Numbered from the stretch's first letter, positions 1 through 64,000 are shown. The stretch is DNA of 64,000 bases from Candidatus Nanoarchaeia archaeon (GCA_028279725.1 JANQNE010000011.1:25872-89871); one strand, 5' to 3'. Program-made: numbers and translations. The notes: generated by a model not told the origin, from the letters alone.

Positions 1-253
1 TGTAAAGGAACAGATATCCCAGAAAATTAAGGAATGCCCCGAGTAATAATACGATAACAAAGACCTTTGTAAGAGCAATATCTTGGGGATAGAAAAAAGA
101 CCAAATAACCAAAGGAATCACTCCGATAATATAACTGTAAATAAAAGCTCTAAAAGCTCCAATCTTTTCAACAAGATTTTTTGCAAGAAAATCAGAAATT
201 CCCCAGGAAAACATGGTCAAGATCCCAAAGATAATACCTGTTGAAAGTACCAT
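1..253 (-). CDS. Partial (N-terminal) membrane protein, EamA/DMT-transporter-like; gene runs off the window start
   Basis: Reverse-complement translation from ATG at 251-253 gives MVLSTGIIFGILTMFSWGISDFLAKNLVEKIGAFRAFIYSYIIGVIPLVIWSFF... with hydrophobic helices typical of EamA-like carriers. The ORF track omits it because it is truncated by the window edge. Confidence 0.45.
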   Translation of the reverse strand, partial: MVLSTGIIFGILTMFSWGISDFLAKNLVEKIGAFRAFIYSYIIGVIPLVIWSFFYPQDIALTKVFVIVLLLGAFLNFLGYLFLY

Positions 254-418
254 TATTGTTTATATTTGGATTCTATTTATATATTTAACTGAATTTTATA
301 AATCAGAAATAAGTAATTATAAAGAACCCCTTTTTAATTAAATTTGATACTGTTTCATTAAATTTGTTGTCAATACTTAAGGACAAATCTTTTAAGTAAC
401 TTACTGATCCCAAAGGAT

Positions 419-733
419 ATGCCGGAATTAGAAAAAATAGCAAAAAAAGGATGTCCCAGGAAAGGGGATTGTAATTATTTAGATACTTTATCAGAACTAC
501 TCAGCAAAGCAGACCATGAAGCTAAGTATTGCAACAATGGACATCATCCAGAATGCGAAGGGAATCTGAAGAAGACTGAAAATCAAACTCTGAATTTGGC
601 TCCTTTACCTGAAGAACAAAGTCCTTTTCCCTACGAGAGAAGAAGGGAAGGATTAAGGAATTATATCTGGAGAGGCGTTCGTAATGCAGTGGATGAGTTT
701 CAAAGGTATGGAGCTTTTTTCTTTAGTAGATAG
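419..733 (+). CDS. Small hypothetical protein, Cys/His-containing
   Basis: 104-aa ORF with no recognisable motifs; several Cys/His (GCPRKGDC, HHPEC). Confidence 0.3.
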   Translation: MPELEKIAKKGCPRKGDCNYLDTLSELLSKADHEAKYCNNGHHPECEGNLKKTENQTLNLAPLPEEQSPFPYERRREGLRNYIWRGVRNAVDEFQRYGAFFFSR

Positions 734-765
734 ATTTATATATAAATTTCTTCTATAGCCGTAAT

Positions 766-1881
766 ATGAAGAGGGTTACGCTTGATAAGAGGCTATTCAG
801 GGCAGTTATCATAATAGTTGTTATAGCTGGAATAATGCCTTTCTTTTTTAGAAGCTGGGATAACCTGTTTATCCTTGAAAATCTTACAAATGAGTCTGGA
901 TTAAAGAATATTTCTGCTGGGAACAATACGTGTGAGTTTGAATGCTGTGAAAGCGGTCCTGTTATAAAATATTGTAAGGGAAACATGAAGTGTGAAGGAA
1001 ATAAATGTGTAAAGAAGAAATGTCCTTTTGAATGCTGTCCTGGAACAGATTTTATCAGAAAAGACTGCAATAAAGGATTTGCATGCGTAAACAATGTATG
1101 CAGATATGCGAAAGAGCTTTGCGGCAATGGAGAATGTGATGAAGATCATCTTGAATGTGAGTATTGTAAAGATGAATGCATGTTTGACCATCCAGATGGG
1201 ACTTCTGCTGCATTGAACTATTATTGGAACGAGACAGGAACATGCAGGCCGTATATAAATCCTGAAAATGTAGAATGGTTTATAGACCCTGATGATAAAC
1301 TAGTTGAAGTTACTGTTGACAGCAATATATTGTCACTGCCAGGGCATATGTGGAGCTATTTTGAGCTTGCACAGCAATGGGTTATAGAGAATATCGAAGA
1401 TAATGAATCTGATGTTCCTTATCCTACTCCTACAGAAACATTGGTGAAAAGGAAAGGAGGAGATAGGGAAAGAGCATTTTTGATGACATCTATGTTTTTG
1501 GATATAGTGCAGAAGGCCGGATTATTCCAGTATGAGAACTCAACAAATACAACTTATGAGATAAAAGCGATTTCTTTTCCAACTGAGGATGGAGAGCATT
1601 ATTTTGTTGTTGTCCAGTTTGACGGATTCCAGAGCATATATGATACAAATGAAGTATTTACAAAGATGGCTTATACAAATCAAGAGGTTGTCGAAGTGTG
1701 GGATGAGCTATTTATGAAGTATGGTGTTATCTCTCCAAAAGCTGAGAAACAGATGAGCCATGATTATCTTGTCTATCAGAAGAGCTATGGCGGAAAGTAT
1801 ATGCTTCCTTTTATCTACATAGGAAATCCTGTAGATATCGAGCTTACACAGCAAAGAAATTCAACTGCTGAAGAAATTTAG
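766..1881 (+). CDS. Membrane-anchored protein with two tandem Cys-rich modules (extracellular?)
   Basis: N-terminal hydrophobic segment (AVIIIVVIAGIMPFFF). Two ~30-aa modules repeat a Cys spacing: CEFECCESGPVIKYCKGNMKCEGNKC and CPFECCPGTDFIRKDCNKGFACVNNVC. A third Cys cluster follows (CGNGECDEDHLECEYCKDEC). Confidence 0.55.
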   Translation: MKRVTLDKRLFRAVIIIVVIAGIMPFFFRSWDNLFILENLTNESGLKNISAGNNTCEFECCESGPVIKYCKGNMKCEGNKCVKKKCPFECCPGTDFIRKDCNKGFACVNNVCRYAKELCGNGECDEDHLECEYCKDECMFDHPDGTSAALNYYWNETGTCRPYINPENVEWFIDPDDKLVEVTVDSNILSLPGHMWSYFELAQQWVIENIEDNESDVPYPTPTETLVKRKGGDRERAFLMTSMFLDIVQKAGLFQYENSTNTTYEIKAISFPTEDGEHYFVVVQFDGFQSIYDTNEVFTKMAYTNQEVVEVWDELFMKYGVISPKAEKQMSHDYLVYQKSYGGKYMLPFIYIGNPVDIELTQQRNSTAEEI

Positions 1882-2432
1882 AAAATATAGTCTTTTTTTC
1901 TCTTTTTGTCCCCTTTAATCGATACATGGACATTAAGGCTTCTTTGTAGTGCGTCTTTAATGATCTTTTTTGACTCTCTGAACAGTTCTGCCCTGTGGGA
2001 TTTGCTTATATCTGAGAATTTCCTGCTTAGCTTGTCTTGCAGAGCTGCAAAATCTTTTTCAAATTCCTTTTTTACTAATTTTTGCTTTTCTGCAAAGTAT
2101 TTCTTGACTTCATCCATGATCTCTTTCTTTATCTTGGATAGGTTGGCTGTCTTTTTTATGACTTCAGCCTCTTTTTTCATTGCTCTTAGCATTATTGCAA
2201 GCTCTTTCTTTGTCTCTGAGAAATTTGTGTAGTGCTTTTCAACATCCTGGCTAACTTTTTCTGCTTTATCAAATACCTTATCAACCGTCTCTTTTGTCTT
2301 CCTTAATTTGGATTGTATGTATCCTTCCTCAGTCATTTTATGGTGTTTTAAGGCAGGATGGTATTTAAATGTTGGTTTTTGACAGCAATCTTTATAAATA
2401 GCCAGTTTTTCTGCTCTAGCTATGAAATTCAC
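1878..2432 (-). CDS. Hypothetical K/E-rich coiled-coil protein
   Basis: 184-aa ORF overlapping neighbours by 4 nt at both ends; charged heptad-like composition, no catalytic motifs. Confidence 0.4.
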   Translation of the reverse strand: MNFIARAEKLAIYKDCCQKPTFKYHPALKHHKMTEEGYIQSKLRKTKETVDKVFDKAEKVSQDVEKHYTNFSETKKELAIMLRAMKKEAEVIKKTANLSKIKKEIMDEVKKYFAEKQKLVKKEFEKDFAALQDKLSRKFSDISKSHRAELFRESKKIIKDALQRSLNVHVSIKGDKKRKKDYIF

Positions 2433-3240
2433 GAAGATGAATGCTCTGGGAAACGATATTATAGTGATAAATGGGATAGAAGAGAAGATTGAGAAGGATT
2501 ATTCTGAGCTAGCTATAGACCTCTGCAGAAGAAAATATGGGATAGGTGGAGATGGGATAGTGATAATAGAGAAAAGCGATAAGGCTGATGTCAAGATGAG
2601 AGTGTTTAATCCTGATGGTTCTGAAGGAGGGATAAGCATCAATGGAGCCAGGTGTGCTGCAAAATATGCTTTTGATCATGGGATGGCCAATAAGAAAGGC
2701 ATGACTATAGAGGCACAGAAAAGAGTTATGAATGCAGCACTGGAAGATGAGATGGTAGTTGATGTTGGAGAGCCTATATTAGATAGGAAAGAGATACCTA
2801 TGCTTGGAGAAGGAGAGAAAGTTGTTAATGAGCAGCTAGTTTTAAGTGACAGGATAGTAAGGATCACTGCATTATCCCTGGATAACCCTCATTGCGTTAT
2901 ATTTGTAGATGATCTGGCTGAATATGCTTTTGAAGAAGAGGGAAAGATCATAGAGAATCATGAGAGTTTTCCAAAGAGGACAAATGTTGAATTTGTTCAA
3001 GTGAATAATGAAGATGAGATCACTATACGAGTCTGGGAAAGAGGAGTTGGAACAACATTGAGCTGCGGAACCGGAGCTTGTGCATCAGTTGTTGCTGGTG
3101 TTTTGAATGAAAAGACAAATAGGAATGTTACAGTCCACATGGCTGGTGGGAATGTTAAGGTTGAATGGGATGAAAAGACAAACCATATAAAGATCACTGG
3201 CTCAGTTGAATATAATTTTGAAGGAGAAGTGAAAAGATAA
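2422..3240 (+). CDS. dapF: Diaminopimelate epimerase
   Basis: N-terminal MKFTKMNALGNDIIV matches the DapF signature (MxFxKMHGxGNDF). NPDGSEGGISINGARCAAKY and GTGACASVVAG correspond to the two catalytic-Cys regions. Length 272 aa. Confidence 0.8.
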   Translation: MKFTKMNALGNDIIVINGIEEKIEKDYSELAIDLCRRKYGIGGDGIVIIEKSDKADVKMRVFNPDGSEGGISINGARCAAKYAFDHGMANKKGMTIEAQKRVMNAALEDEMVVDVGEPILDRKEIPMLGEGEKVVNEQLVLSDRIVRITALSLDNPHCVIFVDDLAEYAFEEEGKIIENHESFPKRTNVEFVQVNNEDEITIRVWERGVGTTLSCGTGACASVVAGVLNEKTNRNVTVHMAGGNVKVEWDEKTNHIKITGSVEYNFEGEVKR

Positions 3241-4889
3241 TGGCAGAAGAAAATATCCATTGGGCAGACCAGATCGCTAAGGAAGTTAAGGAAAGGGTTG
3301 AGAAAGATCCTGTTCTTAAGAAGATTGTTGAAGAGAAGGGATTTATCGTATATGATGAGAAGACGCCATCTGGCACGATACATATAGGGTCTGGAAGAGG
3401 ATGGATAATACATGATGTTATCGCTAAGGCTATGAGAGATTTGGGGTTGAAAGCTAAGTTTATATTGAGTTCAGATGATATTGATCCTTATGACAAGCCG
3501 AACAAAGAACTGCCTAAGAGTTATGATAAATATCTAGGGATGCCTTTTAGGAATATTCCTTCACCTTTTGAAGGATATAAGAGCTTTGCAGACTATTATT
3601 TTATGCAGGTTGTTGAGAAGTTTGAAGAGATAGGCATAGAATGTGAGATACAGAGCACTGGTGAGCAGTATGAAAAGGGAACTTTTAATGCAGCGATAAA
3701 GAAAGTTTTGGATAATTCTGATACAATAAAGGAGATTTTTGAGGAAACTTATAGTAAAGAGTATAATAAGATCCCTTTTAATGTGATATGTGAGAAATGC
3801 GGAAAGATAGCAACTACAAAAGCGACAAAATGGGATAAAGAGAATGAGCTTTTGACATATAAGTGTGAGAAGAATCTTGTTGACTGGGCTGAAGGATGCG
3901 GTCATGAAGGACAGATAAGCCCTTATGATGGAAACGGGAAGCTTCCCTGGAAAGTTGAGTGGGCTGCTAAATGGCCTTCAGTCGGTGTTGTATGTGAGTT
4001 TGCCGGCAAAGATCATTTTACTGCTGGAGGTTCAAGAACTATTTCTATAGCAATAGCTGATCAGGTGTTAGATTTTCCACCACCTTATCCATCTACAAGA
4101 GAGGAGACAGGAAAAGGTTATGAGTTCTTTAATGTTGGCGGAAAGAAGATGAGCACTTCTAAAGGAAAGGGTTTTGGATTTGCTGAGATGTTCAATTATA
4201 TTCCTGCGCAGATTATTAGATATTTGTTGGTTAAGACTAGGCCGCATGCTGTGCTTGATTTTGATCCTGAAGGAAGAAATGATATGATACTTCTTTATGA
4301 AAGGTTTGATAGGGCAGAGAGGATGTATTTTGGAGAAGAGACTGATGATAACAAGAATGAAGTTGCAAACCAGAAGAGAATATATGAGTTAGCGCATGTT
4401 GGGGATATTCCTGACAGGATGCCTAAGCAGATACCATTTACTTTAGCTGCAACAGTTATACAAGTTGGATTAAGTGAGGAGAAAGCCATAGAGATATTGA
4501 AGAAAACAGGACATGTTGATGAAAATATTGAAGGGATGGATCTTCATTATGTACTGCAGAGATTAAGGGATGCAAAGAGATGGATAGAAAGGTTTGCTCC
4601 AGAGCAATATAAGTTTCAGGTGCAGGATAAATTAGCTGAAGGTATTGAGATTGATGATAAAGAGAAAGAAGTTCTTAAGAAGGTTATTGCTGAGCTTGAT
4701 AATGAGCTGGGTGAGGAAGAATTGCATAATAAATTCTGGGAATTATGCCAGGAAAATGATGTTAAACCAAAGGATTTTTTTAAAGCAGCGTATCAAGTGC
4801 TTATCAATAAAGATAGGGGACCAAAGTTAGCAGGTTTTATGCTTTCTATTGACAAAGATAAGGTTAAGAAACTTATTGAGAGTTTGTAA
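3240..4889 (+). CDS. lysK: Lysyl-tRNA synthetase, class I (archaeal type)
   Basis: N-terminus ENIHWADQIAKEV...PSGTIHIGSGRGW resembles class I LysRS (xHWAD...PSGxxHxGN). KMSKS-type motif KMSTSKGKG is present. Start ATG overlaps the dapF stop (ATAATGG). Confidence 0.85.
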   Translation: MAEENIHWADQIAKEVKERVEKDPVLKKIVEEKGFIVYDEKTPSGTIHIGSGRGWIIHDVIAKAMRDLGLKAKFILSSDDIDPYDKPNKELPKSYDKYLGMPFRNIPSPFEGYKSFADYYFMQVVEKFEEIGIECEIQSTGEQYEKGTFNAAIKKVLDNSDTIKEIFEETYSKEYNKIPFNVICEKCGKIATTKATKWDKENELLTYKCEKNLVDWAEGCGHEGQISPYDGNGKLPWKVEWAAKWPSVGVVCEFAGKDHFTAGGSRTISIAIADQVLDFPPPYPSTREETGKGYEFFNVGGKKMSTSKGKGFGFAEMFNYIPAQIIRYLLVKTRPHAVLDFDPEGRNDMILLYERFDRAERMYFGEETDDNKNEVANQKRIYELAHVGDIPDRMPKQIPFTLAATVIQVGLSEEKAIEILKKTGHVDENIEGMDLHYVLQRLRDAKRWIERFAPEQYKFQVQDKLAEGIEIDDKEKEVLKKVIAELDNELGEEELHNKFWELCQENDVKPKDFFKAAYQVLINKDRGPKLAGFMLSIDKDKVKKLIESL

Positions 4890-5294
4890 ATGACTTCTGA
4901 ATTTAGTGCTTTAGGAAAGAAGGTTGATTATAAGTATGATAAGCCAGATGCTTCTTTATTGGAAAGTTTTGATAATAAGCATCCTGAGAATAATTATGTG
5001 GTTAAGTTAGAATGCAATGAATTTACAGCAATATGTCCTGTAACTGGACAGCCTGATTTTGCTAAGATCGATATTGAATATATTCCTGATTCTAAGTTAG
5101 TTGAGAGTAAGTCACTAAAATTGTATCTTTTTTCTTTCAGAAATCATGGAGAGTTCCATGAAGACTGTGTGAACAGGATCGCTAATGATATTTGGAGTTT
5201 ATTAGAGCCAAAATGGATAAAAGTTACAGGAAATTTCAATTCTAGAGGAGGAATCGCTATAGTTCCTGTTGTAGAAAAAGGAAAAAAAGATTAA
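4890..5294 (+). CDS. queF: NADPH-dependent 7-cyano-7-deazaguanine (preQ0) reductase QueF, unimodular type
   Basis: Catalytic-Cys motif CPVTGQPDF and QueF motif [15 protein letters not shown] (E(S/L)K(S/A)hK(L/Y)(Y/F/W)) are both present; C-terminal [11 protein letters not shown] sits directly after the lysK stop. Confidence 0.8.
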
Positions 5295-5647
5295 GGCCTG
5301 TCAAATCCGAAAGAATAATATTCTCCATCTTTGGTCCTTAATTTAACTCCACCTGAATTTATCTTATATCCTTCAAGATGTTTTTCAAGAGTTCCCTGGA
5401 TCACTATCTCTTTTCCTTTTGATTCTGATTCTTTCATATAACTCAGAGCAGATGTATCTCCAAACCAAAAATCTCTCTGGACTCTTATAGGTATCTGGTT
5501 TCCATTGTCATGTAAAACAGCATTATACCAGAAGAACTTATGCGGTGTTATGTCTTTAACAACTCCTGGAACTTCAACCCTGATATCTTTCCTTATCAGG
5601 TGATCTCCTAATTCATCTATTCTGCACTCATGATACTGTTTTTTCAT
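5291..5647 (-). CDS. Hypothetical protein
   Basis: 118-aa ORF packed between queF and serA; no recognisable motifs. Confidence 0.4.
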
Positions 5648-5659
5648 TTGTATTCCCCC

Positions 5660-7354
5660 TTATCTGAAGCTTACATGTTTCTGTAAATATACCTGAATAC
5701 CTTTATGGTTTAGATCTTGTTTCATCTCTTTCATCGCTTCTTCCGACAGTGGTTTGTCTGTTGAGAATGTTGCAAGAGATATTGATTTATCTTGTCTTTC
5801 TGTAATGTTCATGAACCCTATATTTACACCATATTTTTCTATTATTTTACCAACTGTAGCAACCATTCCTGGTTTGTTATCATATTCTATCAAGAATTTG
5901 TCTCCTTCGGGGATAATGTTGACCCTACTATACCCATCTATCCTCTGTATTAATGAACCTTCGTCCCCAATTGTTCCTCTGACGCTGTGTTTTTTTCTTT
6001 GACCGCCTTCTTCTTCAGTTATTATGTCAACAGTTATTGCGTTGTAATCTTTTGATTCGTATGGTTTTCTTCCTTTTACATCAATTCCTTGTTCGTCAGC
6101 AATTTCCATTGCGTTGACAGTGCTTGTCTGAGGTACTCTTGTCCTTAGGACTCCTTTTGTTATAAAGTTTCCAAATAATTCTGTGTGTTTGTTAAGTTCA
6201 TTATAGCATGTATATTCAATCGCTACAACATGCTTGTTTCCTTCTTCAACCTGCGCTATATTTGCACACAAGTAACCGATCCTATCTGCAAGATCTAAAT
6301 ATCTCGCATCTATATCATCGGGAATCCTTGCAAAGTTAACAGCGTTTTTTAATCTTCCATTTACTAATAGTTCTGCGATATTAGATGCTGTCTCTTTTGC
6401 AACTCTTTCAGAAGCTCCAGGTGTTGATGCTCCTAGATGCGGAGATAATTTTAATCTATTTAAATATTTTTTCTGTAAAAATTTATATTTTCCTTCTTCA
6501 TAGTTCTCTTCAAACTTTTTCTCCCCTTTGAATACATCTAAACAAACCCTGCTTTTTGATTTATTATCTAAGAGATACCCTATAGCTCCTTCTTCAATTA
6601 TGTCTCCTCTTGAAGTATTTATCAATGTAAGATTATCTTTTGCTCTGGAAAGCACTTCTTTGTTTATGCTGTCTTTAGTCTTGTCTGTCAAAGGAGCGTG
6701 TATAGTCATATAATCTGATTTTTCTACTAATTCATTCAAAGAAACTAGCTTGACACCCATCTTTTCTGCCATCTCTTTGCTTGCAAATGGATCATATGCA
6801 AGTATTTCCATGCCAAATGCTTTTGCTCTTGTTGCAACACCTTTTCCGATATTGCCTAAACCATATATTCCCATTGTTTTTCCATAGACTTCCGTTGGCT
6901 TTGGCTTTTCCCCAATATCTTTGTCAGTCTTTTTAGCCCAAATTCCTAATTTTGATGTATTATCATAGAAATCTAGTTCAGCAGCTGAATTTAATGTGAA
7001 AGCCATAACTCTTTCAGCAACTGATATTATATTTGCTTCTGGTGTATTACATACTGCAACCCCATGTTTCTTTGCAGCTTCTAAATCTATATTATCAACA
7101 CCAACACCACCTCTGACTATAATTTCAAGATTTTTAGATGGAGCAGCTGCTTCTATTATATCAGCAGTCACTTTTGGATTAGAACGAACTGCAAGAGCGT
7201 TAGCTCCTTTTAATTTTGATATAAGATCTTCTTTGTCGATCTTTGGGTCAACTCTTTCTACAGAGTCTCTAGAAATTCCAAGAGCTTCAAGCTCCGATTC
7301 AAATGATTTGTTGAAATCGCTTGAGATGACAACTTTATAGTTTGTTTCCATCAA
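5660..7354 (-). CDS. serA: D-3-phosphoglycerate dehydrogenase (long form with ASB/ACT C-terminus)
   Basis: 2-hydroxyacid dehydrogenase NAD-binding motif GIYGLGNIGKGVATRAKAFGM and catalytic region HLGASTPGASE; a C-terminal ~200 aa is consistent with ASB+ACT regulatory domains. Confidence 0.8.
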   Translation of the reverse strand: MMETNYKVVISSDFNKSFESELEALGISRDSVERVDPKIDKEDLISKLKGANALAVRSNPKVTADIIEAAAPSKNLEIIVRGGVGVDNIDLEAAKKHGVAVCNTPEANIISVAERVMAFTLNSAAELDFYDNTSKLGIWAKKTDKDIGEKPKPTEVYGKTMGIYGLGNIGKGVATRAKAFGMEILAYDPFASKEMAEKMGVKLVSLNELVEKSDYMTIHAPLTDKTKDSINKEVLSRAKDNLTLINTSRGDIIEEGAIGYLLDNKSKSRVCLDVFKGEKKFEENYEEGKYKFLQKKYLNRLKLSPHLGASTPGASERVAKETASNIAELLVNGRLKNAVNFARIPDDIDARYLDLADRIGYLCANIAQVEEGNKHVVAIEYTCYNELNKHTELFGNFITKGVLRTRVPQTSTVNAMEIADEQGIDVKGRKPYESKDYNAITVDIITEEEGGQRKKHSVRGTIGDEGSLIQRIDGYSRVNIIPEGDKFLIEYDNKPGMVATVGKIIEKYGVNIGFMNITERQDKSISLATFSTDKPLSEEAMKEMKQDLNHKGIQVYLQKHVSFR

Positions 7355-7446
7355 AATCCCCCTTTATTCTCTGAGAAAGCCCAGAGGTGTGTCTTATCAC
7401 CTCTTTGTCTGGATATTTGATGAGGTATTATATAAACCTTACCAAT

Positions 7447-7722
7447 TTACTTAGAAAGCTTTGCTTTTATGCTGTCTCTTTCTGCTTCAATCTTTTTTAG
7501 TTCTGCTTTTTTCCCTTCCAGGTATTTTATCATCTCTTCTCTTCCTTCTCTTAGCTCCTGTATCTTTAATTGAGCCTGTTCAGCAGCATCTCTTGCATCA
7601 ATAAGGAGTTCAAGCTCACTTTTTGGAGCTTTTGTAGTATCAGCTTTTATCTGAGTGGAGTCTCCACCGTAAGTCATGGAGTAAATAAAATAAGGTATGA
7701 TCAATAGATATTTTCCGTACAT
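7447..7722 (-). CDS. Small membrane-anchored coiled-coil protein (hypothetical)
   Basis: N-terminal hydrophobic stretch YLLIIPYFIYSM followed by a charged coiled-coil region. Confidence 0.35.
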   Translation of the reverse strand: MYGKYLLIIPYFIYSMTYGGDSTQIKADTTKAPKSELELLIDARDAAEQAQLKIQELREGREEMIKYLEGKKAELKKIEAERDSIKAKLSK

Positions 7723-7747
7723 GAAAGGTAGAAAGCAAGTAAAATAT

Positions 7748-8314
7748 TTAAATCTTTTTGAGGCTTTTTAAAACCTCGGAAGGAGATTTTTCCTCGAATT
7801 CTTTTGAATATTCTTTATATTCATCTGTCTCTTTTAGGAATTGGTTTATGAGATGGAGTGCCTGTGCACTTGTATAGTTAAGACAGTTTAGGATGTGTTT
7901 CATGCAGTTCTTTTCTGTGAATTTGCAGTATTTATCTTCTGGCTCTATGAAGATCTTCAGTTCTCCGTCAATCCTTCTGAAACCAATAGGAAAGATCTTG
8001 CATATCAGTGGTCTGACTGGATAGACAATGCATTTTTTGTCTTCTAAGAAGATGCATTCTTTGTTTTCTTTGCTTTTTAGCTGGAGGACTTTTCCATTGT
8101 CACAGTATTCAAAATAAGAATGGTCGCGGTCTTCCATAACTTCTTTCTGCTCTTCTGGATCCTGGCATATCGGGCCATAGAAACAGAATTCTTCTATCTT
8201 TTTTCCAGTATGCTTTGATATCCTGTCTGCATCTCTTAGTGTAAGAAATGTCCCGTAATCTCCAATACAGCAATGTTCTTTGCATGTCTCACAAGGATGC
8301 TTATTCTGGCTCAA
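7748..8314 (-). CDS. Cys-cluster protein, YkgJ/UPF0153-like (putative Fe-S or Zn binding)
   Basis: N-terminal CETCKEHCC (CxxCxxxCC) plus further Cys pairs, as in YkgJ-family proteins. Confidence 0.45.
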   Translation of the reverse strand: MSQNKHPCETCKEHCCIGDYGTFLTLRDADRISKHTGKKIEEFCFYGPICQDPEEQKEVMEDRDHSYFEYCDNGKVLQLKSKENKECIFLEDKKCIVYPVRPLICKIFPIGFRRIDGELKIFIEPEDKYCKFTEKNCMKHILNCLNYTSAQALHLINQFLKETDEYKEYSKEFEEKSPSEVLKSLKKI

Positions 8315-9194
8315 AGTTGATCCACTCCCATTGTTTTGTCTCTTCTAAATTCCAAAGTTTCTTCCAGCCTGAATCACCCGACATAAAATCAATCTTTTTT
8401 GCTTTTAATTTTATTGCATTCTTTATATGTTCTGCTATAAGAAGCTTTCCTAAGTTCTTGATATCTGTGTTTGTTCCTCCGTCAAGGACATAGTAGACGT
8501 TATTGTAGAATATGGCTATTTCAGCAGCTTCTGTCTTGTTGCTGATCTTTATCGATAACATGTGAAGCATATCTTTTTCTTTTGCTGTTTCAACAAGTTT
8601 TTTCATGCTTTCTTCAAATCCATCCTGAAGATAGTTTGAATCTTCCCTAAATCTTTGTTTGTTAAGCTCTACAAGTGTCTTAAAGTCGTCTATGTTGTTC
8701 CATACTGTGCTGTAGTTCAGCTCTTCAAGATGCCTTAGGTCATATTTTATGTTTTTTCTGTGTTTTTTGCTGAAAGATGCAAAATAAGAGTCTATATCTG
8801 GAAAGTCCTCTATATTTAGTGAGAAGGATACATCGCATTCTTTTGGATCAGGAAAATATTCTTTCTCAGAATCATCTATGTATTCTATATTCATGTCTTC
8901 TGGGAATGAGTTAAGGAAATCTTTGATATGTTCTTTGTTTTTTATGAAGAATCTCCTTCTTTCAGGATAGTTTCCACCAAAGAATGCATGGAAATCATTA
9001 TCTCCTTCGTACTGTAATGGGAGCAGACCTATCTCTTTTCCTTCCTGGTAACCTACTACGAAAAAGAACTGATTAATCTTTGGATTGAAGAAGCAATGGT
9101 TGAACTCCCAAAGATCCCATAGTATCTCTTTTGGGCTGTATTTATCCCAAAGCTTCTTACAGTCTTCAAGTTTTGTGAAGGATTTAAATTCCAT
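8301..9194 (-). CDS. FemAB/CelD-like GNAT-fold protein (putative aminoacyl/acyl transferase), paralog A
   Basis: C-terminal region YYVLDGGTNTDIKNLGKLLIAEHIKNAIKLKAKKIDFMSGDSGWKKLW aligns with the C-termini of the two downstream paralogs (YY..G...LG......K..F.GS) and has the FemAB/CelD/BioF2-like (Acetyltransf_6-type) pattern. Function is inferred. Confidence 0.5.
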   Translation of the reverse strand: MEFKSFTKLEDCKKLWDKYSPKEILWDLWEFNHCFFNPKINQFFFVVGYQEGKEIGLLPLQYEGDNDFHAFFGGNYPERRRFFIKNKEHIKDFLNSFPEDMNIEYIDDSEKEYFPDPKECDVSFSLNIEDFPDIDSYFASFSKKHRKNIKYDLRHLEELNYSTVWNNIDDFKTLVELNKQRFREDSNYLQDGFEESMKKLVETAKEKDMLHMLSIKISNKTEAAEIAIFYNNVYYVLDGGTNTDIKNLGKLLIAEHIKNAIKLKAKKIDFMSGDSGWKKLWNLEETKQWEWINFEPE

Positions 9195-10107
9195 CCTTGT
9201 TTTTCCTCATTATCGAGAAAGTATATGTGTTGTATGTGCTTACTGGTTTAAATTTGTTCTTAAATTCAAGCAGGTCATCATCTGAACCGCCGAAATTGGC
9301 TTTATCGAAGCCCATCTTCTTTATCTCTATGAGGTCATATAGGTTTGTTATCTCTCCGAGTCCTTCAAATTTGTAGTTAAGCACACCTATGCCTGAATAA
9401 TATGTATTTGTGTTTGGAACTCTCCATCCTGCTGTTATCGAGCATGGAATTCCATCAACTATCAGTGTTTTTGCCATGTCACAGCCTGCGAAATCTGAAT
9501 CAACCATCCTAAAATAGCATTCTTTATAGGCAAAATCTTCTGCTCCTCTTTTATCTATCCAGTCTGTGATGATTTTCTTTAGTTCTTCTTTTGGAAGATC
9601 CAATGAATCTATTAGTTCAACTTTATGTTCTTCAAGGAATCTGTTCTTTATATTTCTTATCTTCTTCCATTTCTTTCCTTCAAGCTTATCTCCATCCCAT
9701 GTTTTCATATCATACATCGGCCATTCAAGCCTAAAGTTAAGCTGTCCTGATCTGAAGTCTGTGTTTTCAAGTTTTTCTTTCAGTTCTTTCCTGAATTTCT
9801 TGTCAACTTCTATCTGAAGCCTGTTAGCTTCGTCTTTGTTGAAAACATGATCTACAAACTTCATGAATGTTTCAAATTTCTCTTCTTTTGGAGCAAGGAC
9901 TTCAGATATCATATACCAAAGCTTGCCTGTCTTTGATTTTTGTGCAAGAACACCTTTGCTGTTATCAAAGCCTACAAATATAGGCATCTTTGCGCTTGTT
10001 GTCTGGTTCATATAGTGATGATAGTTATGTTCAGCATCATGGCCATGTATTTCAACAGCTTTTATTGCTTTTTCTTCAAATTCTTTCTTATCTGTCAATA
10101 CTTCCAA
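9184..10107 (-). CDS. FemAB-like GNAT-fold protein, paralog B
   Basis: Shares long identical motifs with paralog C: VLAPKE, GKKWKKIRNIKNRF, GCDM, ITAGWRVPNTNTYYSGIG, FGGSDDD. 307 aa. Confidence 0.5.
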   Translation of the reverse strand: MEVLTDKKEFEEKAIKAVEIHGHDAEHNYHHYMNQTTSAKMPIFVGFDNSKGVLAQKSKTGKLWYMISEVLAPKEEKFETFMKFVDHVFNKDEANRLQIEVDKKFRKELKEKLENTDFRSGQLNFRLEWPMYDMKTWDGDKLEGKKWKKIRNIKNRFLEEHKVELIDSLDLPKEELKKIITDWIDKRGAEDFAYKECYFRMVDSDFAGCDMAKTLIVDGIPCSITAGWRVPNTNTYYSGIGVLNYKFEGLGEITNLYDLIEIKKMGFDKANFGGSDDDLLEFKNKFKPVSTYNTYTFSIMRKNKDGI

Positions 10108-10119
10108 ACAAAAACACCC

Positions 10120-11034
10120 CTATTTCTTTGAGATTTTGAAAAAATAATACTTTTCCATACTATGTGGATTAAATTTCAGCTTGAAATTTAATAAGTTTTT
10201 CTTTTCAGAGCCTCCAAAATCGACAAAATCATATTTTTTTTCTTTTAACTGCTTTAGATCATCCACGTAAGCAACTTCTCCAAGTCCTTTGTGTTTGTAA
10301 TTGTGGATTCCTATGGATGAATAGTATGTGTTTGTATTGGGAATTCTCCATCCTGCTGTTATTGCACATGGTTCATCATTAACATAGATTATTCTTGTCA
10401 TATCACATCCTTTGAAGTCGTTCTCTACAAAGTTGAGGAATGTAGGGGCCCATGCTTTTGCTACAGTGCTTTTTCTTGTCTTTTCCCAGTCTTCGATTAC
10501 TTTTTTTATCAGTTCTTTGTCTTCTTTTTTGTATTCTTTTATCTCTATTCTGTTTTCATTGAAGAATGTGTTTTTGATGTTTCTTATCTTCTTCCAGTCT
10601 TTTCCTGGCAAAGAAGAGTCAAAATCATTCATATTGAATACTGGAGAGTCAAAGATCCTTGAAGGTTTATGGATGTTGTACTTTTCCTGGCTGATCTTGT
10701 TAAGAAATTTTCTTCTGAACTCTTTTTCTAATGTTAGGAATATCTTGTCTGATGATCTTAATGAATGTTCTATGAAGTTCAGCAGAAGGTCTAATTGTTT
10801 TTCTTTTGGAGCTAAAACATCTGAGATGATCTCATATTCATTATCATCTTCATAGTAAAGGGCGAAGACTCCATATTTTTCTTCAAAGATGAAGAAAGTC
10901 GGTATAACTCCTTCTTCTTTCATGTTATAATAATACCAGAAATTGTGTTCAGACATATTACCATAGCTGGAGATAAGCTGTTCAATAAGTTCCTTGCTTT
11001 CTAATATATTATTTATGACCCTCACGTTGATCAA
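10120..11034 (-). CDS. FemAB-like GNAT-fold protein, paralog C
   Basis: Tandem paralog of 9184-10107 (VLAPKE, GKDWKKIRNIKNTF, GCDM, ITAGWRIPNTNTYYSSIG, FGGSEKK). 304 aa. Confidence 0.5.
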   Translation of the reverse strand: MINVRVINNILESKELIEQLISSYGNMSEHNFWYYYNMKEEGVIPTFFIFEEKYGVFALYYEDDNEYEIISDVLAPKEKQLDLLLNFIEHSLRSSDKIFLTLEKEFRRKFLNKISQEKYNIHKPSRIFDSPVFNMNDFDSSLPGKDWKKIRNIKNTFFNENRIEIKEYKKEDKELIKKVIEDWEKTRKSTVAKAWAPTFLNFVENDFKGCDMTRIIYVNDEPCAITAGWRIPNTNTYYSSIGIHNYKHKGLGEVAYVDDLKQLKEKKYDFVDFGGSEKKNLLNFKLKFNPHSMEKYYFFKISKK

Positions 11035-11070
11035 GAAGAAGTTGTTATATTTAAATTATTAGATTCTCAA

Positions 11071-11163
11071 TGTATAACACGCTACGTTCTATTCTGGAAT
11101 GGATCTGTTTCAGATTCTAGTATTTTTATAACTCTGTCCGAGAACTTCGCTTGGTGTTATGCA
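11071..11163 (+). repeat. Copy 1 of a ~94-nt structured hairpin element (candidate ncRNA family)
   Basis: Terminal inverted repeat tgtataacac/gtgttatgca (10 bp, one G-U). Conserved internal GCTACGT..., CAGATTCTAG and ...ACTTCGCTTG shared with the copies at 48763-48857 and 59005-59097; inner 4-bp helix GTTC/GAAC. Confidence 0.55.
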
Positions 11164-11171
11164 CTTTAGGA

Positions 11172-12215
11172 TTAAGAATAACTGGTTTCTTCAGCTTTCT
11201 GCTGAGCTTCTATCAAAGGACCAAGTTTTTCTCTTAGGTTATGTCTTTCTATTGCACAATCAAGGATCTTCTGTATCATCTCATGATATTCTAATCCTAT
11301 TGACTGGGCTGCCATCGGTGTTGAGCAATCACAAGAGATTCCTGGATTTGGATTCATCTCTAAAACATAAGGGATGTTGTTTTCGCTTAATCTTATGTCA
11401 ACTCTTCCGTAATCCCTTACATCTAATAACCTGTATAGTTCTGCTGCAACTCTTTTGATCTTTGATTCTACATATTTAGGGATATCATCTGGCTGCCTGT
11501 AGTCTGCATTCTTGTATAATTCACTTTTTTCATCCCATTTAGCTTCATAAGAGAAGATTCTCATAGGGTCTGGAGTTAAGTTCTTGAAAGAAACTTCCAT
11601 AATTGGCAAGCTTATGAGGTTGCTTCCATTTCCAAGGACTCCAACATCAAGATCTCTTCCTCTGATATATTCTTCAACCAATGCAGGCTGATTGTATACT
11701 CTGTTTATGAATCCAACTCTTGACTGCAGCTCTTTTTCATTTCTTACTATTGCATCTGAGCTGATACCTATGCTGTTGTCCATCCTTGATGGCTTTACTA
11801 TCAAAGGAAAATGCAGATCAGGATCAAGTTTCTTGTTTCTTGAGTAAAATATCTGCCATTTTGGTGTTGGAATGCCATGATGCATCATTATCTCTTTTAC
11901 CCTAGCCTTATTCATACAAAGAGCCAGGCTTAAAGGACCAGAACCAGTATATGGTATATCTAACAGTTCAAGCATAGCTGCAACATGAGGCTCATGGAAC
12001 GAGTTTCCGTTGAATCTTTCGCAAACATTGAAAGCTATGTCAACATTTGCTCTTGACAGCTTACCAAATGTCTGTTCATTGACATCAAAGAACTCAACAT
12101 CATGGTTATTCTTCTTCAATGCTTCATGAACAAGGTTTCCAACCTTGAAAAGATCATTCTCAACTTCCTTATTTGAATATTCTTTAAAGATGTTAGAAAG
12201 AACAGCTACTTTCAT
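11172..12215 (-). CDS. ATP-grasp ligase of the D-alanine--D-alanine ligase family
   Basis: Ddl-like blocks: EPHVAAMLELLDIPYTGSG (cf. EDGxxQGxLExxxxPYVG), PLIVKPSRMDNSIGIS, ALVEEYIRGRDLDVGVLGN, RVDIRL...IPYVLEMNPNPGI. 347 aa. Confidence 0.7.
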   Translation of the reverse strand: MKVAVLSNIFKEYSNKEVENDLFKVGNLVHEALKKNNHDVEFFDVNEQTFGKLSRANVDIAFNVCERFNGNSFHEPHVAAMLELLDIPYTGSGPLSLALCMNKARVKEIMMHHGIPTPKWQIFYSRNKKLDPDLHFPLIVKPSRMDNSIGISSDAIVRNEKELQSRVGFINRVYNQPALVEEYIRGRDLDVGVLGNGSNLISLPIMEVSFKNLTPDPMRIFSYEAKWDEKSELYKNADYRQPDDIPKYVESKIKRVAAELYRLLDVRDYGRVDIRLSENNIPYVLEMNPNPGISCDCSTPMAAQSIGLEYHEMIQKILDCAIERHNLREKLGPLIEAQQKAEETSYS

Positions 12216-12866
12216 TTAGCACTGCACCCCTGTAGAAAACAACAACACACCATCTTTTTTTTGTTTTAGGTAAAAAAACATTCGGTTTATCACCAGTTTT
12301 TTATTTTTTTTATTTGTTAATGCAATTATATACTTTTTTATTTATAAATGTTATGTTTTTTGTTATTTTTTTAGAAATTTTTCTATAAAAAAGTTTTTTT
12401 AGTCTTATTCTTTTGTTTTTTATTTTGTTTTTTATCGTCGAGAAAATAACTTTTTTATGTTTTTGCTTTATTTTTTTACTTAATCTTGTTTTTTTGTTAG
12501 TTTTTGTAAAAAATTGCAAAAAAAGAAATTTTTAGTTTACTTTTTTTGGTAAAAATTTTTGTTTTATTTTTATCGTCGATAAAAAGTTTAGGAATTTTTT
12601 AGAAAAAATTTATTTTTTTAATTTTTGTTTAATTTTTTAGATTTTGTGATTATTTTTTCATCTTTTATTTTCTTTTTATTTTTTTCAAAGAATAGTTTGA
12701 TTTTACTTATTGGATGTTGTTTTTTTGTTTGATTTCTGATGATTAGAAAACATTGGGTTTTCTAGCGTTTATTTGCTAAACTTTCAGAAAAAATTATACA
12801 TTATCAGAAAAGTTTATAAAGAGATTTAGGATATATTTCGCTATAAAACCAAAAAGGGGTATTACT
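12216..12866. other. 650-bp T-rich low-complexity divergent intergenic region with repeated TTTTATCGTCGA(G/T)AAAA motif
   Basis: Non-coding (the only ORF is a K-rich artefact). tatcgtcgagaaaa at 12433-12446 and tatcgtcgataaaaa at 12571-12585. Separates the minus-strand Ddl/Fem operon from the plus-strand retropepsin/RimK/AsnB operon. Confidence 0.5.
12813..12820 (+). promoter_or_regulatory. Putative archaeal TATA box for the 12867-16424 operon
   Basis: tttataaa lies ~50 bp upstream of the ATG at 12867, with an aaaggggt RBS at -14 to -7; positional inference only. Confidence 0.25.
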
Positions 12867-13211
12867 ATGGCTGCAAAACAAAAAATAATAGGGCTTACTG
12901 AAAAAGTACTGGTCTATGGCCAGAATAAAAAGAAAAATGTTGTCGCTAGGATAGATACTGGAGCGACAAAGTCTTCTATCGATGTAAAATTAGCTGCTGA
13001 GCTGCAGTTAGGTCCTATATACAGGACTAAATTAGTCAAGTCTACCCATGGTAATACATTAAGGCCTGTTGTTGAGATGAACATAAGACTTTCTGGGGTG
13101 GAATTAAGGTCAGATTTTACGATAGCTGACAGAACTGATATGAAATATCAGATATTGGTCGGCCAGAATATATTGAAAGAGGGAAATTTTTTGGTTAATC
13201 CTAAAAAATGA
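12867..13211 (+). CDS. RimK-associated retropepsin-like aspartic-protease-fold protein ('putative ATP-dependent zinc protease' family)
   Basis: DTGATKSSID (D-T/S-G-A) motif in a ~115-aa protein; its stop overlaps the start of the downstream RimK-like gene (ATGA), as in the conserved bacterial pair. Confidence 0.6.
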   Translation: MAAKQKIIGLTEKVLVYGQNKKKNVVARIDTGATKSSIDVKLAAELQLGPIYRTKLVKSTHGNTLRPVVEMNIRLSGVELRSDFTIADRTDMKYQILVGQNILKEGNFLVNPKK

Positions 13212-14311
13212 AAGCTGCATTAATCAGTCTAGGAAGCAAGAGCTCTCAATTTACAGCTGAAGCTATGAAGAATTACTTTGATGAAGTTGATGATCTTGAT
13301 ATAAAGAATATAGAAGTTAATTTTGGTGTTAAGGAGCTTGAACTATTATATAATGGAGAGCCTTTGAAGGATTATGACTGTGTCTATGCAAAAGGATCTT
13401 TCAGATATTCACCTTTGCTTGCGTCAATAACATCTGTATTGGCTAAGAAAGATATATATCTGCCGATAAGCGCAGATTCTTTTACTATAAGCCATGATAA
13501 GCTGCTTACACAGATAGAGCTTCAGAAGAACAAGATACCTATGCCTAAAACATATCTTTCTTCTACACCTGAAGCTGCAAGGGAGCTGTTAGAGAAGGTC
13601 AATTATCCTATAATCATGAAGTTTCCGCAGGGAACACAAGGGAAAGGGGTGATGGTCGCTGATTCTTTTGCTTCAGCATCTTCAATGCTTGATGCTTTGT
13701 CAGCTTTGAGACAGCCTTTTTTGATACAGGAATATATAGAGACAGGCGGAATCGATATAAGAGCGATAGTTGTGGGAAAGAAAGTTGTTGCAGCGATGAA
13801 AAGAAAGGCAGAAGGGGAAGAGAAGAGAGCAAATATACATGCAGGCGGTAAAGCAGAGCCTTGCCAGCTGGATGCTCACACTAAAAAGATCGCTATAGAT
13901 ACTGCAAAGGCAGTTGGTGCAGAGATATGCGGTGTTGATATATTAGAAAGTGCTAAGGGTCCTGTTGTCATTGAGGTGAATATATCTCCTGGGCTGCAGG
14001 GAATAATGGCTGCAACTAAGGTTAATGTTGCTGACAAGATAGCAAAATATCTTTATGAAGTTTCCAAGAAGAGATCTGAAGGGGATAAAAAAGAGTCAGC
14101 ATCAAAGATACTGAGCGATCTTGGTGTTGAAGAGGCAACAAAGACATCAAAAGATATAATGACGACCCTTGATTTCAGAGGAAAGAGGGTGTTGCTGCCT
14201 GAAGTTGTAACCAATCTTACTAAGTTTGATGATACGCAGGATGTTGTGATAAGTGCTGACAAAGGAAAGCTTGAGATAAAGAAGCTTATCATCGGCGCTA
14301 AGAAGAAATAA
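13208..14311 (+). CDS. RimK-family ATP-grasp ligase (alpha-L-glutamate ligase-like; LysX/ArgX/CofF/MptN relatives)
   Basis: ATP-grasp blocks PIIMKFPQGTQGKGV, LIQEYIETGGIDIRAIVVG, ICGVDILESAKGPVVIEVNISPG; a ~75-aa charged C-terminal tail lies beyond the grasp fold. Confidence 0.7.
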   Translation: MKAALISLGSKSSQFTAEAMKNYFDEVDDLDIKNIEVNFGVKELELLYNGEPLKDYDCVYAKGSFRYSPLLASITSVLAKKDIYLPISADSFTISHDKLLTQIELQKNKIPMPKTYLSSTPEAARELLEKVNYPIIMKFPQGTQGKGVMVADSFASASSMLDALSALRQPFLIQEYIETGGIDIRAIVVGKKVVAAMKRKAEGEEKRANIHAGGKAEPCQLDAHTKKIAIDTAKAVGAEICGVDILESAKGPVVIEVNISPGLQGIMAATKVNVADKIAKYLYEVSKKRSEGDKKESASKILSDLGVEEATKTSKDIMTTLDFRGKRVLLPEVVTNLTKFDDTQDVVISADKGKLEIKKLIIGAKKK

Positions 14312-14342
14312 CTTTTTAAATAGAGAGTTCTTGTTTTGTCCT

Positions 14343-16424
14343 ATGTGTGGGATTATAGGGATATTTAACCATAAGGATGCTAAGAAGCTAGCTAAGAAGG
14401 GGCTGTCTAAGATATTATACAGGGGAAAGGACAGTAATGGCCTCTTTAGTTCTGAGAATTGCTGTATCGGACATTGCCTGCATTCTGTAGTTAATTTTGT
14501 TGAACAGCCTTTCAAAGGAAAAGGTGTGCTGATCGTAAATTGCGAGCTGTATAATTGGGAAGAGCTTAACGATAAATATAAGTTTAAGGCAAGGAATGAT
14601 TCTGAATTACTTTTTATGTTGTTGGAGAAGAAAGGAGTTTCAAAGATCAAAGAGATATTAGATGAGCTGGATGGTGTTTATTCTTTCTGCTATTGGATTG
14701 ATGATAAAGTTTATGTTGCGAGAGATATAATCGGTGTAAAGCCATTATGGTTCTCTAAGTATGAGCATCTTGGTTTTGCTTCTGAGAAAAAGGCATTGAA
14801 AGAGATAGGAATGTTTGATGCTGAGGAACTAAATCCCAGGAAGATATTAGTTTATGATGTGAAGAAGAATAAGGTTGAATTTATCGAGAGGGATTTTTTA
14901 AAGATAACACCTGAATTGAAGTGTAAATATGAAAAGATAAAGAAAGAGCTGACTGGGCTTGTTGTTAATTCTATCTCTAAAAGGATACCTGATCAGAAGT
15001 TTGGGATATTGTTTTCCGGAGGGATTGACTCTGGTCTGATCGCACATGCATGTAAAGAATTAGGTGTTGATTTTACATGCTATACTGCTGCTTTGAAAGA
15101 AAAAGGGATGGGAGAAGCAGAAGATATGGTCTATGCTAAGAAAGTTGCTGATAAATTAGGATTCAGGCTAAAGACAAAGACAATTTCTCTTAAAGAAACT
15201 GAAAAGTATCTGAAAAAAGTAGTTCCTTTGATAGAAGATTCCAATGTTGTTAAAGTTGGAGTGGGATTGACTTTCTATGTTGCATGTGAGATGGCTAAGA
15301 AAGATGGGATCAAAGTTATATTTTCCGGACTTGGATCTGAGGAGCTGTTTGCCGGCTATGAAAGGCATAGGAAAAGTGATCTGATAAACAAAGAATGCCT
15401 TTCTGGAGTCATTAAGATATATGAAAGGGATCTTTATAGGGATGATGTTATTGCGATGGCAAACAATCTTGAGCTTAGGCTTCCTTTTCTGGATAAGAAG
15501 CTTACTAGTTATGCACTGAAGATTCCTGCTAAATACAAGATAAAAGATGGGTTGACTAAAGTTGTTCTCCGTGATGTTGCTGTTGGTCTTGGTTATGATA
15601 AAGAATTTGCATCTAGAAGGAAGAAAGCTGCGCAGTATGGAAGCAAGTTTGACAGAGCGATAGCTAAACTTGCTAAGAGAAAAGGATTTAACCTTAAATC
15701 AGAATATTTGAGGACCTTTTATCCGGAAGTTAATCTTAAGCTAGGTGTGTTGTTCAGTTCTGGGAAAGACAGCTGCTATGCGATGCATGTTATGAAAAGA
15801 CAGAATTATGAGATAAGCTGCCTGATAACATTAAAGAGCAAAAATAAAGATTCTTATATGTTTCATACGCCTGCTATCGAGCTTGCTGAAGTGCAGGCGA
15901 AGGCGATGGAATTACCTATAATAGAACAGGAGACTGCAGGTGTTAAGGAAAAAGAGCTTGCTGATCTGAAGAAGGCATTAGCTGCTGCAAAGAAAGAGCA
16001 TAAGATAGAAGGTGTTGTGACCGGAGCATTATTTTCTAAATATCAGCGTGAAAGGATAGAGAAGGTTGCTGATAGTCTTGGGTTAAAGATATTTTCTCCT
16101 TTGTGGCATATGGATCAGGAGACTGAGCTTAAAAGTTTGGTGAGAGAAGGATTTGATGTTATTATCAGCTCTATAGCTGGTTATGGCATGGAAACAAAAG
16201 ATATAGGAAAGAGGATTGATGATAAGATGATCTCGAAATTGAGAAGGTTAAAAGATAAGATCGGGTTTAATGTAGCTGGAGAAGGCGGAGAGTTTGAGAG
16301 CTTTGTCCTTGATGGGCCTATGTTTAAGAAGAGATTGGAGATTGTTGATAGCCAGAGAGCTATAGAGAATGAATGTACTGGCAGGATGCTGATCAAGAAG
16401 ATTAAATTAGTCGACAAGAAATAG
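14343..16424 (+). CDS. Fusion: glutamine-dependent asparagine-synthetase-like amidotransferase (Ntn-GATase + PP-loop) + Dph6/MJ0570-like ATP pyrophosphatase domain
   Basis: MCGIIGI (Cys1 nucleophile), LYRGKD, NCELYNW, NDSELLF and RDIIGVKPLWF match AsnB N-domain motifs. SGGIDSG is the AsnB PP-loop. A second PP-loop FSSGKDSCYAMHVM and EGGEFESF (cf. EGGEYET) match the diphthine-ammonia-ligase family. The ORF-track start at 14331 is a TTG; the ATG at 14343 puts Cys at position 2. Confidence 0.7.
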   Translation: MCGIIGIFNHKDAKKLAKKGLSKILYRGKDSNGLFSSENCCIGHCLHSVVNFVEQPFKGKGVLIVNCELYNWEELNDKYKFKARNDSELLFMLLEKKGVSKIKEILDELDGVYSFCYWIDDKVYVARDIIGVKPLWFSKYEHLGFASEKKALKEIGMFDAEELNPRKILVYDVKKNKVEFIERDFLKITPELKCKYEKIKKELTGLVVNSISKRIPDQKFGILFSGGIDSGLIAHACKELGVDFTCYTAALKEKGMGEAEDMVYAKKVADKLGFRLKTKTISLKETEKYLKKVVPLIEDSNVVKVGVGLTFYVACEMAKKDGIKVIFSGLGSEELFAGYERHRKSDLINKECLSGVIKIYERDLYRDDVIAMANNLELRLPFLDKKLTSYALKIPAKYKIKDGLTKVVLRDVAVGLGYDKEFASRRKKAAQYGSKFDRAIAKLAKRKGFNLKSEYLRTFYPEVNLKLGVLFSSGKDSCYAMHVMKRQNYEISCLITLKSKNKDSYMFHTPAIELAEVQAKAMELPIIEQETAGVKEKELADLKKALAAAKKEHKIEGVVTGALFSKYQRERIEKVADSLGLKIFSPLWHMDQETELKSLVREGFDVIISSIAGYGMETKDIGKRIDDKMISKLRRLKDKIGFNVAGEGGEFESFVLDGPMFKKRLEIVDSQRAIENECTGRMLIKKIKLVDKK

Positions 16425-16478
16425 TTACCAACTCGAGACGAAGTATACATTTCCTAGATATTATACAACAGAAACATA

Positions 16479-16486
16479 TTTAAATA
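16479..16486 (+). promoter_or_regulatory. Putative TATA box upstream of guaB
   Basis: tttaaata lies ~54 bp upstream of the guaB ATG (16540); a strong RBS gaggggg sits 4-10 nt before the ATG. Confidence 0.25.
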
Positions 16487-16539
16487 ACTTGCAATTTTGT
16501 TTTTTATGGTATACATGCTAAATTTTGAGGGGGTTTTGA

Positions 16540-18120
16540 ATGGCAAAAGAGATAATCAATGATCCTTCTAGGACTTTTATGGAGTATAGATTCCTGCCAG
16601 GAGAGACTCCTCGGGATTGTACACCTGATAAGATCTCTTTAAGAACTCCACTGACAAAGTTTACTAAAGAGAGCGGTATGGAGAGTGCTAAAATCATACT
16701 TAATCTTCCTTTTATGTCTGCTGCTATGCAGTCTGTGACAGGGTCTGGACTTGCGATCGCTTTGGCCCAGAACGGTGGCATTGGTGTGCATTATTGCTCA
16801 CAGCCTGTTGAAGATGAAGCAAGAAAGGTTGCTGAAGTTAAGGGTGCTAAGGCTGGATTTGTAAAGCCAAAGACATTGTCTCCTAATGATACTGTTGAAG
16901 ATGCTTTTGAAAAAGCTGTCAAGGAAGGGTATTCGATATATCCTGTAATAGATGAGAATGGAGTATTGTTGGGTTCTGTAAATGTTAATTATCTTAAGAA
17001 CAGGATGGGAGATGAAAAGATATCTGATGTTATGAGGAAATTTATCCCGAAGGGCCTTGATGAGATAACATCTGAGATGAAAGCTAATAATGCGACAGAT
17101 GAAGAGATAATAAAGACAATAAGAGAATATATCACATTTGCTAAAGTGGGTATTGATTTAGAGGAAGCAAACAGGATCGTGGAGGAGAATAACTCTAAGT
17201 TTATCGCTATTGTCGGAGAGGATAATAAATTACATTCTTTAGTATTCAGAAAAGATATCTATAAGCATATAAGCCATCCTAAGGAGCTTATTGATGCTAA
17301 TAAGAGATATATCTGTGCAGCTGCTATCAATACACATGATTACAAAGAAAGAGTTCCTGCTTTAGTGAAAGCTGGAGTTGATATGATAGTTGTAGATTCG
17401 TCAGACGGCTATACTGAGTGGCAGAAAGAGGCTGTCCAGTTCTGCAAAGGAGAGTATCCGACAATACCTGTTATGGGAGGCAATATAATAACTGCTGAAG
17501 GATTCAGATATCTTGCAGATGCAGGTGTTGATGCTGTAAAGGTTGGAATGGGTGGCGGTTCTATATGTATAACTCAAGAACAAAAGGGGACTGGAAGAGG
17601 ACAGGCTGATGTTGTTGAAGAAGTCTGTGCTGAGAGAGATAAATATTATGAAGAAACAGGTGTTTATATTCCAATTATTTCTGATGGAGGCCATAGTTTT
17701 GCGAAAGATATGACTATGGCTTTGGCTTTTGGTGCTGATGCAATAATGTGCGGAAGGATGTTTGTTGGATGTGAGGAAAGCAATGCTCCGTTCCATCCAG
17801 AAGACAGGAAGTTCAAGCAGTATTGGGGAGAAGGACATTCAAGAGCTAAGGCCTGGAGACAGCAAAGATATGGCCAGGTAAGTTTTGATGAAGGGGTTGA
17901 TGGATTTGTTCCTTTTGTCGGAAAACTTAAGGAAAATGTTCTCGATGATATCACAAAGAAGATGATATCAACGATGGTTACGTGCGGATGCAAGAATCTG
18001 GATGAGCTTCATAAGAAAGCAAGAGTTAAGCTTATCTCTGAGCTTTCTATGAGAGAAGGCAAGCCGCATGATATCATATTACCAGAGAACATGACATATA
18101 AAGCCAGAAGGTGGGGTTGA
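16540..18120 (+). CDS. guaB: IMP dehydrogenase (with CBS pair)
   Basis: LPFMSAAMQSVTGSGLAIALAQNGGIGV (cf. IPLVSAAMDTVTE...GGIGV), catalytic loop GGGSICITQE, and an internal CBS-domain insert. Confidence 0.85.
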   Translation: MAKEIINDPSRTFMEYRFLPGETPRDCTPDKISLRTPLTKFTKESGMESAKIILNLPFMSAAMQSVTGSGLAIALAQNGGIGVHYCSQPVEDEARKVAEVKGAKAGFVKPKTLSPNDTVEDAFEKAVKEGYSIYPVIDENGVLLGSVNVNYLKNRMGDEKISDVMRKFIPKGLDEITSEMKANNATDEEIIKTIREYITFAKVGIDLEEANRIVEENNSKFIAIVGEDNKLHSLVFRKDIYKHISHPKELIDANKRYICAAAINTHDYKERVPALVKAGVDMIVVDSSDGYTEWQKEAVQFCKGEYPTIPVMGGNIITAEGFRYLADAGVDAVKVGMGGGSICITQEQKGTGRGQADVVEEVCAERDKYYEETGVYIPIISDGGHSFAKDMTMALAFGADAIMCGRMFVGCEESNAPFHPEDRKFKQYWGEGHSRAKAWRQQRYGQVSFDEGVDGFVPFVGKLKENVLDDITKKMISTMVTCGCKNLDELHKKARVKLISELSMREGKPHDIILPENMTYKARRWG

Positions 18121-18124
18121 TCTT

Positions 18125-19855
18125 ATGATAACCAAAGAAGCACACCAACATATGAAGGATATCGGTGTTATTGAAGGATTAAATCGTGATATTTCTCAAG
18201 AATATGAGGTAACTTCTTTTGATGAGGCCTTGCTTCCTCTGATAGACAAGAATGATGTTTTGGTTGTAGCAGGCGGTTTTTTTGGTGATGAAGGGAAGGG
18301 AAAGATAACAGATGCTGTTGCTAATCACTCAAAGATCAAACTGATAATGAGATCAAATTCAGGAGAAAATGCAGGCCATACAGTCTATCATGATGGAGTA
18401 AAATATGTTTTCCATGTAGTTCCTTCAGGAATATTAGTTCCAGGCAAGTTAAATCTTATCGGTTCTGAGTGTGTTGTGGATCCTGTAAATCTTATGGGGG
18501 AGCTTTCCCAGCTTACTGAAAGAAATATAGATTACTCTGAAAAACTTTTTATAGCAAATCCACATATTGTCGCTCCATATCATAAGCTGATGGATCTTAT
18601 CCAGACTGCTTCAAATTCCTCCACATTAAGAGGCATATCTCCTATACATGCTTCAAAGGCGAAGAAAAGAGGGTTGAGGCTTGATGACATATACATGCCG
18701 GAAGAACATCAGAAGAAGATCATTGAGAAAGATATGGGAGATTATATCGGATTGATGGAAGTATTGGGAAAAAATCAAGAACAACTGCTGAAGTTTTGTG
18801 AAGAAGTGAATTCTGATGATAATGTTGTCATTCCGGAGCATGTAGTTGGTTTTCTTAAAGCAGATGATAAAGTAAGATATATTGTTGATCTTTTCAGAAA
18901 GACTGTTGTAGAAAATAAGCTCTTTCCTGAAAGGACGAAGAATATGGATCTAGTTGACGATACTTTGGAGAAGGGAGATAAGATGCTTGTTGAAGCAGCA
19001 CAAAGTTTTTTTCTTTCAAATAAGATAAAGACTCATTTCAGATCTGCTACTTCAGCTGATACAAGCGCAAGCGGGACTATCTCTGCAGCTAATTATAATA
19101 TTGCCAAATACAATACAGCAGTCATAAATGTAATCAAATTTGTATCTTCAAGAGTTGGCAGAGGAGAGAATCCTGTCGGTTTTGTGCCGCAGACCTTCTT
19201 TTCAGATCAGGGGATAACCACGTTAAATGAACTGAAAGGTGTGTGTGAAGATTTTGATGAGATACAAAAGCAGTTTATGGATTCTGTTGGAGAGAACGGA
19301 ATCTTGGATCCTACAACCTACAAAGATAAGGATGGAAAAGAGTATCCTATAGTTGTTGCTATGGCTATCGCTTCTTCAAAACACTATGGGGAAAGAGGAG
19401 CTACTACTAAAAAACCAAGGATTACTGGATTTATAGATTGTGTTGCTCATCACCTTGTCAATAAGAAGCAAGGTCCATATCTTTCTATATCTGCTATGGA
19501 TAGAGGAGATGACCTTGATAAAGTGGGATTGGTTATCGCTTATGTTATCTATGTTCCAGAAGGGAAGAGTAATCCTGAGTCTGAAGGAAAAGAATATAAG
19601 ACAGGAGATTTGATAAAAACAGGAGATCCTATGCCTAATGAACAGGTCTTGAAGTATGCTATCCCTATAATAAAAGTTATGAATGGGTGGAAGGACAGCC
19701 CTATTGCTGTTGATAAAAGAAGTGTGGATGACCCATTACCTAAATCAGTCCAGGATTATATTGCTGCATTAGAGCATTTTACTGGAGCTGAAGTTATATC
19801 TATTGGGAATGGAGCTGACACAAAGAACCTGATATACTTGAAAAAGAAAGCTTAA
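18125..19855 (+). CDS. purA: Adenylosuccinate synthetase (unusually long, 576 aa)
   Basis: GDEGKGKITD P-loop-like PurA signature near the N-terminus; the remainder aligns loosely and suggests large insertions relative to ~430-aa (bacterial) or ~340-aa (archaeal) PurA. Confidence 0.7.
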   Translation: MITKEAHQHMKDIGVIEGLNRDISQEYEVTSFDEALLPLIDKNDVLVVAGGFFGDEGKGKITDAVANHSKIKLIMRSNSGENAGHTVYHDGVKYVFHVVPSGILVPGKLNLIGSECVVDPVNLMGELSQLTERNIDYSEKLFIANPHIVAPYHKLMDLIQTASNSSTLRGISPIHASKAKKRGLRLDDIYMPEEHQKKIIEKDMGDYIGLMEVLGKNQEQLLKFCEEVNSDDNVVIPEHVVGFLKADDKVRYIVDLFRKTVVENKLFPERTKNMDLVDDTLEKGDKMLVEAAQSFFLSNKIKTHFRSATSADTSASGTISAANYNIAKYNTAVINVIKFVSSRVGRGENPVGFVPQTFFSDQGITTLNELKGVCEDFDEIQKQFMDSVGENGILDPTTYKDKDGKEYPIVVAMAIASSKHYGERGATTKKPRITGFIDCVAHHLVNKKQGPYLSISAMDRGDDLDKVGLVIAYVIYVPEGKSNPESEGKEYKTGDLIKTGDPMPNEQVLKYAIPIIKVMNGWKDSPIAVDKRSVDDPLPKSVQDYIAALEHFTGAEVISIGNGADTKNLIYLKKKA

Positions 19856-19865
19856 TGGTGAAAAG

Positions 19866-21701
19866 ATGAGTGCTGAAAAGATCCTTGTTTTAGATTTTGG
19901 AGGACAGTACACTCAGCTTATTGCCAAGATTGTGAGGCAGTGCAATGTTTTTTCTGAGATAAAGCCTCATGATTATCATTCTGAAGATATTGTAGGAGAT
20001 AATCCTAAAGGAATTATCTTATCTGGTGGGCCTGACAGTGTTTATGGTGATGGAGCTCCACAAATTGATAGGGAAATTCTTGAGTTAGGTATTCCTGTGC
20101 TAGGAATATGCTATGGCATGCAATTGATCAACTATACTCTGGGTGGTGGGATGATAAGAGGTGGAGATTCTATCAAAGAGTATGGGGAAAGTAGTGTGAT
20201 GGTGGAGAATGAGCATGATCTTTATTCTGGACTTAAAGAAAAGATAACTACCTGGATGAGCCATGGAGACAGTGTTGACGGAGGAGATCTTGCAAAAGGT
20301 TTTAGAGTTATAGGAAGGACTGACAATCATGTAGCTTCTATAGCGAATGATGATAAGAAGATTTATGGTGTACAGTTCCATCCTGAAGTTACTCATACTG
20401 TAAATGGAAAGGATATTGTCTCTAATTTTGTTCATAATATCTGCGGCTGTGGTGATGACTGGAATATGGGGAACTATATCGAGCAGTGCAAGAAATATGT
20501 CCAGAAAACAGTGGGGAAGAATGATGTAATCAATTTTGTAAGTGGTGGAGTTGATTCTACTTTTGTTGCTGCTGTTCTTTCTAAGACTGAGAACATCGGG
20601 AATGTGTATAATGTTTATATCGGAGCTTTGATGAGAAAGAATGAGAATAAAGAAGTTGTTAAAAGTATGGAGAAGGCTGGTGTGAAGAATCTTATTTTTA
20701 AAGAGTGTGAAGACAGGTTTATAGAAGCTGTCAGTAAGATGAGCGATCCTGAAGAGAAAAGGAAAGCTATAGGTGATCTTTTTGGGAAGATAATGCAGGA
20801 AGTGTGTGAAGAACTGAAATTAGATGCTGATAAGACTTTCTTAGGACAGGGGACATTGTATACAGATCAGATAGAAAGTGGCAAAGGTGTTGGTGATAAG
20901 GCTGATAATATCAAGTCTCATCATAATGTGGGATGTCCTTTTATAGAAGATATGAAGAAAAAGGGAAGGCTAGTTGAGCCGAATAATATGATATTCAAGG
21001 ATGAAGTTAGGAAGGCAGCAAAAGAGATAGGATTGCCTGAGTCGATATATGCAAGACAGCCATTTCCTGGTCCTGGAATAGGAATAAGGATTGTTGATGG
21101 TGTTGAGAATGTTGATCTGAGTGAAGTTAATGATAAAGTTAATGAAATTGCTAAGCAAGAGGGGTTGATCGGAGGAGTTGTTCCTGTGAAGACTGTTGGT
21201 GTACAGGGAGATGGAAGAACCTATACTTATCTTGCTGTCTTGAGGGGGGAGAGAAACTGGGATAAGATAAGGAAAGCTGCTAAAAGAATACCTCAGGAAG
21301 TAAGAGAAGTTAACAGGATTGTCTATGACCTGGGTAAGGAAGGAGATATTGATTTCAAAAGTACAGTTTCTACTAAAGTTAGCAGAGAGACTGTCGATCT
21401 GCTTAAGGATGTTGATCTTGAAGGAAGAAAGATAATTGATGAAAATGGTTTTAAGGATATAAGCCAGACAATATTTGTGTTGTTTGGATCTGACATGAAT
21501 AGTAAAGGGAAAAGAAGTGTTGCGTTGAGGGCTGTATCAACAGATGATTTTATGACAGTCAGACCAGTAAAAGTGGGTGATGGGTTCTTATCATGGGAAT
21601 GTCTTCAGCAGATCCATGATGTTCTATTGGATAAGTATAATGTCGGAGCGTTTGTCTATGATGTTACAGACAAGCCTCCTGCAACAACATGCTGGGAGTG
21701 A
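19866..21701 (+). CDS. guaA: GMP synthase (glutamine-hydrolysing), fused GATase + ATP-PPase, bacterial-type
   Basis: ILVLDFGGQYTQLIAKIVRQ (GATase start), catalytic GICYGMQL, PP-loop SGGVDST and a C-terminal dimerisation domain; 611 aa. Confidence 0.85.
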   Translation: MSAEKILVLDFGGQYTQLIAKIVRQCNVFSEIKPHDYHSEDIVGDNPKGIILSGGPDSVYGDGAPQIDREILELGIPVLGICYGMQLINYTLGGGMIRGGDSIKEYGESSVMVENEHDLYSGLKEKITTWMSHGDSVDGGDLAKGFRVIGRTDNHVASIANDDKKIYGVQFHPEVTHTVNGKDIVSNFVHNICGCGDDWNMGNYIEQCKKYVQKTVGKNDVINFVSGGVDSTFVAAVLSKTENIGNVYNVYIGALMRKNENKEVVKSMEKAGVKNLIFKECEDRFIEAVSKMSDPEEKRKAIGDLFGKIMQEVCEELKLDADKTFLGQGTLYTDQIESGKGVGDKADNIKSHHNVGCPFIEDMKKKGRLVEPNNMIFKDEVRKAAKEIGLPESIYARQPFPGPGIGIRIVDGVENVDLSEVNDKVNEIAKQEGLIGGVVPVKTVGVQGDGRTYTYLAVLRGERNWDKIRKAAKRIPQEVREVNRIVYDLGKEGDIDFKSTVSTKVSRETVDLLKDVDLEGRKIIDENGFKDISQTIFVLFGSDMNSKGKRSVALRAVSTDDFMTVRPVKVGDGFLSWECLQQIHDVLLDKYNVGAFVYDVTDKPPATTCWE

Positions 21702-22183
21702 AAATGGGAAAGAAAAAACTAGAATCTATGGTTAAGAGTAGTGTTAAGTATCTGATAGAAGGGGCAGTCTTGGCTGCGAAAGAAAGATATGACGGTGCGT
21801 TAGAACATAGGGCAGCTGAATATGCTGTTGAGAGAGAAGGAAAGCTGACAAAGGACCAATATGAATTCTTATTTCATTGCATACATTGGTTTCTATATTC
21901 AAGCCCTGGAGAATATGGACAAAAGAAGAGGCTTGATCGTACAGATGCAAGGAGAAGTGGTGATAAGCAGTATTGGAAATTGTTGAATCCACGTGAGTTC
22001 TTCAATAATGGCGATGGTCCTAGGAAGGATTTTGATAGGACAATGAACAGATTAGCTGAATGTGCGTATAGGCAGGAGAAAGACTGGTTTGACGGAAGAT
22101 ATGCCAGTTATATGGATAAAGGCGGAGAAATCAACAGAACAGAAAGAGTTAAATTGTTAAAATCACTCGATATCAAAGAGTAG
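21689..22183 (+). CDS. Hypothetical protein
   Basis: 164-aa ORF overlapping the guaA stop by 13 nt and convergently overlapping purM by 21 nt; no recognised motifs. Confidence 0.35.
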   Translation: MLGVKMGKKKLESMVKSSVKYLIEGAVLAAKERYDGALEHRAAEYAVEREGKLTKDQYEFLFHCIHWFLYSSPGEYGQKKRLDRTDARRSGDKQYWKLLNPREFFNNGDGPRKDFDRTMNRLAECAYRQEKDWFDGRYASYMDKGGEINRTERVKLLKSLDIKE

Positions 22184-23281
22184 ATCTTCTTTATCTTTTC
22201 CTTTACTTTTTATTTTTATTTTGTTTTCTTCGATGACTTTGCCTGCAATCTGGGCTTTTATGTTGAACTTTGCTGCTTCCTGGATAACTTTTTCTGGCTC
22301 TGGTGTTATTATTGCTAAGCCTTGGCCCATGTTCCATGTCCTGTATGCTTCTTTGTCTGCTATGTTTCCTAGTTCCTGGCAATATTGCATAGCTTTGCAT
22401 GGTTCGAAAAGATTGTCTAGTTCAGCTCCATAACCTGATGGTTTTAGGACTCTGCCAAGTTTTCCTGGCAATCCGCCTCCTGTGATATGAGAGACACCAT
22501 GGATCTTACAGCATCCTTCTGTCTTGAAACCACCATGCATATGAATAACAGCTTTTGAATATATTGTTGAAGGTATGAGGACTAAATTTCCTAATTTTTC
22601 TCCTTCAAATTCAAAATTGTGCCATTCTGGACCATGTTTTTGTTCAAAAACCTTTCTTGTAAGAGATAATCCGTTTGATCTGAAGCCTTTTTCTTCAAGA
22701 ACAACAACAGAATCTCCTAGCTGAACTTCTTTTCCTGTGAAAAGCTTGTTTTTGTTTGCAAACCATGCTATGCTGGAGCACCAATTGTACTTGAACTTTC
22801 CATAACCACCAACACCATCTCCAAGTTCAGCTAATTCTCCGTTGATTACTGCAACATTTGCTGCATCAGCAGCTTTTACATAGCCTTCTGCAAGTTGTTT
22901 TAGCTGTTCTATGTGTGATTCGTTTTCTTTTCCTAAAGAATTAACGTCAAGAACACTTCCGATAAGGACTGGTTCTGCTCCTCTTACTATTGCATCATCA
23001 CAGACCATTGCAAAAAGATCAAAGGCTATTGTCTTATGGTTGTTCATCCTCTGTGCAATCTCTACTTTTGTTCCGACTCCGTCAAAACCTATGCACATAA
23101 GGCTTCCTTCAGGAAGATTTCCGATGTTAATGGCTCTGACTCCTGAGAAATCATCAAATGGAACGATGATCTCTCCGATATTGCCTTTTCTGTTATCAAA
23201 GGTAAGCTTTGCAGCTTTGTACAATATCTTTGATGCATCATCTCCAAGTTCGATGTTAACTCCTGAGTCTTTATAGTCCAT
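22163..23281 (-). CDS. purM: Phosphoribosylformylglycinamidine cyclo-ligase (AIR synthetase)
   Basis: IGFDGVGTKVEIAQ (DGVGTK) and the PurM-N/PurM-C layout; 372 aa. Confidence 0.85.
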   Translation of the reverse strand: MDYKDSGVNIELGDDASKILYKAAKLTFDNRKGNIGEIIVPFDDFSGVRAINIGNLPEGSLMCIGFDGVGTKVEIAQRMNNHKTIAFDLFAMVCDDAIVRGAEPVLIGSVLDVNSLGKENESHIEQLKQLAEGYVKAADAANVAVINGELAELGDGVGGYGKFKYNWCSSIAWFANKNKLFTGKEVQLGDSVVVLEEKGFRSNGLSLTRKVFEQKHGPEWHNFEFEGEKLGNLVLIPSTIYSKAVIHMHGGFKTEGCCKIHGVSHITGGGLPGKLGRVLKPSGYGAELDNLFEPCKAMQYCQELGNIADKEAYRTWNMGQGLAIITPEPEKVIQEAAKFNIKAQIAGKVIEENKIKIKSKGKDKEDLLFDIE

Positions 23282-23282
23282 A

Positions 23283-24782
23283 TTAACCTCTGTCAGCTTT
23301 CTCCAGCTTTTCTATCTTTTCTTTGTTTTTCTTTTTTATCGCTTTCTGGATCTTCTCATTTGAGAGTCCTAAGATCTGTGCTGCATGTCTTGCTGCATTA
23401 GCAGGTCTTAAGATCAATGAGTTAGAGCTTCCTGGTGGATTCTCTAAGCAAGAAAAGCAATCATCTGCATCAGGAGGACAGCTGATCACTGGGTGAACGC
23501 TGTGGAATGATACAACTCCTGAAAGAGCATCTGTTCCTCCTGCAACAGAGATAAATACAACTGGTTCTTCAGACTGGTTGTATTTGTTTATGATCTCTTC
23601 ACATCTTCTTGGTTGTTTGTGTGCTGAGCAGATTCTTATGACTGATGCCAGTCCGTATTTGTTCAACTCTTCCTGGATCTTTTTCAGATGAGGCATGTCA
23701 CTGTCTGATCCTGCTATGATAACTACTAAGCCACCTTTGATGTATCCTTCTTTTCTTAGCTTTTGGATCATATCTGTGCTTACATCTGACTGAGGGAAAT
23801 TGAACTTATTTCCTGTCAGGCTTTCATATAAACTGATATATCTGTAAGCAACTTCTATTACATCTTTGTCTTCAAGTTCTGGCGGCTTTTCTGTTGATCC
23901 GTAAGCACCATATCCTTTTTCAACAAGAACATCTCTAACGAACTGTTTTGACAGCTCTTTTATCTTTAGCTGTGGTTTTTTCTTAAGAAGTTCTGTTACA
24001 TCTTTGTATCTTCCTGTATCCATCTCTTTCTTTATTCCTGTGTATTTGTTGTATTCTTCTATTGTACAGTATCTTGATGAATCTGGTGTGTTTGCTTCGT
24101 CAATCAGGTTGATCTTTCCTTTTTCGTCGATACCAAACTCATACTTTGTGTCAATGAAGATAAATCCTTTCTGTTCTGCCAGTTTTGATGCACGCTTAAA
24201 TAGTCTTATTGAGATATCTCTGAGCTGTGTTGCCAGTTTTTTTCCAAGCTTATCTGCCATGTATTCAAAGCTTACATTAACATCATGATCTCCATCTTCT
24301 GCTTTTGTAGCTGGAGTAAATAATGGTTCTCTAAGCTTTTGGTATCTTAGCAATGAATCTGAAAGCTTTATTCCGCAGAACTCTCTTTTTCCATCTTCGT
24401 AGTCTGCAGCCATGCTTCCCCAAACATATCCTCTTACAACGAATTCGAATGCAATCTTATTCATCTTTTTCTGGACAATAACATTTCCATGAGGGCTTCT
24501 TATGACAGCGTTTGGAACAATATCTGTTGTGTTGTCAAATGCCCATTGTGCGAAGAGGTTTAATGTTAATCCTTTGAAAGGGATCTGCCTGCTAAGTACA
24601 TGGTCAAAGCAAGATATCCTATCTGATGCCACCATCACTATAGGTTTTCCAACTTTTGGTGATGTAAAATGTACTTCTCTTACTTTTCCTGATTTATGTG
24701 TTCCAAGTTCTGGGATGTATCCTGAGAACAGGGTATTGTCTAAGTTTTCTTTGATTATTTTTTTGTATTTTTGTTCTTCCAT
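23283..24782 (-). CDS. Bifunctional SAICAR synthetase (PurC, long/ADE1-type) + PurE class II (AIR carboxylase) fusion, PAICS-like
   Basis: N-terminal half has SGKVREVH, TKAEDGDHDVNVS and FIDTKYEFG (PurC). C-terminal half has VVIIAGSDSDMPH and CSAHKQP (PurE; SAHK indicates class II). Confidence 0.8.
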   Translation of the reverse strand: MEEQKYKKIIKENLDNTLFSGYIPELGTHKSGKVREVHFTSPKVGKPIVMVASDRISCFDHVLSRQIPFKGLTLNLFAQWAFDNTTDIVPNAVIRSPHGNVIVQKKMNKIAFEFVVRGYVWGSMAADYEDGKREFCGIKLSDSLLRYQKLREPLFTPATKAEDGDHDVNVSFEYMADKLGKKLATQLRDISIRLFKRASKLAEQKGFIFIDTKYEFGIDEKGKINLIDEANTPDSSRYCTIEEYNKYTGIKKEMDTGRYKDVTELLKKKPQLKIKELSKQFVRDVLVEKGYGAYGSTEKPPELEDKDVIEVAYRYISLYESLTGNKFNFPQSDVSTDMIQKLRKEGYIKGGLVVIIAGSDSDMPHLKKIQEELNKYGLASVIRICSAHKQPRRCEEIINKYNQSEEPVVFISVAGGTDALSGVVSFHSVHPVISCPPDADDCFSCLENPPGSSNSLILRPANAARHAAQILGLSNEKIQKAIKKKNKEKIEKLEKADRG

Positions 24783-24806
24783 TTTTTCCTCCCCTATCCC
24801 TCTTTT

Positions 24807-25421
24807 TTATTTTTTGACTATAACTTTTCTTCCTTCAACCTTTATCTTTCCTTCTCCAAAAAGCTGTATAGCTTTAGGGTAAAGCTCTTTTTCTAATGTC
24901 TGGACCTTTTCTTTCAATGAATCTACTGTCTCGTCGTTCTCTATGTCTACTGTTCCCTGCATTATTATAGGTCCTGTGTCCATTCCTTCGTCAACAAAGT
25001 GGATTGTGCATCCGCTGACCTTACATCCATAGTTAAGGATGTCTTCATGTACTGACCTGTCCATTCCTGGGAATGAAGGCAGTAGTGAAGGATGAATGTT
25101 CATTATCCTGTCTTTATATTTGTTTGCAAACCATGGGCTAAAAAGACGCATATAGCCTACAAGGACTAAAAGTTCTACTTCTTCCTGGTCTAAGATCTCT
25201 GCAACTCTTTTGTCGTAGCTTTCTCTTGTGTCTTCATCTTTTTTGTACAATTCTATTCTTGTCTTGAATCCCTGGTTTTGTGCTCTTTCGATAGCATAGC
25301 ATTCTTTGTTTGCTAGGACAATCTTTAATTCTGCATCAAGCTCTTTGTTCTTTATAGCATCCATTATAGCCTGAAGATCTGTTCCGTTTGTTGATGCCAT
25401 TACAGCTATTTTTATCGTCAT
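24807..25421 (-). CDS. purN: Phosphoribosylglycinamide formyltransferase
   Basis: [13 protein letters not shown] and [13 protein letters not shown] (NxHPSLLPxF) motifs; 204 aa. Confidence 0.85.
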
Positions 25422-26287
25422 TTTAGATTATTTTGCATCTTGTATGCAGTTAATGTGTTTTCTAGTAATGATGCTATTGTCATAGGGCCAACTCCACCTG
25501 GAACAGGTGTTATGTGTGAGCATTTGCCTTTTACGTTTTCAAAGTCAACATCGCCTTCAAGATGATATCCTTTTTCTGAGTCATCATCAACTCTGTTAAC
25601 TCCTACATCAATTACTACTGCTCCTTCTTTTACCATATCTGCTGTTACTAGTTTTGGTCTTCCTACTGCTGCAACTAATATATCTGCTGTCTTGCAGATC
25701 TCTGCCATATTTTGTGTTCTTGAATGGCAGATGGTTACTGTTGCGTTTTTTTGGAGTAGTAATGTCGATACTGGTTTTCCTACGATATTGCTTCTTCCTA
25801 TCACAACAGCATGTTTTCCGCTTATGTCTGTTCCAGTTGATTCTATAAGTGTTATTATCCCTTTTGGTGTGCATGAGACAAGGCTATTGTTTCCTGTGAA
25901 TAGATTTCCCATATTTACAGGATGAAATCCATCAACATCTTTCTCTGGGATTATTGTGTTTATGACTTTAGTGTCTGAGATCTGTTTTGGAACAGGCATC
26001 TGGACTAAAATTCCATTGACTGTTTCGTCGTTGTTAAGCTTTTCTATGAGTTTTAGCAGCTCTTCTTCTGGAATGTCTTTATCTAATTCATATTTGAATG
26101 ACTGAATGCCTACTTCTCTGCATTTCACTTCTTTCATGTTGACATATACTTTTGAAGCTGGATTTTCCCCTACTAAAACAACTGCTAATCCTGGCTTTTT
26201 TTCCAGTTGTGAAACTTCTTCTTTGATCTTTTCTCTTATCTCAGCTGAGATCTTGTTTCCGTCTATCAATTCCATTTTATCTATCAC
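25418..26287 (-). CDS. folD: Bifunctional methylene-THF dehydrogenase / methenyl-THF cyclohydrolase
   Basis: [29 protein letters not shown] and [10 protein letters not shown] blocks typical of FolD; overlaps purN by 4 nt. Confidence 0.85.
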
Positions 26288-27445
26288 CTAAAAATGTGCA
26301 AAGCATCTTTCTGTAGTATAGACCATTGCCATATCATGATCATTTGCTGCTTCAACAACCTCTAGGTCTTTTACAGAACCTCCTGGCTGTATTATTGCAG
26401 TTATACCTTGATTTGCTATAAGGTCAACTGAATCTCTGAAAGGAAAGAATCCATCTGATGAGATGACTGCTCCTTTTAGGGGATTTTCTGACAGTTTTTC
26501 TTTTGATGCTATGACATTTAATGAATCATATTCAATATTTTCCCTATCCATTGCTTTTTGGTATGCTTTTAGGATAGCCTGCTCAACAGCTCCAACTCTT
26601 TCTTGCTGTCCTGAGCCTATTGATAGGGAAACACCATTCTTAACAATAACAACACCATTACTTCTTACACCTAGGTTGATGTACCATGATGTTAGCAGGT
26701 CTTGGAGTTCCTGTATTGAAGGCTCTCTTTTTACTGAAACTTCTTTTTCATCTGTGTTTATTGTCGGATGTGTTATAAGATCTGATGGATCTTTTATCTT
26801 GCATAAGTAAGGTTTTTGGATGATTAATCTTCCTGCACCCATTATTTTGACGTCGAAGAGTCCTGTTGTGTCATCTCCAGCAAATTTTGGAACTTTGTCT
26901 AGGTTTTCGAATGTGAGCAGTCTCATGTTTTTCTTTTCGCTCAGGATATCTTCTGCTTCTTTCTGGAATCCAGGAGCTGCAACAGCTTCAACATAGCTTG
27001 TCATTATCTCTTCTGCTGTTTCTTTGTCAACTTCTCTGTTGAAAACTACTACTGAGCCGAATGCACTTCTTGCATCAGCATCTCTTGCATTTTTGTAGAT
27101 GTCTTTCAATGAGTTGTCCTGATATTGAGTTGCAAACCCCGAAGGTATTATGTGTTTCATAACGCAAACTGAAGGATGATTGAAGAACTTCAGTATTTCC
27201 ATAGCTCTTATTACATCCATTACATTTGTTGCTGATAATCCACCTTTTCCTGATTTTAGAAGCTGAATATTTGTAAGGTCAGCTATTGTTGATCCTTTGA
27301 ACTTGTATTCTGCTCCTGGCTGATTTGGATTTTCTCCATATCTTAGATCCATCTCTTTGACTAATTCTAACGGCAGTTCATCCGGATAGTCTCCAGCATT
27401 TACTGTCTTGTACATATTTTTTAGGTCGCTTAAGTTTTCTCCCAT
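26288..27445 (-). CDS. purH: AICAR transformylase domain of PurH, encoded as a separate gene
   Basis: LRYGENPNQ and downstream AICARFT blocks; begins 1 nt after the stop of the IMPCH gene, with its own RBS (GAGGGA). Confidence 0.8.
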   Translation of the reverse strand: MGENLSDLKNMYKTVNAGDYPDELPLELVKEMDLRYGENPNQPGAEYKFKGSTIADLTNIQLLKSGKGGLSATNVMDVIRAMEILKFFNHPSVCVMKHIIPSGFATQYQDNSLKDIYKNARDADARSAFGSVVVFNREVDKETAEEIMTSYVEAVAAPGFQKEAEDILSEKKNMRLLTFENLDKVPKFAGDDTTGLFDVKIMGAGRLIIQKPYLCKIKDPSDLITHPTINTDEKEVSVKREPSIQELQDLLTSWYINLGVRSNGVVIVKNGVSLSIGSGQQERVGAVEQAILKAYQKAMDRENIEYDSLNVIASKEKLSENPLKGAVISSDGFFPFRDSVDLIANQGITAIIQPGGSVKDLEVVEAANDHDMAMVYTTERCFAHF

Positions 27446-27446
27446 T

Positions 27447-28169
27447 CTAATCCCTCTTTATTTCATAGCATTTCTCAAGATCTGCTATCTCTGTTTTTTG
27501 TATCAGCTTATTGACTGATGCCATATAATCTGTTATCATGCTTGATGCTTTTTTTGCCAAGTTAAGGCGAGTTGCAAGTGAGATCGCTCCGTTGTTTGTG
27601 TCTAGTTCTTCAATTAGTGTTTTGTATTCTGACGGATCTGTTATCAATGCAGTGCTTACTAATGCTTTTCTTGCATTATGACTCATGCTTGGCCCTCCTA
27701 CGTCTATATTTTGCCTTAGGATCTCAAAAGTTGAGTCAGGCTTTGCCATCATCTCATCCAATGGATAAAAGTTGACTATTAATGCATTGATGTAGTTGAT
27801 GTTATGTTCTTTCATGAATTCATCGTCTGATTCTGTATGATTGTGTGCTAAAAGTCCTGCATGTATAACTGGATGTAGTGATTTAACTAATCCTGTCTTC
27901 ATCTCAGGGTATTTTGTAACTTCTGAGACTTCTACAACATTAAGCCCTGCTTCTTTTACTATCTTGTATGTTCCTCCTGTTGATATGAACTGGACATCTG
28001 GGTTTTTTTCTGCTATAAAACCTAAAAGTCCGTTTTCTGGAATTCCTTCTATTATTGGTCCATCTTTTCTTTTGTTGGAAACTAATCCTTCTTTGTTTGT
28101 ACAGCTGACCAATACATGCTTTAGCTGTATAAGGTCATCAACTTTTTTTACAAATTCAATTTCAGCCAT
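27447..28169 (-). CDS. purH: IMP cyclohydrolase (MGS-like) domain of PurH, encoded as a separate gene
   Basis: ISTGGT, VSEVTKYPEMKTGLVKSLHPVIHAG and VNFYPL match the PurH N-domain; 240 aa. Confidence 0.8.
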   Translation of the reverse strand: MAEIEFVKKVDDLIQLKHVLVSCTNKEGLVSNKRKDGPIIEGIPENGLLGFIAEKNPDVQFISTGGTYKIVKEAGLNVVEVSEVTKYPEMKTGLVKSLHPVIHAGLLAHNHTESDDEFMKEHNINYINALIVNFYPLDEMMAKPDSTFEILRQNIDVGGPSMSHNARKALVSTALITDPSEYKTLIEELDTNNGAISLATRLNLAKKASSMITDYMASVNKLIQKTEIADLEKCYEIKRD

Positions 28170-28738
28170 TATTTACACCTTATCACTCTTTTTTCGGTAA
28201 TTATCATATCCATCGGGATGTCATAATCTTCTGTTGGTATATTTTTTGTTATCTGTTCTTCAAATGCAAGCCCTATTTTTAGGGAGTTTCTGTCTTTCAG
28301 GAATCTGTCGTAAAAACCTTTTCCGAATCCTATCCTTGCTCCGCTTTGGTCAAAAGCGATGCCTGGGACGAGGACGATGTCCAGGTTTTCTTTGTATTCC
28401 TCTTTTTTGATTGGTTCGAGTACTCCGAAGTTCCCTTCTTTTAGGTCATTGAAGTCAGATAATTTTGATATCTTTATGTTGTTTTCTTCGACAAATGGGA
28501 TGATTACTGTCTTTTGCTGCAGTTGTTCTTTGATTAATTCTATTGTGTTTACCTCACTTTTTAGTGAAAGGTAAGACATCACTATGTTTGCTTTTTTGAA
28601 CTCATCCAGATCTTTTAGATGTTGGATGATTGTCTTGCTTTTTTCTGAGATCTGTTCTTCCGGTATGTTATCTCTTATGGACCTTATGGTGTTTCTGATC
28701 TCTTGTTTGTTTATTCTGTTCATAGTGCGATTCTTCAC
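28169..28738 (-). CDS. 5-formyltetrahydrofolate cyclo-ligase (MTHFS)
   Basis: GARIGFGKGFYDRF (GxGxGyYDR) family signature; 189 aa; overlaps neighbours on both sides. Confidence 0.75.
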   Translation of the reverse strand: MKNRTMNRINKQEIRNTIRSIRDNIPEEQISEKSKTIIQHLKDLDEFKKANIVMSYLSLKSEVNTIELIKEQLQQKTVIIPFVEENNIKISKLSDFNDLKEGNFGVLEPIKKEEYKENLDIVLVPGIAFDQSGARIGFGKGFYDRFLKDRNSLKIGLAFEEQITKNIPTEDYDIPMDMIITEKRVIRCK

Positions 28739-31404
28739 TTTTGCCTATCAAGCTCTTTTTTTGCAATATCTTTTCTAAAAAACATGCCGTCGAAGTTTAT
28801 GTCATTTATTTTTGTGTATGCTGTATCGACGGCATCTTTAAGGGTTGATCCTAATGTGATTACATTTAATACTCTTCCTCCATTTGTGAGGATCTTTCCG
28901 TTATCTTTCTTTGTTCCAGCGTGAATCACCTGTGCTCCACTTATGTTATCTAAACCTTTTATCTCTTTTCCCTTTTCATATGAACCAGGATAACCTCCTG
29001 ATGCTAGTACTATGCTTACGCAGTGTTTTTCAGACCAGTCTAGTTTCATAGCTCCTAGTTTCTTGTCTATTACTGCGTTCATTACGTCAAGTATATCATT
29101 GTTTAATCTTGGAAGGATAACCTGTGTTTCCGGATCTCCAAATCTGCAGTTGAATTCTAAGATCTTTAGGCCGTCTTTTGTTTTCATAAGTCCGACGTAG
29201 AGGACTCCTTTGTATTCTATGCCTTCTGCTTTTGTTCCAGCTATGAATGGCTTAATTATCTTTTCTTCCATCTCTTTTTCAAGTCCGTCTAATATTGGTG
29301 CTGGTGAGTAAGCTCCCATCCCTCCTGTATTAGGGCCTTTGTCTCCTTCATAGATTGGTTTGTGATCCTGTGAATATACCATTGGCTTGAATGTTTCTGA
29401 GTCTACGAAGACTAAGTAGGACCCTTCTTCACCTACAAGACATTCTTCTACAACTATTGATGAAGATGCATCTCCGAATTTGTTTGCTTTTAGGCATTCT
29501 TCTGCAAACTTTACTGCTTCTTCTACTGTGTTTGCGACAAGAACTCCTTTTCCAGCAGCTAGTCCGTCTGCTTTTACGACAATTGGTGCTCCCTGCTTTT
29601 CGATGTATGCTTTTGCTTTTTCAAAATCAGTGAATTCATCAAATTCAACTGTTGGAAGATTATATTTTTTCATGAATCTTCTTGCAAATGCTTTTGATCC
29701 TTCAAACTGTGATGCTTTTTTGTTAGGGCCGAAGACTCTTATCCCTGCTTTTTCAAGTTCGTCAGCTGCTCCGTTAACTAGCGGAGCTTCTGGACCTATG
29801 ATTGCAAGATCTATCTTCTTTTCTTTTGCAAACTTGACTAAAGCTTCATTATCATTTTGGTCGATATCATGACAGCAAGCTACCTGGCCAATACCTGGAT
29901 TTCCCGGGACTGCGTATAGTTTGTTTAATCTGTCAGATTCTGTGACTTTTAATGCAATAGCATGCTCTCTTCCGCCTGAACCAACTATCATTACGTTAAG
30001 TTTGGTGTCTAATGTTGTCTGCTCTTCTGTTCTCTGGCAACCAAGGCATTGCTGCTGTGATTCTGATACTGGTTCTGGGTATTCTCCTGTTAAACATGCC
30101 ATACATACATCCCTCCTTGTAGCATTCTTGATATTATCAACTGTTGCATATACTAAATTATCTGCTTCAAGATATTCTCTTATCTGTTCTATTGATTTAT
30201 CTGAAGCTATAAGCTCTTTTTTTGTCGCCATGTCTATCCCATAGAAGCATGGGAATTTTATAGGAGGACAAGCAGAAACAAATGTAACTTTTCTAACTCC
30301 TCCATCTTTTAATGTTCTTACTATCCTTTTTGATGTTGTTCCCCTTACAATGCTGTCATCAACTACAGCAACACTCTTGTTTTCAAGTATACTTATTACA
30401 GGCCTTAGTTTTCTTCTTACTGAGTCATGCCTTGTCTTTTGTGATGACATTATGAATGTTCTTTGTATATATTTATCTTTGATCAGACCTTCCCTATATT
30501 TTACAGCAAGATCTTCACTTAATTTTATAGCAGCTGTCCTTCCTGAATCTGGAACTGGGACTACAACATCGATGTCTTTTTGGTCCATCTGCTCGCTCAT
30601 CAGTTTTCCAAGAGCTAATCTTGTCTTGTATACTGATCTGTTCTCTATCATGCTGTTCGGGCTTGCAAAATATATCCATTCAAACATACAATGAGCTTTT
30701 TTCTCCTGTTTTAGGATCTTGCTTTCTATAACCAAGTCTTTTGAGATAAAAACAGCTTCTCCTGGCTCTATATCTCTGACATAATCATGATCAATAACCT
30801 GAAATGCTACAGTTTCTGAAGCAAATATGTATGAATCTCCTCTCTTTCCGAGAACTAAAGGCCTTATGCCTCTTGGATCTCTTATCGCGAATATACCTTT
30901 GTCTGCTATCATTCCAACAATTGAGTAAGCTCCTCTTACCTTATCCATGAAGTGCTTTGCAGCTGCAAAGAAATCTCCATGCTGTTCGTAATGCTCTGCG
31001 AATATTCTTAGAAGAACTTCACCGTCAACAGAGGTTTCAAGATGTTTTCCTTTTTTTTGGAATTCTTCTTTTAGGTCGAAGTAGTTTATTGTGTTTCCGT
31101 TCTGAGCCATAGCAACTTTTGGGTTGATCTTTGTTGTAAGAGGTTGTGCGTCGCACAACATTCCTTTTCCCTGTGTTGCATATCTTGTGTGGCCGATGCC
31201 CATCTTCCCTTGTAATAGGTTTGCGTCTCTTGCCTTGAATACTCTGTGAACAGCATCCATCTCTTTTTTTGTGAAGAATTCGTCTTTTACGTTTGTTACT
31301 ATGCCGCATGCATCCTGGCCTCTATGCTGCAATGACATCAAGCTAGTTACTGCATCCTCAAAAACTTCATCATCTTTTGAAACAATACCAATAATTCCGC
31401 ACAT
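28735..31404 (-). CDS. Fusion of amidophosphoribosyltransferase (PurF, Fe-S type) and phosphoribosylamine--glycine ligase (PurD)
   Basis: N-terminus MCGIIGIV (Ntn Cys1), PRTase VVDDSIVRGTTS, Fe-S ligand regions CMFEWIYFASP and CMACLTGEYP. After a short linker comes LNVMIVGSGGREHAIALKV (PurD start) and the ATP-grasp C-terminal half. 889 aa. Confidence 0.85.
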   Translation of the reverse strand: MCGIIGIVSKDDEVFEDAVTSLMSLQHRGQDACGIVTNVKDEFFTKKEMDAVHRVFKARDANLLQGKMGIGHTRYATQGKGMLCDAQPLTTKINPKVAMAQNGNTINYFDLKEEFQKKGKHLETSVDGEVLLRIFAEHYEQHGDFFAAAKHFMDKVRGAYSIVGMIADKGIFAIRDPRGIRPLVLGKRGDSYIFASETVAFQVIDHDYVRDIEPGEAVFISKDLVIESKILKQEKKAHCMFEWIYFASPNSMIENRSVYKTRLALGKLMSEQMDQKDIDVVVPVPDSGRTAAIKLSEDLAVKYREGLIKDKYIQRTFIMSSQKTRHDSVRRKLRPVISILENKSVAVVDDSIVRGTTSKRIVRTLKDGGVRKVTFVSACPPIKFPCFYGIDMATKKELIASDKSIEQIREYLEADNLVYATVDNIKNATRRDVCMACLTGEYPEPVSESQQQCLGCQRTEEQTTLDTKLNVMIVGSGGREHAIALKVTESDRLNKLYAVPGNPGIGQVACCHDIDQNDNEALVKFAKEKKIDLAIIGPEAPLVNGAADELEKAGIRVFGPNKKASQFEGSKAFARRFMKKYNLPTVEFDEFTDFEKAKAYIEKQGAPIVVKADGLAAGKGVLVANTVEEAVKFAEECLKANKFGDASSSIVVEECLVGEEGSYLVFVDSETFKPMVYSQDHKPIYEGDKGPNTGGMGAYSPAPILDGLEKEMEEKIIKPFIAGTKAEGIEYKGVLYVGLMKTKDGLKILEFNCRFGDPETQVILPRLNNDILDVMNAVIDKKLGAMKLDWSEKHCVSIVLASGGYPGSYEKGKEIKGLDNISGAQVIHAGTKKDNGKILTNGGRVLNVITLGSTLKDAVDTAYTKINDINFDGMFFRKDIAKKELDRQK

Positions 31405-31406
31405 TT

Positions 31407-32231
31407 TTATCTATCCTTAAAATAGTCAACAGCATTCTGGAAAATCCTGAAGTTTGAGCTAATTAAATCAGGGATCTCTTTGTTTTCTCTTTTAGCGATC
31501 TCTTTTTTCAGATGGAATTCCGGCTCGCTGATTGAGTATATTGCTCTTTCTGGATGAGGCATCATTCCCATTAGCCTTCCAGTCTTGTCGCAGATAGCTG
31601 CTATATCATTTAAAGCTCCATTAGGGTTGATAGGGTAAACATTTTCTGCATCATCTCCTGCTTCATTGCAGTACGTGAAAACTATCTGGTTGTTCTTTTT
31701 TAATTCTTCAAGTGTGTTTTTATCGCATGTGAATCTTCCTTCTCCATGAGCTATAGGGAGATGTGTCTGTTCTATTCCTTTTGTGAATATACAATTAGAA
31801 TTGTTGTTTTTTATGTTTACCCATAAGCATTCATATCTGTTGCTTGTGTTTGATTCTAATGAGCTGATTCTTTTTCCGTAGTCTCCATCTGTAGCGAATA
31901 ATCCTAAATGGGTCATGACCTGGAATCCGTTGCAGACTCCGAGTATCAATTTTCCTGAGTTTATGAACTCTAAAAGATCTTCCCAAAGGTTGTTTTTTAT
32001 CTTGTTTGCAAAAGCATTTCCTGAACCTGTGTCATCTCCATACGAGAATCCTCCTGGAAACATAATTATATTGTAGTCAGACATCTTTTTCTTTTTTGAG
32101 ATAAGGTCGTTTATGTGGACAATTTCGCATTCAGCTCCTGCTTTTTCAAAAGCATGAGCACTTTCTTTCTCGCAGTTGATCCCATATCCTGACATAATCA
32201 ATACTTTTGGTATCATATTAATAGTCCTCAA
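31407..32231 (-). CDS. purQ: FGAM synthase glutaminase subunit
   Basis: Class I GATase catalytic GVCNGFQ and HGEGRF; 274 aa; overlaps the purL stop. Confidence 0.85.
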   Translation of the reverse strand: MRTINMIPKVLIMSGYGINCEKESAHAFEKAGAECEIVHINDLISKKKKMSDYNIIMFPGGFSYGDDTGSGNAFANKIKNNLWEDLLEFINSGKLILGVCNGFQVMTHLGLFATDGDYGKRISSLESNTSNRYECLWVNIKNNNSNCIFTKGIEQTHLPIAHGEGRFTCDKNTLEELKKNNQIVFTYCNEAGDDAENVYPINPNGALNDIAAICDKTGRLMGMMPHPERAIYSISEPEFHLKKEIAKRENKEIPDLISSNFRIFQNAVDYFKDR

Positions 32232-35214
32232 ACCTTTTTTTGTATATTTTTTCTAATTTTTCAATGTCTGTCTTGATTACTTGTTCTTCTTTGTTGTTTA
32301 TTATGAACTCATTGTCTTCTTTTACTGTTCCTATCTTTGCTATGTCGAAGTCGCTCATTGCTTTTACAAATTCATCCTGGTCTTTAGGGTTGATCGTTAC
32401 GATGAATCTGGACTGTGATTCTGAATAGAATATCTTTTCTATTGGCAGGTTATCGTTTGGTGCTTTGCTTAAGTCTGTTTCCGCTCCAAGCTGTCCTGCG
32501 ATTGCCATCTTTGCTAATGTGATCAGTAGTCCGCCTTGATTGACTGGAGCACATGCACTGAACATTCCTTTTTTGTTTAACTGGAACATTGTTTCGTAAA
32601 GTTTTCTTGCTTTTTGTGCATCTACTTTTGGTGACTTTGCTCCGAACTTATCGAATGCTCTATAGAACTCGCTTCCACCACATTCGTCTTTCGTCATTCC
32701 TATGGTGTATATCAGATCTCCCGGAAGCTTGAAGTCCATCGTTATTGTATCTTTTGCATTGTCGATTATGCTTATGCTTGAGATCATCAATGTTGGAAGT
32801 ACTGAAATCTTTATTGAGTTATCTTTTTCGTCAAATCCTTTGAAATCGTTGAACATGCTGTCTTTTCCTGAGATAAATGGTGTTTTGTAGATGGTTGCAT
32901 AATCATAGCATGCTTGTGCTGCGTCTTTTAGCTGGCCCATACGTTCTGGCTCGTTTGAACTGCACCAGCAGAAGTTGTCCATGAGTGCAAGATGGTCTAT
33001 GTTTCCGCCGACAGCAACACAGTTTCTTATTGAAGTGTCTATAGCACATGCTGCCATATCATAGCAGTTTATCTCGCTTAGTCTTGGATAAAGGCATTGT
33101 GACATAACAGCTGCTTTATTGCTGCTGAACAAAGGCTTTACAACTGAAGCTGCTCCGTTGACTCTGCCTTTTCCCTGTAATGGTTTTATGACTGAGTTAT
33201 TCTGAACTTCATGATCATACTGTTTTGATATAAATTCAAAGCTGCAGTTGTTGTGATTTCCCAGGATCTTTTCGAACAGTGCTTTTTGGTTGTCTATTGT
33301 TATTTTTGGCTCTTCTGTCCTGTAAGGATAAGGTTTTGTGATAAGTTTTCTTTTTGGAAGTCCGTCATGTAAGAATTCCATGTCTAAGTTGAATATTTCT
33401 TTTCCGTTGAAATTCACTATAGCTTTTTTTGTGTCGTTGAAATTTCCAATTACTGTTGATTCAACTCCTCTGCTTTCCATAAGGTCCATGAATTCTTTTA
33501 GCTTGTTGTCTGGAACTGATAATGTCATACGTTCCTGTGATTCTGAAATCCATGTTTCCCAAGGCGGAAGTCCTGGATATTTTAGAGGAACTTTTTCTAA
33601 GTCTACTATGAAACCACCACATTCTCTTGCCATCTCTGCAACTGAACAGGATAATCCTCCTGCTCCATTGTCTGTTATGCTATTGTAAAGTTCTTTATCT
33701 CTTGCTTCTTTTACAATTGCATCCGAGAGTTTCTTTTGAGTGATCGGATCTCCTATCTGAACAGCTGTTGCTGGTGAGCCTTCATCCATCTCTTCTGATG
33801 AGAATGTTGCTCCGTGAATACCATCTTTTCCAACTCTTCCGCCGATCATGACAATGTTGTCTCCTGGCTGAGCCTGTTTGTCCTGGCTTGGATTTCCGTT
33901 AGGAAGTTTTCTTGGTAAAAGTCCTACAGTTCCTACGAATATGAGAGGTTTTCCCTTGTAGCAATCGTCGAAGTATACAAATCCTGTTGGTGTTGGAATA
34001 CCTGAGCAGTTTCCTCCTACATTTACTCCATGTATTACTCCATCCATGATCTTTCTTGGTGTTAAAGCTGGGTTTGTCTTGTTCTTTCCTCTGTAAATGA
34101 ATGTCTTGTCTTCTGGTCTTCCTAAGCAGAAGCCGTATTTGTTAACTATTGGAAGTGCGCCCATACCGAAGCCGATAGTGTCTCTGTTAACTCCTACAAT
34201 TCCAGTTATAGCTCCTCCAAATGGATCTAATGCTGAAGGACTATTATGTGTTTCAGCTTTGTCTGTGATCATCCAGTCGTCATTGAATATTATTCCTCCT
34301 GAATTGTCTTTGAATACTGATAAGCAGAAATCTTTATCTCCTAAGTCTTCTCTTACTTTTATTGTCGCTGCTTTGATGAACTTTTTGTATATTCCTTCTT
34401 TTATGTCATCTATCTCTCCTGCAAATAAAGTGTGTTTGCAGTGTTCTGACCATGTTTGTGCGATTGATTCCAGCTCAATATCAGTTGCTTTTCTTCCTTC
34501 TTTTTTGTAATAAGCCTGTATTGCGTGTAAGTAGTCTAAGTCTAAAGCTAAAGGGCCTCTTCTTGTGTTTGTTACAGGATCAGGAATTCCTTTTTTTCCA
34601 AGTTCTGTAAGAATTTCATCACTGACATTCAGATCAATTGCAATTACGTTTTGTTCTTCTTTTATGTTTACTTTTGGAACAATATAATCCATGCCGTTGT
34701 CTTCAGTGTATTGTTCTGCTGATTTGATGTGGAAACGTTCTATTAAAGTGTTGATTAGTTCTTTTGCAATTATTTCTATGTCTTCTTTCTTTAGGTTGTC
34801 TGATTTTATTAAGATCAGTTTAGAAGTGAATACTTTGTTTCTTCCAATGTTGATCTTGAATAGGTCGTTTATGATTTCTGTAGTTGTGTTTGCTACATTG
34901 TCTGTAACTCCTGGCAAGAATCCCAGTTCTAATGCCCAGCTAAACTCTTTTTTTGATGGTGAGTTGATCCTTGGAGTTTCTACGATAGGATTGTGTAATG
35001 CGTTAGCTATTGCTGTTATTTGTTCTGCTGAGAAATCATACTGGATAGTGTATACTTTGCTTACTTCAATAGAGGTTTCGAAGCCCAGCGAGAACAGCTT
35101 TTTCTCTAATATTTTGGCTTCAGAGCCCTTCTCCTTGGAATCTATAGAAATCCTAAATATCTGTCCATTTTCTTGCATGATCAACCCCCTATAGTTAGCT
35201 GAAAAATGACTCAT
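32218..35214 (-). CDS. purL: FGAM synthase II (PurL) with ~215-aa N-terminal PurS-like extension
   Basis: SEHCKH motif at ~aa 250 marks the canonical smPurL start, followed by PurM-like repeats. The upstream segment LGFLPGVTDNVANTTTEIINDL resembles the PurS core; no separate purS in the operon. 998 aa. Confidence 0.8.
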   Translation of the reverse strand: MSHFSANYRGLIMQENGQIFRISIDSKEKGSEAKILEKKLFSLGFETSIEVSKVYTIQYDFSAEQITAIANALHNPIVETPRINSPSKKEFSWALELGFLPGVTDNVANTTTEIINDLFKINIGRNKVFTSKLILIKSDNLKKEDIEIIAKELINTLIERFHIKSAEQYTEDNGMDYIVPKVNIKEEQNVIAIDLNVSDEILTELGKKGIPDPVTNTRRGPLALDLDYLHAIQAYYKKEGRKATDIELESIAQTWSEHCKHTLFAGEIDDIKEGIYKKFIKAATIKVREDLGDKDFCLSVFKDNSGGIIFNDDWMITDKAETHNSPSALDPFGGAITGIVGVNRDTIGFGMGALPIVNKYGFCLGRPEDKTFIYRGKNKTNPALTPRKIMDGVIHGVNVGGNCSGIPTPTGFVYFDDCYKGKPLIFVGTVGLLPRKLPNGNPSQDKQAQPGDNIVMIGGRVGKDGIHGATFSSEEMDEGSPATAVQIGDPITQKKLSDAIVKEARDKELYNSITDNGAGGLSCSVAEMARECGGFIVDLEKVPLKYPGLPPWETWISESQERMTLSVPDNKLKEFMDLMESRGVESTVIGNFNDTKKAIVNFNGKEIFNLDMEFLHDGLPKRKLITKPYPYRTEEPKITIDNQKALFEKILGNHNNCSFEFISKQYDHEVQNNSVIKPLQGKGRVNGAASVVKPLFSSNKAAVMSQCLYPRLSEINCYDMAACAIDTSIRNCVAVGGNIDHLALMDNFCWCSSNEPERMGQLKDAAQACYDYATIYKTPFISGKDSMFNDFKGFDEKDNSIKISVLPTLMISSISIIDNAKDTITMDFKLPGDLIYTIGMTKDECGGSEFYRAFDKFGAKSPKVDAQKARKLYETMFQLNKKGMFSACAPVNQGGLLITLAKMAIAGQLGAETDLSKAPNDNLPIEKIFYSESQSRFIVTINPKDQDEFVKAMSDFDIAKIGTVKEDNEFIINNKEEQVIKTDIEKLEKIYKKRFEDY

Positions 35215-35269
35215 ATATAAATATTATGGCTACCAGCCAGTACTAAAGATATACTCAAGAATATAGTTT

Positions 35270-35704
35270 TTACCCTCTAAGTGAAGGATGTAATGGGTAA
35301 GAAGGTGTTATGTATGTGTCTCCTCTTGATTCTACTTTTATCAATGTGTTATCAGCTACCCTAAAATCTAACGGGTCTTTGATTGCATTATCCCTGGCTT
35401 CGAATTTTCCAAGATAACATTCTTGAACTGCTTGTTTTAAGTGCGGTTCACAAGCAAAGATTTCAGCATAAGGTGTTGCTTCCATGATTGCCTTTGCAAC
35501 ATCAAGACTTGAGCTTCCTTCTTTTACAATGTTTGCCAGATCAACCATATCATAGAGCTTAATTGTTCCTGCTGGTTCTTTTTCACACTTCTTACATTCT
35601 CCATAAGGAAGATGCATAGTCTCGGTCAACCTATTTCTATCCATCGCTTTTCTAAGTGGAATGGATTTTTCCAAACCTTTTATGAATTCTCCTAAATCTG
35701 ACAT
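35270..35704 (-). CDS. Hypothetical protein within the purine operon
   Basis: 144-aa ORF between purB and purL; CKKCEKE pair; no family assigned. Confidence 0.4.
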   Translation of the reverse strand: MSDLGEFIKGLEKSIPLRKAMDRNRLTETMHLPYGECKKCEKEPAGTIKLYDMVDLANIVKEGSSSLDVAKAIMEATPYAEIFACEPHLKQAVQECYLGKFEARDNAIKDPLDFRVADNTLIKVESRGDTYITPSYPLHPSLRG

Positions 35705-35787
35705 AGAACAAAAGGATTACTAAGTTGTATATAAATATTATTGTTTTTGAGTATTCTAGAATGGTAACGTTACGTTAATCGTAAGAA

Positions 35788-37227
35788 CTAAACATTAATT
35801 GATGTGTTTGATTTTCCGACCAATTCTTTGTATTTTTCCAGAACTGGTTTGACTTCTTTCTGGATGAATTCTTCTGTCTGTTCTTTTGCTGCTCCTGTGA
35901 ACCTTACTGGGTTGTCTAATAGTGAGTTTAGGTAGTTTTCATCTACTGGTATTGACTGGTCTTCTGCTAATCTTTTGAATAAGTCATTCGGTTTTCCTTC
36001 TAGTTTTACTGATTTTGCTGCATCTACTGAATGTTTCTTTATTATTTCGTGCATCTCTTGTCTGTCATGTCCTTGTTTTGCCAATTCCATCAGTATAACT
36101 TCTGTTGACATGAACGGCAGTTCTGCATCAAGATGTTTTTTGATCTGAGCTGGATAGACAACCATGCCGTCTGTTATGTTTTGATATAGTTTTAAGATTG
36201 CGTTTGCTAGAAGGAAAGACTGAGGTATACTGATCCTTCTTATGGATGAATCATCTAGTGTTCTTTCAAACCACTGGTTAGCGTGAATATGTGAGAAATC
36301 TATTTGAAGATTGATGAGTTTTCTTGCCAATGCAGTCATACGTTCAGAACGCATTGGGTTCCTTTTGTATGCCATAGCTGAAGATCCTGTCTGTGATTTT
36401 GCAAATGGCTCTTCCATTATCTTAAGATTTGACATAAGTCTCATGTCAACTGCGAATTTATGCGCTGATTCTGCGATTCCTGACAGAATTTTTGCAACTA
36501 TAGTGTCGAATTTTCTTGTGTAAGTCTGTCCTGTAGTTGGATATGATTCTTCAAAACCTAATTTTTTGCTTACTAAGCTGTCTAATTGCTTAACTTTTTC
36601 ATAATTGTCGTTGAAAAGTTCTGTGTATGATGCCTGAGTTCCTACTGTTCCTTTTGCTCCTCTTGCTTTTAATTCTATCTGTTCTAATTGTTTTAGGTCT
36701 AGTAAAAGATCTTGAATGTAAAGTGTGATTCTTTTTCCTATGGTTGTCGGCTGTGCTGGCTGGTAATGTGTGTATCCTAGTGTTGCTAATGATTTGTTTT
36801 CTTCAGCAAATTTGGATAAGTTGTTTATTGTGTTTATTAATCCTGCTTTTATGATCTTCAGTGCTTCTCTTATTTGGATTAGATCTGTGTTGCAGCAGAC
36901 GAACTGAGAAGTTGCTCCTAAATGGATTATTCCTTTTGCTTTTGGGCAGTGTGTTCCGTATTCAAACACATGAGCCATGACGTCGTGTCTGATTTCTTTT
37001 TCTTTTTCTTTTGCGATGTCATAGTTGATTGTGTTCTGAGCAGCTTTTAGCTCTTCGATCATCTCTGGAGTGATCTGGGAGAGTCCTAGTTCCATCTGAG
37101 ATTCAGCTAAAGCTATCCAGCACTTTCTCCATGTTGAGAACTTGAAATTATCTGAGAATATCTGCTGCATCTCTTTGTCAGTATATCTTCCTACTAACGG
37201 ATCCTGGTAAACTTCGTGATTGCTCAT
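35788..37227 (-). CDS. purB: Adenylosuccinate lyase
   Basis: Fumarate-lyase signature GSSAMAYKRNPMRSE and the PurB-specific C-terminal domain; 479 aa. Confidence 0.85.
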   Translation of the reverse strand: MSNHEVYQDPLVGRYTDKEMQQIFSDNFKFSTWRKCWIALAESQMELGLSQITPEMIEELKAAQNTINYDIAKEKEKEIRHDVMAHVFEYGTHCPKAKGIIHLGATSQFVCCNTDLIQIREALKIIKAGLINTINNLSKFAEENKSLATLGYTHYQPAQPTTIGKRITLYIQDLLLDLKQLEQIELKARGAKGTVGTQASYTELFNDNYEKVKQLDSLVSKKLGFEESYPTTGQTYTRKFDTIVAKILSGIAESAHKFAVDMRLMSNLKIMEEPFAKSQTGSSAMAYKRNPMRSERMTALARKLINLQIDFSHIHANQWFERTLDDSSIRRISIPQSFLLANAILKLYQNITDGMVVYPAQIKKHLDAELPFMSTEVILMELAKQGHDRQEMHEIIKKHSVDAAKSVKLEGKPNDLFKRLAEDQSIPVDENYLNSLLDNPVRFTGAAKEQTEEFIQKEVKPVLEKYKELVGKSNTSINV

Positions 37228-37287
37228 TTTACCCCCTATGTCTGAAGAGTAGATGGTTGATATTTAAATGTTTTGAGAAAAATAAGG

Positions 37288-38244
37288 CTATGACACCTTA
37301 AATCTATTCTTAGTAATAGAAGTTATGTCTTCTCCAACTGCCTTATTTACAATATCTCTTAGAAAGTTTATTGACTCATCTTCCCCAATATCTTTTAATT
37401 CATTTAATATGACTCTAATCTTATTTTTTCCATATGTTTCTTCAATATATTTCCAAAAACAATATCCTGTGTAATACCAGTAAATACGTGGATTTTCAGG
37501 AGCTTTTGATAAATCTGAATAATCATGTACTCTTTTTATTTGAGGATCCCCAAAGTCTGATCCATACCACCCATCACTTCTACACTCAATTCCTATGGCT
37601 CTTCTTTCCTGCTCATCTATATAAGTTGCTATCCCTTCGTTCGCCCACCCAGGAATAATGGTATCTGAAACAAATACATGGGTCATTTCATGTAAGTTTA
37701 AACAAACTTGTTCTTCATAGATTTTCTCTTTAAAATAACCCTCATTATCAACTCGTCTTTTATAAGCTTCCATATTAAGAAAAGTCGTTACCCCACTAGA
37801 TGTAGCTCCTGAGAATGTGTTCTCATCATCTCCGACCAAAACTAGATAATAAATAAATTCAGACTTTGTAGAATTGGGCAAATCAATTCCTAATTCTTTC
37901 TTCAGGAATTTGATACAAGTTAAAGAATCTTGCAAATAATCTTCAGCTAACCACTTACCAAATTCCTTGTTGTAAACTATAGTTACATTCTCTCTAGAGA
38001 TTATATCTTCATCTTCACCAGGAACCCCTTCGCAATCTATATAACATCTTTGCCAAGTCTCTTTACCATTGCATATTCCATCACCACAAAAAGGAGGTCT
38101 TTCTTCTTTGACTTTCTCATACTCATTAATAACAGCTGGTGCTTCTTCCTCAATAATTATGATGGGGGTGTCTTTCTCCTTAGTTTCCTGATAAGCACAA
38201 CCAGTAATCAATAAAACAAAAACTATGAAAACGACTTTTATCAT
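37288..38244 (-). CDS. Putative lipoprotein, gluzincin-like zinc metalloprotease
   Basis: Signal/lipobox-like N-terminus MIKVVFIVFVLLITGCAY; HEMTH zinc motif with a downstream Glu (NEGIATY) at gluzincin spacing. Confidence 0.45.
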   Translation of the reverse strand: MIKVVFIVFVLLITGCAYQETKEKDTPIIIIEEEAPAVINEYEKVKEERPPFCGDGICNGKETWQRCYIDCEGVPGEDEDIISRENVTIVYNKEFGKWLAEDYLQDSLTCIKFLKKELGIDLPNSTKSEFIYYLVLVGDDENTFSGATSSGVTTFLNMEAYKRRVDNEGYFKEKIYEEQVCLNLHEMTHVFVSDTIIPGWANEGIATYIDEQERRAIGIECRSDGWYGSDFGDPQIKRVHDYSDLSKAPENPRIYWYYTGYCFWKYIEETYGKNKIRVILNELKDIGEDESINFLRDIVNKAVGEDITSITKNRFKVS

Positions 38245-38317
38245 AGAGGTGGTAAAACAACTACATTATTTATATTTTTTGATAAAAAAATGAAAAAATA
38301 AAAATAAAGAACTAAGC

Positions 38318-38755
38318 TTATTCCTGTTTTGGCTCTTCCTCTGCAGGTTCTTCTGCAACTTGCTCTTCAGCTGGAGCTTCTTCTTCACCGAAGTCTTCTG
38401 TGTCTTCTGGTGCAGGTTCGTCTGCAACTGGTTCTGGCTGAACCTCAGGTTCTGCTTGTGGAGCAGGAGCTGGTGAGTCTTCGATTGGTCCTTGTGCATC
38501 GCCGATCTTGTCTGCGAATCCAACTTTCTTAAGGACTCTAGTTACTTTTACTCTGCATTCTTCTCCTTCCTTTACGCCAGGAACAAAAAGAACAAATCCT
38601 TTTACCTTTGCTATACCGTCGCCTTTTTCTCCGACAGCCTCTATCCTTACATCTATCTCTTCATCTACTTTAACTGGAGCAAAACTTCTTCTTCCGCCGA
38701 AGCCTCCTCCGCCAAATCCGCCACGGCCTCTGCCGCCGCCTTCGCCATATGTCAT
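38318..38755 (-). CDS. TRAM-domain RNA-binding protein with N-terminal RGG box and acidic P/E/A-rich tail
   Basis: GGGRGRGGFGGGGFGGRR, then a TRAM-like beta barrel IDVRIEAVGEKGDGIAKVKGFVLFVPGVKEGEECRVKVTRV, then ~50 aa of acidic low complexity. Confidence 0.6.
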   Translation of the reverse strand: MTYGEGGGRGRGGFGGGGFGGRRSFAPVKVDEEIDVRIEAVGEKGDGIAKVKGFVLFVPGVKEGEECRVKVTRVLKKVGFADKIGDAQGPIEDSPAPAPQAEPEVQPEPVADEPAPEDTEDFGEEEAPAEEQVAEEPAEEEPKQE

Positions 38756-38882
38756 ATTTATTTCACCTATGTACTTTATCTAAATCTTGCAGCGAGCTGC
38801 AATAACCTGCTATTTAAGAAGTTAGTATTTAAATATTGCGGAAAAAGTGCGTAGATTTATATAGGGAGCGCTTTTCTGGGAT

Positions 38883-40670
38883 TTGATGGCAAAATCTAAA
38901 AATATACTGTTTGTTTATCCAAAAACTCCTGAAACTACATACTGGAGCTATGAATATGCTATGCCATTCATAGATAAGAAAGCCACTATTTCTCCTTTAG
39001 GACCAATAACTGTTGCAGCTATGCTTCCAAAAGAGTATTCTGTCAAGCTTATCGATATGAATATTGAGGACCTTAAGGATGAAGATATAAAGAAGGCAGA
39101 TGCTGTCTTCACTTCAACTATGGTTGTTCAGAAGGATTCACTGGAAGAAGTTGTCAATCAGGTAAGAAGATTTGAAAAACCGATTGTTGCAGGAGGGCCT
39201 TTTCCCACACAATTCTATGATAAGATAGAAGGTATTGACCATTTTGTATTAGGGGAAGCGGAATCAGGAGCACTTGATGCTTTTATAAGAGATTTTGAGA
39301 ACGGCAATGCCAAGAAAGCGTATGCCAGGTTTGCTTTTAGAAAAAAAGGTGATGAAAAGGAGGCAGATGAAAGAGAATTTGAAGCACTGAAGAAATTTTT
39401 TGGAGAGAATTCAGATATACAAAAAGTAAGTTCAAGACCAGATATATCAAACAATCCTGTTCCCAGATTTGATCTTCTTAAAATGGATGAGTATGTCTCT
39501 ATTGCGATACAGTATTCCAGAGGATGTCCACATAGCTGTGATTTTTGCAGCGAATCTACATTATATGGTCATAAGATGAGATTAAAAGGATCAAAGAAGA
39601 TAATAAGTGAACTGAAAAAGATATATGATCTGGGATTTAGGGGATCTATATTTGTTGTAGATGATGATTTTATAGGCAATAAAAAACAGGTCAAGGAAGA
39701 TCTTGTAGATATAAAAAAGTTTCAGGAAGACAGAAGATATCCTTTTCCACTTTATACTGAAGCGACCATACTGCTTGCCAAAGATAAAGAACTGATGAGA
39801 AGGATGAGAGATGCTGGCTTCAATATGGTGTTTGTGGGTATAGAAACTCCGGATAAGGAAGTGTTGAAAGACATGGGCAAATCCCAGAATGTTAAGTCTG
39901 ATCTTCTGGAAGATGTTAAGGCTATCCAAAGATATGGTATGGAGGTCAGCGGAGGTTTTATCGTAGGAAATGATAATGATCCTCCTGACATATGTGATAA
40001 GGTCTTTGAGTTCTGTCAGGAAGCAGGGATCCCTACTGCAATGGTCGGATTATTAACTGCATTTAAGGGTTCTCCCCTATTGGACAGGCTGAAAGCAGAA
40101 GGAAGATTACGGAAGGATTCTGAAGGTGATAATACTCATTCTTTTGAACTTAATTTTAAGCCAGTTGAAGGAAAAAATGAAGCAAAGATAATCGGTGATT
40201 ACAAGACTCTTCTGAATAAACTTTATGACAGAACCGGGAAGAACTATTATGCAAGATGTTCTACATTATTAAATAACCTGGGATATAATCCAAAAGGTGC
40301 AAGAGATGTTAATGCCAATGAATTAAGGGCCCTTTTTAGATCAGCCAGAAGAAGTATGTTCAACCCAAACTATTCTAAGTTCATGGCTCATGCTCTTGTA
40401 AGGCATACAAGTGTTTTTCCTGAAGCTGTCAGGATGGCAATAATGGGATATCATCTAAGAAAGATCACTAAACTTTCCTTAAAGGCTGATGAGATAAGCG
40501 GAGTTCTAAAGATGTATGATAATATTGTTCATGAAGGCGGAGAGGTTATAGATTCTATAGGTAAAGTTTTATCTAAGATGAAAAGGAAGATTCAAAGGCT
40601 CCCTGAAGCTTACAGATCAAAGCCTAATGAAATTTACGGAAGAATAATGGAAAAAAATTCAAAAAGATAG
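38883..40670 (+). CDS. B12-binding radical SAM protein (class B rSAM, DUF4070-type C-terminus)
   Basis: N-terminal Rossmann-like B12-binding region; radical SAM cluster motif CPHSCDFC (CxxxCxxC); long helical C-terminal domain. 595 aa. Confidence 0.75.
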   Translation: MMAKSKNILFVYPKTPETTYWSYEYAMPFIDKKATISPLGPITVAAMLPKEYSVKLIDMNIEDLKDEDIKKADAVFTSTMVVQKDSLEEVVNQVRRFEKPIVAGGPFPTQFYDKIEGIDHFVLGEAESGALDAFIRDFENGNAKKAYARFAFRKKGDEKEADEREFEALKKFFGENSDIQKVSSRPDISNNPVPRFDLLKMDEYVSIAIQYSRGCPHSCDFCSESTLYGHKMRLKGSKKIISELKKIYDLGFRGSIFVVDDDFIGNKKQVKEDLVDIKKFQEDRRYPFPLYTEATILLAKDKELMRRMRDAGFNMVFVGIETPDKEVLKDMGKSQNVKSDLLEDVKAIQRYGMEVSGGFIVGNDNDPPDICDKVFEFCQEAGIPTAMVGLLTAFKGSPLLDRLKAEGRLRKDSEGDNTHSFELNFKPVEGKNEAKIIGDYKTLLNKLYDRTGKNYYARCSTLLNNLGYNPKGARDVNANELRALFRSARRSMFNPNYSKFMAHALVRHTSVFPEAVRMAIMGYHLRKITKLSLKADEISGVLKMYDNIVHEGGEVIDSIGKVLSKMKRKIQRLPEAYRSKPNEIYGRIMEKNSKR

Positions 40671-40702
40671 TTTTATATACAACCTGCTTACTAATTTTTG
40701 TC

Positions 40703-41737
40703 ATGGAAAAGAGGGATAAGCTGAGGAAATTAGTCGAGGGGAAGAAGGTTTTTCTTGCAACACACTGGGATGCTGATGGTGTTACATCTGGAGCGTTAGT
40801 GTATCATCTGATAAAGCCATTTGCAAAAGAGATCGAAACTGTCTCTAAAGGAGAGACTTTTTTGGTGAACAAAGAAGATGTTAAAGGAGATCCTGATGTT
40901 ATAATCTGTACAGATATAAAGCCTGGAGATATAGACCATAAGAAGACGATATATATCGATCATCACCCATGGGATAAAGATGGAGTTGAGGAGAACGAAT
41001 ATCTTTATTGCATCTTTGACAAAGATATGCAGTCATGCTCTTTGCTGATATGGCATGAGCTATTGCAGGACACTACAAATCCATATTACATTTTTCTGAC
41101 ATTAGTCGGTTATTTTGGAGATGGAGGAAACAGAGAAGAGATCCCTGTTGAGCTGCAGATGCTGGCTGATAAATATCTTAAGCATCAGACAAGTGTAGGT
41201 GTTCATGATCTAATGGAGAAGAAAAATTCAAGATTCAGTGAAGGCTATTATTATGAGATAGAAAGATATGTATCTGCACTAAATACAGGAAAGAGGATGC
41301 ACTGGAGCGGAGATATTCCGTTTGAGCTTCTGAAAAATATCAGCAGCTATAAGCCATATATCTATAAGATGCATCCGATAGCTCAGCAGCTTAATGATTA
41401 CAGATATCAATTAAGAAATCATTATGATATGCAGATAAAACTCTTTGATAAGAAGAAGATACAGTATGCGATGATAGAGTCTGATAAAAATATACAAGGA
41501 GTTCTTTGTGCAAGATATCTCAAAGATAAGCCGATAATTGTCCTGAACAAAAGGAATGGAAGTATCATAGCTAGCATGAGAGTTCCTGATGATGTTGAAT
41601 TTGATGCTGGAGAATTTCTTGGACAGCTTAACGGAAAGATACCTTCTTTAGTTGGAGGAGGTCATGAGAAGGCTGCTGGTGTCACATTAAAAGAAGAAGA
41701 TCTGGATAAATTCTTGGATTTTTTAGATAATAGCTGA
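40703..41737 (+). CDS. DHH-family phosphoesterase (DHH + DHHA1; NrnA/RecJ-like)
   Basis: DHH motif YIDHHPWD, upstream Asp-rich motifs (HWDADGV) and DHHA1 GGGHEKAAG near the C-terminus; 344 aa. Confidence 0.6.
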   Translation: MEKRDKLRKLVEGKKVFLATHWDADGVTSGALVYHLIKPFAKEIETVSKGETFLVNKEDVKGDPDVIICTDIKPGDIDHKKTIYIDHHPWDKDGVEENEYLYCIFDKDMQSCSLLIWHELLQDTTNPYYIFLTLVGYFGDGGNREEIPVELQMLADKYLKHQTSVGVHDLMEKKNSRFSEGYYYEIERYVSALNTGKRMHWSGDIPFELLKNISSYKPYIYKMHPIAQQLNDYRYQLRNHYDMQIKLFDKKKIQYAMIESDKNIQGVLCARYLKDKPIIVLNKRNGSIIASMRVPDDVEFDAGEFLGQLNGKIPSLVGGGHEKAAGVTLKEEDLDKFLDFLDNS

Positions 41738-41909
41738 TCAAGATATTGGGTTAATCATTTCTAAGTATACAACATATTGTATTATGCAATTCTGGATTTT
41801 ATATAAATTATATATAAACTACTCAGGAGTAGCAATAAAAACGAAACTTTTATAAATGGTTGGAGCCTTATAGAGCTTGATTTAGCTAGTTTGGGGTATA
41901 AACTGAAAA

Positions 41910-44900
41910 ATGAAGGATTTAAGCAGATATCTAGATAAATTTAGAGGCGATTCTGTTAGGTTAGATAGACCTAGCCTTGATGATGATATCCGGACTATAG
42001 TATTCAATTATGAGCCTTTTGTTCTTGATTGGAAAAATTTTAGGAAACTGGAAAGAGATACTGAAAGAGAAGCAGAAGAAGTCTATAAGCAAAGAGCTCT
42101 GAATGGAGACACCTATACTGATATTGAAAAACAGTTTAAAGATGACCCAAAAGGAAGATATGATGCTACGAAAGATAGAGACTGGGTTGAAGGAAAGGTA
42201 AAAGCGTTCAGGCCGGAGATAAAAAGAGCTCTTGAGAGCAAATCAATAATAGGTATTAGACCTGACCAGGAAGATCTTGAGTCTATCTGTATGGATAGGA
42301 ACATCACTTTAGTTGGAAAAGAAGTTGTAGGTATTAATTCTGAATTTATGGTGGGAAATGACATCATACTTTTGGAGACCGAAGTATATGAAAAGGTCTG
42401 TGAGAGGCTAAAAGAAAGCGATGATAAATCAAAAGAGAATGCAGTAGCTACAATCAAGGAAGTTATTGAAGAAGAACTTACTAAAGAGAAACCAAAACTG
42501 CTGATAGTTGATAATGAAATGGGAGAAAGATTGAGGATGACTGAAATAGCTCTAAAATGCGGGTTTAGCACTCGAATAGCTGAAAATCCAGAACAGGCAT
42601 TTCAGATGCTTGAAAAAGAAAAAGACATTGGTACGATAATAACAGGTGATATATTTCCTGGAACTAATGGGCTTGATTTCATAATGGAGCTTAGAAAGAG
42701 AGGAGGAGAACAGCATGCAATACTTGTATCAGATGAGCAGTTCATAGAAAAGGAATATGAAGGAAAAAACCATAAAGAACTGCTTCAGGCAAATGTGAGA
42801 GTTATTGAGAAAGGAGGAAATACAGATCCAGAGATAAGAAGTGAATTTCTTAATGCTAAAGGTAAGATGGATCTTATGGCTGAGAAGACAGATGTACGTA
42901 TAGAGGAGAAAGATTCAAAGATACCAACCTTTGCAGATTTTGAGAATAAGATAAGAGATTACAACAGCAATTCTGGAAAGCTTATAATGCTTGATTCGAA
43001 TGATATCAATGAAGTTATTACATCATTCAAGAGCAAGTTTAAAACACCCGAAGATTATATCACACTTTCAACTTTGAATAATGAAGATATGAAATACATA
43101 TTGACTGTTCCACGTATACTTAAGATTGAAGAGAATGGTGTGGAAGATAAAGCTATCGACCATATGATGGATGTTTTGGATCCTGAGGAAAGAAATCTAG
43201 GAAATGTTCTTGGAAAATTCTATGAAAAGATAAAAGAAGGATGGACTGGAGAAGATGTACAGGAGCTGCTTCGTTCAATCCTACGAAAAGAAGATGTAGG
43301 AGAATCTATCAAGAGTATTTACAGAAATAGAAAGGGTATGGATGATGAAGTAGTCATTGAAAGGAATATGAGAGAAGGTTCTGATTTTAGAACTTCTATA
43401 TTTTTCAGCTATAAGAATGCAGGAAGAGTGGCTGAAAGATACAATCATTATAGTGAGGATAAAAGGATAAAGTATAATCTTGGAATTACAACAGAAAGAG
43501 TAAGCTGGGTTGCAAAGAACAATGCACTGCTTGCCAGGTATCTTGAGATGTTTGGTGCTGCAAAAGGGAAAGTTGAACATGACAGTCTTGTCAATATAAT
43601 AAATCAGGACAGAAAGGATGATGTTGTGAGCATCAAGGAATCAAAGATTACAGTAGATTCAAAATATCATGTTTACGAAGTTACATCAACTTATGGAGAA
43701 AATGAAAAAAGACACAGCATAGTAAAATTCATAACTAATCCAGATTCATTTGAAAGGGAAGTCTATAACTATAATTATTTCAAGAGATTTGACGGAATAA
43801 ATGATGCGAATAGTCTGGTAACTACAACAGTGGAGGATGAAGAAGGAAACAAGAATTATGTTGTTGTACTTAATTTTAAGGAAGGAGTGGAGCCTAGACA
43901 GAATCTTATGACTACTTTTGAAAATATAAGAGAGAGTATCAAGACAGGAGGAGATGATGTTAAGAAAGAGCTTAATGATAAGGCAAATAAAGTAGGGATA
44001 CAGGCTATGTCTGATGTAGGAAGAGTACATGGTGTTGCTCCTGAACTAAAAGGAGATACATACACTTCATTCTATGGTGATTTTAAAAAATACCTTCATT
44101 TCAGGATAGGAGAGTTCCAAGATAATCTTACTGACCTTGTAAAACAGCTTGCTACTGAATTTAAAGATCATATACAAAAGAACTCATCAAGAGTTAAATC
44201 AAACTCTTATTCACTTGTTGAATATCTAGCAAGCATGGATACAACTTTCTATAAGGATACTGTAACAAAGAACATGACTCCTATGGGGGAGGAAGGAGGG
44301 AAGAACTCAGGCAGGTTTGCATCAGTTGATTATGGAGAAGTCAGAAAACTTCCACTGACTTTTGATGTTGCAAATGCAGTACATACTATGTACATACCTG
44401 ATATCAGGGTTGCTGAGGAAGATGGAACAATAGATCAGATGCTGATATCCTATCTTAGTGGATATTGTGAAGGAAGAACATCGTACAATAATGAAGTTAT
44501 GAAGAAGAAAAATGTAAAAAAATATCTTGTAGATAATCTTGAAAGGATGAGAAAAGGGACAGGAAATGAAAGTGTAAGGGAGAATCTATCTGATCTTCTT
44601 AAGATAATAAAGAAGGAAGAGCCAAAACATAAGAGCAGGAAAAAGAAGATGGCATTTTATAAGGATATCATGTCTGGATTTGCTGAGTCAAGCGGATCAG
44701 ATGAGTTAAAAAGAGTTGTAGCGAATGAGATCAAATATTTTGATGAAATAGAAGATAAACCTGACCCATATTTTGGGAAGCTTAAGATCAGGACAAGCAC
44801 TGCGAAAGGAAGAAGAAACAAAAGATATGAGATCATAAGCGATAAATTAAAAGGACCAAGAGATAGGTGGTCAACTAAATTGAATGATGCGTTCGAAAGA

Positions 44901-45212
44901 TTCAAAGCAGATTTCTATGTAAGTATGGCATACAGAGGACAGGTTATAGCAAATACTGTTCCAGTCTATATATTATCAGATCATAATATCAACAAGCAGA
45001 GGAGGGATTATTTTTCATCTGTTATGGGAAATACTACTCAAGCATTAGAGATACTTAGTGAGAAATATATCGGAAAAGAAAAAGGAATGTACTTAAGGAG
45101 AGAGCTAGATGGCGATAAGCTTAATGAAGTTAAGAATGCACTTTCAGATATCAGGAATATATTTGAAAAGATAGATCCGGGGGCTGTTAAGAATGCCGAA
45201 TACAAAGCTTGA
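41910..45212 (+). CDS. Large (1100-aa) multidomain protein with an embedded CheY-like receiver domain; remainder of unknown function
   Basis: Receiver-like segment KLLIVDNE...TGDIFPGTNGLDFIMELRK...HAILVSD...IEKG fits the REC pattern (acidic pocket, DxxxPxxNGxxF, S/T, K). The flanking ~400-aa N-terminal and ~600-aa C-terminal regions have no assignable motifs. Confidence 0.55.
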   Translation: MKDLSRYLDKFRGDSVRLDRPSLDDDIRTIVFNYEPFVLDWKNFRKLERDTEREAEEVYKQRALNGDTYTDIEKQFKDDPKGRYDATKDRDWVEGKVKAFRPEIKRALESKSIIGIRPDQEDLESICMDRNITLVGKEVVGINSEFMVGNDIILLETEVYEKVCERLKESDDKSKENAVATIKEVIEEELTKEKPKLLIVDNEMGERLRMTEIALKCGFSTRIAENPEQAFQMLEKEKDIGTIITGDIFPGTNGLDFIMELRKRGGEQHAILVSDEQFIEKEYEGKNHKELLQANVRVIEKGGNTDPEIRSEFLNAKGKMDLMAEKTDVRIEEKDSKIPTFADFENKIRDYNSNSGKLIMLDSNDINEVITSFKSKFKTPEDYITLSTLNNEDMKYILTVPRILKIEENGVEDKAIDHMMDVLDPEERNLGNVLGKFYEKIKEGWTGEDVQELLRSILRKEDVGESIKSIYRNRKGMDDEVVIERNMREGSDFRTSIFFSYKNAGRVAERYNHYSEDKRIKYNLGITTERVSWVAKNNALLARYLEMFGAAKGKVEHDSLVNIINQDRKDDVVSIKESKITVDSKYHVYEVTSTYGENEKRHSIVKFITNPDSFEREVYNYNYFKRFDGINDANSLVTTTVEDEEGNKNYVVVLNFKEGVEPRQNLMTTFENIRESIKTGGDDVKKELNDKANKVGIQAMSDVGRVHGVAPELKGDTYTSFYGDFKKYLHFRIGEFQDNLTDLVKQLATEFKDHIQKNSSRVKSNSYSLVEYLASMDTTFYKDTVTKNMTPMGEEGGKNSGRFASVDYGEVRKLPLTFDVANAVHTMYIPDIRVAEEDGTIDQMLISYLSGYCEGRTSYNNEVMKKKNVKKYLVDNLERMRKGTGNESVRENLSDLLKIIKKEEPKHKSRKKKMAFYKDIMSGFAESSGSDELKRVVANEIKYFDEIEDKPDPYFGKLKIRTSTAKGRRNKRYEIISDKLKGPRDRWSTKLNDAFERFKADFYVSMAYRGQVIANTVPVYILSDHNINKQRRDYFSSVMGNTTQALEILSEKYIGKEKGMYLRRELDGDKLNEVKNALSDIRNIFEKIDPGAVKNAEYKA

Positions 45213-46617
45213 TAGTCCCAGTATAGATCTTCACCTGCACAGCGGTTTTTCTGTCGATAATGAAAATATCTCTCCTGAGGAATGGGCTGAATTTATCTAT
45301 AAAGTAAAGGAGAGCAGGCTTCCTGGACTGAAAGGGATAGCCTTGACTGACCATAACAACATGGTAGGAGTTGAGCCTAATCTTGATGCACTTAGAAAGC
45401 TAGAGAGAAGGAAAGGAGTTGAGCCTTTAGAGTTTATCCCCGGTGTTGAATGCGCTCTTGAGCATGAGAATGTTTCTGCACATATAATTGCTTATTTTGT
45501 ACCTGGCGAAAATGAGAAGATAGAAGATGCACTGCACAGGGCAACGCAGATAAATCCGCTTCTTGAGATAATCAATACTGAATTTACGAGAAGAAAATAC
45601 GGAGTTCTTGCTCTGGAGACAGCTAATGCACATATGAGAAATAAGCTAGGAGATGCTTTTGAACACCCTATCACTATAAAAGAGATGGATGCTGTGATGA
45701 GAGAAGAGCTTCCTGTTTATGAGCTTGACAACTGGATATTCAAGCCAACCTATGAAGATGGAAGTATGACAAAGAACAGGATAACTGAGCTTAACCACAG
45801 GCAGCTTGAGAAGCTTCTTTGCGGGAATCATGAATCAGGAGATATAAAAAGGAATTGGGTAGATCCAAAAGAGGCTGAGATATTGGTAAAAAGAGGAGGA
45901 GTACTCTATCCTGAAAATTTTCCAGGCTACAGTGTACTCAAAGGGATAGAGCAGATACATGAAGCAGGAGCTTTTGCAAGCTTTGCGCATCCTCAGCTTA
46001 CAATAAGGAGCCTTTGTGAAAAAAAATTAGGAAATAAGATAAAAGATGAAGGAGTTAAAGGTGGTTTGAAGCTTGATAGGGTAAAAGATATACAGATTAA
46101 GTATTCAGCTCTGGATGAGACTCTTGTAGAGTTCCAGGATTTTTTAGAGAAAGAGATGATACCAAGAGGGCTGAATGCTATCGAGCTGACAAACCATTAT
46201 TCATATCTTATGGCTGAGTTTGCATATATGACTATAAGTCTTTTGATGTTTGTTGATAATTATAACAGAAGAAATCCTAACAACAGGCTGTATGTAACTG
46301 GAGGATCTGATTTTCATAAGCCGGTAGGAAACAGAAACATAGGAACAGTAAACACAATGTGTGAGAAAGGTGTCCAGCAGCTTATCGAGATATACAGCAA
46401 GATGGACAGCGGCAGCAGGCCAAGATTTGATGAAGGGACAATAAAACAGCTTCATGAGATAATCATGACAGGAACAAGAGATATCTATACAACAGATAAC
46501 AGTGCAAATGAGTTCACCAGAGTCATACCTTACTATCAGCTAACAAGGATGAAAGAGGCAGAAAAAGATCCAAAATCAGGACTTTATCTGCTTCCAGGTT
46601 CAGTCAAGAGTGAGTGA
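45193..46617 (+). CDS. PHP-family metal-dependent phosphoesterase
   Basis: PHP motifs IDLHLHSGFSVD, ALTDHNNM, ECALEH, SFAHPQ, GGSDFHKP; start overlaps the upstream giant gene by 20 nt; 474 aa with a C-terminal extension. Confidence 0.7.
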   Translation: MPNTKLDSPSIDLHLHSGFSVDNENISPEEWAEFIYKVKESRLPGLKGIALTDHNNMVGVEPNLDALRKLERRKGVEPLEFIPGVECALEHENVSAHIIAYFVPGENEKIEDALHRATQINPLLEIINTEFTRRKYGVLALETANAHMRNKLGDAFEHPITIKEMDAVMREELPVYELDNWIFKPTYEDGSMTKNRITELNHRQLEKLLCGNHESGDIKRNWVDPKEAEILVKRGGVLYPENFPGYSVLKGIEQIHEAGAFASFAHPQLTIRSLCEKKLGNKIKDEGVKGGLKLDRVKDIQIKYSALDETLVEFQDFLEKEMIPRGLNAIELTNHYSYLMAEFAYMTISLLMFVDNYNRRNPNNRLYVTGGSDFHKPVGNRNIGTVNTMCEKGVQQLIEIYSKMDSGSRPRFDEGTIKQLHEIIMTGTRDIYTTDNSANEFTRVIPYYQLTRMKEAEKDPKSGLYLLPGSVKSE

Positions 46618-47523
46618 GATCGTCGATCCCAGCACATCATTTATCCTTTGGGCGATATTTCCAAGATATTCAAGAAGGACTATCTCTTTATCGTTCTTGT
46701 TCTTGTACAGGTCTCTTATCTTTTTTTCTACTTTCTGCCTTACTTCATTTATAGCGACTAACTTATCTTTGTCTCCGCTGTAGAATGCTTTGTAGAATTC
46801 AGAGAACATTCCGTTAACATCATTGTATAGAGTAACTGCTTCTTTGCTTATCTTTGTCTTTGCATCTGCATTTTTTGACAAGAATTCTGCAAGATGGTAG
46901 TATTCATCTCCTATACTTTCGATAGACCAGACGATCACATACATGAATGTTGTCTTCTTATAATCTTTGAAGCCTTTTGTGTTAAGGATCCTTTCACAGA
47001 AGTTTGTAAGCTTGTTAACTGTTACCTCTAAAACTTTTATATCTTTTAGTTTTTCAAAATTATTATTTTTTATAGCTTCAAAGCTGCTTTCAGCCATAGA
47101 CTGTATGACCAAAAATACTCTTCTTAATGTAGGGTCAAATTCGCTTTCAAGATCCTGTGATAAGTTTCTGACTAGGCATCTGTTTCCAGACTGCTCTATG
47201 ATCGCATAGCCCATAAGACCTTCCTGGATAGTTGACTGGATTATCTCCAATATCTTAGGATCTGTGAATTTTATCTCAACTTCGTCGTAGCCGCTTTTAT
47301 GGACAGCGAACAATGACCATCTTACTAAGTGAGGATTTAGGTTAGAAACATCTAATGAGATCTTTTTCATCTCGATCCCTTTTGGAGTTGTGATAGTAAG
47401 ATTACTTCCTTCTTCCTTTATATCTAGCTCATCTCCTTTCTTTATGTTGTGTTTTTGAGCCCATTTTCTAGGCAAGGATACTAGCTGTGTACTGTCTGCG
47501 ATCTGTATAACTTTTCTTTTCAT
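46600..47523 (-). CDS. PhoU-like regulator with N-terminal AbrB/SpoVT swapped-hairpin domain (archaeal type)
   Basis: N-terminus VIQIADSTQLVSLPRKWAQKHNIKKGDELDI is AbrB-like; two helical PhoU-like repeats follow; 307 aa. Confidence 0.5.
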   Translation of the reverse strand: MKRKVIQIADSTQLVSLPRKWAQKHNIKKGDELDIKEEGSNLTITTPKGIEMKKISLDVSNLNPHLVRWSLFAVHKSGYDEVEIKFTDPKILEIIQSTIQEGLMGYAIIEQSGNRCLVRNLSQDLESEFDPTLRRVFLVIQSMAESSFEAIKNNNFEKLKDIKVLEVTVNKLTNFCERILNTKGFKDYKKTTFMYVIVWSIESIGDEYYHLAEFLSKNADAKTKISKEAVTLYNDVNGMFSEFYKAFYSGDKDKLVAINEVRQKVEKKIRDLYKNKNDKEIVLLEYLGNIAQRINDVLGSTISLTLD

Positions 47524-47676
47524 TTTAAAGCACCCCTCTGTTTTTGATAATTTATATGGAGGTTTTGCTACATTTATAAGTCTTTCGGTTTTATATAAAT
47601 TTTATATATTATAAGAATTAATTATAAATAGCACGGAATAACTCCAACGTTTATAAAACCTTTAAGGAGGGATAAA

Positions 47677-47826
47677 ATGGAGATACCTGATGACTGGAAT
47701 GAAGAAAATGAAGATACCATCTATTCAGAGGATGGAAGAGAAAGTTTAGTAGATAGTGAAGCTATGACACCAGAAGAAGCTGCATTTATGCAGGGTTATA
47801 GTGAAGCTGAAGAAGAGCTTGAATAA
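47677..47826 (+). CDS. Small acidic protein (49 aa), member of a 4-gene tandem paralog family (not in ORF track)
   Basis: MEIPDDWNEENEDTIYSEDGRESLVDSEAMTPEEAAFMQGYSEAEEELE; RBS aaggaggg 6 nt upstream; shares YSEDGRE..D...M..EEA.FMQGY with the next ORF. Confidence 0.5.
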   Translation: MEIPDDWNEENEDTIYSEDGRESLVDSEAMTPEEAAFMQGYSEAEEELE

Positions 47827-47942
47827 GTGTTTTTTTATATAATTCTTATACGTTTTATAAAATTTAATGGGTAATTATATATATTTGCTTCTATTACTAC
47901 CTCTTATCCAAGGTTAAAATACTATAAATGGGGTGGGGTTGA

Positions 47943-48092
47943 ATGAAAATAATAAAATCAAATTGGATAGATGAGTTAGAGGGTGAGAACTTAAGCGTTT
48001 ATTCTGAAGACGGCAGAGATATGCTTGTAGACGATGATGAGATGACATTAGAGGAAGCTGGCTTTATGCAAGGCTGGGATGAAGCAGGTTAA
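47943..48092 (+). CDS. Small acidic protein (49 aa), paralog 2
   Basis: MKIIKSNWIDELEGENLSVYSEDGRDMLVDDDEMTLEEAGFMQGWDEAG; RBS ggggtgggg upstream. Confidence 0.5.
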   Translation: MKIIKSNWIDELEGENLSVYSEDGRDMLVDDDEMTLEEAGFMQGWDEAG

Positions 48093-48105
48093 GGGGGTGA
48101 GTGAG

Positions 48106-48225
48106 ATGAGAATAATAGATGATTGGGATGAAGAGCTTAAGGGAGCATTTTTCAAGGAGAAAGGGCTTCATGTAGATGATGAAGATGTGTGGTTTGAGGA
48201 TCTTTTTCCAGAAAAAGCTAGCTGA
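48106..48225 (+). CDS. Small acidic protein (39 aa), divergent paralog 3
   Basis: MRIIDDWDEELKGAFFKEKGLHVDDEDVWFEDLFPEKAS; shares the N-terminal (I/P)DDW(N/D)EE motif with ORF 1; RBS gggggtgagtgag upstream. Confidence 0.35.
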   Translation: MRIIDDWDEELKGAFFKEKGLHVDDEDVWFEDLFPEKAS

Positions 48226-48270
48226 CAGCGCTTAACAAATTTTTTATAGTTTAAAATTTACTAGTTCTAG

Positions 48271-48510
48271 ATGGATAAAGAGGAAAATATGGATATTTCT
48301 GAGCATAAGAGGGTAAAGAGGTATTTTGAGGAAGAGCTGAAGAGAAGGGATAAGATAATCGATAGATTAAAGGAAGAAAAACGTGTTATTCTAGATTCTT
48401 CGTTCAAAAAAGAAGAGGAAAGGGCTAAACTTAGAGAACAGCTGGATAAACTGCATAAAAGCCATCAAAACCTCTTGAATAGGGTAAAGAAGGATAAAGA
48501 AAGGAGATAG
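48271..48510 (+). CDS. Hypothetical K/E/R-rich coiled-coil protein (79 aa)
   Basis: In the ORF track; highly charged helical composition; embedded among the small acidic ORFs. Confidence 0.35.
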   Translation: MDKEENMDISEHKRVKRYFEEELKRRDKIIDRLKEEKRVILDSSFKKEEERAKLREQLDKLHKSHQNLLNRVKKDKERR

Positions 48511-48585
48511 AATTCTATTTTGTTTTTGGTAAAAAGAAAGACTTAAAAATAATATAATCTTTATCGGTGCTCAGAGGGTGAAATA

Positions 48586-48759
48586 ATGAGAGATGATTAT
48601 AAGGAAGAGATTGAGGAAGAGAATGTATATAGTGAAGGCGGTAGAGAGAGCAATCTAGATGATGATGAGATATCGGGCAGTGAAGAAGCATTTATGCGTG
48701 GATATGATGATGCTGAAGAGTATGATGACGGAGATTACTCTGAAAGCGAAGAAGAATAA
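48586..48759 (+). CDS. Small acidic protein (57 aa), paralog 4
   Basis: MRDDYKEEIEEENVYSEGGRESNLDDDEISGSEEAFMRGYDDAEEYDDGDYSESEEE; same YSE(D/G)GRE...EEAFM(Q/R)GY core as ORFs 1 and 2; RBS cagagggtg upstream. Confidence 0.5.
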   Translation: MRDDYKEEIEEENVYSEGGRESNLDDDEISGSEEAFMRGYDDAEEYDDGDYSESEEE

Positions 48760-48762
48760 GAG

Positions 48763-48857
48763 TGCATATTGCGCTACGTACTAATTCTGTTTTTTGACTG
48801 ATTTCAGATTCCAGTGTCATAGATATTTACCTGAGTACTTCGCTTGCCAATATGCAC
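48763..48857 (+). repeat. Copy 2 of the ~94-nt structured hairpin element
   Basis: Perfect 10-bp terminal inverted repeat GTGCATATTG/CAATATGCAC enclosing CGCTACGTAC...TTTCAGATTCCAG...GAGTACTTCGCTTG; inner helix GTAC/GTAC. Confidence 0.55.
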
Positions 48858-48904
48858 CAGAATAAACAAAAGATTTATTAAATAAATAACTAATTCTTTT
48901 AAAT

Positions 48905-49603
48905 ATGAAAATTAATATTCAAAAAGAGGTATTTGATAAGTTAGATGGATTTAGTGTAGGTGTTGTTGTTTCTAAAGGTGTTGACAATAAGGTTGAAGAG
49001 AAAAGGATCGCTAAGCTTGTTTCTGAAGTTGAGAATATGATCAGGATGGATTTTATACCTGAGGAAGTTGCTAAGCATCAGCTGATATCCCCATGGAAAG
49101 CAGCATATTTTGATTTTGATGAAAGACCGAAAGGAATGCATAGCTCTGTTGAGAAGCTTATGAAAGCTGTTCTTGATGGAAAGAATATATTAGTTGTGAA
49201 TAAGCTTAAGGATATTGCAAATTATCTTTCTCTTAAACATATCATACCTGTAAGTATCCATGATTCAAGGATGTTCAACGGAGATATTGCTATTAAGAAA
49301 GCTGCTGCAAGAGAGCATTTCAAAGTTATAGGAAAGGATGTGAAGCATCCTGCTAAAGGAGAGATTATCATCAAAGATAAACTAGAAGTCTTGTGCAGGA
49401 AGTTCGGGCTTGAGAAAGCAGAGAAGACCAGATTGAGAAAAGATACAAAAGATGTTGTTGTATTTGTGTTTGGACTTAAGCCAATATCTGGAAAGAAATT
49501 AGTTGAAGTGTGCAAGGATATGTCTGGAATGCTTGATTCATTTTGTGGTGGAGAGAGCAAGTATTACATATTGAACAAAAATAATTCTGAAGTTGATGTT
49601 TAA
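48905..49603 (+). CDS. Stand-alone B3/4-domain protein (tRNA-binding-like, PheT B3/B4 homolog)
   Basis: 232-aa protein; N-terminal VFDKLDGFSVGVVVSKGVDN and overall size fit solo B3_4 proteins; moderate-confidence family call. Confidence 0.45.
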   Translation: MKINIQKEVFDKLDGFSVGVVVSKGVDNKVEEKRIAKLVSEVENMIRMDFIPEEVAKHQLISPWKAAYFDFDERPKGMHSSVEKLMKAVLDGKNILVVNKLKDIANYLSLKHIIPVSIHDSRMFNGDIAIKKAAAREHFKVIGKDVKHPAKGEIIIKDKLEVLCRKFGLEKAEKTRLRKDTKDVVVFVFGLKPISGKKLVEVCKDMSGMLDSFCGGESKYYILNKNNSEVDV

Positions 49604-51299
49604 AATGGACAAATATGAGAAAGAAGTGCTGGATCTTCTTAAGAAAGAGCTGAAAAAGGAGGTTAGTCTATCTAGACCGCCTGACAGCGCTATGGGAGAT
49701 TATGCTTTTCCGTGCTTTGTTCTTGCTAAAGACATGAAGAAAGCTCCTAATGTAATTGCTGAAGAGCTTGCTGGAAAGCTTAAAGTTTCTGGGAATATAG
49801 AGAGGATAGAATCTAAAGGGCCTTATCTGAATTTTTTTATGAAGAAAGGAAGTGTTGCTTCTGATGCATTGAAGAAGATCTTTAAAGATGGAGCAGAGTT
49901 TGGAAGAGTTTCTGGAAAGAAAAAGGTTGTTATAGAATATCCCGGACCTAATACAAATAAGCCATTGCACTTAGGGCATGTAAGGAATATGGCTTTGGGT
50001 TATTCTATGAGCAGGATACTTTCTGCTGCAGGAAATAATGTTATTACTGTGAATATCAATAATGACAGAGGGATACATATATGTAAATCTATGCTTGCTT
50101 ACAAAAAATGGGGAAAGAATGATTCTCCTGAAAAATCAAAGATGAAGAGTGATTTTTTTGTTGGAAAGTATTATGTCAAGTTTGCTGAAGAGCTTAAGAA
50201 GAATCCTGATCTTGAGAATGAAGCTTTAGAGATGCTGGAGAAGTGGGAGCAAGGTGATAAAGAAGTTGTTGCTCTCTGGAAAAAGATGAACAAATGGGCT
50301 TTTGATGGATTCAAAAAGACGTATAAAACATTTGATGTTAAGTTTGAGAAAGAATATTTTGAAAGCGAGACATATAAGAAAGGAAAAGATATTGTCATGG
50401 ATGGATTGAAGAAAGGAATCTTTGAGAAAGATGAGGATGGAGCTGTTGTAGCTGATCTTGAGAAAGAAGGGTTTGGAAAGAAAGTTTTGTTAAGGGCTAA
50501 TGGAACAACTGTTTATGTTACGCAAGATCTTTTTTTAGCTAAGCAGAAATTTGATGATTTTAAGTATGATAAGTCTATATATGTTGTTGCAACAGAGCAG
50601 AACTATCATTTTAAAGTTCTGTTTACTTTATTGAAGAAGCTTAATTTTCCTTTTGCTGATAAATGCCATCATTTTGCTTATGGAATGGTCAATCTGACTA
50701 CAGGAAAGATGAAGTCCAGAGAGGGAACAGTTGTTGATGCTGATAATCTTGTCGATGAGATGGTTGCAATTGCAAAAGAAGAGACTAAGAAAAGGCATAA
50801 GGATATTTCTGAGAAGGAGTTAGATAAGAGAGCTAAGCAGATCGCTATGGCAGCTATAAGATTTTATTTGCTTAAGAGTGATTCTATCAAAGATATACTG
50901 TTTGACCCTAAGGAATCTATATCTTTTGAAGGAGAGACTGGGCCTTATGTTCAGTATGTTCATGCAAGATGTTGTAGTGTTTTGAAGAAAGCTAAACTGG
51001 AAGTTGATGCTAAGGTTGATTTTGAGCTGTTGAAAGAAAAGCAGGAGCAAGAACTGGTCAGTATGCTGAATGAATTTCCATCAGTTGTTGCAAACAGTGC
51101 AAAGAATTATAAACCTTCATTGATTACAAGATATTTATTGGATCTTTGCCAGTCATTCAACAATTTTTATCATTGTTTTCCTGTGATACAGGATGATAAG
51201 AAATTAGAGAAAGCAAGATTACTGCTTGTTGATTGCGTAAGGTCTGTTGTTGAGAACGGCTTGGATCTTCTGGGGATAGAAGCTCCGAGAACTATGTAA
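49593..51299 (+). CDS. argS: Arginyl-tRNA synthetase
   Basis: Class I HIGH-like PLHLGHVRN, the anticodon-binding C-terminal domain and overall ArgRS layout. The true start is probably the ATG at 49605, right after the upstream stop. Confidence 0.85.
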   Translation: MMFKMDKYEKEVLDLLKKELKKEVSLSRPPDSAMGDYAFPCFVLAKDMKKAPNVIAEELAGKLKVSGNIERIESKGPYLNFFMKKGSVASDALKKIFKDGAEFGRVSGKKKVVIEYPGPNTNKPLHLGHVRNMALGYSMSRILSAAGNNVITVNINNDRGIHICKSMLAYKKWGKNDSPEKSKMKSDFFVGKYYVKFAEELKKNPDLENEALEMLEKWEQGDKEVVALWKKMNKWAFDGFKKTYKTFDVKFEKEYFESETYKKGKDIVMDGLKKGIFEKDEDGAVVADLEKEGFGKKVLLRANGTTVYVTQDLFLAKQKFDDFKYDKSIYVVATEQNYHFKVLFTLLKKLNFPFADKCHHFAYGMVNLTTGKMKSREGTVVDADNLVDEMVAIAKEETKKRHKDISEKELDKRAKQIAMAAIRFYLLKSDSIKDILFDPKESISFEGETGPYVQYVHARCCSVLKKAKLEVDAKVDFELLKEKQEQELVSMLNEFPSVVANSAKNYKPSLITRYLLDLCQSFNNFYHCFPVIQDDKKLEKARLLLVDCVRSVVENGLDLLGIEAPRTM

Positions 51300-51312
51300 A
51301 AAGAGGTGTAAG

Positions 51313-52539
51313 ATGTTTGATCAGATAATAGTATTGGTTATATTGATCTTACTTTCTGGATTCTTTTCTGGAGTAGAGATAGCCCTGTTTTCATTGAGTA
51401 AACTGAAGCTTAGGCATATGGTAGAGAAGAAAGTTATGAATGCGCATATCATCCAGAAGCTTAAAGATAACCCTCAGAGGTTGTTGATCACTATACTTAT
51501 AGGGAATAATGTTGTGAATATATTAGCAAGCGTTTATGCGACAACTGTTGCTATCAGCATGTCTGAAAGCAATGTAGTCGGTATTGTTACTGGAGTTATG
51601 ACTTTCCTGATATTGGTGTTTGGAGAGATAATACCAAAGAGTGTTGCAACAACACACTCACAGATAATATCGCAGATTGTTGCAAAGCCTATTTTATGGA
51701 TGCAATATCTTTTGTTTCCTCTGATAATCGTGTTTGAAGTGATCGCTAAGCTTGGAACTTTGGTTTTTGGGAAGAAGGATATCCCAATTGTTACTGAAGA
51801 AGAGGTTAAGAGCATAATTGCAGCTGGTGAAGAGGAAGGAGAGATCAAGGAAGCAGAGAAAGAGATGATAGAGAGGGTTTTTAAGTTTGATGATGTCAGT
51901 GCAGATGAGATAATGACTCCAAGGAATGATATGATTGTTGTCAGCAGGAAGGCAAGCTTAAGTGAAGCTGTGAAGAAGATGATGAGGAGCGGATTTTCAA
52001 GGCTGCCAGTATATGAAAAGACAAGAGATAAAATCGTAGGAATCGTCCATCTTAAGGATGTTGTTGATGTTATGAAGAACAAGAAGAAAAAGGTTGAGAC
52101 TATAATGAAAGAACCTGATTTTGTCCCTGAATCAAAGAAGACGGATAATCTTTTGAAGCATTTTCAGAGGAAAAAATCACATATGTCGCTTGTTGTTGAT
52201 GAGCATGGTATTGTCCAGGGGTTAGTCACTCTTGAAGATGTTTTGGAAGAGATTGTCGGTGAGATACTGGATGAAAGAGATAAGGTTGAGCCTGATCTTA
52301 CCAAGATAAAAAGGAATGAATGGCTTGTTATGGGGAAGATGGATGTTGATGATTTCTTCAAGAAGTTCAAGATAAGGAAAGTTAAAGAGCCGGATTATGA
52401 GACAGCAGGCGGTTATGTTATAAGCAGGCTTGGATTTATACCTGAGAAAGGGGATGTTTTAGACCTTAAGAATTTCAGGATAACTGTAGAAGAGATGAAG
52501 GCTCAGAGGCTGTGCAGCTTTAAGATTGTGAAGAAGTAG
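51313..52539 (+). CDS. CNNM/HlyC-CorC family transporter (DUF21 + CBS pair + CorC_HlyC)
   Basis: Four N-terminal TM helices, a CBS pair (IMTPRNDMIVV..., HMSLVVDEHGIVQGLVTLEDVLEEIVGEI) and a C-terminal transporter-associated domain. Confidence 0.8.
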   Translation: MFDQIIVLVILILLSGFFSGVEIALFSLSKLKLRHMVEKKVMNAHIIQKLKDNPQRLLITILIGNNVVNILASVYATTVAISMSESNVVGIVTGVMTFLILVFGEIIPKSVATTHSQIISQIVAKPILWMQYLLFPLIIVFEVIAKLGTLVFGKKDIPIVTEEEVKSIIAAGEEEGEIKEAEKEMIERVFKFDDVSADEIMTPRNDMIVVSRKASLSEAVKKMMRSGFSRLPVYEKTRDKIVGIVHLKDVVDVMKNKKKKVETIMKEPDFVPESKKTDNLLKHFQRKKSHMSLVVDEHGIVQGLVTLEDVLEEIVGEILDERDKVEPDLTKIKRNEWLVMGKMDVDDFFKKFKIRKVKEPDYETAGGYVISRLGFIPEKGDVLDLKNFRITVEEMKAQRLCSFKIVKK

Positions 52540-53023
52540 CAAAACAAAGCAAAGCATAGAACCCTTCCTTGTTCTGCAATAATATATTCTCAGTTGATTG
52601 TCTTGTTGATTTTTCTCTTTTTATCTCTCTGAAATGTTTTTCCGCTATCTTTGATAGATCGTTAAATGTCTTTAGGCTTCCACTCCTTTTCTTAAAGAGC
52701 AATGCATTGGTAAGATCGTCAGGGCTGTTAAAGTCCTTTATAGTTGGACTGTTGTATTCTTCAGAGTGTATGAATTTCATATAAGGATATTCTGGGTTGG
52801 AGATGTTCGGGGTTATTCTGTTGCCTATCTTTGTAGTATGGACAAAATGCCCGTCCTTCCTGGATAAAGTCCTTATGCAGAGGTTGTTTCCTGAATCAAC
52901 CATATAAGCACAGGAGATCATACCTTCACATAATGCAGTTGCATGCGATTCAGAAGAAGAATATATGTGGAAGTGATCTGTCCTTCTATCCCTCGCCGGA
53001 AGCTTAAGTAATCTGTATCTCAT
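52520..53023 (-). CDS. Hypothetical protein
   Basis: 167-aa ORF convergent with the transporter gene; no confident motifs. Confidence 0.3.
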   Translation of the reverse strand: MRYRLLKLPARDRRTDHFHIYSSSESHATALCEGMISCAYMVDSGNNLCIRTLSRKDGHFVHTTKIGNRITPNISNPEYPYMKFIHSEEYNSPTIKDFNSPDDLTNALLFKKRSGSLKTFNDLSKIAEKHFREIKREKSTRQSTENILLQNKEGFYALLCFATSSQS

Positions 53024-53075
53024 CTTTGCTTTTAGTGTGTTTTTCTTTAAAAAAGTAACTATTTTAAAATGCTAA

Positions 53076-54496
<1,421 letters not shown>

Positions 54497-54503
54497 TTCT
54501 TGT

Positions 54504-55877
54504 TTATATAATATTTAATTGTAATCTTCTTTCTATCTCTTTACCAATCAACCTGTAATATTCTTTTAATGTAATTTCTCCATAATCTTTTCTTGCAGCC
54601 CTGTCGATGTAATAACACAGAGTGGTATTTAAGTAGTGATCATACATTCCTGTTGTTCCTAACAGGCTATCAAGTTTTCTAACACCTATATCAATCACTT
54701 CGATATAACGCGGAATTGGCATCTTATTATGCCTTACTAAGATGCTAGGGTCCTTACCATAGATATATTTCTTCATTTTCTTTGCATAAAAATCAAGCAG
54801 TTCTCTTCTGTCAACCGGAACTTTAACATTCAGATGGTGGGATTTAACACATATGCATCTTTCTTCTAATCTTTGCCCAGTCCTGTAATCATAAACATGT
54901 TTTAATGCGATAACTTCATAGTTTTTTTCTCTTTTTCTGATTGCAGCAAGTTCATCATCTGTTAGTTTTATAGCAACAGCATTAAATTTATGACCTATGG
55001 AAGCAGAAATGTTCAGTACAGCAACTCTATTTGCCTTAATATCTTCATCTGTTTCCCATTTCTTTCTGGTGGCGATCTTGTTAAATACTCTTTTATAACC
55101 TACCACCCACACAGGTGTTAATCTGGCTTTGAATTCTGCAGCTAAATCCTTTATAGGAGTTCCTGCTTTTTCTAAAGTTGATCTTAGTTCATCTATAGTT
55201 TCATCTGCATTCATCAGGCTGCCATAGCCAACCAAAGAATATGTGAAATTTCTTGGGTATTCTTCTTCAATATTTTTGGTCTCTTCTTTAGCAATCTCTG
55301 CTAATTCCTTTTCTTTTCCCAGGATTATCCCTTCTTGTCTGATGAGGGTCTCAAATTCATGAAAGTTCTTGATGAAAGAAGGGGGATTATCTAGGTGTTT
55401 TTTTAACCACCCCATCTGTTTTTGTAATACTGAAACCAGATTCCTTAGACTTTCGTGAAGGATATTAAGATCTGAATATTCCCGAAGAGTTAATTTAAAC
55501 AACTTCCTATTAGTTTTCCATCTAACCAGCAGGTCCTTTAAGATGTTTAATGCCTTACTTGAATATTTTTCCTCTGTTTTCTCATAATTTTCTTCAAGCC
55601 CAATAACCCGTAGAAGTTTCCTTGTTTCATTAAAGATGGCCTTTCCACCAAATGCAGTGATTTTACCTTTTTTCTGCTCGTCTCTACATCTTTTGATAAA
55701 AGCCAGTTTTCTCCTGTACCTGTCTTCCAAAGAATAAAATACCTTTAGCATGTCCTTTAAATTATCATCCAGTTTGTTTAACATATTAGAACTTTTTTTT
55801 GAGATGAATATGTCAAATATCATATAGGTGGGAAATATGTGGGTGAGGTATATAAAATTTTCTACTCGTCTGATCAA
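54504..55877 (-). CDS. Protein with gamma-glutamylcyclotransferase (AIG2/GGCT-like) domain plus N-terminal helical region
   Basis: YSLVGYGSLMN (cf. YFAYGSNM) and VVGYKRVF (GYRL/F) with downstream ...ELAAIRKREKNYEV (EG..Y.R-like), in residues ~205-330 of a 457-aa protein. Confidence 0.45.
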   Translation of the reverse strand: MIRRVENFIYLTHIFPTYMIFDIFISKKSSNMLNKLDDNLKDMLKVFYSLEDRYRRKLAFIKRCRDEQKKGKITAFGGKAIFNETRKLLRVIGLEENYEKTEEKYSSKALNILKDLLVRWKTNRKLFKLTLREYSDLNILHESLRNLVSVLQKQMGWLKKHLDNPPSFIKNFHEFETLIRQEGIILGKEKELAEIAKEETKNIEEEYPRNFTYSLVGYGSLMNADETIDELRSTLEKAGTPIKDLAAEFKARLTPVWVVGYKRVFNKIATRKKWETDEDIKANRVAVLNISASIGHKFNAVAIKLTDDELAAIRKREKNYEVIALKHVYDYRTGQRLEERCICVKSHHLNVKVPVDRRELLDFYAKKMKKYIYGKDPSILVRHNKMPIPRYIEVIDIGVRKLDSLLGTTGMYDHYLNTTLCYYIDRAARKDYGEITLKEYYRLIGKEIERRLQLNII

Positions 55878-55917
55878 AAGAAAAAATATTTAAACCCCTG
55901 TTACTTTAGCCTTATAA

Positions 55918-56928
55918 ATGGAAAAACGAAAAAGAGGAAGGAAAGACAAAAAGCTAGTTCTGTTCAGGAAGTTGAAAAAGATAGAGAGTGAGGTATTTAA
56001 TGACGGGTTTACATACCTGGTAAGCTTATTGAGATATCCAAATCACAGGAGTTTCCAGTACGGGACTTTAGAGCATATATACAAGAAAAGGAATGAGGGT
56101 TCTTTCAAGAATTTCTTTTTTGATAAGAAGTTGTATCAGCTTGTTAAGAAGGAGATTGAAATTCTTTATCCAAAATATAAAAGGATAAGGATAATCATAA
56201 CAAGGTATGGTATAATGGTGTGTGATAATTATAGGCCTAATAACTTTAATGTGTTGCTTCTGACTATCCATGCCGGAAGGTGGGCTCCTGAGAATATCGA
56301 AAAGAAGATGAGATTGACCAGGACAGGAAGGTTTAGGGAGGAAGATATCGACTCTGACAGGATATATTCTAATATTGTTCTTGAGAGAGGAGGTATATGG
56401 ATCAACTCTAAACTTTCAAGATATGTCTGTGACCTTAACAGGCCACAGAACAGGTGCATATATTTCAAGAAAGATGAGAAATGGATAGATAACGATATCT
56501 GGGATGATGATCTTACAAATAAAGAGATAACACAGATAAACAGGTGGCATCAGGATTTTTATGTTACACTACATAAAGTGTTGGAGACGTATAAGTTCAA
56601 TATAATATTTGACGGGCATACTATGAAAGACAGGCCTGGAAGACCAACGATAAGTTTTGGTACAAAGCATATATCTCCATTCTATATGCCTGTTGTGAGA
56701 GCGATGAAAAACAGGCTTAAGAAAGTGGGGTATAAAGATACTTTTTTCAACAGGCCTTATGGCGGTGGTTTCATTTTGAAATGGCTGAAGACCAAATTCC
56801 AGGATAAGTTTATATTCTCTATGGAGATAAACAAGAAAGAATATATGAATAAAGACAGGACTAAGACAAAGAAGGATAAGGTTGAAAGGTTAAGCCATGA
56901 GATAACACAGATATTTGATATAAAATGA
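55918..56928 (+). CDS. N-formylglutamate amidohydrolase (FGase/HutG-like) family protein
   Basis: LLTIHAGRWAPE (HxGxxxP), CDLNRPQN (DxNR) and a later FDGHTM His motif, typical of the FGase fold. Confidence 0.45.
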   Translation: MEKRKRGRKDKKLVLFRKLKKIESEVFNDGFTYLVSLLRYPNHRSFQYGTLEHIYKKRNEGSFKNFFFDKKLYQLVKKEIEILYPKYKRIRIIITRYGIMVCDNYRPNNFNVLLLTIHAGRWAPENIEKKMRLTRTGRFREEDIDSDRIYSNIVLERGGIWINSKLSRYVCDLNRPQNRCIYFKKDEKWIDNDIWDDDLTNKEITQINRWHQDFYVTLHKVLETYKFNIIFDGHTMKDRPGRPTISFGTKHISPFYMPVVRAMKNRLKKVGYKDTFFNRPYGGGFILKWLKTKFQDKFIFSMEINKKEYMNKDRTKTKKDKVERLSHEITQIFDIK

Positions 56929-58325
56929 AGATAATAAACACGACAAAGAAGCAGAGCAATAAAAGGCCTTTGAAAAAGGCAAAGACCGGGCTGGAAGTAG
57001 AGATGTTTGTCATAGATAAAAAAGGAGATATGACACAGAAAGGATATTCTCTTGTGAAAAATGTCAAGAAAATAGAGGGAGAAGTTGAGATTGTAAAAGA
57101 AGTCGGAATGAATATGATCGAGTTCGGGTGTTATCCTAGTGTTAATACATACAACCCCGCGTTGGAACTGATCGAGTCTATAGAGAAGACAATAAAGATT
57201 GCAAAGAAAGATGGATTATTGCTATATCCTTTTGGAACTTATCCTGGAACCTCTGAATCAAAGCTTACTCCAGACACAAGAGGGCACTATAAGATCAAGA
57301 AGAAGATATTTGGAGATAAGAAATTTCCATTAGCAACAAAAGCGATAGGATTTCATCATCACTATGCTCTTCCTAAAGGGGTGTTTAATTACGAGAAGAA
57401 GGAATTAAAATTATTGATTGACAGTAAGTTGAAGAGAAGTTTGTTGAATTGCTATAATTTTGAGATCGCTATAGATCCTATATTGACGTTATTGACGCAA
57501 TCATCTCCATTTTTTGAAGGAGAACAGCTTGCTAAGGATTCGAGGATGCTGATATATAGGGGAGGAAAGAAACTAAAGTATAAGAAAGGGCTGTATCATA
57601 AGTTCCAGATATTAGGTGGGCTTCCTCCATATAAGCAGACTGAGACTGACCTGATAAGAAGTATCAAGAGGAGACAGCAGAAATGGAAGAGGCTTATAAG
57701 AAAGGCTGACAAGACTGTGAAGTTCAGGAAGATGTATCCGTTCAAGATGGATATAGGATGGAATCCTATAAAGATCAACAAGCATGGAACTTTGGAGGAA
57801 AGAGGGATGGACATGAACTACATGTCTATACTTCTTGGAGTCTCTGCTTTGATCAAGTTCTGTCTTAAGAAGATACAGAGAGATTTTATCGAGGTCATAC
57901 CTTCTGATATCGGGATAAAGGAGCCTTTCAAGATAAGGAAAGGTGTGATGTTTATCCCGCCGCATACACATATCAGGGAAAACTTACAGAAAGCCAGCGC
58001 TTATGAAGGATTTGATAATGATGAGCTTTACGAATATACAAAAGCATTCTATAAGCTTGCAAAGAGCTTGTCAAGAAAGATCTATTATCCTTTGTTTGAA
58101 AGGATCGAAGGGATGATAGAGAAAAGAAAGTCTGTCTCTGATGAGATCATCGATTATGCTAAGAGGAAGAAATTAATCAATGGTGATGGAAAGATATCAA
58201 ACAAGAATGCAAAAGTTCTTGCATTGTATCTGTCTAAGAAGTTTGAGAGGGACCTTAAGGAGACAAAGAAGATAGTAAAGGAGATAATGACGAAGCATAA
58301 AAGACAGATCAAGACTAAAAGATGA
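56925..58325 (+). CDS. Carboxylate-amine ligase, glutamate-cysteine-ligase family 2 (GCS2/YbdK-like)
   Basis: N-terminal TGLEVEMFVIDKKGD (cf. TxGxEEEFxLVD) and size (466 aa) consistent with the GCS2 family; start overlaps the upstream stop. Confidence 0.5.
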   Translation: MKIINTTKKQSNKRPLKKAKTGLEVEMFVIDKKGDMTQKGYSLVKNVKKIEGEVEIVKEVGMNMIEFGCYPSVNTYNPALELIESIEKTIKIAKKDGLLLYPFGTYPGTSESKLTPDTRGHYKIKKKIFGDKKFPLATKAIGFHHHYALPKGVFNYEKKELKLLIDSKLKRSLLNCYNFEIAIDPILTLLTQSSPFFEGEQLAKDSRMLIYRGGKKLKYKKGLYHKFQILGGLPPYKQTETDLIRSIKRRQQKWKRLIRKADKTVKFRKMYPFKMDIGWNPIKINKHGTLEERGMDMNYMSILLGVSALIKFCLKKIQRDFIEVIPSDIGIKEPFKIRKGVMFIPPHTHIRENLQKASAYEGFDNDELYEYTKAFYKLAKSLSRKIYYPLFERIEGMIEKRKSVSDEIIDYAKRKKLINGDGKISNKNAKVLALYLSKKFERDLKETKKIVKEIMTKHKRQIKTKR

Positions 58326-58969
58326 TAAAGGCTATCGTATTTGATATGGACGGAGTAATAGTTGATTCTGAGAAGTTGCACTTTCAGGCCTGGAAAATTC
58401 TTTTTAAGCAGGAGAAAGGTATTGAGATCGATGAAAAATATTTTAAGAAGATGGTCGGAACTACAGATCTTTTTACAGTCAGACATTTTTTCAGGAAATA
58501 TAAGATAAGGGGAAATATCCAGGAATGGAGGATGAAGAAGAAAAGAATCATACTCAAGATGTTTAGGGAGAAAGGGAAGATCTTTCCAGGGGTTAAACAT
58601 ATTATCAGGAAGCTGAGCGCTAAGTATAAGATGGGATTAGCTACAGGAGCCTGGAGAGCATCAGCTAATGTTGTGATGAAGAAGTTTGATCTTAAGCAGT
58701 ATATCTCTAAGATGGTCACGAAAGAAGATGTCAGGAATCATAAGCCGCATCCTCAGGCTTATCAGAAGATGGCAAATCTTTTAGGGGTTGATGAGAAAGA
58801 GTGTGTTGTATTTGAGGATTCTGTGCCTGGAATATTGGCTGCAAAAAGAGCTAAATGCAAATGTATCGCTGTTACAAACAGCCATCCTGCAGCAAAGCTG
58901 AAGAAAGCTGACCTGGTTGTGAAGGATCTTAGGGATAAGAGGATAGGAAAGTTTATTAGTTCTTTATAG
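58322..58969 (+). CDS. HAD-superfamily hydrolase, subfamily IA (beta-phosphoglucomutase/phosphatase-like)
   Basis: Motif I AIVFDMDGVIVDSE (DxDGV), motif II in LATGAW, motif IV VVFEDSVPGILAAKRA; 215 aa. Confidence 0.8.
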   Translation: MIKAIVFDMDGVIVDSEKLHFQAWKILFKQEKGIEIDEKYFKKMVGTTDLFTVRHFFRKYKIRGNIQEWRMKKKRIILKMFREKGKIFPGVKHIIRKLSAKYKMGLATGAWRASANVVMKKFDLKQYISKMVTKEDVRNHKPHPQAYQKMANLLGVDEKECVVFEDSVPGILAAKRAKCKCIAVTNSHPAAKLKKADLVVKDLRDKRIGKFISSL

Positions 58970-59004
58970 TATACTGGTATACGTTTTTGTATATTATGTT
59001 GATG

Positions 59005-59097
59005 GTATAGCACGCTTTGTCTGCTTCTGAAATGGCTGGAGAAGCAGATTTTAGTCAATACAGAAGCTGTATCTGAAGACTGCGCTTGGTGCTATAC
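59005..59097 (+). repeat. Copy 3 of the ~94-nt structured hairpin element
   Basis: 9-bp terminal inverted repeat GTATAGCAC/GTGCTATAC enclosing GCTTTGTCT...AGCAGATTTTAG...GAAGACTGCGCTTG; inner helix GTCT/AGAC. Confidence 0.5.
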
Positions 59098-59163
59098 TTT
59101 ATATCCGAAATATTTAAATAAAGAATCGAGATTTCTATCGCTACAAATAACAAGAGTGATAAC

Positions 59164-59355
59164 ATGGGAAGAATAAAAACAAAACTGGTAAAAAGAATAA
59201 CAAACGAACTGATAAAACAGTACGGAGAAAACTTCAAGAAGGAGTTTGAAGAGAACAAGAAATTAGTAGAGAAATATTCCAGTGTTCCATCTGTAAAGAT
59301 GAGGAACATTATAGCTGGATATGTAACAAGACAGATGAAGAATAACGAAGAGTGA
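59164..59355 (+). CDS. rps17e: Ribosomal protein eS17
   Basis: MGRIKTKLVKRITNELIKQYGENF... is the conserved eS17 N-terminus; 63 aa. Confidence 0.8.
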   Translation: MGRIKTKLVKRITNELIKQYGENFKKEFEENKKLVEKYSSVPSVKMRNIIAGYVTRQMKNNEE

Positions 59356-59367
59356 GGTTGAGAGAAA

Positions 59368-59649
59368 ATGGCAGAAGACAATTCAATATTTGTGGGCGGA
59401 AAGCCGTTCATGAACTATGTGACAGCAGTGGTTATGCAGTTTACGACAAAGAATGCAGACGAAGTTTTGATAAAAGCAAGAGGAAAGTTTATTTCAAGAG
59501 CTGTAGATGTAGCGGAAGTCGCTGCAAAGAGATTCTTAGACGGGCAGATCGAGCCTAAAGAGATCAGAGTAGACAGTGAAGAGTTCCAGAATAAGGAAGG
59601 AAAACAGGTCAGAGTCTCTACAATCGAAATAATACTAGGAAGGAAGTGA
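59368..59649 (+). CDS. albA: Alba (Sso10b) DNA/RNA-binding protein
   Basis: NSIFVGGKPFMNYVTAVVMQF...EVLIKARGKFISRAVDVAEVAAKRF...IEIILGRK matches the Alba fold; 93 aa. Confidence 0.85.
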   Translation: MAEDNSIFVGGKPFMNYVTAVVMQFTTKNADEVLIKARGKFISRAVDVAEVAAKRFLDGQIEPKEIRVDSEEFQNKEGKQVRVSTIEIILGRK

Positions 59650-59834
59650 TCTAATTGATAGGGATAATTTTTATTTTATTACTTTTGGCAGTCTGTACAG
59701 CTGCACCGATATATTACTATAAGAAGAAAAATGAAAAGCCGGCTGTATATGTCTGGGTTGGCGAAGGAAAGAATCCTTTGGATGAGATTTCTGAATAAGT
59801 AGTTTTTTATATGATTAATTTAATTCTTGTAGTT

Positions 59835-59936
59835 GGGCCTATAGTCTAATGGATAGAACAACCGGCTTCGGTAAGTGGGGTCAAAAGCTTCGCTTGTGGG
59901 TACCGGTTAGTGGGGGTTCGAATCCTCCTAGGCCCA
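59835..59936 (+). tRNA. tRNA-Arg (anticodon TCG) with a 30-nt intron at the canonical 37/38 position
   Basis: Acceptor GGGCCTA/TAGGCCC, T-arm GGGGG-TTCGAAT-CCTCC, anticodon stem ACCGG/CCGGT, loop C-T-TCG-G with U33 and G37. A 30-nt insert TAAGTGGGGTCAAAAGCTTCGCTTGTGGGT lies between G37 and A38. CCA is not encoded. Confidence 0.8.
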
Positions 59937-60014
59937 TATTTTCTTCATTCTCCTTGTTGGGTGGATAAACCGTAAACTTTATATACTACACTTATAAAGA
60001 TTAGGTTAAAAGAG

Positions 60015-60275
60015 GTGATTTCAGTGGCTAAGAAAGCTATCAAAAAGATCAAAGAAATCTCTGAGGAAAGTTTCTTCAAAAAACACATCAGAAGATTTGG
60101 TATGGGTATTCTTGTTCTTTGTCAAGCTCTTGCATTCGGTATTGTAGGAGGAATAATATATTATGCGCTTGTATTTTACAGACTCATATTTCCAGCAGTC
60201 ATATTTGTACTGATCCTGATATATTTCGCAGGAGCATATGAGGAACTGAAGAGAGAAAAGTTGTATAAGAAATGA
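60015..60275 (+). CDS. Small membrane protein (2 TM helices), hypothetical
   Basis: Hydrophobic stretches GMGILVLCQALAFGIVGGIIYYALVF and PAVIFVLILIYFAGAY. The ORF-track start is GTG; the GTG at 60024 with RBS gaggtga is an alternative. Confidence 0.4.
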   Translation: MISVAKKAIKKIKEISEESFFKKHIRRFGMGILVLCQALAFGIVGGIIYYALVFYRLIFPAVIFVLILIYFAGAYEELKREKLYKK

Positions 60276-60505
60276 TCGAAGAGATAACAACAACAATCGG
60301 CTTTCAGGAGCTGAGTAAGGAAATTTTTGTTTACCAGCAAGCAACTTTGTTATTTTGCTTGCTAATCTCTGTTTCTATCTACCTGTTATTGCCTAAAAGA
60401 GTTGAGAACAGCAGAAGGATCGCTGCATCAGCATTGATCTTTATGGGCTTGTTCGGATTGTTCTCTATATTATTGAAAACATTAGTGAGAATCTTCACAA
60501 GATAA
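60272..60505 (+). CDS. Small membrane protein, hypothetical
   Basis: 77 aa with two hydrophobic segments (LLFCLLISVSIYLLL; ALIFMGLFGLFSILL); overlaps the upstream ORF by 4 nt. Confidence 0.4.
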   Translation: MIEEITTTIGFQELSKEIFVYQQATLLFCLLISVSIYLLLPKRVENSRRIAASALIFMGLFGLFSILLKTLVRIFTR

Positions 60506-60507
60506 GA

Positions 60508-61404
60508 TCATATCTTCTTCAATAATTCCTTGAATTGCTGATCAGATCCTGATAGGTTTCTTGGATCATTTAAAATCTCATGTAGCTGTATCTGAGCGTC
60601 AGTCCAGTCTTTAATCACCTGTCTGTCTTTTAACAGGGTTTTAGGCTCAGATTTTTTCAATCTCTCCATGCCATTCATGCTGACCACTCCTAATCCATCT
60701 ACTTTGATACTGTATCTTATCCCATTCCCATCTAATACTCTGGAGAAATAATTTATGGCACTTCCTGCAGAACCATCAGGGATAGAGAATAATCCTCCAC
60801 TAGACTGAGCATTCTTTATCAAAAGATAAGACAATGCTGGTGCTGATGAGTTAACCTCTTCAACGATCTTCTTAGTGTCAGCTCCAGTACCAGACAGATG
60901 GTTTATCCTGTTGGCTATATTGATTATCCTTTTAGTGGAAAAGCTCTCAAAATTATAAGGACTGTATCCTTCTGGAAGATCTACACTTCCATAAACTTTT
61001 ATCAATGTGTCTAAACCTTCTTTGAATGTTTCTGCTGCTTCTTTTGCGATCCCAGCACCATATTTTCCAAATGTAAGATTTGAAGCAAGACCTATGTACT
61101 TGTGGGCGTTTTCTATATCCTGTGCCTTATCAAATTTCTCTACAAAGAAATCCATATCTTTTATCCTGTCATGCATCCCTGCCCTGTATGCATAATCCAT
61201 CCCAAGAGATATGCAGCCTTCATAAGAAGGAGACTTGTCTACCTTATGCTGATAGTGTTCTGGAATACTGAAATTGCCCAACAATGAGGTATGGACTACA
61301 GAACGTAATGCTTCGTTAAATAATAGAGCTTTAGCTGATGGATCATGCTTTGCAAAACTCTCTACTGTGCTGAAATAAAGGTTATTTATTTCTCTTTCCT
61401 TCAT
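60508..61404 (-). CDS. Hypothetical protein
   Basis: 298-aa ORF, good coding potential, no assignable motifs. Confidence 0.45.
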   Translation of the reverse strand: MKEREINNLYFSTVESFAKHDPSAKALLFNEALRSVVHTSLLGNFSIPEHYQHKVDKSPSYEGCISLGMDYAYRAGMHDRIKDMDFFVEKFDKAQDIENAHKYIGLASNLTFGKYGAGIAKEAAETFKEGLDTLIKVYGSVDLPEGYSPYNFESFSTKRIINIANRINHLSGTGADTKKIVEEVNSSAPALSYLLIKNAQSSGGLFSIPDGSAGSAINYFSRVLDGNGIRYSIKVDGLGVVSMNGMERLKKSEPKTLLKDRQVIKDWTDAQIQLHEILNDPRNLSGSDQQFKELLKKI

Positions 61405-61515
61405 AAACTACACCCTAGAAGTAGTGAGATTTACTGATATATAAATGTTTCGTTTTTTTACCACTAATAGGGAGTAACAGCAAGGTTTATATAGAACTCG
61501 AAATTTCCAGAAAAG

Positions 61516-61839
61516 ATGAATAGAAGCTATATGCAAGAATACAAACTAGAACTGTTTGGAGATGAAGGTTATCAGTTCAGGAAGAGAGCTGAAGACAGAG
61601 GGCTTCCTGATGGTAATGTTGGAGAGGATGGATTCTATCTTCAAGGTGTTAAGAAAACCTCACTCAGAAAATTGTGGAACTATCTTAAGGATCATAACAC
61701 TAAGATAAGAGTATATGTGGGAGACGGAGTTATTGAAAGAGTCGAGAAAGCGAAGAATGGAAGCACTATAGCAAAAAATCAGGTGTTAGGTTATCTTGCT
61801 ATGTATGCTGCTATAGCTCCTGACAAGGAAAAGGTTTAA
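61516..61839 (+). CDS. Hypothetical protein
   Basis: 107-aa ORF directly upstream of proS. Confidence 0.4.
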   Translation: MNRSYMQEYKLELFGDEGYQFRKRAEDRGLPDGNVGEDGFYLQGVKKTSLRKLWNYLKDHNTKIRVYVGDGVIERVEKAKNGSTIAKNQVLGYLAMYAAIAPDKEKV

Positions 61840-61852
61840 ATATAGCTGTTAA

Positions 61853-63301
61853 ATGGTGTTTTGTATGGCTGAGAAAGAGGAGAACATCGGTATAACTGTG
61901 AAAAAAGAGGATGATATGCCAGAATGGTATTCTCAAGTCTGCCAGAAAGCTGAACTGGCTGATACTTCTTCGATAAAAGGATTTATGGTCATAAGGCCAA
62001 ATGGTTATGGCATATGGGAAAATATCCAGGATTATTTTAACAAAGTGATAAGAGAGAGAAAAGTAAGGAATGCTTATTTTCCACTTCTTATTCCTGAGAG
62101 TTTTTTTAAGAAAGAGGCAGAACATGCAGAAGGGTTTGCTCCTGAGCTTGCCTGGGTTGGCGGAGCTGCTGAGGAAGGAGAAGAAAGATTAGCTATAAGG
62201 CCTACATCTGAAACTATAATGTATGATTCTTATTCAAAGTGGATCAGATCATATAGGGACCTTCCTTTGAGGATAAACCAATGGTGTAATGTTCTTAGAT
62301 GGGAAGTTAAGCAGACTAAAGTTTTTTTGAGAACAAGAGAGTTTTTGTGGCAGGAAGGGCATTGTGTATATGAAACAGAGGAAGAATGTGATAAGGAAGT
62401 TTATATGTTCTTAGATGAATATAAGAGATTAGCTGAGGAGCAGCTAGCTGTTCCTGTGCTTACTGGAAAGAAAACTGAGAAAGAGAAGTTTGCTGGTGCG
62501 AAATATACTACTACAATAGAAGCTTTTATGCCGGACGGAAAAGCATTGCAGTGTGGAACTTCACATAATCTTGGGCAAGGGTTTGCTGAAGGTTTTGGAA
62601 TCAGATATATAGGAAAGGATGAGAAAGAACACATACCTTGGCAGAACAGCTGGGGATTTTCTACAAGACTGATCGGAGCTATAATCATGACCCATGGAGA
62701 TAATAAGGGAATGGTCATGCCTCCTAGAATTGCAAAAGATAAGATCGTAATTGTTCCTATATTGTTTGATAAGACAAAGAAAGAAGTTTTGAAAAAGGCT
62801 GATGAGCTTGAGAAGAAATTATCAGAGTATGGAGTTATTGTTGATGACAGAGAAGGATACAGCCCTGGATGGAAGTATAATGAATGGGAGATGAAAGGAG
62901 TTCCTTTGAGATTAGAGGTCGGCCCTAAGGATATCGAGAAAAAGCATGTAGTTGTTGTAAGAAGAGATAATGGAAAGAAGGAATTTGTGAAAGAAGCTGA
63001 TCTTATAAAGAGGATACCTAAGATAATTGATGAGATGCATGGTGATATGTTCGCTAAAGCGAAGAAACATCTTGATGAAAGTATTGTAGAAGTTAAGAGC
63101 TGGGAAGAGTTTGAAAAAGTAGTAAAGGAAAATAAGATCGCTAAAGCACCTTTCTGCGGAGAGGGGGAATGTGAAGACTGGATAAAGGATAAGTCAGGCG
63201 GAATCACTTCAAGATGTGTTGCTGAAGGCAAGCCAAAAGATAAGTGTGTCCAGTGCGGAAAGAAAGCTGAAGAGTTTGTGTATTTCTCAAAGAGTTACTG
63301 A
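61853..63301 (+). CDS. proS: Prolyl-tRNA synthetase, archaeal/eukaryotic type (class II, C-terminal zinc-binding domain)
   Basis: MPEWYSQVCQKAEL...IKGFMVIRPNGYGIWE...FPLLIPESFF matches the archaeal ProRS N-terminus; class II motifs follow; C-terminal CVQCGKKAEEFVYFSKSY. Confidence 0.85.
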   Translation: MVFCMAEKEENIGITVKKEDDMPEWYSQVCQKAELADTSSIKGFMVIRPNGYGIWENIQDYFNKVIRERKVRNAYFPLLIPESFFKKEAEHAEGFAPELAWVGGAAEEGEERLAIRPTSETIMYDSYSKWIRSYRDLPLRINQWCNVLRWEVKQTKVFLRTREFLWQEGHCVYETEEECDKEVYMFLDEYKRLAEEQLAVPVLTGKKTEKEKFAGAKYTTTIEAFMPDGKALQCGTSHNLGQGFAEGFGIRYIGKDEKEHIPWQNSWGFSTRLIGAIIMTHGDNKGMVMPPRIAKDKIVIVPILFDKTKKEVLKKADELEKKLSEYGVIVDDREGYSPGWKYNEWEMKGVPLRLEVGPKDIEKKHVVVVRRDNGKKEFVKEADLIKRIPKIIDEMHGDMFAKAKKHLDESIVEVKSWEEFEKVVKENKIAKAPFCGEGECEDWIKDKSGGITSRCVAEGKPKDKCVQCGKKAEEFVYFSKSY

Positions 63302-63981
63302 ATCAGTTTTTTTGTTTTTTTTCTATAGTCCAGAGTGATATGGTCTCCGTTATATAAGTTCTCTTCTGAAATGTATACTTTATTATCTTTGATCTTTACG
63401 TCTGTAAATTTTTCTCTGCGACATGCATCTATCCTTTTCGCTGTAAACTCATAATTTCTTAAGTCAAAAGGAAACTCAAAAACGCCGTCATATTTATTTG
63501 TCAGTTCAATAAATTTGTGCTCAAAATAATCCTCTTTTATTGTTCCGTGATTTAAGTCACTCATACATGTAGGATGTACAGATAATATCTCAACTTTGTA
63601 TTTTTTCCCCTGTTTTAGCTTGTATTTTATGATGTACTGCACTCTCTTGTCTTCCTCTTCATGGCTTGTTATATCCCTTCCAAATTTCAATAAATAACCA
63701 TCCAGCCTAACTTCTATCTTGTAGTTGCTATTTTCTCCTGTGGGTGTTCCTCTAAAAAAATGATAATGGATATTGTCCTCTAAAGCCTTGATATAAACAG
63801 TGGTTCTTTCTACCACATACATATTGTATTGTTTATCTTTTTTATTCGAGTCATAAACCATCTTGCTTAAGGTGGTCATCCCAAGCACATGATAAGGGTG
63901 CGGCCTCTGTAGATGAATAAGCTGTGAGAGCAGAGTATTCTCTGAGTCCTCTATGCCTAATATCCTTCTGAAACCATTCAT
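63295..63981 (-). CDS. Hypothetical protein (may extend beyond window end)
   Basis: 228-aa ORF convergent with proS; no recognisable motifs. Confidence 0.4.
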   Translation of the reverse strand: MNGFRRILGIEDSENTLLSQLIHLQRPHPYHVLGMTTLSKMVYDSNKKDKQYNMYVVERTTVYIKALEDNIHYHFFRGTPTGENSNYKIEVRLDGYLLKFGRDITSHEEEDKRVQYIIKYKLKQGKKYKVEILSVHPTCMSDLNHGTIKEDYFEHKFIELTNKYDGVFEFPFDLRNYEFTAKRIDACRREKFTDVKIKDNKVYISEENLYNGDHITLDYRKKTKKLIQ

Positions 63982-64000
63982 TATCTGTTCTTTAAGCAGC

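What the first reader, a model, noticed from the sequence alone, without database searches (positions are those of the whole stretch)
54504..58969. GGCT-like, FGase-like, GCS2 carboxylate-amine ligase and HAD phosphatase cluster: possible minimal gamma-glutamyl-peptide cycle
A gamma-glutamylcyclotransferase-fold protein (minus strand) is divergent from three overlapping plus-strand genes: an N-formylglutamate-amidohydrolase-family hydrolase, a glutamate-cysteine-ligase family 2 enzyme and a HAD phosphatase. GCS2 enzymes make gamma-glutamyl amides (gamma-Glu-Cys in haloarchaea). GGCT enzymes break them into 5-oxoproline. FGase-family enzymes hydrolyse N-acyl-glutamate-type bonds. Together they could synthesise and turn over a gamma-glutamyl compound (thiol cofactor or osmolyte) not described for this lineage.
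Basis: inference. Interest (0 to 1): 0.5.

Follow-up and report, generated by a model that had tools for sequence, protein, structure and literature searches.

The report
Archaeal ligase–amidase pair with γ-glutamylcyclotransferase neighbour
A tiny uncultivated archaeon carries a conserved pair of enzymes, one that builds and one that cuts an amide bond, next to an enzyme of the type that breaks down glutathione-like compounds; together they probably make and recycle an unidentified small glutamate-containing compound.

Summary

- **p3** is a carboxylate-amine ligase of the YbdK/glutamate-cysteine-ligase fold. Its hallmark metal- and phosphate-binding residues are invariant, but it is only ~14% identical to characterised enzymes.
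- **p2** is a clear FGase-family amidohydrolase. It is not a HutG orthologue.
- **p1** has no direct Pfam hit. Profile links, conserved YGSL and Arg-Glu-x-x-Tyr motifs, and a predicted structure show an N-terminal helical bundle followed by a ChaC/GGCT-fold domain.
- **p4** is an ordinary HAD-IA phosphatase.

Co-conservation splits the cluster:

- **FGase then ligase** is the conserved core. It recurs in many Woesearchaeota/Nanoarchaeota contigs with different flanking genes.
- **p1** belongs to a very rare family. It sits beside this pair in three different arrangements out of six known contexts, so it is probably an accessory.
- **The HAD gene** is never co-conserved and is best treated as a passenger.
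- **A second ligase**, a circularly permuted ATP-grasp related to glutathionylspermidine synthase, joins the ligase in some relatives.

No 5-oxoprolinase or cysteine genes were found among the window ORFs scanned.

The most likely reading is synthesis and turnover of an unidentified γ-glutamyl-type amide or small peptide. The substrate is unknown, and the "minimal γ-glutamyl cycle" idea is only partly supported.

The parts
56925..58325 (+). p3: 466-aa carboxylate-amine ligase of the GCS2/YbdK/GCL fold. It belongs to a DPANN-specific subfamily and is the core of the system.
   Evidence: Pfam GCS2 22.3 bits against cutoff 21. 230 homologues, and the named ones are almost all Woesearchaeota/Nanoarchaeota. 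Invariant residues E24, E26, E59, E66, H144, H146, R207, R212, E291, R293. The family profile aligns the ExE, HxH and GTxExRxxD motifs to YbdK 1R8G. AF2 model pLDDT 93; Foldseek top hits are YbdK and plant GCL.
55918..56928 (+). p2: 336-aa FGase-family (PF05013) metal-dependent amidohydrolase with a ~110-aa conserved N-terminal extension. It is the conserved partner of p3, and its stop overlaps the p3 start by 4 nt.
   Evidence: Pfam FGase 72.4 bits, full profile coverage. HutG equivalog only 24 bits against 278.75. Invariant residues H118, D143, R168, D172, N174, R175, D232, H234, E303 across 21 orthologues. Adjacent to the ligase in 28 of 87 loci, and again in L089, L091, L092 and L093 fetched afterwards.
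54504..55253 (-). p1 C-terminal domain (aa ~191-439 plus stop): ChaC/GGCT-fold γ-glutamylcyclotransferase-like domain. It carries YGSL (aa 200-203), R245, and R298-E299-x-x-Y302.
55254..55823 (-). p1 N-terminal ~190 aa: helical-bundle domain of unknown role. The probable true start is the ATG at 55823.
55824..55917 (.). 94-bp AT-rich divergent intergenic region between p1 and p2, with TATA-like boxes roughly 25-35 bp upstream of each start codon. This is the presumed pair of divergent archaeal promoters.
   Evidence: Sequence read directly. Promoter function is inferred, not tested.
58322..58969 (+). p4: 215-aa HAD-IA phosphatase (β-phosphoglucomutase/YqaB-like). It is translationally coupled to p3 in this genome only and is probably a passenger.
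   Evidence: HAD_2 134 bits. TIGR02009 142 bits, below its cutoff of 153. DMDG motif read from the sequence. No homologue in any related locus.

Best explanation
The functional unit is the operon pair p2 (FGase-family amidohydrolase) followed by p3 (GCS2/YbdK-fold ATP-dependent carboxylate-amine ligase). This pair is conserved in Woesearchaeota and Nanoarchaeota.

- **p3** most likely activates a carboxylate as an acyl-phosphate with ATP and Mg2+ and joins it to an amine. By family analogy the carboxylate is the γ-carboxyl of glutamate or of a glutamyl compound, and the product is a γ-glutamyl-type amide or small peptide.
- **p2** hydrolyses an N-acyl-glutamate or γ-glutamyl-type amide bond of that product or its precursor, either to mature it or to recycle it.
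- **p1**, a ChaC-like domain fused to a helical bundle, is a lineage-restricted accessory. It would cleave the γ-glutamyl compound into 5-oxoproline plus the free amine, providing turnover.
- **In some relatives** a second ligase (GSP_synth / circularly permuted ATP-grasp type 2) and an Amidohydro_2 enzyme extend the pathway. This parallels GshA plus the ATP-grasp GshB in glutathione synthesis.
- **p4**, the HAD phosphatase, is co-transcribed here but is not part of the conserved system.

What is shown: folds, conserved catalytic residues and gene linkage. What is inferred: substrate identity, product, and the direction of flux.
For: **p3**
- Fold and catalytic residues match the family.

**p2**
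- It passes the FGase model, and its His/Asp/Glu/Arg residues are invariant.

**The p2-p3 pair**
- The two genes overlap by 4 nt.
- FGase is by far the most frequent neighbour family of the ligase: 28 of 87 loci, usually immediately upstream on the same strand, amid unrelated flanking genes.
- Among distinct ligases at least 45% identical to the window's with at least 1.2 kb on both sides, 9 of 14 have FGase within 2 kb.
- Four loci fetched afterwards also carry the pair: L089, L091, L092 and L093.

**ATP-grasp partner**
- Adjacent to the ligase in L001, L004-L007, L011 and L049.

**p1**
- YGSL, R245 and the catalytic-type E299 are conserved, and the fold is GGCT.
- p1 homologues flank FGase-ligase in three different gene orders: the window, L045 and L089.
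- The family is extremely rare: 16 representatives at E<1e-10 among 1.84 billion.
- A weak GGCT-like ORF also ends the ligase / ATP-grasp / amidohydrolase operon of L011.
Against: - No substrate evidence exists. p3 is ~14% identical to YbdK and GCL and far below the NCBIfam GshA/YbdK cutoffs.
- Many ligase homologues have neither FGase nor ATP-grasp nearby. This applies mainly to those under 45% identity, but also to the close relatives L008 and L012.
- p1 occurs without the pair in L088, L090 and L094.
- No 5-oxoprolinase was found to close a cycle among the ~30 window ORFs of at least 150 aa that were scanned.
- The p1 model has only moderate confidence, pLDDT 72.
- The metal ligands of FGase were inferred from conservation, not from a structural alignment. 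The PDB profile search found no FGase entry.
Confidence: 0.45

Rival explanations
1. A low-molecular-weight thiol pathway. p3 is a true γ-glutamylcysteine ligase, as GCS2-family GshA is in haloarchaea. The ATP-grasp in relatives plays the GshB or glutathionylspermidine-synthase role, and p1 is the ChaC-type degrader. DPANN archaea would then make γ-Glu-Cys or a glutathione-like peptide.
For: - The closest folds are YbdK and GCL.
- ChaC-family enzymes characterised so far are glutathione-specific (PMC12756093).
- The partner ATP-grasp matches Pfam GSP_synth.
- A protein with a weak glutaredoxin-domain match lies about 3 kb upstream of the pair's FGase gene in L092.
Against: - There is no sequence-level orthology to any GshA or YbdK model: 14-23 bits against cutoffs of 176-437.
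- No cysteine-biosynthesis, glutathione-reductase or 5-oxoprolinase genes were found among the window ORFs scanned.
- The role of FGase is unexplained in a thiol pathway.
- The ATP-grasp is absent from this 64-kb window.
Confidence: 0.15
2. Only p2 and p3 work together. p1 and p4 are unrelated neighbours, and the apparent four-gene cluster is an accident of a compact genome.
For: - The HAD gene is never co-conserved.
- p1 is missing from nearly all FGase-ligase loci and stands alone in L088, L090 and L094.
- The closest syntenic relative, L091, has a radical-SAM gene where p1 sits and Alba directly after the ligase.
Against: p1's family is very rare, yet three of its six known contexts place it within one gene of the FGase-ligase pair, each time in a different order and orientation. 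That is very unlikely by chance in genomes of roughly 1000 genes. This last step is an inference, not a computed probability.
Confidence: 0.2
3. A compatible-solute module. The ligase makes a glutamate-derived amide osmolyte, FGase and p1 degrade it on osmotic down-shift, and the HAD enzyme might dephosphorylate a phosphorylated precursor, as in many solute pathways.
For: - In L089 the FGase / ligase / p1 block is flanked by Na/Ca exchangers, a K-channel-like gene, CorA and MscS.
- In L090 the p1 homologue sits next to inositol-1-phosphate synthase, di-myo-inositol-phosphate synthesis genes and MscS.
- The distant ligase subclade is repeatedly next to MscS, a glycosyltransferase and a Na/H exchanger.
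Against: - Ion channels and exchangers are common genes, and no statistical test was done.
- None of these neighbours is present in the window.
- HAD linkage is unique to this genome.
Confidence: 0.12
4. A peptide- or protein-tagging system, or a cell-envelope peptide system. Like PafA and Dop of the same superfamily, the ligase would attach a glutamate-ending peptide to a protein or to an envelope peptide, and FGase would remove it.
For: - Dop and PafA appear among the fold matches.
- The carboxylate-amine ligase superfamily includes the Pup ligase (PMC2588565).
- In L091, FemAB-like and LPG_synthase_C-like genes lie just upstream of the pair. The window holds such genes together with Ddl-like and RimK-like ligases at 8-16 kb.
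Against: - Dop and PafA matches are much weaker than those to YbdK and GCL (E about 1e-3 against 1e-11).
- No conserved small Pup-like ORF accompanies the ligase.
- The Fem/LPG link is seen in one locus only.
Confidence: 0.06

Closest known systems
YbdK / GCS2 family carboxylate-amine ligases (E. coli YbdK 1R8G; plant GCL 2GWC; haloarchaeal GshA)
   Same: Same fold (top Foldseek hits, TM-score 0.73 against YbdK). The same ExE, E, HxH and GTxExRxxD metal- and phosphate-binding motifs are present.
   Different: About 14% identity. The Pfam match is marginal and N-terminal only. It is far below all NCBIfam YbdK/GshA cutoffs. It is about 90 aa longer than YbdK, with a long C-terminal helical region. 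It is restricted to DPANN-type MAGs. Substrates are unknown.
Predicted small-peptide synthesis systems that combine a GCS2-like COOH-NH2 ligase with a circularly permuted ATP-grasp type 2 and a peptidase (Iyer, Abhiman, Burroughs & Aravind 2009, Mol Biosyst; Pfam PF14403 description). This is recalled from memory; the paper is not held in the library.
   Same: Relatives of the window's ligase sit next to a GSP_synth/CP_ATPgrasp_2 protein and amidohydrolases. The logic is the same: two ligases plus hydrolases.
   Different: The constant partner here is an FGase-family amidohydrolase, not the α/β-hydrolase, GAT-II or M20 peptidases recalled for that system. The ATP-grasp is absent from this window. 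A ChaC-like cyclotransferase is added in a few genomes.
N-formylglutamate amidohydrolase HutG (histidine utilisation)
   Same: Same Pfam family PF05013 with full-length profile coverage.
   Different: HutG equivalog score is 24 bits against a cutoff of 278.75. No hut genes were found among the window ORFs scanned. It has an extra ~110-aa conserved N-terminal region. It is always paired with a ligase rather than with hut genes.
ChaC / GGCT γ-glutamylcyclotransferases (human ChaC1/2, GGCT; E. coli ChaC)
   Same: GGCT fold. YGSL motif, conserved Arg and catalytic-type Glu in an R-E-x-x-Y context.
   Different: No direct Pfam ChaC, GGACT or AIG2 hit. It is fused to a ~190-aa N-terminal helical bundle and carries insertions in the catalytic domain. 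The family is extremely rare.
γ-Glutamyl 'handle' pathways: butirosin BtrJ/BtrG, ergothioneine EgtA/EgtC, PuuA/PuuD (named from general knowledge)
   Same: An ATP-dependent ligase installs a γ-glutamyl group, and a cyclotransferase or amidohydrolase later removes it. The enzyme classes are the same as p3, p1 and p2.
   Different: No tailoring, oxidising or transfer enzymes accompany the genes here, so there is no sign of what would be done to a glutamylated intermediate.

Membership tests
GCS2 / YbdK carboxylate-amine ligase (PF04107) | Matches the family HMM above the curated threshold | tested here: met
   22.3 bits against a cutoff of 21, but only residues 22-131. This is marginal. The family profile hits YbdK 1R8G at E 7e-5.
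GCS2 / YbdK carboxylate-amine ligase (PF04107) | Glutamine-synthetase-like/GCL fold | tested here: met
   AF2 model pLDDT 93. Foldseek top hits are 1R8G, 2GWC and 1TT4, with E about 1e-11 and TM-score against target 0.62-0.74.
GCS2 / YbdK carboxylate-amine ligase (PF04107) | Conserved acidic, His and Arg residues that bind Mg2+/ATP and the acyl-phosphate (ExE on strand 1, a later Glu, HxH, GTxExR) | tested here: met
   E24, E26, E66, H144, H146, E291 and R293 are invariant in 34 homologues and align to the corresponding YbdK motifs.
Glutamate-cysteine ligase (GshA / YbdK equivalogs, NCBIfam) | Score above the equivalog or subfamily cutoff, i.e. orthology to enzymes with known γ-Glu-Cys activity | tested here: not met
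   Best scores are 14-23 bits against cutoffs of 176-437.
Glutamate-cysteine ligase (GshA / YbdK equivalogs, NCBIfam) | Uses L-glutamate and L-cysteine as substrates | not testable with these tools
   This needs an enzyme assay.
FGase, N-formylglutamate amidohydrolase family (PF05013) | Matches the family HMM above threshold over its full length | tested here: met
   72.4 bits against 28.9, profile positions 2-219 of 219.
FGase, N-formylglutamate amidohydrolase family (PF05013) | Conserved metal-binding and catalytic His/Asp/Glu residues | tested here: inconclusive
   H118, D143, D232, H234 and E303 are invariant in 21 orthologues. No alignment to a solved FGase could be obtained, so the equivalence to metal ligands is inferred.
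HutG (N-formylglutamate deformylase, TIGR02017) | Equivalog score and hut-operon context | tested here: not met
   24 bits against 278.75. No hut genes were found among the window ORFs scanned.
ChaC / GGCT-fold γ-glutamylcyclotransferase | Direct match to Pfam ChaC, GGACT or AIG2-like models | tested here: not met
   No Pfam or NCBIfam hit for p1 or for its C-terminal half.
ChaC / GGCT-fold γ-glutamylcyclotransferase | Homology detectable through intermediate sequences | tested here: met
   The p1-family profile hits ~170-aa proteins at E 1e-11 to 1e-4. Of these, P0150, P0147 and P0142 pass the Pfam ChaC model. The homologous-protein run with the A4 profile also returned P0178 and P0179, whose precomputed Pfam domains are PF04752 and PF06094.
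ChaC / GGCT-fold γ-glutamylcyclotransferase | GGCT fold | tested here: met
ChaC / GGCT-fold γ-glutamylcyclotransferase | YGSL substrate-binding motif, conserved Arg and catalytic Glu (ChaC1 YGSL38-41, R72, E115) | tested here: met
   In 439-aa numbering, Y200-G-S-L203, R245 and E299 (within R298-E299-x-x-Y302) are invariant or nearly invariant. Reference residues come from PMC12756093. Positional equivalence rests on the alignment with ChaC-positive proteins.
HAD-IA phosphatase (PF13419) | HMM match and the DxDG nucleophile motif | tested here: met
   HAD_2 134 bits and HAD-SF-IA-v3 81 bits against 29.4. The sequence 'FDMDGVIVDS' is at residues 7-16.
γ-Glutamyl cycle (as a system) | A 5-oxoprolinase to reconvert 5-oxoproline to glutamate | tested here: not met
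   No hydantoinase/oxoprolinase or PxpABC-type domains were found in the ~30 window ORFs of at least 150 aa that were scanned. The rest of the genome was not available.
γ-Glutamyl cycle (as a system) | Co-conservation of all four genes in relatives | tested here: not met
   FGase plus ligase: yes. p1: three loci only. HAD: none.

The most novel reading that the evidence does not exclude
Woesearchaeota and Nanoarchaeota (DPANN) make a previously unknown γ-glutamyl peptide or amide, for example a glutathione-like thiol or a glutamyl-amide solute. The machinery would be a self-contained system of a divergent GCL-like ligase, an optional GshB/GspS-like circularly permuted ATP-grasp, an FGase-type amidase and a ChaC-like cyclotransferase. 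That would give these minimal, host-dependent archaea their own dedicated small-molecule cofactor or protectant.
Probability: 0.15. Interest if true: 0.7.

Novelty: new variant of a known kind. Interest (0 to 1): 0.4.

Why it matters
DPANN archaea have very reduced metabolism, so any enzyme pair kept across hundreds of their genomes is likely to matter to their biology. This ligase family has at least 230 homologues, and none has been characterised.

If the FGase-ligase pair makes a γ-glutamyl compound, with the occasional ATP-grasp and ChaC-like partners adding to the pathway, it would be the first dedicated small-molecule pathway of this type described for the group. It would also assign functions to three uncharacterised protein families.

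If the product is only a salvage intermediate, the finding is a routine annotation refinement.

Tried and rejected
- **Is p1 a divergent form of the ATP-grasp found at the same position in relatives?** Rejected. BLASTP shows no similarity.
- **Does the window contain the ATP-grasp partner?** tblastn found none in 64 kb. A RimK-like ATP-grasp at 13208-14311 is a different family and lies 43 kb away.
- **Genome-contig scan with a single protein.** The metagenome scan with an alignment gave 80 loci instead.
- **Direct PDB sequence searches.** Searches with p1, p2 and p3, and profile searches with p1 and p2, gave nothing useful.
- **Third homologue search with a mixed alignment.** It added only four sequences, so the p1 structure had to be predicted from 13 sequences.
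- **The Iyer et al. 2009 amidoligase paper.** It could not be read. Literature searches for this gene combination, or for GCL in Woesearchaeota, found nothing relevant.
- **Context of a small ChaC-like relative, P0169.** It showed no ligase link.
- **HutG/histidine-utilisation reading of p2.** Rejected.
- **Link between the Fem/LPG_synthase_C genes and the pair.** Seen only in L091.


Full report
**Observation**

- p1: 54504-55877 on the minus strand
- p2: 55918-56928, plus strand
- p3: 56925-58325, plus strand
- p4: 58322-58969, plus strand

The p2/p3 and p3/p4 boundaries each overlap by 4 nt, so the three plus-strand genes form one tightly coupled operon. Alignment with homologues shows p1 almost certainly starts at the ATG at 55823 (439 aa), not the upstream TTG. 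That leaves a 94-bp AT-rich divergent intergenic region with TATA-like boxes before each gene. Their promoter function is inferred.

The window has ~36% GC. It also carries Alba, class I LysRS, ArgRS and ProRS. Nearly all named homologues of p3 come from Woesearchaeota or Nanoarchaeota MAGs. The source is therefore a DPANN-type archaeon.

**p3, the ligase**

- *Direct family scores:* Pfam GCS2 matches only marginally: 22.3 bits against a cutoff of 21, residues 22-131. All NCBIfam YbdK/GshA models score 14-23 bits against cutoffs of 176-437.
- *Homologues:* The protein heads a well-populated family of 230 hits down to ~40% identity.
- *Conserved residues:* In a 34-sequence alignment, E24, E26, E59, E66, H144, H146, R207, R212, E291 and R293 are invariant. 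A profile of that alignment hits E. coli YbdK (1R8G) at E 7e-5. It aligns the ExE strand, the HxH motif and the GTxExRxxD motif.
- *Fold:* An AF2 model with pLDDT 93 finds YbdK, its Salmonella homologue and plant glutamate-cysteine ligase as the best structural matches, with E about 1e-11. GshA/GshF, glutamine synthetases, Dop and PafA follow much further down.

p3 is therefore a bona fide, probably active ATP-dependent carboxylate-amine ligase of the GCL/YbdK branch. It belongs to a distinct, uncharacterised subfamily. Nothing identifies its substrates.

**p2, the amidohydrolase**

- It matches Pfam FGase over the whole profile at 72.4 bits.
- It is not a HutG orthologue: 24 bits against a cutoff of 278.75.
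- Twenty-one orthologues share invariant residues H118, D143, R168, D172, N174, R175, D232, H234 and E303. They also share a conserved ~110-aa N-terminal extension.
- I could not align it to a solved FGase. Calling these residues metal ligands is therefore an inference.

**p1, the cyclotransferase-like protein**

- *Sequence searches:* There is no direct Pfam, NCBIfam or PDB sequence hit.
- *Rarity:* The family is extremely rare. The word-indexed search found 8 close homologues. A full HMMER scan of 1.84 billion representatives found 16 at E<1e-10.
- *Link to ChaC:* The weaker hits of that scan are ~170-aa proteins matching profile positions ~232-326. Several of them pass the Pfam ChaC model: P0150 at 45 bits, plus P0147 and P0142.
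- *Motifs:* A joint alignment shows that the last ~250 residues of p1 align with the whole length of these small proteins. It conserves GYGSL (200-203), R245 in an RvFN motif, N281, and R298-E299-x-x-Y302. In human ChaC1 the key residues are YGSL38-41, R72 and the catalytic E115 (PMC12756093).
- *N-terminal part:* The first ~190 residues form a helical bundle with only generic matches.

**p4, the phosphatase**

p4 is a standard HAD-IA phosphatase of the β-phosphoglucomutase/YqaB type: HAD_2 134 bits, DMDG nucleophile motif.

**Co-conservation**

I collected 87 loci around p3 homologues and clustered all their ORFs.

*FGase*
- It is by far the most frequent neighbour family, present in 28 of 87 loci.
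- It usually lies immediately upstream on the same strand and often overlaps the ligase start.
- The genes flanking the pair differ from locus to locus.
- After collapsing ligases at 90% identity and requiring at least 1.2 kb on each side, FGase lies within 2 kb in 9 of 14 ligases that are at least 45% identical to the window's. For more distant ligases the figure is 3 of 30.
- Three further close relatives looked up individually all have FGase then ligase: L091 (67% identity), L092 (64%) and L093 (75%).
- In L091 the pair is followed directly by Alba, as in the window but without the HAD gene. A radical-SAM gene sits where p1 is in the window.
- In L093 the pair is followed directly by the rpS8e gene.

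*Second ligase and amidohydrolase*
- A GSP_synth / circularly permuted ATP-grasp type 2 protein is adjacent to the p3 homologue in seven loci.
- An Amidohydro_2 enzyme lies near the ligase in about six loci. In L001 and L011 it directly follows this ATP-grasp.
- No such ATP-grasp exists in the 64-kb window.

*HAD*
- It has no homologue in any related locus.

*p1 homologues: six known contexts*
- Three contexts place p1 next to the FGase-ligase pair, each in a different arrangement:
  - in the window it is divergent from FGase;
  - in L045 it lies between FGase and the ligase;
  - in L089 it lies downstream of the ligase, followed by an Ntn-hydrolase-like gene and ion-transport genes.
- The other three contexts lack the pair:
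  - L088;
  - L090, next to di-myo-inositol-phosphate synthesis genes;
  - L094, next to pabA/B-like genes.
- Given how rare the family is, three adjacencies out of six in three different gene orders argue for a real, though facultative, functional link. This is an inference, not a computed probability.
- A weakly GGCT-like 338-aa ORF also ends the ligase / ATP-grasp / amidohydrolase operon of L011, ahead of an ABC transporter.

**Other genes in the window**

I scanned about 30 of the window ORFs of at least 150 aa against Pfam, spanning 0.8-64 kb. I found no 5-oxoprolinase, glutathione-related or cysteine-biosynthesis genes.

**Interpretation**

The conserved unit is the amidohydrolase-ligase pair. 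The most economical mechanism has four parts:
- p3 makes an amide bond through an acyl-phosphate intermediate. By analogy with every characterised member of its branch, this is most likely at a glutamate γ-carboxyl.
- p2 hydrolyses an N-acyl or γ-glutamyl-type amide in the same pathway.
- In a few lineages, p1 provides the alternative ChaC-type breakdown to 5-oxoproline plus the amine.
- Where the circularly permuted ATP-grasp is present, the system has two ligases.

That two-ligase layout has the same architecture as glutathione synthesis (GCL plus an ATP-grasp). It also resembles the 'small-peptide synthesis' systems that Iyer et al. 2009 predicted around GCS2-like ligases and CP ATP-grasp type 2. 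I recall that prediction from memory, because the paper could not be retrieved. The carboxylate-amine ligase superfamily framework, including PafA, is described in PMC2588565.

I put about 0.45 on this general model. Lower weights go to the rivals:
- the specific thiol reading: 0.15
- a compatible-solute reading suggested by repeated ion-channel and solute-gene neighbours: 0.12
- 'only p2-p3 are linked': 0.2
- a tagging or envelope-peptide role: 0.06

**Verdict**

- *Observation:* confirmed.
- *Interpretation:* partly supported. The ligase has its catalytic residues, and FGase is genuinely co-conserved with it. The four genes are not a conserved unit, the HAD gene is a passenger, the cycle lacks a 5-oxoprolinase nearby, and the substrate is unknown.
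- *Classification:* a new, DPANN-specific variant of a known kind of system, namely a GCS2-like ligase with partner hydrolases. It is built from three uncharacterised subfamilies.
- *Interest:* moderate. It is a clean, testable target for biochemistry, but not a categorical surprise.

Noticed in passing
window 8301-16424 (and 2422-3240): A cluster rich in peptide-bond-forming enzymes. It holds a FemAB-like Acetyltransf_6 protein, two LPG_synthase_C/DUF2156-like proteins, a Ddl-like ATP-grasp, and a RimK-like ATP-grasp with GSH-S_ATP similarity. It also holds a 697-aa asparagine-synthase plus diphthamide-synthase-like fusion, and a DAP epimerase lies nearby. This may indicate envelope-peptide or aminoacyl-transfer chemistry. 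In L091 the Fem-like and LPG_synthase_C genes lie just upstream of the FGase-ligase pair, but only in that locus.
   Followed up: partly
window 16540-37227: A near-complete purine biosynthesis and interconversion block. It includes apparent fusions: GATase + PRTase + GARS (28735-31404, 889 aa) and SAICAR synthetase + AIR carboxylase (23283-24782, 499 aa). This is unusual biosynthetic capacity for a DPANN-type archaeon.
   Followed up: no
window 55823-55877: The ORF finder starts p1 at a TTG at 55877, but all homologues begin at the Met encoded at 55823 ('MIFDIFIS'). The real protein is probably 439 aa.
   Followed up: yes
L061 and L065 (~10000-12900): Tandem duplicated GCS2-like ligase paralogues, followed by GlmS and a large membrane-associated protein. 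This suggests possible heterodimeric ligases in a distant subclade.
   Followed up: no
L090 8357-11575; L094 7518-9804: p1 homologues without the ligase pair sit next to other pathways. In L090 the neighbours are inositol-1-phosphate synthase, CDP-alcohol phosphatidyltransferase/NTP-transferase (di-myo-inositol-phosphate-type) genes and MscS. In L094 they are chorismate-binding/GATase (pabB/pabA-like) genes and an Aminotran_4 gene.
   Followed up: no
L011 1718-9258: A seven-gene same-strand run: ligase, CP ATP-grasp, Amidohydro_2 (with a long C-terminal helical tail), a 338-aa weakly GGCT-like protein carrying a GGYGSL motif, then an ABC ATPase and a permease. It hints at export or import of the product.
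   Followed up: partly
L034, L037, L038, L043, L048, L053, L072 and others: The more distant ligase subclade (at most 44% identity) lacks FGase. It repeatedly neighbours MscS-type channels, a ~420-650-aa glycosyltransferase and a Na/H (Kef-type) exchanger. An osmotic-stress association is possible but was not tested statistically.
   Followed up: no
L006 (CAYXZQ010000016.1): This contig is labelled as an uncultured Methanosarcinales MAG. It carries the same FGase / ATP-grasp / ligase block as the Woesearchaeota chromosome OY970338.1, with FGase 88% identical. The contig is probably mis-binned. Similarly, homologue P0034 is labelled Patescibacteria.
   Followed up: no
window 41910-45212, 60508-61404, 63295-63981, 766-1881, 37288-38244: Long ORFs with little or no Pfam annotation. 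The 1100-aa ORF has only a weak sub-threshold receiver-domain match. The other four (298, 228, 371 and 318 aa) have no Pfam match at all.
   Followed up: no
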